A program made the translations under genes and the position numbers. 64,000 nucleotides of DNA, from assembly GCA_002269645.1 (NCBI GenBank), contig NIVC01000236.1, positions 372,001 to 436,000 of the forward strand. Direction: 5' to 3'. Below are positions 1-64,000 of this stretch, one piece after another. Position 1 is the first letter of the stretch. Every line of letters starts with the position of its first letter. A model generated the notes under the pieces. That model searched no databases and was not told where the DNA came from. It saw only the letters and a list, made by a program, of their open reading frames with translations. This DNA is from Macrostomum lignano. Lineage: Eukaryota.

Positions 1-464
1 AAACTTTCAATTCTACTCGTATAGCAGTCCCTCATTTTTCGAGGTAATTAATAAGGCAAAAACTCGAACGCCCCATTGTGCTACTGATAGTAGAGCAGTA
101 GAAGAGAGCAAGAAAAACATTGAATAAATCATCACTGCATGATGGCTAGCTGTCAGTTTTAATAAAGTTGCTGAGAACGAGGAGCACACAAGGAACTGCC
201 TACACGGATAAAGTGGCAGAAAAATTGGTTAATAAGCTGCTAAATTTAGATAATTGCTACGTAAGGCTTGGAAAACAAAAATTCCTACGGGCAAGTTGCA
301 CTACAAGCACACCGAAAAAAACAGTAAACATAAAACGAGTTACAACCAGCGCTGATTGCAAATGCACAACTGCTGCTAACTGCAACCCCGTAAACTCGCG
401 CATCCTTTAAACTAAAGAGAGAAACACGACTCAAAATGACACCAGATTACCACTAGCTCGTAGT

Positions 465-850
465 CCATGGACGAGTCAAATCGGGTTGAGTTATCAAATT
501 GGCAGTCCATGGACCAGTCCAATGGGCTGGGCTTATCAAATTGGCAGTCCATGGACCAGTTCAATGGGTTGGGCTTATCAAATTGGCAGTCCATGGACCA
601 GTTTAATAGGATGGGTTATCAAATTGGCAATCCATGGACCAGTCCAATAGGATTGTTATCAAATTGGGAGTCCATGGACCAGTTCAATGGGTTGGGCTTA
701 TCAAATTGGCAGTCCATGGACCAGTCCAATAGGCTGGGCTTATCAAATTGGCAGTCCATGGACCAGTTCAATAGGCTGGGCTTACAAATTGGCAGTCCTT
801 GGACCAGTTCAATAGGCTGGGCTTATCAAATTGGCAGTCCATGGACCATA
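465..850. repeat. 42-bp minisatellite downstream of LMF2
   Basis: Tandem GGACCAGT(T/C)CAATGGGCTGGGCTTATCAAATTGGCAGTCCAT, about 9 copies. Confidence 0.9.
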
Positions 851-868
851 GGCTGGGCCTATGGGATC

Positions 869-3800
869 TCAGCCTGCCAGGACGGCCCCGGAAGCCATCC
901 GGACGCAGGCCGCGGTCACCGATGCGGACGCCACCGCCCAAAAGCCGTCTGGCTGGCCGATCGCCGCTCTGATGGCCGTCGCCAGTCGAGCAGCGGCAGC
1001 GGCAACAGCGGAGCTCACCGACGGCCCGCCAGTTGGCTTCGGCGGCGGCGGTGGAATCTTAGAGATTCCCTGCGATTCGGCGAAGCGAGCCATGGTGGCC
1101 AGGTTCACCGGCTGAAGGTATTCAGCCTGCAGCTCCCGCCGCCACCAGCGGCCTCGCCGGCTGTCGGGGTCGCCCCGCCTGGTGAACCGGTAGATGTACA
1201 GCTGGCCACGGATGTACCGAGGTGGCGACGACCCGGCAAATGGATTTTCATCCAGCAGGGCGAGGACGCTGGGCTCGTTGCTTAGCAACCGGTGAACCAG
1301 GTGCAGCAGCCGGGGATTCTGCTGGTAGCTGCCGAGAGCGGCGAACCACATCTGCCAGTCTAGGCGGGGCTGGTGCGGCGCCGCCAGGCTGGGGGCTCGG
1401 CTGAGGTTGCCCGGCTTGTGCGGGAAGCCGAACTCAAGCCACGGCCCCTCCGCGCTGTGCGAGCCCTCCAGCACCAGCTGAATGTGGTGGAATGTGGGAG
1501 AATGTGGGAGATCTGATGGCGGCTGTGGGAGCTCTGATGGCGATTGTGGGAGCTCTGATGGCGACTGTGGGAGATCTGATGGCGGCTGTGGGAGCTCTGA
1601 TGGCGACTGTGGGAGATCTGATGGCGACTGTGGGAGCTCTGATGGCGACTGTGGGAGATCTGATGGCGACTGTGGGAGCTCTGATGGCGACTGTGGAGAT
1701 CTGATGGCGACTGTGGGAGATCTGATGGCGGCTGTGGGAGATCTGATGGCGACTGTGGGAGCTCTGATGGAGACAATGGGAGATCTGATGGCGGCTGTGG
1801 GAGATCTGATGGCGACTGTGGGAGCTCTGATGGAGACAATGGGAGATCTGATGGGGACTGCGGGAAATCTGGGAGGCAAGCAAAAAGCCGAGCTCACCGC
1901 CTGAAAAGTCCGTAGCTGTTGACAATCTCCAGGCCGCTGGTTCGGCCATAGACGCTGCGCACCGCATACGGCAGCTGAGCTTGCAGGGCCTCGTCGGTGG
2001 CCGCGTGGGGCACCAGGCTGGCTGTGAACACGAAGGCAACGAAAGCGGACAGCAGCATTGCCTGCAGCAGACCGAGCAGCCTGCCGAGAACGCCTCGGCA
2101 GTGCAGAGCAGCGCTGCGGGGAGGCCCATTTGCCCTGTCTTCATGAAGCTTGAGCAGAAACCCCACACTCCAACCCATACCCAGACAGGAACTCACCGGA
2201 CAACAGCCGCCAGCACCTCGTAGACAAGCCAGGCCAGCCCCACATACACAGACAGCACCAGGCCGCTGCGGTTGAACTTCACCAGATCGTTCATGCTGAA
2301 GGCTGGTAGAATTTTGCAGCGGAGAATTTTCGAATATAAAAAACTAACTTGAAAGGTTCAAAGTCTTTTTATACACTGTGTAAGCGCTCACCAACTTTAC
2401 TGTTGACGCGAAATCCAGGCCCCACAGACAGGCTGAACAGGCGCACGGTCAGATAGAAGAGCCCCACAAACAGAGTGGCTGAGATGCCCCACTCCAGCAG
2501 CTTCAGTCCTGCGTGGGATGCAGTTGCTGGGAAATGAGTTCCTGATGGGAATCAAGGCTGTGCGGTGAGAAAACCACAAACCAGTCACTCACCCGCGGCT
2601 CGCCTGGGCCCTTTTCTAGTCGAGAAATCGTCATCGTGAAGCAGCGACAGACAGAGACAGATGGTGAGCAAGTTGAAGAAATTATAGTTGCCGGACACTA
2701 TGATGGAGCATTGCAGGAGCAGCTGGAAAATTGGTACAGTGATATACTAATAGTGTGTAAATATGTAATAGTGTCTAGGTCTGGGGTGGCGGCTCAGCAA
2801 CTGAGGGTCTGGGTGGGGGGGGGGGGGCAGTGGCGGTGGCCCAGCAACCGAGAGTCTGGAAGGAGTGGCTGTGGCCCAGCAACTGAGGATCTGGGGGGAG
2901 TGGCGGTGGCCCAGCAACTGAGGATCTGGGGGGAGTGGCGGTGGCCCAGCAACTGAGGATCTGGGAGGAGTGGCGGTGGCCCAGCAACTGAGGATCTGGG
3001 GGGAGTGGCGGTGGCCCAGCAACTGAGGATCTGGGGGGAGTGGCGGTGGCCCAGCAACTGAGGATCTGGGGGGAGTGGCGGTGGCCCAGCAACTGAGGAT
3101 CTGGGGGGAGTGGCGGTGGCCCAGCAACTGAGGATCTGGGAGGAGTGGCGGTGGCCCAGCAACTGAGGATCTGGGGGAGGGGTGGAGGTAGCCCAGCAAC
3201 TGAGGATCTGGGGGGAGTGGCGGTAGCCCAGCAACTGAGGATCTGGGGGGAGTGAAGGTAGCCCAGCAACTGAGGATCTGGGGGGAGTGGCGGTAGCCCA
3301 GCAACTGAGGATCTGGGGAAGTGGAGGTAGCCCAGCAACTGAGGATCTGGGGGGAGTGGCGGTAGCCCAGCAACTGAGGATCTGGGGGGAGTGGAGGTAG
3401 CCCAGCAACTGAGGATCTGGGGGGAGTGGAGGTAGCCCAGCAACTGAGGATCTGGGGGGAGTGGCGGTAGCCCAGCAACTGAGGATCTGGGGGGGGGGAG
3501 TGGCAGTGGCCCATAACTGAGAATCTGGGAGGAGTGGCAGTGGCCCATAACTGAGGATCTGGGGGGAGTGGCAGTGGCCCACAACTGAGGATCTGGGGGA
3601 GTGGCAGTGGCCCATAACTGAGGATCTGGGGGAGGGGTGGCGGTAGCCCAGCAACTGAGGATCTAGCCCAGTTTATAACTATTATAGATACACCTAGCAA
3701 GTTAACCTCAGCCTCTCACCTGCGAGAAGAAGCAGAACTTCCTAACCGCCCGGACGGGCACAAAGAACAGAAACGGCACAGCAATTTCGATAACGAAGGT

Positions 3801-6800
3801 GGCCACAACGCACAGAGCCTGGAACCAGGGCGGCAGCTGGTGGGAGAACCAGGCCAACGGAGTCGGCAGGCACTGGCGGAGACGGGGAGATAATCATGGC
3901 CTGAGTTCGGGACACAGAGTTTTGCATCCTACGAGCATTTACTGTAAATTTACTCTAACCTCTAAAAACTACTTGCAGTAGGAACATGTGCAGATTATTT
4001 GTTATTCCTCGGTATACACAGTATACCCAGCACTGCTTTGGCATTGCCAATGTCTAAACTGCTTCAGCATTGCCTGTGTCTGAACTGCTTCAGCATTGCC
4101 TGTGTCTGAACTGCTTCAGCATTGCCTGTGTCTAAACTGCTTCAGCATTGCCTATGTCTGAACTGCTTCAGCATTGCCTGTGTCTAAACTGCTTCAGCAT
4201 TGCCTATGTCTGAACTGCTTCAGCATTGCCTGTGTCTGAACTGCTTCAGCATTGCCTGTGTCTGAACTGCTTTGGCATTGCCTGTGTCTGAACTGCTTCA
4301 GCATTGCCTGTGTCTGAACTGCTTTGGCATTGCCTGTGTCTAAACTGCTTCAGCATTGCCTGTGTCTGAACTGCTTCAGCATTGCCTGTATCTAAACTGC
4401 TTCAGCATTGCCTGTGTCTAAACTGCTTCAGCATTCAGCCGACAGCCTGCAGCTCACCTGGGACTCGTAGTGCCAATCAAGCGCCGTGAGGCCCCACCAG
4501 GTGGGACAGCCGCTGGTGAGCTTGACCACACCCGAGGCCAGCATGAGGCGGAACAGCAGCCACTTGACGGCGAACATGCCCAGGCCGCTGCTGACCCGAT
4601 CGGAGCCCTCGATGGGCAGGCGGAGGGACAGGCCGATGGCCAGGAAGCCGGCCTCCAGCAGCAGGATGTCCCACTGGAACCACATGAACGTCTGGCCGAC
4701 GCTGAACAGTGACAGGTACAGCAGCCAGAGCAGGGCGTACACTGGCAGGCTGCCGAACCATGGCAGCGCGCAGGCGGCGAAGGCGAGCAGACAGCCCAGG
4801 CTCGCGACCAGTTCAGCCGCCTGAGCGTAGCTGAGGCCCAGCTGGGGGGCCAGGCGCAGCAGAGACGGCTGGCCGCTGAACAGCTGCTGGACCGAGTGAA
4901 CTTCTGCGACAGGACAGTGGCGCATGTGGGATGTTTGACGGGGTTCCGGCTACAAAGACTGTGATTGGATATACTATTATACTGTTATATATATACTATT
5001 TCCAGAAGTAGCTATAATGACAATTAAACATGATAAGCCAATAGTTTATAACTATGAGAATAAAAAATATTCATTAAATACATACCATCATTTGAAATGC
5101 TGGCATAGATAGGTAAAATGCCATTGTCTCCATATAATCCTGAAGGGAAAAAGTAAAAAGAATACATAGAATATAAATTAAAATTCGTTTAATCATTCTT
5201 ATAGGTAATATTTAATATAAAACCATTCATGTTACTATTTTCAAAATAAATTACAAATAAAAAATTCCATTAAAGTAATTAAATAAATCAAAATTGGTTA
5301 ACCTTTTGTACTAAGCTAAATGATCCAGGTAAACTTATTAACTGTCCATTTTTATGTCTATCTGAATATCTATTATGAGTAGAAAGACCTACACATTGGT
5401 ATAAATCTTGCTATATACATAGTATATATCTATAATAGTATACACTAGTGCATTAAGCCCCCATGGGGGCATTCGAATTCAAAATCCAAACATTGAAAGC
5501 ATGAAAATTGTTTTTTTGAATATTTGACCATCTTCTTCTAAATCTATTTTTCATTGTTTGAAATTTTATATATACTCTAGCAACATTGAAAAGTTGCCAC
5601 TATGGCGCCAGTGAGCAATTTCTCTTGGACTATTCTGAAATAAAATATACAAGAAAACTGATTGGGTAGCTTTAATCCATCCAACAAAACCCTCGCACAC
5701 CACATCCCTCTCACTTCATTCCTCAACTCAAGCCTGCCACGGCATTGCAAGTTGCGTCACTTACAAAGATGGAGAAGCTTACCTACACTCTAAAAATTGG
5801 CAACCACAGACTTTTTGATGTTACTGGGTATAAGCACACTATGACACCCAGCCCCTGATGGTGGGCTTTCAAGTAAAAAACTCAAACATTGAAAGCATTA
5901 ACAACTTTGTTTTTTGAATATTTGACCCACTAACAATTGGTAGAAATTTTATATACTGATTTGCCAAATGAATTTAAATCAACTGGGCCCATTAGCTACT
6001 GCCCACCATCTACAACTGCCCCACCCAGTGTTGTATTCATAAAATAAGACAAACAAAATCAGATCAGTTTAGGGGGTTGATAAACTTTAGTCCAGCTTTT
6101 TACCCCCCCCCAAGCACCCATTCTTTTATCAACAATAATAGAATTCAACCAACCAATCCCACAAATTGCAAGCCTGCCACACAAAGGGTCATAAAAATCC
6201 TTTTGCTTAATTGTGGTGAATGTACATCCTACACTGTACATTGGCAAAGGAGAGGCCTAAATGGTTGAACTGAGCAATTAAATTTAGAAATAGAGTGCCC
6301 ATTGAAAACATTAGGAAATTAATTTTCAAATATTTGACCCACTTCCCATTTGAATTTTTCATCAAAAAAAGTTATGCATAATCCCCAAAAAATTTAGAAT
6401 TTTAAAAAGCAAATTTGAAAAAAAAAATTGGTTAGATAGTTCTTGAAAAAATCAATGACAAACAGACAGACAGATAAACAGCATAAAATTAATACATCGA
6501 TTTATTTACTATTTGACCTTATCAATAAATAGTTCAACATTTTAAGAAAATGAGCCTAATTCATAAAAATACAATTGTAACTATCATATATGGCATTGCT
6601 AAGTTTTATTGCTAAAGGTAATATAAAGTTTGTAGAAATGGACAAACATGGAAAATGTTTTAAATTCTGCTATGTTGTGTATATAAAAACTGTAACAAAT
6701 TGTTTTTGTGCAAGTGTAATTAGTTAAGCTTATTTTATTTAATTTAGTTGGTTTAGTTAATAAAAACATTATCACCAGAAAGTAATTTTATCTTCTAGCA

Positions 6801-8832
6801 GACAAACTAATAACAGATATAAAGTGACTTAACCCCAATTTTAAATATAGTCAATTAACTTAAGGCTAAGTTAGAATTTTGGTTTGGGTCTATTTATAAA
6901 AATAATGCTTTATAATTACCTGGATTAAGGCTAATTTAAGAAAAATTGGAATTAAATTCAAATTTAAAAAATTCAAATTGAAAGGCTAAATTAAATCAAG
7001 CTAAAATAAGCTATAATTGAGGGGATAATTAGGGACTCCACCTTACAAGCTAAAGTTCCTAATTATCCCTTTGCTTGTTCTCTAGGTCCAATTTTTGTAA
7101 AAAAATTGCCAAATCTAGTTTCCTAGTGTCATTGTGAGCAGAATGATATATTATTTTTATACATAAGTTACTTGGGCTCCACTTTATGAACTTAAGTTAA
7201 AAAGGCCCTTTGTGCATTTTTGTTAAAATTTCAAATCCTTACCTTGTAAAAACATGCAAATCAGTTTTTTATTTTAATAGCTATCAATTTTCACAATTAT
7301 ATATACATGGAAAAGTTAGGACAACCATTGTGCCTATAATTGATAATGTAATTTTTTCAATTTTGATATGTCATATACCAAAATATTAAATATGTATACC
7401 AAAAGCCCAAAATCATTTTTTCTATACTAAAATATATGCCAAATTTTTTGAGTGTATCCTAGAAAATTTCTAGTGTATATACCTTCTTTCTGACTTTGCC
7501 TATTATATATTTATTAATTGTATCTTGATTTTATTACAGCAAATAAGGACCTACATAGACTTAAATAGCATTTTATATAGATAAAGAAATCAATTGGTAT
7601 ATTTTCATGCTTAAACAAATTTTAAACATTTAAATTAACTTTAAATATCAATAGTTTATATTATTTTTTGCTATAACAAGTTATTTGCCATACCCATAGT
7701 TTCATACATGCGCAACCCCCCTGATTTACACTGGCCATGCAACTTACTTTTTGACCAAAAATGCGACTTACCTGTGAAAAACCCTAAAGCAAGATTAACT
7801 CAGTTTTGGGTAAATGGCAGGAGTAACTATGACTGTCTTATCAGGCAAAAATGCCTAAGCATCTAATTAGTACTACATCCGTATTCTTTAGGGTGGCATT
7901 TTTGCGACTTACCCCTGGTCCACCACAATTTACGGTGGCCAGATTGGCAAGGTCGGCCAGCAGTTGCGCATGTATGCATAGTTTGGAAGGCAACATTTAT
8001 GCCAAGATTTCTTGATGAATAGGCCCTAACACAAATACTTGCCATTTTTTAGTATATTTTAGCATACATCTTAGTATATATGACACAGTGGAAAAATTTT
8101 GGCTTAGATCTATGGCATACCTATGTACATGTTAGAATCAAATAAAGTGACTTTTTATATAAACTATGCTATATGCAATGCAATACTATTAATATAGATT
8201 TATAGAACAAATAATAAAAAAAAATTTAAACTTTGTGCCCTAAATTTTTTCTCAATTGTTAGCAAACAAAAGTATCTAAAATACTTCTTTAATATTGTCT
8301 TTTCTCAGTGCATCATGCATGTTGCAAAAGTGCATACTTTTAAGATTATTATTTTGTATGAATAATAAATTCAAGAATAAAAGAGTATAACTTGCTCTAG
8401 TATACAAAGTTGAAAACATTTTTAGTCCTGGCATACAAAGGTGGTCCTATACTTTTTCATCCCACTGTACCTGGCATACACTAATACATAATCCGAACTA
8501 TGGGTTATTGGCCATATTAAAAAAGTTTATTTCAACTTATAATAATAGCATAGGATTAGTCTATATAACTGAGTTAAAATTAAAACATGTAGCAATAAAT
8601 ATTCCAATCAAAAAACCTAATAAAACACCTATTATATTATAGTTAATAAAACTATCAACTATATTATATTCCAAGAATCCAAAGCTAAATATTTAGCAAT
8701 ACTACAAGTTCCTACAAGTTAACTTGATTTAACAAACTTACCGGGCAGCTGTACATATATTGAAACAAATGCTATCAAATAAACGAAATTCAAGGCAGAA
8801 AGAAATCGATTAAAAACCATAACTTGTGACAT
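869..8832 (-). CDS. LMF2: Lipase maturation factor 2 homolog (multi-exon; one conserved micro-exon not found)
   Basis: Exons on minus with GT-AG and matching phases: 8742-8832 ([30 protein letters not shown]), 5086-5139 ([10 protein letters not shown]), 4458-4903 ([13 protein letters not shown]...[26 protein letters not shown]), 3720-3872 ([11 protein letters not shown]), 2593-2722 ([11 protein letters not shown]), 2392-2526, 2197-2302, 1898-2113 (NSYGLFR), 869-1477 (LVLEGS...[14 protein letters not shown]...RWWRR). These motifs match the LMF1/LMF2 family, with LMF2-type spacing. There is a phase mismatch between 1898 and 1477 (see findings). Confidence 0.93.
1495..1860. repeat. 21-bp minisatellite, LMF2 last intron
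   Basis: Tandem GGGAG(A/C)TCTGATGGCGACTGT. Confidence 0.9.
2830..3665. repeat. ~35-bp G-rich minisatellite, LMF2 intron
   Basis: Tandem CCCAGCAACTGAGGATCTGGGGGGAGTGGCGGTGG. Confidence 0.9.
4035..4432. repeat. 26-bp minisatellite, LMF2 intron
   Basis: Tandem TGTGTCTGAACTGCTTCAGCATTGCC. Confidence 0.9.
7703..7976. mobile_element. Non-autonomous hAT-type MITE, copy 1 (LMF2 intron 1)
   Basis: 14-bp terminal inverted repeats CATACATGCGCAAC...GTTGCGCATGTATG, flanked by an 8-bp target-site duplication CATAGTTT (7695-7702 and 7977-7984). An 8-bp TSD is characteristic of hAT elements. Confidence 0.9.
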
Positions 8833-9590
8833 TTTTGTTAAGTAATTAAAGCTGTTTTACTGTCTAGAGGTAAGTAGGGCCTAAAATTATTCAACAATAC
8901 AAGGCTGCAAGACTGGGCAAGACAGAAGGCTAATTTAAATAATGAAAAAATATAGACGTAGCTAATGTGCAAGACTGATGTTGTAAATTTTAGAGATTGA
9001 AATTCAGACCAAAATGGATTAATCTAAAAAACAGGGCCTAGACAGTATACATTAGATAAGATTCAAAACAGATAAATCGATCGAGTTTGATAAGAAAAAT
9101 TTTTGTTTCATAGAAAGCTTTTCGCTGAAATTTCGCCAATATGAGTTTTATTTAAACAAATATAAAATCTTAAACGGCCTTATGGCTACCTTGATTTATC
9201 CTAAGCAATTTATGCACAATGCAAGCAATGTATGTCGCTTCGATTGAGTTAAACAGTTGTTCTAGCAGTCCTTGTTCTGGAAATTATTTGATTGCATAGT
9301 TCTCGGAAATATCGAATCTGTGAACTTGTGAATATCACAACATCAGTGATGAGGACAGATTTGGCGATTATGCTTTAAAGTTTTTTTCAGAAATTTTCAT
9401 TCGGTTTTTATTGATTTATCGCTAGTAGTAAACATATTTTAAACGAAAATAGCAAGTAGAAGAATTATTACTTTAGTCAATTTCATTTAATACTATTTAT
9501 TGAGAAGCTTGACTTAAGTCCTAGACTCCTAGCTCCTAATCTTATCTTAAGTAAGTCTTACTGAAGTTACTGACTGCGACTGATTTCATA
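8833..9590. promoter_or_regulatory. Bidirectional promoter region between LMF2 (-) and QPRT-like (+)
   Basis: The two start codons diverge and lie ~760 bp apart. CpG dinucleotides are locally frequent here (e.g. ATCGAT, TTTCGC, CTCGGAAATATCGA) compared with the CpG-poor flanks. Confidence 0.7.
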
Positions 9591-12500
9591 ATGACGCATA
9601 TTACTTCTCTTAGTGCAATAAAGAACATTGTAAAACTATGGATCGAGGAGGATAATATTATAAGCAACTCTGGTGGAGTTTTTGTTCAATTTGATTCTAA
9701 TGCAAGCAGACTAAATTTTCACAACACTGGAGAAAATGATCAGACTTGTGAAGATGATACTGAAGTTAATAGTTTTAATGAACACCCTGTATTATGTGCA
9801 GTCATTTTTGAAACAAAAGGTATGTATATTGCATAGAACCTATAAAAAATTATTGGCATATGTCTATTTAGATTAGATGAAAAAGAAACTATTGCCTGGT
9901 CTGGGCATTTGATTTAATGAATAAAAATTTTATACTAATAATGAATATTAGTGCTTAGCTGCTTAAGCCCTATAAATATTAGAAGGCTTTTTTAAGGTCT
10001 ATAAAAATAAGTGATGTCTAATGACAAAGTCTTTATAGGATCTTATTAACTACTGTCTAGGGACTCTAGTTTTTTTCCTTAGTTAATTGGAAATTAACTA
10101 GTTTTTTAGTTAAGTTAAGTTAGTTAAGTTAGTTTAGGAAACGAATTAGTTTTTCCATTTGGTATAATTGTATTAATCCTAAAATTTTATTCTTTTTAGC
10201 TTGTATTCTTTAATGCCAACCCTTGATCTAAACTATATGGCATTCTTTTGGTTTACAATCACCTTCTATTTTGCCACTTTTGGTTTATGGTCACCTTATA
10301 TTTTGATCAATTGCAGCATAAAAATGGCATGTTCAAAACTAAAAACTGAAAAAAAATATGCAAAGTTGAAAGTGCACTTTGTTAGATGATGCTTATATAT
10401 TATTAGCTTCATACATGCGCAACCCCCCTGATTTACACTGGCCATGCAACTTACTTTTTGACCAAAAATGCGACTTACCTGTGAAAAAAACCCTAAACCA
10501 AAATTAATGCAGTTTTGGGTAAACGGCACAAGTAACTATGACTGTCTTATCAGCCATAAATGCCTCAGCATCTAATTAGTACTACATTGGGGTGGCATTT
10601 TTGCGACTTACCCCTGGTCCACCACAATTTACAGTGGCCAGATCAGCCAGGTCGGCCACCAGTTGCGCATGTATGATTAGCTTAGGTATACAATCATTTA
10701 AATGTATAACACAAATAGAAATGATTAGGGCCTATGAACTGAAACTGGGTTAAAATTAATATTGTATGTAGTGTATATACACTTATGGTAAAGGTATATT
10801 GCCAGCTTCAGTTTGCAATCATTTCAGTAGAGTGCATATATGGAAATGATTATAAACTGAATGTAAAGGGATATAAAGATGAGGGGCGATTTCAATGCCC
10901 TTGATCTAGAATGAGCAGCAGTTTTTTGCATGTGACTATATTTTTGTATTTGATATGCTTTTCTATAGCCAGCTTTGGTTCACAATCATTTCAATAGGCA
11001 ATATATGTTTAGGTGATTGTAAACTGAAAGTGATATATATAGGCTGCAAGCTCAAACTTGCAACTTGACAATTGAAATTATTTGACAAGCTTTCCTATAG
11101 CCAGCTTTGGTTTGTGATCATTTTAGTAGGCAATATACATGTTGCTGATTGTAAACTGAAGGTGAAATATAAGCTACAATAATCTTATCATCTTTTGAAA
11201 TAAACAGTCAGTTTGCTAGCTTTTTATTTTGTTTCATGTCAATTACAACTGTTTTTAGTGCTGATTGTCATTGTTTGAGCTGATGATCACTATTTAAAGT
11301 AATTGTTAACCAAAAGAATGCCAACTATATTTTTATCTATTTTATATAAAAATATAATTTCTATTTAAAAAACTTGACTTTAAAAAATTGAGAACTTGAA
11401 GTACCTGGTAGGGCATTTATAATATTGTATACATGTTTTATAATTACTTGTTTTTGCATATTATGTTTCTTAGAAAATCATATTTCAAAACCGCACTAAA
11501 AATAATTTTCTTTGTTTAACTTTTATGACATCCAAAAATGTTCTTGCAAAAAATTCTTTGTTATTGTTATAAACAGTTTATAATTTAGGTATAAATAGAT
11601 GCTCAGTGCAAGCCAAGAGAGACAACTTGCTGCCAACTATGAAGTAAGCAAGTTGCAAGATAATACAATTTGTTCTAAGTATTGAAATTGCTAGTTGCAG
11701 TGTTTGAAAGACTTAGTCATTTCCTTTAGAGTATCAGAAATCTGCTAAAAGGTGAGAGTTGCCTCAGGGCAAGGAAATTGCCCTGAAATTTGCTTCCTTA
11801 GCTCTTGCCTCTTGTATGCCAATGTATGCCAATAGACTAACATTGTATACAAAAAATGCCAAGACAACAATGAAAAAATACAAGCTATAGTTTAGACTTG
11901 CAATTCTTTTATTTTTACAAAAAAGTTAAATAAAAACTTGTCTTACATTTTACTGAACTATAAGAAACTTTTTTTACTTTTTTTGTTTTACTTTTTAATT
12001 TCTTAGTAAGTTGGACATAATTTTCAATCTAGTTTTTTTATCAAAAATTAGATATTCCGTCTATGCATGTGGAGACTATGCCAAATTTTAATTTGGTCAT
12101 TTTTTGTACATCAACTGTGTAAACTCATTGTAAGTTTAAAGCTCATTTAAAATAAAAAAATCACAAAAAATTAGTTGTAGGCCTAATATTTACCATAAAT
12201 ATATGAATTCTGGCTGTTTTTCCCCCCAACTGCTTTGGCCATGGAGATTTTGCCCTAGAGTACTTTTCCCCTTGTGTCTGCTTTGCTTACAAGTTACAAA
12301 CCAGTTCAGATAGGCATTTGGGTCACAATAGTGATTATTTTTTAATATATAAATAATATATTATACTCAAATATTGGTATATTTAGCTTCTCAAAGGTAA
12401 TTTTTATCAAATTTACCTGAAAAATATTTTATAATAATATAAACTCTGCAATACAAGTTATTACAATTTGTAATACTGTAAATATAATGTTCAAAAATTT

Positions 12501-14136
12501 AGTATTGTTCATGTTGGTGTTTTTATGAGTGTAAGTAAAGCAATTCTCAATGATGTAGAGATGTAGTCCATATATGTAAATGTAGATTGCACAGAATAAA
12601 ATCTGTTAACTTTCTACAAGCTAACAAATAATGCATATTGAGCATACATGGACCTATACTAGTTCGTGACTAAATTGACTTGGTTTTAGTTGTAAAAGTT
12701 TCAAGTTTAAAAATAATTTAACTAATGGAGCTATCAATTTTCAAAGCTGTATTTTTCGTTAAACTTAAAGAATCTCTTCTGACACTAATTTGAAGCTTAG
12801 CCTTTTGTGTACTAAGTATCTTTTAGTGACTGCTTTGTGATACTTTATGAAGTATTATATAGAAATGTTACTGGCAAAATTTTGACCAAGCTAAAGCACT
12901 TAATCTTGCATGCTATAAAAAACTTCAATTTCAAGATATGATTACCTACGAGCCCTCGTATCTTAATCTATCTACCAGCCTTCGCATTACTTGTTGATAG
13001 AAATTACTCGGATGCTAAATATTTTGGTTAACCAACTCTGCTCGCTCAGGTGTACTCGCTGGCGTCCCATTTGCCGATGCGTTGCTCACCCGTCTGCGCT
13101 GCGAAGCCAGCTGGTCAGTGGCTGAAGGCGCCTACATCTCCTCCGTGCCGCAGCGGGTGGCCACCATCAGCGGCAGCCCAGTCTGCCTGGCCAGGGCCCG
13201 CCGGCTGCTGCCAGCTGTGCTTTCCAGGGCGTCCGGGTTAGCCACCTATGCCAACAGGTGAGACTTCGATGGTCTAGTCAAACTGATCTCCAGAATCCCC
13301 CAAACTGAACTCCAGAAACAGTGTGTTAGTGTTGCGCAATACTGGCCTGAAAATATATTGCAGATTATGCAGATTAATGCCATAATCTGCAATATTTTTC
13401 CAGGCCAGCGTTGGCGCGTTGATTCTTGCAATCATGCCACCATGTTTTTGTGTACTTATTCTTGCATAATACTACTGGCAGTACGCCAGCCAGCATCGAG
13501 CAATACGAGTTAGCGACATGTTTGCCCTTCCCCTATCTCTGCCAGGTTAGTTGAAAAGGCCGCCCTGTGCGACTGGCCCGGCTCCGTCTGCGCCGATTCT
13601 GACAGCCGCTGCACGCCCGGCCAGCGCCTGCTGGAGCGACACGGCCTCCTTGTAGGCGGGGTCCGACCGTCTGCCTCTTCAACCGCGTCAACTGGCGGCG
13701 CTGTCGTGATTGTCGATACAACCGCAGCCGGCGGGGGCGGCGGCAGCGGCGTTGCGTCCGCACTGGCCGGCGCCAGGCGCTGCGCTGCTCCGTTTGGCCG
13801 GGTGGCCGCAGTCTGCGCCGATGAGGCCGAAGCTTTGCGCGCCTGCCGTCTCGGCGCCGATCTGGTGATGCTGGAGTGCTCCAGCGCCGAGGTGAGGCAT
13901 TGAGGCGCTTGGAGACTGTGTGCTTGTCAGAGATTCTGTACAGTGTCCTGTGTACGTGAGCCCCTGTACAGTGTCCTGTGTACGTGAGCCCCTGTACAGT
14001 GTCCTGTGTTTGTGTGTCAGCCCCTGTACAGTGTCCTGTGTTTGTGTGTCAGCCCCTGTACAGTGTCCTGTGTTTGTGTGTCAGCCCCTGTACAGTGTCC
14101 TGTGTTTGTGTGTGTGTGTGTGTATCAGCCTCTGTC

Positions 14137-14201
<65 letters not shown>

Positions 14202-16546
14202 AGCCCCTGTACAGTGTCCTGTGTGTGTCAGCCCCTGTACAGTGTCCTGTGTGTGTCAGCCCCTGTACAATGTCCTGTGTGTGTCAGCCCCTGTACAGTG
14301 TCCTGTGTGTGTCAGCCCCTGTACAGTGTCCTGTGTGTGTCAGCGGCCCTGTACAGTGTCCTGTGTGTGTCAGCCCCTGTACCGTGTCCTGTGTGTGTCA
14401 GCCCCTGTACAGTGTCCTGTGTGAGTCAGAGCCCCCTGTACAGTGTCCTGTGTGAGTCAGAGCGCCCTGTACAGTGTCCTGTGTGAGTCAGAGCCCCCTG
14501 TACAGTGTCCTGTGAGTCAGAGCCCCCTGTACAGTGTCCTGTGTGAGTCAGAGCCCCCTGTACAGTGTCCTGTGTGAGTCAGAGCCCCCTGTACAGTGTC
14601 CTGTGTGAGTCAGAGCCTCCTGTACAGTGTCCTGTGAGTCAGAGCCCCCTGTACAGTGTCCTGTGTGAGTCAGAGCCCCCTGTACAGTGTCCTGTGAGTC
14701 AGAGCCCCCTGTACAGTGTCCTGTGTGAGTCAGAGCCCCCTGTACAGTGTCCTGTGTGAGTCAGAGCCCCCTGTACAGTGTCCTGTGTGAGTCAGAGCCT
14801 CCTGTACAGTTTCCTGTGAGTCAGAGCCCCCTGTACAGTGCCCTGTGTGAGTCAGAGCCCCCTGTACAGTGTCCTGTGAGTCAGAGCCCCCTGTACAGTG
14901 TCCTGTGTGAGTCAGAGCCCCCTATACTTCCTCTGGTATCTTGTGTCCGCATTATCCAATGTTCAGCGCCTTACTCATCATCCAGGTCTGCACCGCCGCC
15001 GCACGCGCTGTCAAGGCCGCCCACCCCGGCACACTGGTCCAGGCCCGGCAGCTCGCCGCCTCTGACCTGGCCGCCTACTTTACTGCCGACATTGACGTCG
15101 TCTGTGTCGACGCCTCGCCGGCGCAGCTGCGGTCCGACTGGCCGGAGGTGGCGCTTCGACCCATCGCCGCTGGCACGGCTGCTTTCTCCGATGCCGCCGC
15201 CACAGCCGCCGTGGCCGCCGCCGCTGTAGCCGCGGCCGCGGCCATGCCGGCCAGAAAACGCAGGCGCTGCGCCTCGCAGGACTCGAACCCGCCGCGGCCG
15301 CCTACGGCACCCGTGCTCGGCTCCACTGCCGCCGCCACCGCCGCTGCCGCAGCCGCCGCGGTTGCCAAGCAGCCGCGCCTCGATCTGGCGACCTCGGCCA
15401 CCGGCAGCGCAGGCGTCGGCGGCGGCTCCAGCAATCCGACCACCCCGACGCCGCAGATGGTCAACAGCTGTCGGGAGCTCGTCCCGGTTTTCAACACCGA
15501 CCGCAGGAACTCGCAGCAGTCCGAACAGTCCGAGCAGCCGCAACAGCGGCGCCAGCGACGCGAGTCTCCGCCTCAACCGCCGCTGTCTGCCGCTGCTTCC
15601 GCCGCTGCGTCTGCTGCCGTCTCCGCCGCTGTAGCCGCCTCAGCCGCTAGGGCGGCCGCTGCCGTCGCTGGCGGCGCCGCACGACCAGCCGCTGTCCTAT
15701 CCGTCCCCTACGGCTTCCTTCGCGTCCCGGTCTCGGGCGTCGCTGGCACGCCCATCCGGATGGTAGCGCCGCAGAGTCGGGCGGCGGCCGCAGCGGCTGC
15801 TGCTGCGGCTGCTGCTGCTGCTGCCTACCGGAACGCGCAGCATCGGCAGCCGATGACGCCAGCCGCCGCGATGGCGATGCGATTCGGTTCTGTTGGCTAC
15901 GGCACATCGGTTTCCGCTGCCCAGCTGCTGATGGGGCCCTGGCTGTGCAAGTGAGTCAGCTGTATTCGTGTTTGCCCTGTCTCAGATCCCCGTCCCATCT
16001 CCAGCTCCTGTCTCAGATCCCCGTCCCATCTCCAGCTCCTGTCTCAGATCCCCGTCCCATCTCCAGCTCCTGTCTCAGATCCCCGTCCCATCTCCAGCTC
16101 CTGTCTCAGATCCCCGTCCCATCTCCAGCTCCTGTCTCAGATCCCCGTCCCATCTCCAGCTCCTGTCTCAGATCCCCGTCCCATCTCCAGCTCCTGTCTC
16201 AGATCCCCGTCCCATCTCCAGCTCCTGTCTCAGATCCCCGTCCCATCTCTTGTTCCTGTCTCAGATCCCCGTCCCATCTCCAGCTCCTGTCTCAGATCCC
16301 CGTCCCATCTCCAGCTCCTGTCTCAGATTCCCGTCCCATCTCCAGGTCCTGTCTCAGATCCCCGTGCCATCTCTTGTGCCTTTCTCAGATCCCGGTCCCA
16401 CCTCTCCAGCTTGTCTCAGATTCTAAAAAGCTCACATTACAGCCTCTTCATCATCTTCACCCCGTCGCCCCCACAGAGTGTGCCGCGGTGCCAACATGTA
16501 CACTACAGTGTGCCGGCACTGCAGCCGCAACCGGGGTCTGTACTAG
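9591..16546 (+). CDS. QPRT: QPRT (quinolinate phosphoribosyltransferase)-like protein, catalytically degenerate, with low-complexity tail, basic NLS-like motif and C-terminal RanBP2-type zinc finger (~605 aa)
   Basis: Exons 9591-9819, 13050-13257, 13546-13891, 14986-15950 and 16477-16546 are all GT-AG with continuous phase (1818 nt = 605 aa + stop). The peptide gives IVKLWIEED...ETK/GVLAGVPFADALLTRLRCEASW...LSRASGLAT...WPGSV...TPGQRLLERHGLLVGG...GADLVML...VKAAHPGTLVQA...DIDVV, colinear with QPRT. The tail contains PARKRRR and ends W-L-C-K/V-C-R-G-A-N-M-Y-T-T-V-C-R-H-C. Confidence 0.8.
10410..10675. mobile_element. Non-autonomous hAT-type MITE, copy 2 (QPRT-like intron 1)
   Basis: Same TIRs and internal sequence as 7703-7976, with a different 8-bp TSD ATTAGCTT (10402-10409 and 10676-10683), which shows an independent insertion. 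Confidence 0.9.
13940..14925. repeat. ~30-bp minisatellite with embedded (TG)n, QPRT-like intron 3
   Basis: Tandem CCCCTGTACAGTGTCCTGTGTG(AG)TCAG(AG); (TG)n microsatellite at ~14100-14200. Confidence 0.9.
15978..16400. repeat. 31-bp minisatellite, QPRT-like intron 4
   Basis: Tandem CTCAGATCCCCGTCCCATCTCCAGCTCCTGT. Confidence 0.9.
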
Positions 16547-16924
16547 CAATGGACCCCGCGTGACCAGCAAGGGCTGGTGTAAGTTTCTTCAAGCAATAAA
16601 ATCAGATATGAAGGTCACCGCTGTAAGATGTTTTGAGACTGGAGATTTTTAAAACTGCATTTTTTATAAGTCGCTAGGCTCTGTTTGGCTATAAATTTTC
16701 CTTTCTCACATTGCAAACCCTACTGCAAGTAGTATTATTATTAATACTGCAAGCAAATCGTTTTCTGTTCTAGTTATACCGAAGTTAATTGTTCTTAACT
16801 GATTATTTAATTTAATCTCCGCGTCTCTGCAAATGACATTGTATTGTATACCTGCTATGCTAAATGACTCTTGACTTTGAAAGTTTGGGGTGGGCCATGT
16901 TCCTGGGAACTATATGCTTCTTGC

Positions 16925-17510
16925 TCCCTGATCCTTCAGCGGCTGCTGCTACCCCCTCCCTGATCCTTCAGCGGCTGCTGCCACCCCCTCCCTGATCTTT
17001 CAGCGGCTGCTGCTACCCCCTCCCTGATCCTTCAGCGGCTGCTGCTACCCCCTCCCTGATCCTTCAGCGGCTGCTGCTACCCCCTCCCTGATCCTTCAGC
17101 AGCTGCTGCTACCCCCTCCCTGATGATCCTTCAGCGGCTGCTGCTACCCCCTCCCTGATCTTTCAGCGGCTGCTGCTACCCCCTCCCTGATCTTTCAGCG
17201 GCTGCTGCTACCCCCTCCCTGATCCTTCAGCGGCTGCTGCTACCCCCTCCCTGATCCTTCAGCGGCTGCTGCTACCCCCTCCCTGATCTTTCAGCGGCTG
17301 CTGCTACCCCCTCCCTGATCCTTCAGCGGCTGCTGCTACCCCCTCCCTGATGATCCTTCAGCGGCTGCTGCTACCCCCTCCCTGATGATCCTTCAGCGGC
17401 TGCTGCTACCCCCTCCCTGATCCTTCAGCGGCTGCTGCTACCCCCTCCCTGATGATCCTTCAGCGGCTGCTGCTACCCCCTCCCTGATCTTTCAGCGGCT
17501 GCTGCTACGC
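16925..17510. repeat. 32-bp intergenic minisatellite
   Basis: Tandem CTGATCCTTCAGCGGCTGCTGCTACCCCCTCC. Confidence 0.9.
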
Positions 17511-18347
17511 CTACCAGTGCTAAGCCGTGTTTAAAGTTGAACAGATTGATGCCTGAATAGAAACCCCATCCACAGTTTCATCGCTCCAGTTCAAATAGTC
17601 AAGCGCAAGTTTTTTCCGTTTAATTTTTTAGTCTCAGTCAGTCGCACCCATGCAATTCGAAGGCACCATTCTACTGTGCACTTTGCTCTCACCGTTCAAT
17701 CTGTGTAAACAATCATGCACGCGTCTCACTACCGGCAGTAGTGCCAGGCGTGCAACAAGCGAACCGCATTCCAATTTTAATACTTATGCCCCAATCTGCA
17801 CCCCCTTGCGCTGGCCTAGCAACGCATCTGCAGCCACCTGAGCCGTCATTAGAAGTTTTTTGCAATCGCTTTTTAGTATCAGTATGCATCCATATCCATG
17901 TGCAATGCCTGTCACTAATTATTGTAGCATAGAAAGCTTAGAGTTTGTGAAAAATGTGCTGATTTTATCGTGCGAAATAACAAATTCGGTGCAAACAAGC
18001 ATGCCATATTTCTATCACTGCGTGTTTGTCTTCTGGTAAAATATATATTTGTACTTTTAGCTCGTCGCGAAACCTCTTCACTTTTTTTACTTGTCACTTT
18101 TTGTTAGAAAATATACAGCCGATGTGTTTGTTGGCTCTTTGTTCACGGAAATACTCTTTGTTGTGTACTTATTTCTATTTTTTCGATAAAAGTCATCATA
18201 GAGTCCGTTTATAATTCATGTCGTTAGCCTTCACGTAGTGATTCCCAGTGCCCTATAGTTCGTGATGCGCTGGTGCAGTTTCTGGTGTCTGGGTTTACCA
18301 GGTACTTTATCAGGTTTCTGTGCCCGGTGCCATCTCGGGTATCTAAT

Positions 18348-21300
18348 TCAGTCAACGTTGAGCTTGGTGAAGGTGCCCTGGATACCAGTGGTCGCGTCCG
18401 CCGCGCTGTCCTCGGTGCGCAAGTAGTCCTTGGTCGTTGGCAGCCGCTTGGATTCGTCAACCTCCATCTCCTGCCGCTGAAGGCGCCACTCCCTGTGCAT
18501 CCGCTCGCTGCCGAAGTTGTTTCTTGTCCATTCCATCAGCTCCTGCAGGGTGCCGTTGCTGCCGCCGAGCTCCTTGGGCAGCAGACGGTCGGCGTCCTGC
18601 TCCCCGATGACTTTCCTGAGCCTGGCGTAGTCCTTGCCGACCTTGTGCAGCTTCTTCTTGAACTTCTCCTTGAGAAACGGCGCGTTCTTGATCAGGGTGA
18701 AGATCACGTCAAAGAACGCCGGCTCGTTCACAAAAATGACAGCTTTAGTGCGATTGGGACTGGCGTCCTGCCAGTTGCGCATCAGAGAGAAGAAGTTCTT
18801 GCGGTTCTCGAAGAAGCTCAGTTGATTTCGATTGGACCGGCTCATGTCAATCAGGACCTTGATGCCGTTGATCTGGCTGTACTGGTCCAGCTGCACCGCG
18901 TCCACTGACATGTACATGCAGCGGATCAGCTGATCGAACGTCATCTTCTGCTGGTCCCAGTAGCCCATGTTGGACACGTAGACTCCCTCGCCTTCGCTTG
19001 TGTGTCCGAGAAACACGTGGAAAGGATGGCTGAGGTACTCCTGCCGAAGGAAGTGGCGTAGGACTTCTGAGCCTCTGTTTGCCAGAAAGTTGGCTAAATA
19101 GTAATCAGCCTCACCTTAACCTCTGGACTGTCCACAGAAGGGTAGTCAAACCATGACGGCGTGCCCTTGGGCGACTTGCGGATGGTCAGGTAGTTGTCCA
19201 GCAGCATCTGAGCGCGGCTCTGGTCGAACTTGGCCACGCGAAGGAAGCGCAGCAGGAATCGGTCGTCTGCGGAGCGAAGTGATTCGATGCGGCTTAATCC
19301 TCATGTGTGTTGGGCAAGACACAAATTCGCGTAAATTCGAGCAAAGTAAAAAAATCCCATTTTCGGAGCCCAATAATGACGAAATATTTCGCAAGTTTTC
19401 GCACTTCTGGTGGCAATAGTGCTGTTTACTATCTGTAGAATTGACTTTAGACTTTGGTCTTCCGTCTGTTTTCCTGTCTAGGGCAGGCAATGCTGTTCAC
19501 ATTGCAGTGTCTGGGGTTACCTTTGACCCCGGCGCTTATCTGCTGCTGCAGCCAAGAAAGTGACTATTTGAGTCTGGGTTGAGGCATATCTCTGAGTCTG
19601 TTTACTTTAGTGCTCAAGGCATAATTGAATTTCTCCAGATTATGTAAGTCTCTAAATTTAGTTCTTATATCTGTTTTCAACCCAGTGTAAAAAGCTTGTT
19701 GCTATACGCGACGCCATCCTAAACTGCTGTTTATTTTTCAGCAAATTTCAAATTCGCTTCAATCGCCATGGTAGCCGATTTTGTTCAACGGGTCACCGCC
19801 TATCCGGCCGTGGCCTCCGCCTGGCAGCGGGCCGCCAGCTGCTACGACTGGGCCCTGTCCGCCAGCCCCAGCGTCCGCTCCGCCGCCGGCTTCACCGAGG
19901 GCGGCCTGCGCCGTGCCGCTGCCACCGCGGCGCCGCTGCTGGCGCGCTTCGAGCCCGCTGTGGCGCGCCTGGACCGCCTGGCCTGCGCCCAGCTGCTGGA
20001 CCGGCTGGAGGCCCGCTGTCCGGCCGTGAAGGAGGCCACTGCCCAGGAGCTGGTCGCCTCGGCGCGCGACGCTGTCCAGCCGACGCTGATGGCACCGGTG
20101 AATAGCGCCGTTGCCAAGGTGACGGGGTGGGGCAGTGGCCATGCTGTGATGCGGAAAGTTGGCACGTCGCAGAAGAGAAACCTGCGCTCAATAAGGCCAT
20201 CGAACTGCACCGAATAGGGCCACCAGGGTTGCTTAGGATGGGGCGCAGAATAGCTATGTGTGACTCTCGTGCTGAAGTCCCGGGTTCGATAACGGAAATT
20301 GTCCTTAGGGCTTGCCGTGCTATTCACACCATTGAGGTCCAGCCTCTAAACTGCAGAGTTTGTACATGCCCGGCGATGAGAACATTTCTGGACTGCAGTA
20401 CACCCTGTGTGAGCGGGTCGGGCATGACTGCTTGTCTGCTACGTTAGGGTTAGGGGATTCAACAAGTACACTGATTCGGGCTAATGCCGCATGAATGCCT
20501 GAACTCGTCTTCGCCATATCCGCAAATCCGCAGGCGCAGTCGGCCAAAGCCTACGGCTTGGCCAAGTGCACGCGGCTGTCGGAGGACAGCGGCGAGCTGG
20601 TGGTGGCCTGGGTTGACCGCTGCGTGGACCACTACCTGCCCGAGGACGGCGAGGCCGGGAAGGAGCGGCGTCAACAGCAGCAGCAGCAGTCGGAGGCTCC
20701 TGAAGGCATTCGCCAGAAGCTCCGTCGCCGACTGTTTAGCCGCGTCGCCGACTTTGCTGTCCGACTCTCCGCCGACGATGGCGATGACGAGAATCAGCAA
20801 CGCGCGGCTGAAGCGGACGGAGTCGCCGCCGTCCAGCTGGCCGCCTTCGCTGCGGCCGCCGCCGCTAAGCGCCGGGCTCGAGCCGCCTCGCTGGCCGGTG
20901 CCGAGTTCGCGGCTGCCCGACTGCCCGACCTGGAGACTCTGCCTGGCGCTGGCCGCGTGGTGGCCTGGCTGGTGAGCTGGGATGAGCCTGCGACTTGAAT
21001 TCCCCTCTGGTGTCTTGGATTCCCCTCTGGCGTCTTGAATTCCCTTCTGGTGTCTTGGAATTTCCCTCTGATATCTTGGATTCCCCTCTGGTATCTTGGA
21101 TTCCCCTCTGATATCTTGGATTCCCTTCTGGTATCTTGGATTCCCCTCTGGTATCTTGGATTCCCCTCTGGTGTCTTGGATTCCCCTCTGGTGTCTTGGA
21201 TTCCCCTCTGGTGTCTTGGATTCCCTTCTGGTGTCTTGGATTCCCCTCTGGTGTCTTGGATTCCCTTCTGGTGTCTTGGATTCCCCTCCTGGTGTCTTGG

Positions 21301-22915
21301 ATTCCCCTCTGGTGTCTTGGATTCCCCTCTGGTGTCTACTCTACTGGCAGTAGTTAAGCAGCATATTGCGCATCAACTGCCCCTTTTCCGCCGCCCCCGC
21401 AGTCCTACTACACTCCGGAGCAGTTCCTGGTGGATCCCTTTGACCCGGAGAATCGCCGCCTCGCCCTCACCGAAGGCGCCGCCTCGGCCGCCGACTCCGA
21501 GCCGAGCCAGCGGCACAATGGCGAGTGCAGCAGCTCGGAGCGCTGAGCCGTTGGCTGCCGACTCTCTGGCTGGACAGATAAACTTGTCATTGTGGCGGTC
21601 CCGTGGTTTTTACTGTTTTGTTTTATTTTTCAAGCACTAAAATCCGTCTTGTTAGCCCCCACCAGCCCGCTTTGACTGCATGCCGCTTCTGATTATCCAG
21701 CAACTCAATATTTTGTAATCTCCCATCCTGTCGCTTGTTTCCGTTTTCACTCATTTTTCTGCTTTTATTAATATTGTTCCTACTGTAGAAAGTTGCTCGT
21801 TTTAATAGATTTTTTTTCTGCTGTCTGTGAAGAACGAATATTTTAGGCCAACTGCAACACTGAGATTAGTTGGGTATAAAATGTGTTTATCCAGGCTTGC
21901 AGCTGCACCTCGCAGCTCCCTGCTTCATCCAGCATGTAATCCAGTTTTATTTTATCGCTGCGCTATCTGCGGATATTCAGCCTGGTTGATTGGCAACCCA
22001 AATTTTATTCCTTTGTTTTGCTGCCCCGATTCGCAAAGTAATTCTTGGGCTTGTTTTTTAGTTTAAACAACAATAATAAATACCAAGTTTTTGTTTCAGA
22101 GCTGCTCTATTGCTGTTCTAGCACGCTTGGCTGCGCTCTGTGCAGCCTCAAATTAGACTGGTCTTTGCGACTTCACTTTGTGCGATAGAGCTTCCCCTAT
22201 TCTCTTCTAATTCGCCTCTTCCTCTATTCTCCTCTAACTCCCCTCGTCCCCAGATCTCATTTAATTCCCCTCTTCCCCAGGTCTTCTCTAATTCCCCTCT
22301 TCGCCGGTTCTCTTCTAATTCCCCTCTTCCCTAGATCTCCTCTAATTCCCCTCTTCCCCAGATCTCATTTAATTCCCTTCTTCCCCATGTCTTCTCTAAT
22401 TCCCCTCTTCCCCAGTTCTTTTCTAATTCCCCTCTTCCCCAGATCTCCTCTAATTCCCCTCTTCCCTAGTTCTTCTCTAATTCCCCTCTTCCCCAGATCT
22501 CCTCTAATTCCCCTCTTCCCCAGATCTCTTCTAATTCCCCTCTTCCCCAGATCTCCTCTAATTCCCCTCTTCCCCCTCTTCCCCAGATCTCTTCTAATTC
22601 CCCTCTTTCCCAGATATCCTCTAATTCCCCTCTTCCCCAGATCTCCTCTAATTCCCCTCTTCCCGAACCGCCACAGTTGTCCAGCCGTTCCTACAATCCC
22701 CCTGTAAGATGATTGGCCTGCAGCAGAGCCACAAGCTGTCACTCACCTGTCCGGCACCTGAGGTGCGGCATGCTGCTCAGCCAGCGTCTCAGGCTGGCGA
22801 TGTGGGCCGGCAGCTGGCTGGGCTTCTCGTTGAGCTCCTTCTCGGCCCGCCTGATAAACTGCGGCTCCACGCCTTCGTAGTCGTAGGGCCGGACGTCTTC
22901 AGTGGGGGCCGCCAT
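18348..22915 (-). CDS. CRAL-TRIO/Sec14-like lipid-binding protein (alpha-TTP/CRALBP/clavesin-like), copy A, ~337 aa
   Basis: Exons 22747-22915 (MAAPTEDV...RAEKELNEKP...LRRWL), 19115-19266 (DDRFLLRFLRVAKFDQSRAQMLLDNY, the CRAL-TRIO N domain) and 18348-19040 (QINGIKVLIDM...WQDASPNRTKAVIFVNEPAFF...LPKELGG). Splice phases are consistent. Confidence 0.9.
19768..21546 (+). CDS. Perilipin (PAT-domain)-like lipid-droplet protein, ~310 aa, nested antisense in intron 1 of CRAL-TRIO copy A
   Basis: Exons 19768-20118 (VQRVTAYPAVASAW...LACAQLLDRLEARCP, a PAT-domain pattern), 20534-20971 (VDRCVDHYLPE, as in the perilipin C-terminal region) and 21403-21546; all junctions are phase 0. A probable 5'UTR intron lies at ~19645-19741. 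Confidence 0.75.
20995..21335. repeat. 20-bp minisatellite, perilipin-like intron 2
   Basis: Tandem GGATTCCCCTCTGGTGTCTT. Confidence 0.9.
22190..22665. repeat. ~27-bp minisatellite, CRAL-TRIO A intron 1
   Basis: Tandem CTAATTCCCCTCTTCCCCAGATCTCCT. Confidence 0.85.
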
Positions 22916-23224
22916 CGCTGATTTATCTCAGCCGGTCCGGTGTCTGCCTGGCTGCCGTACTTATAATGCACCGATGCAGTGCCGGCTTCGCACTTTCGCT
23001 TTTCTGGACACTGCTTGTCTGGTTGGCTATTGGCTGCTATGCACTCCACTCGACTCGCTTGGGGTTGGGACTCTCTGTAGCAGCTCTTCATTATCATTTT
23101 AGCTGCAATTGCGCATTAAGCTCTGCTGCTATTCTGTGCTAAGCATTCCTCTGCCTTTCGTGCGATTTTTATGGCTGGGTTATCCTGAAGTCACGCAGAC
23201 TCATGGGTGTTTGAATCCCCTTGG

Positions 23225-23772
23225 TTAGGTTCTCCAGGTGGGTTAGGGCCTGTGGGGAGATTCTCTAGGTGGGGTAGGGTCTATGGGAGACTCTCCAGGT
23301 GGGGTTGAGTCTATGGGGAGATTCTCCAGGTGGGTTAGGATCTGTGGGGAGATTCTCTAGGTGGGTAGGGTCTATGGGGAGATTCTCTAGGTGGGTAGGG
23401 TCTATGGGGAGAGACTCTCCAGATGGGTTAGGGTCTGTGGGGAGATTCTCTAGGTGGGGTAGGGTCTGTGGGTAGATTCTCTAGGTGGGGTAGGGTCTAT
23501 GGAGAGACTCTCCAGGTTAGGTAGAGTCTGGGGGGAGACTCTCCAGATGGAGTAGAGTCTATGGGGAGATTCTCCAGGTGGGTTAGGGTCTGGGGGGAGA
23601 CTCTCCAGATGGAGTAGAGTCTATGGGGAGATTCTCCAGGTGGGTTAGGGTCTGTGGGGAGATTCTCTAGGTGGGGTAGGATCTATGGGGAGACTCCAGG
23701 TGGGGTAGAGTCTATGGGGAGATTCTCCAGGTGGGTTAGGGTCTGTGGGGAGATTCTCTAGGTGGGTTAGGG
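23225..23772. repeat. ~31-bp G-rich minisatellite between the CRAL-TRIO paralogs
   Basis: Degenerate tandem GGGAGATTCTC(C/T)AGGTGGG(T/G)TAGGGTCT(A/G)TG. Confidence 0.85.
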
Positions 23773-24380
23773 TCGTCTAAGATGGAATTCTCAAAGTACA
23801 AAAGCAAGCGCCGGTAGATTAGATGCGGACCTCTGGCCAGTCAGCCTGTACTAATTGCCTTTAGTGCATGAGCCCTTGCACAGGTGCATTCGTCCTCAGA
23901 GTGCAATAAAAGCGCCAGCCGGCGGGACCAGCTTTTCTGCGCAGATTGTTTTGACTAAGATTTTTTACATTGTTTGATTACTTTTGCGTTCGTCCCGTCT
24001 GGAGCACGGGTGCACTGGTTGTTAGGTTTAGACTCTGACCGCCTGCTTGAGAAAATCGAATCCAGAAATTGCCTGCCGTATAAAATGGACTAACACGCCT
24101 GATCTAAATAACATGCACACCAACTAAGAAGCTTAGCAGGGTATAATGAGTATAAGCAGGGCAGCCGATTTAGAACAAATTATTATCAAATTTATATGGC
24201 TTCCGTGTTTTCTATTTGGTGGCTCGGCTCCTACGAGCTACATTCAAAAAACTTTTAACAAGGCCTCCCGCGGTGATTTTTTACTTTGAAACTTGATACG
24301 GTTACACTCTGGGTTTCCTAGATGATTTCAGCGAGTACTTTATCAGGTTTCTGTGCCCGGTGCCATCTCGGGTATCTAAT

Positions 24381-25600
24381 TCAGTCAACGTTGAGCTTGG
24401 TGAAGGTGCCCTGGATACCAGTGGTCGCGTCCGCCGCGCTGTCCTCGGTGCGCAAGTAGTCCTTGGTCGTTGGCAGCCGCTTGGATTCGTCAACCTCCAT
24501 CTCCTGCCGCTGAAGGCGCCACTCCCTGTGCATCCGCTCGCTGCCGAAGTTGTTTCTTGTCCATTCCATCAGCTCCTGCAGGGTGCCGTTGCTGCCGCCG
24601 AGCTCCTTGGGCAGCAGACGGTCGGCGTCCTGCTCCCCGATGACTTTCCTGAGCCTGGCGTAGTCCTTGCCGACCTTGTGCAGCTTCTTCTTGAACTTCT
24701 CCTTGAGAAACGGCGCGTTCTTGATCAGGGTGAAGATCACGTCAAAGAACGCCGGCTCGTTAACGTAGATCACGGTGCGGATTCGTACCGGAAACGCATC
24801 CTGCCAGTTGCGCATCAGAGAGAAGAAGTTCTTGCGGTTCTCGAAGAAGCTCATCTGGTTCCGATTGGCCTGGTTCATGTCAACCAGGATCTTGATCCCG
24901 TTGATCTGGCTGTACTGGTCCATCTGCGCCGCGTCCACCGACATGTACATGCAGCGGATCAGCTGTTCGAACGTCATCTTCTGCTGGTCCCAGTAGCCCA
25001 TGTTGGACACGTAGACTCCCTCGCCTTCGCTTGTGTGTCCGAGAAACACGTGGAAAGGATGGCTGAGGTACTCCTGCCGAAGGAAGTGGCGTAGGACTTC
25101 TGAGCCTCTGTTTGCCAGAAAGTTGGCTAAATAGTAATCAGCCTCACCTTAACCTCTGGACTGTCCACAGAAGGGTAGTCAAACCATGACGGCGTGCCCT
25201 TGGGCGACTTGCGGATGGTCAGGTAGTTGTCCAGCAGCATCTGAGCGCGGCTCTGGTCGAACTTGGCCACGCGAAGGAAGCGCAGCAGGAATCGGTCGTC
25301 TGCGCAGGGAGAAGGGTTGTTCTCTTTGTTTCTAACTTCAAGCTCTCTTCTCGCTACTTACGAGTAGGCGGTCATCAGATTTTCACTTTTTACTTTCGGC
25401 TGAGTTGGAAAGGCACAAACTGCTCTCTCACCTGTCCGGCACCTAAGGTGCGGCATGCTGCCCAGCCAGCGTCTCAGGCTGGCGATGTGGGCCGTGACCT
25501 GCGCCGGCTTCTCGTTGAGCTCCTTCTCGGCCCGCTTGATGAACCTCTTTTCGACGCCGTCGTAGGTGTACGGCCCGTCGTCATCCACTGCCGAAGCCAT
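24381..25600 (-). CDS. CRAL-TRIO/Sec14-like lipid-binding protein, copy B, ~337 aa
   Basis: Exons 25432-25600, 25148-25299 and 24381-25073. Same structure as copy A; exon 2, intron 2 and most of exon 3 are identical to copy A (offset 6033). Confidence 0.9.
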
Positions 25601-26159
25601 TTCTGCTTTGCTCTGCTTCTGGATTGAGAATTGCTGCAAGTGCGCTCGCTCAAACTGCGGGTGAGACGCTCGGGCACTCCCCAGCTATTCTTTAATACCT
25701 TGAGAAACGTCGGGTAGAGTAGCACAAAAAGCGACTGGGGCTGTTGTCTGCTTTGCCTTCCGCACAGCCAGTTGCTGCGGCAGACACCCGCCTCCCCCAT
25801 TGACAAGTACCACAGCTTAGGCGCTTCTGTCTTCTGCCCTGCCTAGTGGCTGCCTGCTGCAGCAGATCCAGGGCAGACTGGGCGCTCCTATTGTTGCCTG
25901 CACCCCTGTCAGTGGGGAGAGTCAGTGTTCTGTGTGTTGGAAATTTGTCTTATTTATTAAATTGTGCAGATGCAGGCGTTATTGCTGCGTTCTGCTGCTT
26001 GCGATAGCAGTGCCCCGAACTGGGTTGCACCTGCAGTGAATCAGCTGGCTTCATCCACGCTGGAGACTGGGTGGAGCACTTTGAGTAATGAAAATATTCT
26101 CCAGGCAGAAAGACAGATAAAGTGAGAGAGAAGGTGACTGCAAGATAGAGGGACAAGTA

Positions 26160-27628
26160 CAGTGAGACAGGTACAGTGAGACAGAGCCAGTGAGACAGGT
26201 ACAGTGATGGAGAGTCAGTGATAGAGAATCAGTGGGGAGAGTCAGTGAGGGAGAGTCAGTGATAGAGTCAGTGGGGAGAGTCAGTGGGGAGAGTCAGTGG
26301 GGAGAGTCAGTGGGGAGAGTCAGTGGGGAGAGTCAGTGAGGGAGAGTCAGTGGGGAGAGTCAGTGGGGAGAGTCAGTGATAGAGAGTCAGTGGGGAGAGT
26401 CAGTGATAGAGAGTCAGTGGGGAGAGTCAGTGATAGAGAGTCAGTGGGGAGAGTCAGTGATAGAGTCAGTGGGGAGAGTCAGTGATAGAGAGTCAGTGGG
26501 GAGAGTCAGTGATAGAGAGTCAGTGGGGAGAGTCAGTGATAGAGAGTCAGTGGGGAGAGTCAGTGATAGAGAGTCAGTGGGGAGAGTCAGTGATAGAGAG
26601 TCAGTGGGGAGAGTCAGTGATAGAGAGTCAGTGGGGAGAGTCAGTGATAGAGTCAGTGGGGAGAGTCAGTGAGGGAGAGTCAGTGATAGAGTCAGTGGGG
26701 AGAGTCAGTGGGGAGAGTCAGTGGGGAGAGTCAGTGGGGAGAGTCAGTGGGGAGAGTCAGTGAGGGAGAGTCAGTGGGGAGAGTCAGTGGGGAGAGTCAG
26801 TGATAGAGAGTCAGTGGGGAGAGTCAGTGATAGAGAGTCAGTGGGGAGAGTCAGTGATAGAGAGTCAGTGGGGAGAGTCAGTGATAGAGTCAGTGGGGAG
26901 AGTCAGTGATAGAGAGTCAGTGGGGAGAGTCAGTGATAGAGAGTCAGTGGGGAGAGTCAGTGATAGAGAGTCAGTGGGGAGAGTCAGTGATAGAGAGTCA
27001 GTGGGGAGAGTCAGTGATAGAGAGTCAGTGGGGAGAGTCAGTGATAGAGAGTCAGTGGGGAGAGTCAGTGATAGAGTCAGTGGGGAGAGTCAGTGATAGA
27101 GAGTCAGTGGGGAGAGTCAGTGATAGAGAGTCAGTGGGGAGAGTCAGTGATAGAGAGTCAGTGGGGAGAGTCAGTGATAGAGAGTCAGTGGGGAGAGTCA
27201 GTGATAGAGAGTCAGTGGGGAGAGTCAGTGATAGAGAGTCAGTGGGGAGAGTCAGTGATAGAGAGTCAGTGGGGAGAGTCAGTGATAGAGAGTCAGTGGG
27301 GAGAGTCAGTGATAGAGTCAGTGGGGAGAGTCAGTGATAGAGAGTCAGTGGGGAGAGTCAGTGATAGAGAGTCAGTGATAGAGAGTCAGTGGGGAGAGTC
27401 AGTGATAGAGAGTCAGTGGGGAGAGTCAGTGATAGAGAGTCAGTGGGGAGAGTCAGTGATAGAGAGTCAGTGGGGAGAGTCAGTGATAGAGAGTCAGTGG
27501 GGAGAGTCAGTGATAGAGTCAGTGGGGAGAGTCAGTGATAGAGAGTCAGTGGGGAGAGTCAGTGATAGAGTCAGTGGGGAGAGTCAGTGATAGAGAGTCA
27601 AGTGGGGAGAGTCAGTGGGGAGAGTCAG
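26160..27628. repeat. Compound 13/14-bp satellite with ~424-bp higher-order duplication
   Basis: Alternating GAGAGTCAGTGGG and GAGAGTCAGTGATA units. Identical ORF-track peptides recur at a 424-bp offset (26297/26721, 26376/26800, 26482/26906). Confidence 0.9.
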
Positions 27629-28109
27629 AGTGAAGAATATATACGAAGCGGCAATCCCTGTTGCCGAATCCCCTACTGTCAGTGGTCAGTAGTAGTGTGA
27701 AAATATTGTGCAGTAGCATGCGCAGTTTCGATACAAACAAACTCGATTTTTTAAATTCCACTTTCACAAAGTCAGACTTGCCCATTGTCAGAACCTGGAG
27801 TAAGAGCTCTTCCATTATGAATTGGGCTCATTTTAAAGCTGAAAGCTAAAAACCATGTTTTTGGTGGTGGGTTGTGGGCCTGAAGCACTGTAGACACCCT
27901 GGAGCAACGCCACATCATCCCACAACCAGCGCTGACGGCAATTCTGCCCATTCCGTTGACTTCTGAGCACATAATAAATAATAATTGATTACACCTGCCC
28001 CGATTGGGCCAGATGTGCAACCGACAGCTCAGCCGCAGCTATTGCGCGGCGCATCTGAAGGCTGCGTACGGCTGTTCAGTCCAAGGACTGGGGGGTCGCC
28101 ACACACCTT

Positions 28110-28230
28110 CAATTACCCCAGCTAATGCTGCCACAAATTTTACAGCTGGGTGAACTGAAGCAAAGCAGAGTTAAGTGCCTTGCTCAAGGACACAAATTGT
28201 TCCAGTGGGATCAGGAATCGAACCCCATGG
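28110..28230 (+). mobile_element. SINE-like fragment
   Basis: TTTACAGCTGGGTGAACTGAAGCAA...GTTAAGTGCCTTGCTCAAGGACAC...GGAATCGAACCC resembles, from memory, the conserved central domain plus tRNA-like 3' part of widespread metazoan SINEs. Not verified by search. Confidence 0.4.
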
Positions 28231-28704
28231 CATTGCCCTCATGGGGTGCGAATTCCACGACAACCCCGGGCAATCTGTTCTGTGTTGGCCTACCCGTGAA
28301 ATTTTGAGTTCTGCAGGAAAGAATCACCTGTTGCTCCGGGCTCTGCTTCGCTGTCTCCAGAGCCAGTCGCGTTCAACCAAATGAACTGGCACTCCGAAAT
28401 AAATTTTGAGACAACATTGATACTCTAAACTGAGCCATACTGTACCTGCGAACCCGCTTCACTCATCGGCATTCCATTTTAATTGTAGCTTTCTAGGAAA
28501 CCTGCCGATTTGCGCAGCTTTTCGCTCCGACGAATTAAACTGACTGCCATATTTGGCCATGATAAATGGGTGAGAGGGACGAGGTGATCAGCGCAAGTGA
28601 TGCACCATGCTGAACAGTTCACACAGGCGAAAATTATTTTTTAACTTTCTTCTAACACAGTTTGAGTTTGGCACCTCAATCATACTCTGCGTCTAATACT
28701 CATC

Positions 28705-29110
28705 CCACATCTCTCCTCGCCTCTCTACTCCAATTTCCCCCTTCTCTCCTTCTCCTCTCCTCTCTTGTCCTCTCCTCTCTTCTCCTCTCCTCTCTTCTCC
28801 TCTCCATTCCAATCCCCTCTCCTCTCTCCTTCTCCTCCTCTCCTTCTCCTCTCCTTCTCCTCTCCTCTCCTCTCTCCTTCTCCTCCTCTCCTTCTCCTCT
28901 CCTTCTCCTCTCCTCTCCTCTCCTCTCCACTCCAATCTCCTTCCTTCTCTCCTTCTCCTTTCTTCTCCTCTCCTCTCCAATCTCCTTCCTTCCCTCCTTC
29001 TTCTCCTCTCTTCTCCTCTCCTCTCCAATCTCCTTCCTTCTCTCCTTCTCCTCTCTTCTCCTCTCCACTCCAATCTCCTTCCTTCTCTCCTTTTCCTCTC
29101 CTCTCCTCAT
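28705..29110. repeat. Polypyrimidine (CT-rich) low-complexity tract
   Basis: CTCCTCTCCTTCTC-type degenerate repeats. Confidence 0.85.
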
Positions 29111-30599
29111 CAAGCAGGCCGGTAGTTCAATGCCTCACGCTGCAAGCAGGCTCAGGCGGCCTGGCGGTTGCTGTAGCGGTCAGCTTGGCCTCGCCAACAA
29201 GCTCGCAGCCTGCGGCCCGTGGCTAAGTAGGGGAATCCAGCTACCCCCCCCCCCAACAGATCCCCTCCTCTGCGCAAGCCACGCGTGACTCGGATTCAGT
29301 CTCTAGGCTGGAAGAGTGAAAGCCCTCAAAATGATGAATTTATTAGAGATTTGAGATCCAAGACCGCAGCGTGAGCCGGGCAGACCAAGATCGATGTCCA
29401 GCCCTCAGACTGATCCAGCTAAGCCTCCTTCAGACATCAAAAGGCATCGCCTGCATTTTCCAGTGGCGATCAAAGCCCCCCTCCCTCCCGTAAAAACTCT
29501 GAACTCCCGGCGCCGTCGAGCGTGGCAAATTAATTGCGCGGATATCGAGCCGGGTTCGCCGCTTTGTCAGAGGCGGAGCTTTGGGCCCAGATTGATCCCA
29601 TTGATCCCGATTGATCCCCCCCCGTATCCAAGGCCGAGGAGCCGCCTGTGTTATTGTGGGATTTCCATGCATCGTCTTCATTTTTCACGGCCGATTTGCT
29701 GGGGCGAGCATGGGATGAGCAATTGCGATGGGAGCCAGATCCGGGATCTGGAATTCGCTGCTCAGCCAGGCGTCTCATGCCCGTTTATGACAAACTGCCT
29801 TTGCACCGCCATCTCAAAAACCATCTCAAATCGATTTCCCCAGAGTTCAAATCCTTGGCACCTGGCCAACTCTCTTCCTAAAACTATTTTTCCTGCCGTC
29901 AAGGTGGATTAACTCGGGATGTGGGAGTTGGGGGGGGGAGGGCATCGTCCCGCCTTGACAACAGAGACGCCCCGAGCTGCCCCAGTTACAAACAACCTTT
30001 TTGAGGAAGGGTCGCTTTCTTAACCTTTTTATTCTGCCGTGTTGGAAAAGGAAACAAGGCGAAGCAGACGCGAGGCCGTGTAATGTTGAACTAATTGGCC
30101 CGTATTGTTGGCAGTGGGCCGCTTGCGTCTTTTACCTTTGTTTTTTTATTAACCAGCTCGAGTCGGGCACTGCATGTATCCGGGCAGGGGGGGTAGTTTT
30201 TGCGGCTGGGGAAAAAAACGAAAAATCCCCGCCTTTACAGTGATTTAAGATCCCCAATTTGTGCTCTAATTTTTTTAAAAACAAAACCAGCAAAAACTGG
30301 CTACTCACGGGGAGTCTGTTTCTGGGGAGTTTTAAAAACTTCTCACTGAATCCCAGCTAAGTAGATGGGAGCAAAGTTGATTTGTGAGGGCCCTGGCTCA
30401 GTGCCAATGCTTGAGTTGACCTCAATCGAAACTTTGAAGTGGGTGACCTCAGGGTGACCTGGCTCTTAGTTGACCTTTATCGAAAAACAATATTGAAAGC
30501 GTTGGGAACAAAGCAGGAGGGAGTGTGCGGAGGGGAAGAATGCTATGGAAAATGAGAAGGAAAAATTCGAGAAAGGGAAGAAGACGGTTGAGTTGGTTA

Positions 30600-31820
30600 T
30601 TGAGAGGGTGTAGCAGAGGGTATAGCAGGATCGAGAGGGTATTCGAGAGGGTATTCGAGAGGGTGTAGTAGAGGGTATAGCAGGATCGAGAGGGTATTCG
30701 AGAGGGTATTCGAGAGGGTATAGTAGAGGGTACACCAGGATCGGGAGGGTATTCGAGAGGGTGTAGCAGAGGGTATAGCAGGATCGAGAGGGTGTAGCAG
30801 GATCGAGAGGGTATAGCAGGATCGAGAGGGTATAGCAGGATCGAGAGGGTGTAGCAGGATCGAGAGGGTATAGCAGGATCGAGAGGGTATAGCAGGATCG
30901 AGAGGGTATAGCAGGATCGAGAGGGTGTAGCAGAGGGTATAGCAGGATCGAGAGGGTGTAGCAGAGGGTATAGCAGGATCGAGAGGGTGCAGCAGAGGGT
31001 ATAGCAGGATCGAGAGGGTGTAGCAGAGGGTACACTAGGATCGGGAGGGTGTAGCAGAGGGTACACTAGGATCGGGAGGGTGTAGCAGAGGGTATAGCAG
31101 GATCGAGAGGGTGTAGCAGAGGGTATAGCAGGATCGAGAGGGTGTAGCAGAGGGTATAGCAGGATCGAGAGGGTGTAGCAGAGGGTACACTAGGATCGGG
31201 AGGGTGTAGCAGAGGGTACACTAGGATCGGGAGGGTGTAGCAGAGGGTACACTAGGATCGAGAGGGTGTAGCAGAGGGTACACTAGGATCGAGAGGGTGT
31301 AGCAGAGGGTACACTAGGATCGGGAGGGTGTAGCAGAGGGTTCACTAGGATCGGGAGGGTGTAGCAGAGGGTATAACAGTGGCAATCAAAGCCCCCCTCC
31401 CTCCCGTAAAAACTCTGAACTCCCGGCGCCGTCGAGCGTCGCAGAGGGTAGCAGAGGGTACACCAGGATCGGGAGGGTATTCGAGAGGGTGTAGCAGAGG
31501 GTATAGCAGGATCGAGAGGGTGTAGCAGAGGGTATAGCAGGATCGAGAGGGTGTAGCAGAGGGTATAGCAGGATCGGCAAGGTGATTGTAAGGATGACGG
31601 TAAGAAAGATGGTGATGTAGAGGGTGGCAGAGAGGGTGGCAGAGAGGGTGGCAGAGAGGGTGGCAGAGAGGGTGGCAGAGAGGGTGGCAGAGAGGGTGGC
31701 AGAGAGGGTGGCAGAGAGGGTGGCAGAGAGGGTGGCAGAGAGGGTGGCAGAGAGGGTGGCAGAGAGGGTGGCAGAGAGGGTGGCAGAGAGGGTGGCAGAG
31801 AGGGTGGCAGAGAGGGTGGC
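30600..31820. repeat. Compound GAGAGGGT-based satellite (14/19-bp units, then a perfect 12-bp array)
   Basis: GAGAGGGTATAGCAGGATC and GAGAGGGTGTAGCA units up to ~31580, then (GAGAGGGTGGCA)n at 31620-31820. Confidence 0.9.
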
Positions 31821-32629
31821 AGGAAGGCTGATGTACAGCAGGGTTGAGAGGGTGGAGGGTGATTCTCTGCACGGCTCTCACCTACGGCCCATAATCAATG
31901 CAGCCCCATTCGCTTCAATGTGTAGACAGAAATCAGACCCCACCTTGGCTTCCGCGAGGAAGTTAATAAAAAAGTTGCCACTGAACTGCGGGAATTCGAT
32001 ACCTGAACGTTCCGAAAAATGTGGAAAATGTGTGAAGATATTGTTGAGCTAAGAGGCAGACAGTAAGGAACAGTGGGGGGGCACTGAGAAACTTGATGCC
32101 GCATGAAATACAATTTCCAGTTTTACACGCCATCTGCCAAAATGTTGACGGGGCTCGTGAAACTTTTTCTTGCTATGAGGAGGTGTGAAACTGTTTTTAG
32201 TGACGCACGTGTTGATCATCACGGCTATGCAACCGCGCCATCACCCCCTGCCCAGTTTTTACCTGAGGCACCTCAGCCTGGGCGATATTGACGCTTTCAC
32301 CTGGCAGTTTTTTGGCCATTTTTCATCTTTTCACCCCCCCCCCGCTGGGTGTTGCATCGCCAGCAGTTCTCTGGTCAGGCCTGTCACCTTCCATCCATTG
32401 TTCTGCGCTGAAGTGTTGATTTTAACAGTTTTTTTCTAAATATTGATGCCATGAAAAGTGTGAAATGAAAAAATAAGCTATTGTTATTGCCGCTTTTGTC
32501 TACGTTTGAGACTTCAGAAGATGTGCTGGGCTATTGGGCTCTGGGCGGAACAAGGGGTCTCGAGACAAACCATGCAGTTGTCGAAAAAGCGAAAGTGAAG
32601 AGGATGCAAATGAGAGGGCAGCTAGATAG

Positions 32630-33450
32630 AGGGGAAGGGGTAGAAAGGGATAAGAAGAGGGGAGAGAAATGGACAGGGCGAGATGGAGAGATAGAAGGTT
32701 TGAAGGAAAAAAAGGGAGAGTTGAAGGAGAGGGAGAGAGGAAGGAGAGGGAGAGTTGAAGGAGAGAGAGAGAGGAAGGAGAGGGAGAGGGGAAGGAGAGG
32801 GAGAGAGGAAGGAGAGGGAGAGTTGAAGGAGTGGGAGAGAGGAATGAGAGAGAGAGAGGAAGGAGAGGGAGAGAGGAAGGAGAGGGAGAGGGGAAGGAGA
32901 GGGAGAGTTGAAGGAGAGGGAGAGAGGAAGGAGAGGGAGAGGGGAAGGAGAGGGAGAGAGGAAGGAGAGGGAGAGTTGAAGGAGAGAGAGAGAGGAAGGA
33001 GAGGGAGAGGGGAAGGAGAGGGAGAGAGGAAGGAGAGGGAGAGAGGAAGGAGAGGGAGAGAGGAAGGAGAGGGAGAGGGGAAGGAGAGGGAGAGTTGAAG
33101 GAGAGGGAGAGAGGAAGGAGAGGGAGAGGGAGAGGGGAAGGAGAGGGAGAGAGGAAGGAGAGGGAGAGGGAGAGAGGAAGGAGAGGGAGAGGGAGAGGGG
33201 AAGGAGAGGGAGAGAGGAAGGAGAGGGAGAGGGAGAGAGGAAGGAGAGGGAGAGGGGAAGGAGAGGGAGAGTTGAAGGAGAGGGAGAGAGGAAGGAGAGG
33301 GAGAGGGAGAGGGGAAGGAGAGGGAGAGAGGAAGGAGAGGGAGAGGGAGAGGGGAAGGAGATGGAGAGATAGAAGGTTTGAGAGGGAGAGAGAGCGAAAC
33401 TCTCGTAGTTGGAGAGAGGGTAGATTGATGGAGAGAGAGAAGGGGAGAGG
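32630..33450. repeat. Polypurine (GA-rich) tract
   Basis: GGAGAGGGAGAGAGGAA-type repeats. Confidence 0.85.
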
Positions 33451-35339
33451 GGAAGGACAAGGCAGAGTGGGAGAGAAATTTTCAGTGAGGCAGGCGACAG
33501 GACGTGATGAGGCTCGCAGTTTCCAATGTGTTTCCAGAATCCTGTGTCAGTCTCTTCAAGCTTCGCATCGCGTGCGCATGGCCAGTAGAGGCGGGAGACA
33601 GCAAGGAGCCACAATTACGATGTCTCCTACGTGAAAGTGAATGCCGCAGGCTGGCTTGTCAAATCCATGCGTAGCGAGCGGACTGGCAAACAATGGAAGC
33701 AGGCTCCGACCACTTGAATCGATTGTTCAAAAACTTCTCCCAAGACAGTGATTGATGAAGCCGATGTGCAGGCATCTGTGGGATCGGCAGCTGCGCAGTT
33801 TTCGGCATTCGGTTTTGCATCCCTCTTATTGAAGCGCACATTACTGGCATGGAAACTTGCGTATCGCGTCGGGGGCACTTCGTCCTCGCTCGCAATAACA
33901 ACTCACCTCGGACAGCAATTGCCCAGCGGGTTCCAAAACACACCGGGAAAGCGCAGAAACGCAGAATGGCTGTTGAAAGCCTCCTGCATTTCCAAGAAGT
34001 ACACAGGAAATCGACACGGCTAATCCGGAGCCAGAATATCCACCTCTTATCCTCGTAATCCCGTTGTTATTTGGTTAAGCCGTTTAAAACCGGTTTCGAA
34101 AACAATTGCAGGGAGGGTGCGAGAAGTCAAAGTCCCCCTAAAACTCCCCATTGTTTGCTGGGGATTATTATGCAATTAGCGGCATTGTGGCATTTCTCCC
34201 CTCGCCTTATCTCCCACTTTGTCACCCCGAGTTTGCAAACACTACTTGGATCGTCGGCTCCCAGCCCCCCACTGGGACGGCCCGTATCAACAGCGGCTGC
34301 GGCACCTCGCACCGCAGTTTGGCATCGAGGAGTCTCCACAGAAGTTGCGTCACTCAAGAATTCCCAAGCTCAACCTCATGCTCAGCGTGGGATCTGCCGG
34401 GAAGTGTTGCACTTGCCTGGCCAGCCGCGGGCCCTAAAGCGATATTCGATCCCCTCCTCGATTGCAGTTCTCCTAGCAACAGAGGAATCGGTACGCCGCG
34501 TGGGCGATTCCCCAGGCCAGGTGGGATGATGAAGCCTTGACTGCCTTTTTGCCATGCTTGGAGATTTTTTCTCCCAAAGTCTGAGGGGACAATTATATAG
34601 TATTTGAAAGCTATATGCTAATTTTTAGCAATAAATTTCTTTTCAAACTTTTAAGCCTTCAAATGGAGACTGCGAGACTGCGGCCTGGCAACCACCAGCT
34701 TCCCCATCCTAATTGCCGATTACCTGTCTGTTTGGATATTCTCAAGAAACAGAATAGAGAATTTATTGCCTGTCTCCGGGAGTTTTTGATAATTTAAATT
34801 TATTGTTTAACATGCAGTGTACGGAGGGAATCGACTGCTTTTACCGAATCCCGTAGCTTCCCTCTACTGCATCCGGCAAACTCATCTTATCTCATCTCCG
34901 CGTCATCTCCGCGATCAACTCACTCATCAACTTGTCAACAGTTGCACTAAGCAACAGCTCATTGGCTATTTGGTCTGTGTGCCTATTAGTGACCTTTGAC
35001 TCAACTTTTCCTGCATTGCCAATGCCAAATTTGGTTGCCAGGCCCCGGTGGATTCGCCGCTCCATGCTCACCTGGCCGGGGAAGACAATCGATGGAGCTG
35101 CGGTGTGGGACAGGAAGAGAAAGAAAAACAAGTTGAGCAGCCAGCCGCGGGTGAATCCGGTTGCGTCACGTCGGTCTGGCTTGACAAACTTGTTTGCAGT
35201 GAAAATGACACCGCGTGTTCCTGAGTTGCTGTTTTAAAAAAGCGATTTATACTCGTAGCAAGGTGCAACGGGATCTGGGGTACCGGGTTGAATCATAGGA
35301 TTAGATCCACATGATCTGATACAGGGATTAACTCATGAG

Positions 35340-36160
35340 GTTTTGCTGACCCACGAGATTAGACCTACATGATCTGACCCATGAGATTTGACCTACATGA
35401 TATGACTCATGAGATTTTGACTTCGATGATCTAACCATGAGATTTGACCTACATGATCTGACCCATGAGATTAGACCTACATGATCTGACCCATGAGATT
35501 TGACCTACATGATCTGACCCATGAGATTAGACCTACATGATCTGACCCATGAGATTTGACCTACATGATCTGACCCATGAGATTTGACCTGCATGATCTG
35601 ACCCATGAGATTTGACCTACATGATCTGACCCATGAGATTTGACCTACATGATCTGACCCATGAGATTAGACCTACATGATCTGACCCATGAGATTAGAC
35701 CTACATGATCTGACCCATGAGATTTGACCTACATGATCTGACCCATGAGATTAGACCTACATGATCTGACCCATGAGATTAGACCTACATGATCTGACCC
35801 ATGAGATTAGACCTACATGATCTGACCCATGAGATTTGACCTACATGATCTGACCCATGAGATTTGACCTACATGATCTGACCCATGAGATTTGACCTAC
35901 ATGATCTGACCCATGAGATTAGACCTACATGATCTGACCCATGAGATTTGACCTACATGATCTGACCCATGAGATTAGACCTACATGATCTGACCCATGA
36001 GATTAGACCTACATGATCTGACCCATGAGATTTGACCTACATGATCTGACCCATGAGATTAGACCTACATGATCTGACCCATGAGATTTGACCTACATGA
36101 TCTGACCCATGAGATTTGACCTACATGATCTGACCCATGAGATTTGACCTACATGATCTC
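35340..36160. repeat. 28-bp minisatellite
   Basis: Tandem CATGAGATT(T/A)GACCTACATGATCTGACC. Confidence 0.92.
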
Positions 36161-36826
36161 CCTAAATTCACCCTAATTATTTATCCTCAAATTTACAAGC
36201 TACCTAGCGAATGACAGCATGATAATTTAATGTATGCAATTATGGGTAATAAATTTGTACATAACTGCACTAGAGGCAAAATTATTATAGTAGGTTAGCG
36301 ACTCCAGTTAAAAAATATAAGCACCAGTTTTTCATTAAGAATTCAATAATGATTATTAAATTAAATGTGAAAAAGCACGTCGCCCGCACATTGGGTGTGT
36401 GCACAATAGCGCAATGGCAACTGCGCGCTCAATTTGCACTTTCTCTATATTATTTATTGTTATTGACTAATTATATTGAACAGGTGAGGCCAATTACTAT
36501 AAGCGAGAGGGTGACGGGGTTCAAAGGAATTCCGCCGGAGGGAATTAGCGGCATCGCAGGCAGCCCAGCGCACAGCGCAGCCTTCACCCCGGCCAGGCCG
36601 TGCACGCGCCCTCAGTTCAGAGAGCAGACCCGCCACCCCAGGCTGCCAGCCAATAGGAATCGGGCAAGCCCCAGGCGGCGCTGGATTGGCCGAGGCAGAC
36701 CCTCCACTGTATACTATAGAGATTCTTTGCGGCTAAAAAGCGCGGCGCACGGCGAGAGACTCCAGCCGAAAATCCAAGCACAGACAGGAACTCAGCGATC
36801 TGCTTCAACAATAACTCATCGCAGAG

Positions 36827-39800
36827 ATGCACTGCTACGACTCCTCGGATCCCGAAGTCTTTGATACAGAGTCGCCAGTGCTGGTATACGAGCCGCAGTC
36901 GCACGCCACCCCGGTACGGGAGGCTGCGGCCGCTGCCGCTGTTGCTGCCCGGAGGTCGCGAGCTCAGCGACGGCGAAGGCACCGAGGCAACGCCGAAGAC
37001 AACGGCGCCAGGGCCGGCTGCCTGACGGAAATTCTGTGGGACGATGTGCAGCGGGCCAAGGACCTGCTGCGGCTGAGCCGGCGGCGCAAGCAGGAGGTGC
37101 AGCTCGAGACTGCGGACAGCGCGACTGCCTCTGGTGAGCTGGGCTGAGCAATTGCAGAGGAGGGACAAGGTGATGGGGGTGAGCGGGGCAATCAAGCTTA
37201 GTTGGTTTTCCTGATGCTCCTCCTTGACAGCCACTCCCGCCCTGCGGCGTCTCAAGCGCCTCAACGGTCGTTCGGCCTCGTTGGACTCCCGGGCTGGTGG
37301 CGTCGCGTCTCCGACGGCTGCGTCGGGTGCCATTGCCCATTCCACGACCGGCGATGCGATTGTCGAAGCCGAAAGTGGACGTCGGCTCGGCGAACTCCGG
37401 AGAATGCTGCGGGATCTGGTGTTGAACGACAGGCGGACTGACAAGGTGAGTCTTCCTTCTTCCTCTCTTTGATCCCGGCTCTTCACCCAACCTTTCACTT
37501 CCGTCTTCCCTAGTTCTCTTTCCCTGTCTCCCTCCCTCTCTCCCCCTCTCACCCTTCCTCTCTCCCTCCCTCTCTCCCTCTCCCTCCCTCTCTCCCTCTC
37601 CCTCCCTCTCTCCCTCTCCCTCCCTCTCTCTATCTCCCTCTCTCCCTCTCTCTCCCTCTCCCTCCCTCTCTCCCTCTCCCTCCCTCTCTCCCTTCCCTTC
37701 CTCTCTCTCCCTCACTCCCTCTCTCTATCTCCCTCTCTCCCTCTCTCTCTCCCTCTCTCTCCCTCTTTCTCCCTCTCTCTCCCTCTCTCTCCCTCTCTCT
37801 CTCCCCTCCCCTCTCTCTCTCCCCTCCCCTCTCCCTTCCTCTCTCTCTCCCTCTCTCCCTCTCTATCTCCCCTCCCCTCTCCCTTTCTCTCTATCTCCCT
37901 CCCTCTCCCTCACTCCCTGTCTTCGCCCCCCTCCTCTTCCTCTTTTTTCTAGTGGCTCTCCTCTGCACTGCAGTTCTTTATTTTCTCCCTACATCTCAAT
38001 CTCCGCAGTTCTGTCTCATCTCCCTCTTCAACTCGTGCTGTTTTGATTCGAATTGTCTTGTCAATAATCGCAATCATTCCCAGGCTGCTACAACAAATTT
38101 GATTAATTGGATTTTCACGTATTCTCTAAGCAAACTTGAATATCAAGGCTCTTTGCAAGGCGGGGTCGCTCAATATATTTCTCGAACACAGAAGAGCCAT
38201 CTGTCCAGCATCCCTCAAGTGGCGCGGAACTGAGTCGCCCAGCCTCCCTCCGGCATCAAAAGTGTGCAAGCCCGTGGTGCTGTGTAATGCAAACACGGGG
38301 AGGGCTGACCCGCGTATCTGAGCGGCAGCGCAACCCTCCATCACTCTCGCCCCAAGCCCTCAGTTGTCAATAATTTTTTTCCCGAGAAAGTTGACGCGCC
38401 ACCCACTGCCCCGGCCAGGCTGGGTCTCGAATTTCTCGAAAATATGGTTCCATTTTTCGCCCCAACCCCCCATCTTGTCCACGTTCCGCCTACAATCCTC
38501 AGAGCACTGTGGCGGAAGGGGAAGCCATATGTTGCACCAATGAAAGCAAAACCTGGGCTTCCTGTCTCAATAAGTTTTCAATGAAAAAAATGCTAAATTC
38601 ATCACCGTCTCGGCTTTTATAGCATATGGCGACAGGAATTCCCCGAGGCTCCCTGCATCATACAGCCTCCAACTGAGCTCAAGTATCTTCGGCTTGTCTT
38701 CCCTCTCCCCCCACCCACTGACACCCTCTTTCACTCCCACTCACCCTCTTTCACTCCCACTCACCCTCTTTCACTCCCACTCACCCTCTTTCACTCCCAC
38801 CCACCCTCTTTCACCCCCACTCACCCTCCTTCACTCCAACTCACCCTCTTTCACTCCAACTCACCCTCTTTCACTCCCACTCACCCTCTTTCACTCCCAC
38901 TCACCCTCCTTCACTCCAACTCACCCTCTTTCACTCCAACTCACCCTCTTTCACTCCAACTCACCCTCTTTCACTCCCACTCACCCTCTTTCACTCCCAC
39001 TCACCCTCCTTCACTCCAACTCACCCTCTTTCACTCCCACTCAACCTCTTTCACTCCCACTCACCCTCTTTCACTCCCACCCACCCTCTTTCACTCCCAC
39101 TCACCCTCCTTCACTCCAACTCACCCTCTTTCACTCCCACTCAACCTCTTTCACTCCCACTCACCCTCTTTCACTCCCACCCACCCTCTTTCACTCCCAC
39201 TCACCCTCTTTCACTCCCACCCACCCTCTTTCACTCCCACTCACCCTCTTTCACTCCCACCCACCCTCTTTCACTCCCACTCACCCTCTTTCACTCCCAC
39301 TCACCCTCTTTCACTCCCACCCACCCTCTTTCACCCCCACTCACCCTCCTTCACTCCAACTCACCCTCTTTCACTCCAACTCACCCTCTTTCACTCCCAC
39401 TCACCCTCTTTCACTCCCACTCACCCTCCTTCACTCCAACTCACCCTCTTTCACTCCAACTCACCCTCTTTCACTCCAACTCACCCTCTTTCACTCCCAC
39501 TCACCCTCTTTCACTCCCACTCACCCTCCTTCACTCCAACTCACCCTCTTTCACTCCCACTCACCCTCTTTCACTCCCACCCACCCTCTTTCACTCCCAC
39601 TCACCCTCCTTCACTCCAACTCACCCTCTTTCACTCCCACTCACCCTCTTTCACTCCCACTCACCTTCTTTCACTTCCACCTACGCCCTCCCCCTCCTGA
39701 CCATCACTTATTCTCCGAAGTCTGATAACTCACTCTGGAATTATTTCAAAAGACGTCACGCTCGCGCAACCTTGTTAAGACAGCCTTGCCAAATTATACA

Positions 39801-42693
39801 TTACTAGTGCTACTGATGAAATTAGGCCTGTTGCATGATCAGGGCAGTAATAAAAGGTGAGATCATAGATTTATAAGGGCTGTGGTCCGGTTTCATAATA
39901 ATGCAACATAACATGCATTATAAATTTTGATTTCGCGACGAGTTTTCCAATTTTAATATATACTCGTATAATATTGGCCCAAAACCGAGCAATTACGCAA
40001 TGGGATCAGTTGAGCAGATGCATGTATGCGGGCGCACTGCCTGAGAACTCGGATTCCACTCACATGCTGAGTTGTGCAACTAACACGCGGTTTCATTTGC
40101 ACCTTTAAATTGCTAGACAATCCGCTCAGCGGGGGTGGAGGAAGCGGGCTGTCTATGGTCTATGGCCTATGGTCTATGGTCTATGGCCTATGGTCTATGG
40201 CCTATGGCCTATGCTCTATGGCCTATGGTCTATGGTCTAATGGCCTATGGTCTATGGTCTAATGGCCTATGGTCTAATGGCCTATGGTCTATGGTCTAAT
40301 GGCCTATGGTCTATGGTCTAATGGCCTAAGGTCTATGGTCTAATGGCCTATGGTCTATGGTCTAATGGCCTATGGTCTATGGTCTAATGGCCTATGGTCT
40401 ATGGTCTAATGGCCTATGGTCTATGGTCTAATGGCCTAAGGTCTATGGTCTAATGGCCTATAGTCTAATGGCCTATCGTCTATGGTTTGTGAAGCCATCT
40501 CACCCCCCATTCGTTAATCTCCGATCCACAGAGTCTGCAGTCGCCGGCCTGCAACGCTTCCTCGGTTGGTGATGGCATCGAAGAGTCCTTTGAGCAGGTG
40601 GCGGCGCCGCGACTCCGCCAGGCTACCTAGTTCCCGCTGCCGGTGCGCCAGTCACCGGACTGCTGCGACGAAGCTGGCGACTGGGGCTTCGAGTCTGCTG
40701 AGGTTAGTTAAATTATTTCTGTTCTGCTTGGTGGAACCAATGTGTTGCTTTTCGTTCTGGCATCTTGTGGCATCTTGTGGCATCTTGGGGCATCTTGTGG
40801 CATCTTGGGGCATCTTGTGGCATCTTGTGGCATCTTGTGGCATCTTGTGGCATCTTGGGGCATCTTGGGGCATCTTGTGGCATCCTGGGGCATCTTGTGG
40901 CATCTTGGGGCATCTTGGGGCATCTATGCTTGCATGCTGTGACAGCTAAATGTTCGAAAGTGCAAAAAATGTGTAAAGATTGGTGCAGAAACAGCATAAG
41001 GTGTTTTTATTTCCATGAATCTCGTGTGTCAGATTCAAAAAATAACTCAGCTTCATAACATTGCCAATTTTATCGAAACAGATTAGCTGCTCATAAATTA
41101 TCGAGAATTTTTATGTGTCACTCCCTTGTCTCCGCTGTTGCCTGGCCTAACAGAAGCTGTGATTGGATTTCCAGAATCCCGCTCAGCGTCTCCTTGATCC
41201 GTGTGATCGAGTGTCCCGATAACGCATCTGGGGGTTTGGGTTGTCTGCTTTTTTCCCTCTAGATTTCCTTATCCGCTGGCAGATCGCAGATCCCCTCTTC
41301 CCCTATTATGTTTGATCCCCCGCCCAGCCCATGCCGAGATTGTCATCTGTTTTGATCAGCGAAAAGGGCAGGCAAAAAAACACAGCGAGAGGAGCGGCGA
41401 GCATGCGGGGCGAGTCTTCAGAGAATCGTCCTAAATATACGCAATCTTTTTTAGCGTGCTCAAGATGTCTCAACCTGCCGAGTTTATTTTTGCTAATTCC
41501 ACCCGAGATCCCTTATCTCGGGCCAGTCAGTCATGCCGGGTTCCCGCATACCAACTTCTTTCCAGCTCCGCCAACTGGAAGACGAGGCGGCTGTACAGGC
41601 GGCCCTGGTGGCGGCCAACCGGCGGCTTCTCAGCGAGTGCCCCGCCGGCCGCCTGGCCGCCCGGATGAAGCGGCGCCGGACGCTGGAATTCGCCAAATCC
41701 CAGGAAAAGGTGAAGCCTCTTTTCGTTTTTTTATGAAACAGTTTTTCTATACTGTGAGTAGTATGATTTGAATAAAGTCTGTTTTATTACTTGTATCCGT
41801 TTTTTCTAACAGCTTAGACTGCTGAATATGCGACTCGCGGAGATTCGAACTCTGAACCTCCAGCCGATGGCGTCGCTGCCGCCACTCGAAACCCTGCCGG
41901 ACCTGGTGGCCGACACCAGCTGCGGCCTGTCACTCTGCTCCCTCAACAGTTTGGCTGTCAAGGAGCCGCCCCGAGACGCCGAAGCCGCTGCCGACTCTGC
42001 CAAGTCTCCCAGGTGAGCATCTGCCCCTGACGCTGACCGTAACTCATTCTCTGTCAGGTTAGAATCCCCACAGCTTCACAATAATCCCCATAGCTTCACA
42101 ATAATCCCCATAGCTTCACAATAATCCCCATAGCTTCACAATATTCCCCACAGCTTCACAATAATCCCCAAAGCTTCACAACAATCCCCGAAGCTTCACA
42201 ACAATCCCCATAGCTTCACAACAATCCCCATAGCTTCACAACAATCCCCATAGCTTCATAATAATCCCCATAGCTTCACAACAATCCCCATAGCTTTAAA
42301 AAATCCCCATAGCTTCACAATAATCCCCATAGCCTTACAAATATCCCCATAGCTTCACAAATATCTCCATAGCTTCACAACAATCCCCAAAGCTTCACGA
42401 TAATCCCCATAGCTTCACGATAATCCCCAAAGCTTCACAATAATCTCCAAAGCTTCAAAAAATCCCCATAGCTTCACAAAATCTTCATAGCTTCACAACA
42501 ATCCCCATGCCCACGATGCCACTTCACCCGCTGCAGGCAGCTGCGCAAATTCTCCTCCCTGACGTCATCGTCTTCTGCGGCGTCAGCGGAGCCCCTGCCG
42601 CCCACCAACGCCGCCCCCGGCGGGATCAGCCACGCCGGCAGCCTGGACTCTGGTTTCCTGGAAATCGCAGCCCTCCCGGACCTCCGTCACTGA
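36827..42693 (+). CDS. CUPID/DUF3338-like coiled-coil protein (FRMD4/CCDC120/INAVA-related), interrupted by an in-frame TAG at 40628-40630
   Basis: Phase-consistent exons 36827-37133, 37231-37445, 40541-40702, 41566-41709, 41813-42012 and 42537-42693. LRQLEDEAAVQAALVAANRRLLSE...KRRRTLEFAKSQEKLRLLNMRLAEIR resembles the CUPID segment LERLEREFAIQSQITEAARRLA...KQRK...KKLQEIE of FRMD4. The family call is from memory, and the 5' end is uncertain. Confidence 0.55.
37500..37950. repeat. CT-rich tract in CUPID-like intron 2
   Basis: (CTCTCC)n-type repeats. Confidence 0.85.
38715..39675. repeat. 20-bp minisatellite in CUPID-like intron 2
   Basis: Tandem TCACTCC(C/A)ACTCACCCTCTT. Confidence 0.92.
40150..40485. 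repeat. 7/8-bp compound satellite
   Basis: TATGGTC / TAATGGCC / TATGGCC units. Confidence 0.88.
40758..40925. repeat. 10-bp minisatellite
   Basis: Tandem GCATCTTG(T/G)G. Confidence 0.88.
42062..42506. repeat. 20-bp minisatellite in CUPID-like last intron
   Basis: Tandem CACAATAATCCCCATAGCTT. Confidence 0.88.
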
Positions 42694-43229
42694 GGGCCCG
42701 CCGGACTCGAAATTCGCTGCTGCAAAGTTTTTCATACCGACAATAAGAACTTGTTTTTTGTCTGCTTTGTGCTTCAATGCCTACTTGAATTTGAGAGTAG
42801 TATGTTATCGCCTGCTTTACTGTATTTCACTTTGTTAACGTCCGATGTATCTGCAACATTAGCTGCTATATATTCATATGTTCTTTACACAATTGCTGCA
42901 CATTGTACATAATCAACATGCACTGCTGAGCTCTGCTATTTCTGATTTCGCCCTTTGCACCCGCCCCAAGAATGCGTTCTGACTCTGAATAAATACCTGC
43001 CCTTGGATTCTAAGCACAATGGGAGCTCTGCTTCTTTGGGAGCTGGCTGACAGCTCATTTTGTTAGTGCTAAGATTGCTAAAATCCATTTGTCTTGAAGA
43101 TATTAGTCTACTTATTCACATACCTTTGAGCATGAAAACAGACCGTTTAGATTTTTAAATGCACCCACACTCGCAGAACTTCTCTTCTGTTCTGTAAGTT
43201 CTGTTCACAACTCATAGACTCCGAGGCTG

Positions 43230-43495
43230 GGACATGGACTCAGAGACACTCGAAGATGCTGGGACATGGACTCAGAGACACTCGAAGATGCAGGGACATG
43301 CACTCAGAGACACTCGCAGATGCAGGGACATGCACTCAGAGACACTCGCAGATGCAGGGACATGCACTCAGAGACACTCGAAGATGCAGGGACATGCACT
43401 CAGAGACACTCGCAGATGCAGGGACATGCACTCAGAGACACTCGCAGATGCAGGGACATGCACTCAGAGACACTCGCAGATGCAGGGACACTCAG
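43230..43495. repeat. 32-bp intergenic minisatellite
   Basis: Tandem GGGACATGCACTCAGAGACACTCGCAGATGCA. Confidence 0.88.
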
Positions 43496-43845
43496 AGGAC
43501 ACTCAGGCAGGCCAGATGGGCTAAAAATAGATTTCATTTACGCCTAATTACGCCTGGAAGTGGGCGGCTGGAAGGGAGAGCCGCGGCCAATGACTCAGCT
43601 GTGACTCATTCAGCGAATGCTCGGCAGGAATCTTCGGCATGGAGAAAGGGGGTGTGGGTGAAAGAGTAAAAATGCCGGGCAATGGAGGGTGTGAGTTACT
43701 ATGTACATTCTAGTGCACATTCTTGCGAGTACATTCTTTGACGTATTTTCGTGCTCTCTTGAAACGAATGCCCGACAAGCCGTTTATTTACAACGCGCAA
43801 GTTCGAAGGTCCAGCAATTTGAATTTTCAAACTGTGCAGTGTGGC

Positions 43846-46873
<3,028 letters not shown>

Positions 46874-47434
46874 AACCCTGGCCGTGCTGCCCGCTTTCCC
46901 CTCTCCTCTCCCTGCCGTTCGATCTCAAATTTGCTATCCAGTCAGCATTGTTAGGAGCTTTTTCGCGCGGTCTCTGTCCCTCGGTCTCTGTCACTCAGTC
47001 TCTGTCACTCGGTATTTGTCACTCGGTCTCTGTCACTCAGTTCCCGTCAAACCAGTCAGTCACTCAGAAAGCTTGTCACTACCTGTATTTATTCACTGTA
47101 CATCGCTATTTTTCGCAGCAAGTAATAAACTCAGCAAAGAATTGAAGTCCGAATCGCTGCAGAGTTTCTGATTCAATCTAAAAAATAATCTGCCTCAAGA
47201 AATAAGTGTACGGGGAGGAAAAAACCAAGCAATATTAGTCTACTATGCGCTCAATTTCCTACTGCAAGTAGAAATAGTAGATTTGTGCGTTTGAAATTTT
47301 CTCAGAACGAGAGAAAGAATGCGAATGCAAATCAATTGCGCTCAACAGTTGGAGTGTAGAAAAACTGAAATGAATCGGTATTTAGAAATAATTCCTCTAT
47401 TAGTTTTGCCACCGAACTCAGAAAACTCCAGGCC

Positions 47435-49842
47435 TCATGCTTCAGACGGTGTCTGCTTCTGTTTATCCTCTGCCTGCTGCCGCTGCTGCAGCTGCTGCTG
47501 GCCGCACAGATCCTCCTGCCGGTTGTGCAGCCGGCTGGTGAAGAGCACAATGGGCGTGTAGGCCAGGCACACCACGCACAGGATGACAAACAGGTAGGCA
47601 AATCCCAGGTGCAAGAAGATCGGCCCGGCTGCGAAGGCTCCGAAGGCCGTGGCGATGCTGAAGGAGGCGTGCGCGATGCAGGACACGGAGCCGTACACCG
47701 GCGTGTGCCGCCGGTCCACCAGGTGGCTGAGCAGCGGCAGCAGCGTGACGTCCAGCACGGCGATGCTGGCGAACACCAGGCCGATGGGCAGGGTGCACCA
47801 GGCCTTGCCTGGCATGAAAGGCAGCAGCGCGCACGCCAGGCCGCCCAGCACCAGGCCGCCGGCCGCCACCCAGCCGCGCCAAGCGGGCGCCCGGTTGCAC
47901 AGCCACACGCTGGCCACGGTGGCCGCGAAGTGAAACGGCAGCGTCGGCAACCAGACGAGGCCCTTCTGCGTGTCCGTGGCCTCGTAGCGGTGGTGCATCC
48001 AGATGCCCAGCGTGGCGGCGAGGCAGTTGTGGGACAGGTTGGCCACGATCAGGCCGCCCGCGCACGCCGCGATGTGCGGGTCCGTCAGCAGCCGCCACAG
48101 CGGCGTCGGCTTCGGCCGCTTCGCTGCGACTTCCTCATCGTTGTCGTTGTCTGGCACTACGAGATGATCGGCGTCGATGGCAGCGGGCGACGACGTCGGG
48201 GAGGAAACCGCAACCGCGTCGCCTGCGTCCTGCTGCTGCGGTTGCTGCTGCTGCGATGGCGGCGGGTGCTGCGGTGACTGCGGGGCCGCGGGGCCTGAGC
48301 GGAGAGGAATATGGCTGCTGTAGATCTAGAGACCCGAGTGCTGTAAATCTAGAGACCCGAGTGCTGTAGATCTAGAGACCCGAGTGCTGTAAATCTAGAG
48401 ACCCGAGTGCTGTAAATCTAGAGACCCGAGTGCTGTAGATCTAGAGACCGAGTACTGTAGATCTAGAGACCCGAGTGCTGTAGATCTAGAGACCCGAGTG
48501 CTTTAGATCTAGAGACCCGAGTGCTGTAGATCTAGAGACCCGAGTACTGTAGATCTAGAGACCCGAGTACTGTAGATCTAGAGACCCGAGTGCTGTAGAT
48601 CTAGAGACCCGAGTGCTGTAGATCTAGAGACCCGAGTGCTGTAGATCTAGAGACCCGAGTACTGTAGATCTAGAGACCCGAGTGCTGTAAATCTAGAGAC
48701 CGAGTACTGTAGATCTAGAGACCCGAGTACTGTAGATCTAGAGACCCGAGTGCTGTAAATCTAGAGACCGAGTACTGTAGATCTAGAGACCCGAGTGCTG
48801 TAGATCTAGAGACCCGAGTACTGTAGATCTAGAGACCCGAGTGCTGTAAATCTAGAGACCGAGTACTGTAGATCTAGAGACCCGAGTGCTGTAGATCTAG
48901 AGACCCGAGTACTGTAGATCTAGAGACCCGAGTGCTGTAAATCTAGAGACCGAGTACTGTAGATCTAGAGACCCGAGTGCTGTAAATCTAGAGACCGAGT
49001 ACTGTAGATCTAGAGAGCCGAGTGCTGTAGATCTAGAGACCCGAGTGCTGTAGATCTAGAGACCCGAGTACTGTAGATCTAGAGACTCAAGTGCTGTCTC
49101 TAGATAGGAGTTCCTTTTAAGAAGCCCCCAGAAGCCCCCAGAAGCCCCTCGACCGCGGCTCACCCTCGGGGCGGCCGCCCCGCTGCCGCACCAGGCCCTG
49201 CCGGAGCAGCGGCACCAGCAGGCAGGCGGTGGCGGCGAACATGGGCAGGTAGGCCAGGAACACGACCCCCCGGCCCGTCCGCTCGTAGATGAAGCCCCCG
49301 TAGGCCGGGCCCAGCGCGTTGGCGGAGAACAGCACGAAGTTGGCGATGCCGATGGCCCGGTTGCGCATCCGCAGCGAGGTGAAGCAGGTCGCCACCTGGG
49401 CGAGGCCGCTGGTGCCGATGGCGGCGGACCCGGCGCCGTTGACGGCCCGGGCCAGCAGGAAGACCCAGTAGGAGTCGCCCAGGCCGTACAGCAGGATGGA
49501 GGTGCAGTCGGCGGCGATGCCCACCAGGAGGATGGCGGCGGGGAACAGCAGGTCGATGAGCTTGCCGATCAGCGGGTTCATGGCGATCTGCACCAGGCCC
49601 TTCAGCCCCACCAGGAAGGCCGACTGGATTTTCACGTCAGACTCGGCGCAGGCCTCGGAGCTGGAGTTGAAGGCGCCCAGGAGGCCGTCGGCCGTGTCGA
49701 CGTGGTCGACGGCGGCGCGGCACAGCTGGTCGTGGACGATGGGGATGATGACGGTGGTGAGCATCTGGTCGCTGAAGAAGACGGCGCTGACCAGGACAAC
49801 GGCCAGGACCCGATGCCAGCGGCCCGGCTGGCGGCCCGGCAT
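47435..49842 (-). CDS. SLC18-family (VMAT/VAChT-like) MFS transporter, divergent, ~512 aa
   Basis: Exons 49164-49842 and 47435-48294 (phase 1). Motifs SDQMLTTVIIPI, LKGLVQIAMNPLIG, LLARAVNGAGS, GPAYGG, LLTDPHI, LVDRRHTPVYGSV align with VMAT LDNMLLTVVVPI, SKATVQLITNPFIG, LLIARSLQGIGS, LLKDPYI, LVDLRHVSVYGSV. Confidence 0.88.
48318..49095. repeat. 23-bp minisatellite filling the SLC18-like intron
   Basis: Tandem GTAGATCTAGAGACCCGAGT(G/A)CT. Confidence 0.92.
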
Positions 49843-50599
49843 CTCCTGCGGTCAGGCGGCTGTCAAGGACTGCCAAGCCGATAGCGAGCCTCGGATTCTC
49901 TCTGGATTGGAGAGCCGCTGTCTTGTTTTTTGTAGTTGGGTCTGGCTACAAATGACGCCCGCCTTTCGGCCCTTTTCTACCGCTGGTGAGGGCTGCGCGG
50001 ACAGTCTGAACGGGACTGAGGCGCGCTCAGCTCACAGGCCTGTACACTCCGGCCCTGCCTGTCAAAAATACCTTCTCTCTCTCCTGCCAGCCTGCCTGTC
50101 GGCTCCGGTCTGACCCCGCATTCACCTGGCTGACTGTCCCTGCAGCCACCCCCGGGGGCAGGGAAAACCTGAAGCCTTCAGTACTTCTCCGTTGGGCCTC
50201 TCGGTTTAACCAGCGTGCACTTTAAAAAGAGCGAGAATATGAAATTTTCTATACGAGGACAGAAGCAGGAGTGCACGGCGAACGGTAGCCCTGTTGGTGT
50301 CCCGTTCCCGTCTCGGTGAAAGTTCAACTGTCTCATGAGAGTAGCATGACAGCCGCTGCAGTTGATGGAGGAACCTGCGAGATGCTGGCGAAAATTTTTA
50401 CCTCAAGGATCAGATAAAGAATCCAACTCATGGCCGCAGGCCAGGTGAGAGGAAAGGAGAGAGGAGATAAGAGAAGTGAGGCGAGAGAGGAAAGGCGAGA
50501 GAGGAGATAAGAGGGGAGGGAGGAGAAAAGAGAGGAGAGAGCTGAGAAGAGACAAACCTTGAACGGGCCGGATTGCTATTGCCGAGGGTCGGATAGAGA

Positions 50600-51560
50600 C
50601 TAATACATATGACACATTAGGACACATAGGACACATAGGACACATTAGGACACAAAGAAACATCAGGACACACTATGACACATCAGGACACACTATGACA
50701 CATCAGGACACACTATGACACATCAGGACACACTATGACACATCAGGACACACTATGACACACCAGGACACACTATGACACATCAGGACACACTATGACA
50801 CATCAGGACACACTATGACACATCAGGACACACTATGACACATCAGGACACACTATGACACATCAGGACACACTATGACACATCACGACACACTGAGACA
50901 CACCAGGACACACTACGACACATCAGGACACAATAAGACACGTCAGGACCCACTAAGACACTTAGGACACACTATGACACATCAGGACACACTACGACAC
51001 ATCAGGACACACTATGACACATCAGGACACACTATGACACATCAGGACACACTATGACACATCAGGACACACTATGACACATCAGGACACACTATGACAC
51101 ATCAGGACACAATAAGACACGTCAGGACCCACTAAGACACTTAGGACACACTATGACACATCAGGACACACTGAGACACATCAGGACACACTACGACACA
51201 TCAGGACACAATAAGACACGTCAGGACCCACTAAGACACTTAGGACACACTATGACACATCAGGACACACTACGACACATCAGGACACACTACGACACAT
51301 CAGGACACAATAAGACACGTCAGGACCCACTAAGACACTTAGGACACACTATGACACATCAGGACACACTATGACACATCAGGACACAATAAGACACGTC
51401 AGGACCCACTAAGACACTTAGGACACACTATGACACATCAGGACACAATAAGACACGTCAGGACCCACTAAGACACTCAGGACACACTACGACACATCAG
51501 GACAAAATAAGACACGTCAGGACCCACTAAGACACTTAGGACACACTATAGACACATCAA
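50600..51560. repeat. 20-bp satellite with higher-order variant blocks
   Basis: GACACACTATGACACATCAG plus a recurring variant block GACACAATAAGACACGTCAGGACCCACTAAGACACTTAG. Confidence 0.9.
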
Positions 51561-51894
51561 GATGCCAGTCAGCGCCCAATGCTCTGGCCCTGCATGCCTG
51601 CATATGTACAGTATTTCAAAACATTTCATCGGAGATCAGAATATGGCAAGCACAGACGCTACACACAAAAACTTTGCAACACACCACAGCACATTTTATA
51701 CCACTGAACCAAACACGAAGCCCATTGGGTCGACAAATTCAGCGCAAATAAAGGCATAATTAAAAGCACTCGGAACTTGAAGTCATCCGAAGCACTCGAT
51801 TAATCAAAAGAATCAGAAGCAGCTTATCAATAATCCTCAAGCAGTTTAGTAACACCACTTGGATAATGAATATAAATATAAATTTAAGTATAAA

Positions 51895-52220
51895 TAGCAG
51901 TCTCATGCACCTTAGCAACAGTCTCATGCACCTTAGCAACAGTCTCATGCACCTTAGCAACAGTCTCATACACCTTAGCAACAGTCTCATACACCTTAGC
52001 AACAGTCTCATGCACCTTAGCAACAGTCTCATGCACCTTAGCAACAGTCTCATGCAGCTTAGCAACAGTCTCATACACCTTAGCAACAGTCTCATGCACC
52101 TTAGCAACAGTCTCATACACCTTAGCAACAGTCTCATACACCTTAGCAACAGTCTCATGCAGCCTAGCAACAGTCTCATACACCTTAGCAACAGTCTCAT
52201 GCACCTTAGCAACAGTCTCG
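51895..52220. repeat. 21-bp minisatellite
   Basis: Tandem TTAGCAACAGTCTCAT(G/A)CACC. Confidence 0.9.
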
Positions 52221-52566
52221 TGTACCTAGACCTCGTTTCTTTCAAACAAAGTCCTAAGAACCAGTTGGTATAAAATCATTTTATACCGAAGATCTCCGGG
52301 ACAATCAGTCATATACAGCTATTGAAATTAAATTCCTAGAAATCAGTTTAAGATAATTAATTTGCGGGGTGACTATTTCTGATATTCCGGTAGTCCGAAA
52401 TCGAATCGATCCGAATATTTTATTAAATTCTTGCGCTGGCACACAGGAGAGCGGGGCTGAGTCAGTCAGTCAGTCAGTCAATAATGAGCACCCCATTGGC
52501 TCCCTGTGCCGCTCAGGCAAGGTAAGAATCCGATTAAGCGCGTGTTGAGTTGTCTTCGATATCAGG

Positions 52567-56982
<4,416 letters not shown>

Positions 56983-57424
56983 GGCTGCGAGGAGTTGTGG
57001 CCGGGGGCCGGCTTCGGGAGAAATCCCGGTCGGGTGGAGCGGCGGCGGTCTCGGTGAGTTTTATAGCCGAGGCGAGAAAGTTGAGTGGAAAAAACTTCAG
57101 AGAGCTCAATGGCTCGGTGATTTCAAAGCAATTCGCTTGTCAAAGGCGAGTTGGGGCGTGGCCGAGCTTTTAAATTTTAACTTTTTTATCGCACAAAGCA
57201 ATTTGTTTATTGACACCTTCGCTTTGTTTGCATGTCTTGAGACAAGTGTTGCTCCTCAAGGGGTGCGAAGGGTTTCCCTTTCATCTTTGAGTTCCCAGTG
57301 GGTTTTTGAGATGGAAAACTGGACGACACAAATTAAAAAGCTTTTTAACAGTCGATCTTTGTCTCAGTGAAAGCGGAGTTGAGTAGTTCGAGTAGTTCAG
57401 GGTGTGGCCTCAGCTCAATTCAGG

Positions 57425-57745
57425 TGTGGCGCCGAATTCAGTTCCGTTGTGGCGCCGAGTTCAGTTCTGTTGTGGCGCCGAGTTCAGTTCTGTTGTGGCG
57501 CCGAGTTCAGTTCTGTTGTGGCGCCGAAATCAGTTCTGTTGTGGCGCCGAGTTCAGTTCTGTTGTGGCGCCGAGTTCAGTTCTGTTGTGGCGCCGAGTTC
57601 AGTTCTGTTGTGGCGCCGAGTTCAGTTCTGTTGTGGCGCCGAGTTCAGTTCTGTTGTGGCGCCGAGTTCAGTTCTGTTGTGGCGCTGAGTTCAGTTCTGT
57701 TGTGGCGCCGAGTTCAGTTCTGTTGTGGCGCCGAGTTCAGTTCAG
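57425..57745. repeat. 23-bp minisatellite upstream of alpha-tubulin
   Basis: Tandem GTGGCGCCGAGTTCAGTTCTGTT. Confidence 0.92.
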
Positions 57746-58193
57746 TGTGGGACTGCGGACTCTGGATCGATAGTCGAATGCAACACTGCTAGCAACTCAG
57801 CCCCTCATCACTGAATCTGCACAAGTTTTTACAAGCCTACTCATACACATATAATCAGCCTTTCACAAAAAATTAATTGCATCATTCGCGAAATGAGTTC
57901 ATTCGCGAACATCTGCATGTCGCGGTGGCTTTATGCTATCATTTACGATTTTGAAATCGACAATGAAAATAAAATCAGTTAAGTTTTGCAACTGTAGGAT
58001 TAGGATTGAATAGCAAAATCTATTTGCCATTAGATGCTCCAACCCTCAACTCAAAGCCAGCCCAGAGAGGCTTCTACCATAGACAGCAGCGAGGCCCTCC
58101 CGTACACTCAGAGCGCTAAGCCGGGCTCGCAGCCCACAGCTAGCAGCATCTCAGCAGCCTCTGACCCACCGCAGGAAGCCGCTTCATCCAGCC

Positions 58194-59558
58194 ATGCGCG
58201 AGTGCATCTCAATCCACGTCGGCCAGGCCGGCATCCAGATCGGCAACGCCTGCTGGGAGCTCTACTGCCTGGAGCACGGCATCCAGCCCGACGGCCTCAT
58301 GACGCCCGGCAGGGAGAAGTGCGACGACTCGCAGGGGCCGTTCTTCTCCGAGACCCTCAGCGGCCGCTACGTGCCGCGCACCATCTTCGTGGACCTGGAG
58401 CCCACCGTGGTCGACGAGGTTCGCTGCGGCACCTACCGCCAGCTGTTCCACCCGGAGCAGCTGATCTCGGGCAAGGAGGACGCCGCCAACAACTACGCCA
58501 GAGGCCACTACACCATCGGCAAGGAGCTGATTGGCACCGTTCGGGAGGTCGTCAACCGGCTGGCGGAGAACTGCGCAGGCCTGCAGGGCTTCCTGGTTTT
58601 TCACTCCTTCGGTGGCGGCACGGGCGCCGGCTTCACCTCGCTGCTGTGCGACCGGCTGTCGTCCGAGTACGGCAAGCGGGCGAAGCTGCAGTTCGCCGTC
58701 TACCCGGCGCCGCAGGTGTCCACGGCTGTGGTGGAGCCGTTCAACGCCATCCTGTGCACCCACGGCACCCTGCCTCACACCGACTGCGCCTTCATGGTGG
58801 ACAACGAGGCCATCTACGACATCTGCAGGAGGAACCTGGACGTCGAGAGGCCCACCTACACCAACCTGAACCGCCTGATCGCGCAGATCGTGTCCTCCAT
58901 CACGGTGTCCCTGCGGTTCGATGGCTCGCTCAACGTGGACATCACCGAGTTCCAGACCAACCTCGTGCCCTACCCCAAGATCCACTTCCCCCTGGCAACC
59001 TACGCTCCCATCGTCTCGACAGAGAAAGCCAACCACGAGCAGCTGAAGGTCAGGGACATCACGTACGCGTGCTTCGAGCCTGGCAACCAGATGGTGAAGT
59101 GCGACCCCCGGCACGGCAAGTACATGTCCTGCTGCCTGCTGTACCGGGGCGACGTCTCCTCCCAGGAGGTCAACGACTCCATCCAGAAGATCAAGAACAA
59201 GCGCGAGATCCAGTTCGTGGACTGGTGCCCCACCGGCTTCAAGGTCGGCCTCAACTACCAGCCGCCCGTCGCGGTGCCCGGAGGCGACCTCGCGAAGGTG
59301 CCTCGAGCGGTCTGCATGCTGAGCAACACCACCGCCATCGCTGAGGCCTGGGACCGGCTGGCCTACAAGTTCGACCTCCTGTACTCGAAGCGCGCCTTCG
59401 TGCACTGGTACGTCGGCGAGGGCATGGAGGAGGGCGAGTTCGCCGAGGCCCGCGAGGAGCTGAGCTCCATGCAGAAGGACTACGAGGAGGTCGGCGTGGA
59501 CAGCGTGGAGGGCGAGGAGGAGGAGGTCGAGGAGTTCGGCAAAGACAAGGACGAGTAG
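58194..59558 (+). CDS. TUBA: Alpha-tubulin, intronless and divergent (454 aa)
   Basis: Single ORF starting [13 protein letters not shown], with [51 protein letters not shown] and [18 protein letters not shown]. Confidence 0.97.
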
Positions 59559-59934
59559 GGCTGTTCTTCCGCGTGCTTCCGGGACAACTTGAGCTGCCTT
59601 TATGCTCTCATATTGCTGGCAGTTGCTGCCAGTAGCTCAGGATTGCTGAGAAGAATTAGGTAGGTAGGTTAGGGCTGGCGATTCAGCCGTGTACAGAACT
59701 TAGCAAATTAAGGCTTAATTTCATATTAGTGTCTTATTCAGCTAGCATAAAGAATTCCTGCAGTATCCTGACTCATCAGCTGAGCTTGCTCGGAAATTTG
59801 TCTACCTTGTCCAATTTATTACACTAGTAAAAATAGAAACATATCTTGTGCTTTCTTTCGGCCGCAGCTGCTCAGAGCAACTCGGCATTTAACCCAACTT
59901 GTGCCTTCCTTCATTTTATAGAGTATGGACAGGC

Positions 59935-60222
59935 AGATCAGTGTGGCGCTTCAGTTCAGATCAGTGTGGCGCCTCAGTTCAGATCAGTGTGGCGCTTCAG
60001 TTCAGATCAGTGTGGCGCTTCAGTTCAGATCAGTGTGGCGCCTCAGTTCAGATCAGTGTGGCGCTTCAGTTCAGATCAGTGTGGCGCCTCAGTTCAGATC
60101 AGTGTGGCGCCTCAGTTCAGATCAGTGTGGCGCCTCAGTTCAGATCAGTGTGGCGCTTCAGTTCAGATCAGTGTGGCGCCTCAGTTCAGATCAGTGTGGC
60201 GCCTCAGTTCAGATCAGTGTGG
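59935..60222. repeat. 23-bp minisatellite downstream of alpha-tubulin
   Basis: Tandem GTGGCGC(C/T)TCAGTTCAGATCAGT. Confidence 0.92.
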
Positions 60223-60408
60223 CCAGCCCAAAATAAATACAAAGGCAAAATTCCAAGGCAGAATCAATTTGATTACTTTACAAAATTGACGCAGTTTAAT
60301 GCTTCTAACAAAAAACTCCATTGGCCTACTAACAGTAGCAGTCAGAGCTGAAGCTAATGAAAAATTTTTAATTTTTAGCAAAAGCGTGCAGCAAATTAAA
60401 GAAGAAGT

Positions 60409-63400
60409 TCATTGGTCGAGATGATGCAGCAGAATATGAACTGCTGTGGCAAAAGCAGACAGAGCCGCCGCCGCAGCAGCCGCAGCAGCCGAGTTGAACT
60501 CGCGTTCAGCTGAATTTGATTCTGAAATATTGAAAGCAGCAATTTTCAAAGCTTTTAAATACAAGGTAAAAATCCTAATCAGTACATTTGCCAGCAGTGC
60601 ACAATCCGCTTCTCAAATAAACTGCTCAACGGCATCCATTAGTGGGATTGCAGATTATTGCTGTTTTATTGGGGTGCGGCTTATTATCATTCTGGCGAGC
60701 CCTGCCGGCCCTCGGGAGCGAAAAGTGAGAAATGATGCAGTGGGACCCACTCCTCTGCCCCAGCCTCCCAGTCCCTCATCTCTTTTGCCATTTAATCAAC
60801 CAAATCAAAGCCTCTCCTTGGAGCATTTTTCTCCCAGCGGGAGACCCGGGGCCAGCGGAAATGAATGGCGAGGGGAGGAAAAGTTCTCCTTTTCCTTTTA
60901 GAGCTCTGATTTTTGCTTGGTGCTCAAATTGCAGCTGCGGGAAGGCAGACTCTTTCTGGGAACCTATTCTACCCACTCTGCTCTACTCTACTCTACTCTG
61001 CTCTGCTCTACTCTACTCTACTCTACTCTACTCTACTCTACTCTTCTCTACTCTACTCTTCTCTACTCTACTCTACTCATCTCTACTCTGCTCTACTCTA
61101 CTCTTCTCTACTCTACTCTTCTCTTCTCTACTCTTCTCTGCTCTACTCTACTCTACTCTACTCTACTCTACTCTACTCTACTCTACTCTACTCTACTCTA
61201 CTCTACTCTACTCTACTCTACTCTTCTCTACTCTACTCTTCTCTACTCTACTCTACTCTACTCTACTCATCTCTACTCTGCTCTACTCTACTCTACTCTA
61301 CTCTACTCTTCTCTACTCTACTCTACTCTACTCTACTCTACTCTACTCTACTCTACTCTACTCTACTCTACTCTTCTCTACTCTACTCTTCTCTACTCTA
61401 CTCTACTCTACTCTACTCATCTCTACTCTGCTCTACTCTACTCTACTCTACTCTACTCTTCTCTACTCTACTCTACTCTACTCTTCTCTACTCTACTCTA
61501 CTCTACTCTACTCATCTCTACTCTGCTCTACTCTACTCTACTCTTCTCTACTCTACTCTACTCTACTCTACTCTACTCTAATCTATTCTAGTCTAGTCCA
61601 CTGTGTTCAAATCTAATGCACGCTACTCTACTCAACTCCGCTCCCAGCTTGTCTCACCCTGGCAGCTAGTCTTCAGCAGGTCCTCAGCAAAGTTCCTGAT
61701 GTGATAGAAGTTGAACTGCAGATAGTAGCATTGCGAGTCCATAAGGCTGAGTATGTAGTGCACGCAGGCCTGCGACTTCTGCACAGTCATCTGAGACCGC
61801 CTGCTCGGAGTAGGGGGGTGGTTCTCAGAATTCACTCCCATCGGAGGCTGGTGCTAACCATGTGCTTCTCTAATCACAGCAAGCACGGAATTCTATCAGC
61901 TTTTGTATGTGGTTGCCACTGATCTACCTGCTCCCGCACTCCCTGTACCCAATTAACTGCCACTGATCTACCTGCTCCCGCACTCCCTGTACCCAATTAA
62001 CTGCCACTGATCTACCTGCTCCCGCACTCCCTGAACCCAATTAACTGCCACTGATCTACCTGCTCCCGCACTCCGTGTACCCAATTAACTGCCACTGATC
62101 TACCTGCTCCCGCACTCCCTGAACCTAATTAACTGCCACTGATCTACCTGCTCCCGCACTCCCTGAACCTAATTAACTGCCACTGATCTACCTGCTCCCG
62201 CACTCCGTGTACCCAATTAACTGCCACTGAGCTACCTGCTCCCGCACTCCCTCTCCGCCATGCCATTCTGACCTCAAATAAAACATGCTGATCCATTCCA
62301 ATACATTTTAGTAGCCCTAAATAGACTGCTTGATATACTTCTGTGAGAAATTTGGTTCAGTGTTGTTGTGGTAACGGCATTGTTAGCAACTTTCTTACTA
62401 TATTTTTTGCAGAGAAGCACGGCAAAATATGAAACATGTGCACATTTGTTCGGTCGTTTGAGAGATTATTAATGTGGTTGGCTTGTTAATATAAATTAAA
62501 CTATTAATACTGTGCGCTTGCTGTGCCTCACCGATCCATTCTTGATGCAGACGAATTCGAATTTTGGAAAGCGGAAGAAGAACATATTTTAAATTGATTA
62601 CTTGGGTGGCCTGAGGCGGGCGGCGAGATCAGAGAGGGCGGGTGCTGGTGGCCTGAAGCGGGCGGCGAGATCAGAGAGGGCGGGTGCTGGTGGCCTGAGG
62701 CGGGCGGCGAGATCAGAGAGGGCGGGTGCTGGTGGCCTGAGGCGGGCGGTGAGATCAGAGAGGGCGGGTGCTGGTGGCCTGAGGCGGGCGGCGAGATCAG
62801 AGAGGGCGGGTGCTGGTGGCCTGAGGCGGGCGGCGAGATCAGAGAGGGCGGGTGCTGGTGGCCTGAGGCGGGCGGCGAGATCAGAGAGGGCGGGTGCTGG
62901 TGGCCTGAGGCGGGCGGCGAGATCAGAGAGGGCGGGTGCTGGTGGCCTGAGGCGGGCGGCGAGATCAGAGAGGGCGGGTGCTGGTGGCCTGAGGCGGGCG
63001 GTGAGATCAGAGAGGGCGGGTGCTGGTGGCCTGAGGCGGGCGGCGAGATCAGAGAGGGCGGGTGCTGGTGGCCTGAGGCGGGCGGCGAGATCAGAGAGGG
63101 CGGGTGCTGGTGGCCTGAGGCGGGCGGTGAGATCAGAGAGGGCGGGTGCTGGTGGCCTGAGGCGGGCGGCGAGATCAGAGAGGGCGGGTGCTGGTGGCCT
63201 GAGGCGGGCGGCGAGATCAGAGAGGGCGGGTGCTGGTGGCCTGAGGCGGGCGGTTAGAGGGCAGATTTATTACTATCCGAGGATGCACTTTGCCAGACAG
63301 CTCGGTGAAGAACTCACGAGCACATGACGCTCTGGGTGATGCCATCAAAGAGGGCCTCGACGCAGAGGTTGACGTAGTGCGGCAAATTCTTTGGCAGCTC

Positions 63401-63641
63401 GCGACAGTGCAGACCTGCGTGCGGAGTTGGGTTCGATTCTGCGAGGCTTCTGTGCAGAAGTGTTATGAAATTTGGTCTCTCTTAACTCAGGGTCTTACCG
63501 TTGAGTCTCTTTGAGCACAGGTGCTTGTGAGCCAGCTCGACCAGTTCGAATCGCCTCAGCAAACTGGCCGAGTTGCTGCAATCGTGGGTCTCGATCCTCG
63601 ACCGGACACAGTCCGACATGACCGGGTGTTTGGTCATCATG
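60409..63641 (-). CDS. Unknown Cys-rich protein, 3' portion (5' exons lie beyond the window); possible GPI-anchor tail
   Basis: Phase-consistent GT-AG exons 63499-63641, 63318-63414, 61658-61800 and 60409-60509 give MMTKHPVMSDCVRSRIETHDCSNSASLLRRFELVELAHKHLCSKRLNGLHCRELPKNLPHYVNLCVEALFDGITQSVMCSRSQMTVQKSQACVHYILSLMDSQCYYLQFNFYHIRNFAEDLLKTSCQAEREFNSAAAAAAAAALSAFATAVHILLHHLDQ*. The last exon is the least certain. Confidence 0.6.
60972..61580. repeat. (CTCTA)n pentanucleotide satellite
   Basis: Direct reading; lies in the last intron of the unknown minus-strand gene. Confidence 0.92.
61912..62250. repeat. 44-bp minisatellite
   Basis: Tandem CTGCCACTGATCTACCTGCTCCCGCACTCCCTGTACCCAATTAA. Confidence 0.9.
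62604..63253. repeat. 42-bp GC-rich minisatellite
   Basis: Tandem GGTGGCCTGAGGCGGGCGGCGAGATCAGAGAGGGCGGGTGCT, about 15 copies. Confidence 0.92.
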
Positions 63642-63664
63642 CTGTCACTGAGTGGGGGCGGGGA

Positions 63665-64000
63665 TTTCATGGCGGGTGAGTTCATGGCGGGTGAGTTCAT
63701 GGCGGGTGAGTTCATGGCGGGTGAGTTCATGGCGGGTGAGTTCATGGCGGGTGAGTTCATGGGCGGGTTGAGTTCATGGGCGGGTGAGTTCATGGGTGGA
63801 TAAGTTCATGGGCGAGTGAGTTCATGGGCGGGTGAGTTCATGGCGGGTGAGTTCATGGGCGGGTTGAGTTCATGGGCGGGTTGAGTTCATGGGCAGGTGA
63901 GTTCATGGGCGGGTTGAGTTCATGGCGGGTGAGTTCATGGCGGGTTGAGTTCATGGCGGGTGAGTTCATGGCGGGTGAGTTCATGGCGGGTGAGTTCATG
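63665..64000. repeat. 15-17-bp minisatellite running off the window end
   Basis: Tandem GAGTTCATGG(G)CGGGT(T). Confidence 0.92.

Follow-up and report, generated by a model that had tools for sequence, protein, structure and literature searches.

A spliced Macrostomum lignano gene with a quinolinate phosphoribosyltransferase fold and a degenerate active site belongs to a flatworm-wide family

In this analysis, we describe a gene at positions 9591-16546 of a 64,000-nucleotide stretch of the Macrostomum lignano genome (contig NIVC01000236.1, positions 372,001 to 436,000, forward strand; assembly GCA_002269645.1), hereafter the window, which holds one single locus resembling quinolinate phosphoribosyltransferase (QPRT). 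Five exons on the + strand join into 1818 nt, that is, 605 codons and a TAG stop, across four GT...AG introns whose phases (1, 2, 0 and 2) are mutually consistent. The features are listed below, with ^ marking an intron position.

9591..9819, + strand: exon 1, codons 1-76 plus 1 nt; start codon, QPRT N-terminal helix IVKLWIEED and an insert
9820..13049, + strand: intron 1, 3230 nt, AT-rich, phase 1; splits the Gly codon of K-G^VLAGVPF
13050..13257, + strand: exon 2, 208 nt, QPRT N-terminal domain, GVLAGVPF...LSRASGLATYAN-R
13258..13545, + strand: intron 2, phase 2; splits the Arg codon of AN-R^LVEK
13546..13891, + strand: exon 3, start of the QPRT barrel, with degenerate motifs
13892..14985, + strand: intron 3, phase 0 (E^V); minisatellite of about 31 bp at 13936-14927 and a (TG)n run
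14986..15950, + strand: exon 4, whole
14986..15162, + strand: first part of exon 4, end of the QPRT barrel (aa 262-320), with the EASGG phosphate loop changed to QARQ
15163..15939, + strand: tail in exon 4, about 260 aa, Ala/Ser/Pro/Arg-rich, predicted disordered
15247-15267, + strand: PARKRRR basic cluster in the tail
15940..15950, + strand: start of the finger, first knuckle, W-L-C-K(2 nt), followed by the donor AA^GTGAGT
15951..16476, + strand: intron 4, 526 nt; interrupts, in phase 2, the codon that follows the first Cys of the finger; 31-bp minisatellite at 15976-16421
16477..16546, + strand: exon 5, remainder of the four-cysteine (C4) finger, (K)VCRGANMYTTVCRHCSRNRGLY, and TAG

The start codon at 9591 is the first ATG downstream of an in-frame stop about 13 codons 5' of it. 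Near the other end, the donor at 15950/15951 overlaps an in-frame TGA, and a pyrimidine tract precedes the acceptor at 16476. The initial annotation had proposed this five-exon, 605-residue model with two long-range junctions (9819/13050 and 15950/16477), and both hold, with GT-AG borders, consistent phases and intron positions matching those of relatives (see below); the motifs it quoted (DSRCTPG, IVDTT, RVAAVC, MLECS, QARQL, PARKRRR and the finger string) are likewise all present. Read from its sequence, the gene is intact and spliced; exon 4 may contain undetected in-frame introns. No identical or near-identical protein was found in the libraries searched.

Residues ~60-320 of the 605-aa protein correspond to the QPRT fold. 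A PDB search matched human QPRT at E 2.4e-30 across aa 68-302, and the Pfam scans asked for at the outset gave a divided result: QRPTase_C scored 24.8 bits, above its cut-off of 23.1, whereas QRPTase_N reached 26 bits, just under its cut-off of 27. In the AlphaFold2 (AF2) model, pLDDT exceeds 90 through most of aa 60-320, and Foldseek returned pig and human QPRT as best matches (E 1e-24, target-normalised TM 0.77-0.79), so the predicted structure retains the two-domain QPRT fold. Canonical eukaryotic QPRT/NadC (EC 2.4.2.19; human 2JBM/4KWV, pig 4I9A) shares this fold at 28-33% identity, is colinear with the Macrostomum protein from the N-terminal W-x-x-E-D helix through the end of the barrel, and has the same phase-0 intron at ...DNFxPx^EL. 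Canonical QPRTs, at ~290-300 aa, lack the 280-aa C-terminal extension bearing the zinc finger as well as a ~30-aa lineage-specific insert in the N-terminal domain (aa 23-56, exon 1), which is modelled at pLDDT <50.

The retained scaffold surrounds a largely rewritten active site. In a reference set of 12 canonical eukaryotic QPRTs, R102, R138, K139, H160, R161, K171, D172, H174, E201, D222, N223, S248, G249 and G250 are invariant (12/12), and the Macrostomum protein retains only R102, D172 and one Arg of the R138/K139 pair. Within exon 3, TRKTTPG reads DSRCTPG, HR is absent, LKDNH reads IVDTT, KIEVEC reads RVAAVC and MLDNF reads MLECS. According to the roles assigned to QPRT residues (PMC3633916, PMC4726147), the replacements fall in the pocket for the carboxylates of quinolinate and nicotinate mononucleotide (NaMN) (K139 or R138, H160, R161 and K171), among the ribose ligands (E201, N223 and D222, the last changed to E) and in the phosphate loop (S248-G249-G250). 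Nearly all ligand and catalytic residues of the canonical enzyme are thus changed, as the initial annotation had argued, which points to a QPRT-family protein that has probably lost the enzyme's chemistry.

The Macrostomum gene is a member of a flatworm-wide family descended from QPRT. A degenerate QPRT domain, a low-complexity tail and a C-terminal finger recur in trematodes, namely Calicophoron daubneyi (P0036, CAL8092355.1) and Dicrocoelium dendriticum (P0041, CAH8449879.1), and in cestodes, namely Mesocestoides corti (P0167, VDD74806.1), Echinococcus multilocularis (P0171), Hymenolepis microstoma (P0173) and a Taenia locus (L005). The flatworm proteome search that had been suggested therefore found the same fusion, and the earlier remark that no described protein with this architecture was known is not supported, since at least six flatworm species carry it in public proteomes; our literature search found no paper describing this flatworm protein or architecture. 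In these relatives, the low-complexity tail is 180-270 aa long and has one K-K/R-x-K/R motif, and the finger reads CxxC-x10-CxxC. The neodermatan relatives are only 26-29% identical to the Macrostomum protein in the domain and lack its exon-1 insert, but the N-terminus is colinear, with W17 invariant or nearly so, and the top tblastn match of exon 2 is Echinococcus at 48% identity. In a neighbour-joining tree, the Macrostomum protein groups with the flatworm relatives in 195/200 bootstraps, a grouping that long-branch attraction could help. Gene structure points the same way. Introns 1, 2 and 3 share position and phase with Echinococcus, Mesocestoides, Calicophoron and Dicrocoelium; introns 1 and 2 are missing in a fish canonical QPRT, whereas the intron 3 position is common to the four relatives and the fish gene and is thus ancestral. 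Exon 2 is exactly 208 nt in three of the four relatives and 205 nt in the remaining one. Moreover, in the two trematode orthologues the same finger codon is interrupted by a phase-2 intron (C-R^x-C), which supports the 15950/16477 junction; their last exon measures 67 nt, compared with 70 nt in Macrostomum.

The tail is Ala-rich in Macrostomum (32% Ala, including a 15-Ala run) and without introns, unlike the Q/N/S/P/G-rich, intron-containing tails of the neodermatan relatives, and its pLDDT is mostly <50. Similarity to the relatives' tails is statistically undetectable, shuffled versions scoring equal or better, so that tail homology is argued solely from position and composition. Each tail has a single K[KR]x[KR] motif resembling a nuclear localization signal (NLS), 31-50 aa past the domain in 6/6 proteins, which bears out the proposal of an NLS-like basic cluster in a low-complexity tail.

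Exon 5 completes, as predicted, a terminal four-cysteine finger (W-L-C-K-V-C-R-G-A-N-M-Y-T-T-V-C-R-H-C), the four Cys being invariant across the family, although the Macrostomum spacer is one residue shorter than that of the neodermatan relatives. The finger is short, scoring 5.5 bits against the relatives' profile, a value reached by 40/1000 shuffles; modelled alone, it forms a beta-hairpin and a short helix (pLDDT about 75), and its confidence is low in the full-length model. The initial annotation assigned it to the RanBP2/NZF type (PF00641; Npl4, TAB2, ZRANB2, FUS/EWS/TAF15), and a genuine module of this kind would bind single-stranded RNA, ubiquitin or Ran. Both share a small C4 zinc-ribbon pattern (W-x-C-x2-C-x3-N-x5-C-x2-C in Macrostomum, C-x2-C-G-x2-N-x6-C-x2-C in most relatives) with Asn three residues past the second Cys, RanBP2/NZF fingers often adjoin low-complexity regions, as here, and Npl4 NZF is among the weak PDB matches of the family profile (E 0.086). 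We nonetheless regard this identity as doubtful and do not keep the label. The Macrostomum spacing is x5 rather than x6, zf-RanBP gave no match even at E<=10 in Pfam scans of the Macrostomum protein and five relatives, and the top sub-threshold matches were generic (Zn_Ribbon_1, DZR and DUF7577). The eL40 zinc ribbon (E 0.003) and the DUF35 ribbon rank above NZF in the profile search, and a fold search with the finger model gave no significant match. Furthermore, the Trp before the first Cys is found in Macrostomum only, the Asn is missing in Hymenolepis, and the ubiquitin-binding T-F dipeptide is replaced by R-G, G-S, G-T, G-A or G-M. Generic zinc ribbons (Zn_Ribbon_1/DZR, eL40) match the family no less well.

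A decaying pseudogene, or a chimeric model joining a domain to a non-coding, GC-rich, stop-poor tail and last exon, would draw on the composition of exon 4 (73% GC, just 2-6 stops in its other frames, kept open in 1.4% of shuffles) and on the lack of detectable tail homology. This is extremely improbable, given that ~300 colinear codons over four exons, although about 70% diverged, are free of frameshifts and stops, AT-rich exon 1 (GC3 0.21) was kept open in 0/3000 shuffles, position and phase are conserved for four introns, among them the intron within the finger, and the domain-tail-finger order recurs in six other species. Selection argues likewise: in the comparison of Echinococcus with Taenia, the domain has a dN/dS of 0.064, the finger one of 0.20 and the tail one of 0.32, far from the value near 1 expected of decay (for Echinococcus versus Mesocestoides, pS has reached saturation at 0.76, with pN at 0.145). 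The degenerate domain is thus under strong purifying selection in cestodes, and the family is not decaying. That constraint, together with the intact barrel, could also suit a phosphoribosyltransferase or related catalyst acting on a new substrate, and R102, D172 and the conservative D222 to E change caution against a dead-enzyme reading. We consider continued catalysis quite improbable, because substitutions, different ones in different lineages, affect the residues with which every type II PRTase examined holds ribose phosphate, a pattern that fits relaxed pocket constraint rather than new conserved chemistry. The metabolite sensor suggested initially, in which the activity of the tail and finger would depend on quinolinate, PRPP or NaMN still binding to the dead pocket, would profit from the same constraint, the full fold and the pocket remnants. 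However, the relatives keep R161, H174 and E201, a subset with no overlap with the Macrostomum survivors; no ancestral ligand pocket is therefore conserved family-wide, and the ancestral active site has probably not become a ligand sensor. The Macrostomum protein, moreover, has no SGG phosphate loop and both its ribose ligands are changed, and the pathway making quinolinate is reported to be lost in the parasites in which the gene persists, which leaves a sensor improbable.

Pseudoenzymes are enzyme folds that remain under selection after loss of catalytic residues, combined with new interaction modules; our literature search found no report of one derived from QPRT. We favour, with moderate confidence, the view that the Macrostomum protein acts without catalysis, as an oligomeric and probably nuclear scaffold, and comes from a QPRT-derived family whose chemistry was lost. 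Such a protein would no longer form NaMN; its QPRT body would serve as a folded scaffold, probably dimeric or hexameric; the one conserved K-K/R-x-K/R cluster, which lies early in the tail and is a putative NLS, would direct nuclear entry; and the predicted zinc ribbon, present in multiple copies on the oligomer, may bind a nucleic acid or protein partner. A 2026 preprint reports that flatworms, basal Rhabditophora excepted, have lost the entire kynurenine pathway, so the parasites keep a QPRT-like gene without a substrate supply. Database entries for the neodermatan relatives are nevertheless auto-named "quinolinate phosphoribosyltransferase", and these degenerate flatworm proteins are thereby labelled as the active enzyme.

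The window gene encoding the QPRT-like protein (QPRT, quinolinate phosphoribosyltransferase or NadC) is assembled from five exons on the forward strand:

9591-9819, +, exon 1
13050-13257, +, exon 2
13546-13891, +, exon 3
14986-15950, +, exon 4
16477-16546, +, exon 5

Joined within the region read (9400-16800), these exons give 1818 nt, that is, 605 codons followed by TAG, reproducing the five-exon, phase-consistent 605-aa ORF claimed in the initial annotation; every motif string quoted there is likewise found in the translation. The introns are GT-AG, with phases 1, 2, 0 and 2 in order, donors AAG/GTATGT, CAG/GTGAGA, GAG/GTGAGG and CAA/GTGAGT, and acceptors that all finish in AG with a pyrimidine-rich stretch before each. 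An in-frame stop lies ~13 codons upstream of the ATG at 9591, and no earlier ATG follows that stop. Moreover, exon 1 maintains 76 open codons within 31%-GC sequence, which none of 3000 shuffles does, while exon 4 (73% GC, 321 codons) is open in 1.4% of shuffles and its remaining five frames have 2-6 stops. The observation of a five-exon QPRT-derived gene is confirmed, and its first interpretation is partly supported, as set out below.

The base composition shifts sharply inside the gene. Exon 1 and intron 1 lie in a block of ~8 kb with 28-33% GC (5000-13000), exons 2-5 lie in 67-73% GC (13000-16600), GC3 is 0.21 in exon 1 and 0.76 in exons 2-5, and the switch is located at most ~100 nt upstream of exon 2. 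Minisatellites of 31-32 bp, each different, fill intron 3 (13936-14927), intron 4 (15976-16421) and the 3' flank (16924-17508), the three arrays holding 14-24 copies that are 93-94% identical; arrays of this kind are abundant across the whole window. The intron-3 unit includes GTGAGTCAG, the 9-mer of the real exon 4 donor at 15951, so that consensus 5' splice sites recur ~24 times within that intron. Additionally, the QPRT N-terminal domain contains an acidic/Asn-rich insert of ~30 aa, QFDSNASRLNFHNTGENDQTCEDDTEVNSFNEHP (9657-9800, aa 23-56), which is predicted to be disordered and occurs in none of the relatives introduced below nor in canonical QPRTs. An in-frame intron in exon 1 that would remove this insert was considered and rejected, as only weak donor/acceptor pairs are present and none improves the alignment.

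The genes around the QPRT-like gene are ordinary metazoan ones:

4431-4949, -, LMF1 (lipase maturation factor), exon-sized ORF, E 4e-25
18351-19115 and 24384-25148, -, CRAL_TRIO copies, Pfam E 5.5e-20
47438-49851, -, MFS transporter, exon-sized ORF match, E 5e-16
52570-57060, -, rhodopsin-family GPCR, exon-sized ORF match, E 4e-9
58194-59558, +, divergent intronless alpha-tubulin, 454 aa, Tubulin and Tubulin_C

The two CRAL/TRIO lipid-binding frames, of 255 codons each, are near-identical and ~6 kb apart, and represent a recent tandem duplication. A long stretch of low complexity at ~53.2-56.6 kb, with 25% GC and a GC skew of -1.0, breaks up the GPCR region. The alpha-tubulin appears unusual by eye in its N-terminal loop and acidic C-terminus, and its exact sequence is absent from the public collection searched. 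An Rfam scan of the window gave nothing at gathering thresholds.

Several comparisons indicate that the N-terminal half of the window protein retains the QPRT fold. In Pfam, QRPTase_C (PF01729) scores 24.8 bits against a cut-off of 23.1, and QRPTase_N (PF02749) reaches 26 bits, just below its cut-off of 27; a phmmer search of the PDB aligns aa 68-302 with human QPRT at E 2.4e-30. An AlphaFold2 model built from a 26-sequence alignment has pLDDT >90 across most of aa 60-320, and Foldseek places pig and human QPRT first (E ~1e-24, target-normalised TM 0.77-0.79, rmsd 2.2-2.9 Å), with exclusively QPRT/NadC among the best 48 matches. Sequence and structure thus agree with the original assignment of this half to QPRT.

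The active site tells of a different fate. Residues carry the numbers of human QPRT, a numbering that agrees with the alignment strings of the PDB matches. When the window protein is aligned by MAFFT with 12 canonical eukaryotic QPRTs, 14 positions show no variation among the 12 (R102, R138, K139, H160, R161, K171, D172, H174, E201, D222, N223, S248, G249 and G250), and of these the window protein retains R102, D172 and one Arg of the R138/K139 pair. In the canonical enzyme, the carboxylate pocket consists of R138, H160, R161 and K171 (PMC3633916), with H160, R161 and K171 binding quinolinate and NaMN (PMC4726147); in the window protein H160 is replaced by S, R161 by A or T (alignment-dependent) and K171 by V. 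Furthermore, E201 and D222 bind ribose in human and pig QPRT, and the phosphate is held by K139, N223 and Q274 together with the backbone of G249, G250 and G270 (PMC3633916). Here E201 becomes A or V, D222 becomes E and N223 becomes C, and the phosphate loop EASGG (S248-G249-G250) reads QARQ with one residue deleted. With pocket, ribose and phosphate ligands replaced and the fold intact, the claim that nearly all catalytic residues are lost from a preserved scaffold stands, and since the pocket residues are replaced, the window protein very likely lacks QPRT activity (EC 2.4.2.19).

The architecture is not peculiar to Macrostomum. An exhaustive HMMER search found no relative more than 35% identical to the window protein; the full-length query was swamped by poly-Ala words (one match), and a domain-only query and a family profile were used instead. 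Five full-length trematode and cestode proteins share the layout, against the initial remark that no described protein with this architecture was known.

Full-length neodermatan relatives of the window protein (species, protein, length, architecture)
Calicophoron daubneyi, P0036 (CAL8092355.1), 537 aa, same layout
Dicrocoelium dendriticum, P0041 (CAH8449879.1), 512 aa, same layout
Mesocestoides corti, P0167 (VDD74806.1), 577 aa, same layout
Echinococcus multilocularis, P0171, 536 aa, same layout
Hymenolepis microstoma, P0173, 483 aa, same layout

The shared order is a degenerate QPRT domain, a low-complexity tail of 180-270 aa and a CxxC-x9/10-CxxC finger in the final ~28 residues. In the relatives, degenerate motifs stand where TRKTTPGF, HRxDL, LKDNH, LDNF and EASGG are expected. 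Shortened gene models of the family occur in Taenia solium, H. diminuta, H. weldensis and Rodentolepis nana. The T. solium orthologue (MIEF01005501.1) is annotated as two genes, 6001-7904 and 9867-11745, one for a 328-aa 'nicotinate-nucleotide pyrophosphorylase' and the other for a product of 258 aa that has no domain; by tblastn with the Echinococcus protein, both annotations form one gene, tail and finger included. The models of the three other species likewise look truncated. In databases the relatives are called "quinolinate phosphoribosyltransferase" or "unnamed protein product", and a literature search turned up nothing relevant, either on QPRT-like proteins of flatworms or on pseudoenzymes derived from QPRT. 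The window gene is a real and moderately surprising QPRT-derived gene. Its product adds a highly diverged new member to a flatworm family of pseudoenzymes that descend from QPRT and carry a putative zinc-ribbon tail, a family visible in databases yet undescribed.

Intron positions are evidence for this membership. The relatives' proteins were mapped to four of their genomic loci (L001-L004), and each junction was refined to GT-AG with exact translation. Three introns lie at identical places in 4/4 relatives: intron 1 interrupts the Gly codon of G/VLAGVPF in phase 1, intron 2 interrupts the Arg codon of A-x-R/L in phase 2, and intron 3 falls in phase 0 ahead of [EV]-[LC]-x-x-x-A. Exon 2 measures 208 nt in the window gene; three relatives have exactly this length and the fourth has 205 nt. 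Intron 4 (phase 2) divides the codon that follows the first finger Cys, and both trematodes have an intron in the same codon and phase, which agrees with the proposed 15950/16477 junction; the last exon is 67 nt in trematodes and 70 nt in the window gene, and cestodes have lost the finger intron. A fish canonical QPRT gene (L006) has intron 3 and the extra trematode intron and lacks introns 1 and 2. It is therefore these two, together with the finger intron, that tie the window gene specifically to the flatworm family. The N-termini of the window protein and its relatives are also colinear (M-x3-S-x2-SA-x-K-x-[IL]V-x2-W[LI]-x-EE). By neighbour-joining of the QPRT domain, the window protein groups with the five neodermatan proteins in 195/200 bootstraps, a grouping in which long-branch attraction is possible, and is placed as their sister with low identity to them. 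No synteny with the cestode locus was found, the neighbours being Rpb6, SH3 and FBXL there versus LMF1 and CRAL_TRIO here, and no second QPRT-like copy lies within the 64-kb window.

The residues that survive in the pocket are R102, Arg138/139 and D172 in the window protein versus R161, H174 and E201 in the relatives, with no overlap. This disfavours a conserved ancestral ligand site and argues against the suggestion that the protein is a quinolinate/PRPP/NAD-precursor sensor. Domain layout and introns are common to the window gene and the parasite copies but hardly any pocket residues are, which places the loss of catalysis and the fusion before the Macrostomum lineage and Neodermata split.

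The tail is predicted by AlphaFold2 to be disordered in the window protein, where it is 32% Ala, versus Q/N/S/P/G-rich in the parasites, and a profile of the five relatives' tails scores the window tail no better than its shuffles. Colinear tail motifs seemingly visible in the MAFFT alignment were dismissed as lacking statistical support, except for a single NLS-like cluster. Exactly one K-[KR]-x-[KR] cluster occurs per tail in 6/6 proteins, 31-50 residues past the domain end: PARKRRR in the window protein and PKKTRL, SKKLRL, AKRLKQ, IKRFKS and AKRQRT in the relatives. The window RKRRR (aa 351-355) lies in a low-confidence, likely disordered region and fits the classical monopartite NLS pattern. 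The low-complexity tail bearing PARKRRR is thus as first described, and the cluster is probably a nuclear import signal.

The terminal finger was originally labelled RanBP2-type, for which the consensus is W-x-C-x(2,4)-C-x3-N-x6-C-x2-C. Its four Cys are invariant in 7/7 sequences, and the relatives end in C-R-x-C-G-x-x-N-x6-C-R-x-C-R-x-x-[LI]-R, with slight variation in Hymenolepis. However, the spacing is x5 in the window finger versus x6 in the relatives, the relatives lack the Trp and Hymenolepis the Asn, and zf-RanBP (PF00641) gave no match at E<=10 to the window finger or the five relatives, whole or isolated, very short domains being hard for HMMs; spacing and missing match speak against the label. 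The ubiquitin-binding NZF subtype carries a T-F dipeptide after the second Cys and a downstream hydrophobic residue, whereas this position reads R-G in the window finger and G-S, G-T, G-A, G-M or R-L in the relatives, so that the ubiquitin motif is absent from the family. The relatives' fingers instead give sub-threshold Pfam matches to DUF7577 and, at 16-23 bits (cut-off 25), to Zn_Ribbon_1 (PF13240) and DZR (PF12773), and the window finger, with two CxxC knuckles ~10 residues apart, reaches only E 0.015 to Zn_Ribbon_Prim. Against PDB sequences, the family profile scores eL40 at E 0.0026, with the Npl4 NZF (0.086) behind a DUF35 ribbon (0.0065). A finger-only AF2 model forms a beta-hairpin and short helix at pLDDT ~75, for which Foldseek returned no significant structural neighbour. 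From these results and the missing T-F we class the finger as a putative generic C4 zinc ribbon, possibly RanBP2-like.

Purifying selection acts across the family and is most intense on the non-catalytic QPRT body. Nei-Gojobori estimates between relatives within the family (custom script) give, for Echinococcus versus Taenia, a dN/dS of 0.064 in the dead domain (dS 0.71, 266 codons), 0.32 in the tail and 0.20 in the finger; for Echinococcus versus Mesocestoides, pS is 0.76, with synonymous sites saturated, and pN 0.145. Decay of the family, for which a ratio near 1 had been anticipated, is thus contradicted by values far below 1 in the cestode relatives, these values coming from the Echinococcus/Taenia pair. 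The whole kynurenine pathway is reported to be lost in flatworms except basal Rhabditophora (2026 preprint), so that in the parasites the QPRT-like gene is kept without a quinolinate supply.

QPRTs are dimers or hexamers with active sites at subunit interfaces (PMC3633916, PMC4726147), from which it follows that the QPRT body may act as a folded, probably oligomeric scaffold. The basic cluster would bring the protein into the nucleus, and the finger would bind a nucleic acid or protein partner. A further-reaching reading, which we offer tentatively and would not call probable, is that early in flatworms QPRT or its duplicate turned into a zinc-ribbon protein that is multivalent, nuclear and devoid of catalysis, and so indispensable that strong selection maintains it in parasites which gave up the whole tryptophan-to-NAD pathway; it would constitute a first QPRT-derived pseudoenzyme family, flatworm-specific and regulatory in RNA or chromatin biology.

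The tapeworm and fluke entries named "quinolinate phosphoribosyltransferase" are very probably not that enzyme, which bears on how NAD synthesis is reconstructed for tapeworms and flukes. Moreover, a QPRT-derived family adds to the pseudoenzymes a metabolic enzyme fold that, as far as we found, had not been listed among them. Finally, as a flatworm-restricted and strongly conserved protein, it is a candidate for functional work where RNAi is feasible, in Macrostomum and planarians as well as in Echinococcus and Fasciola.
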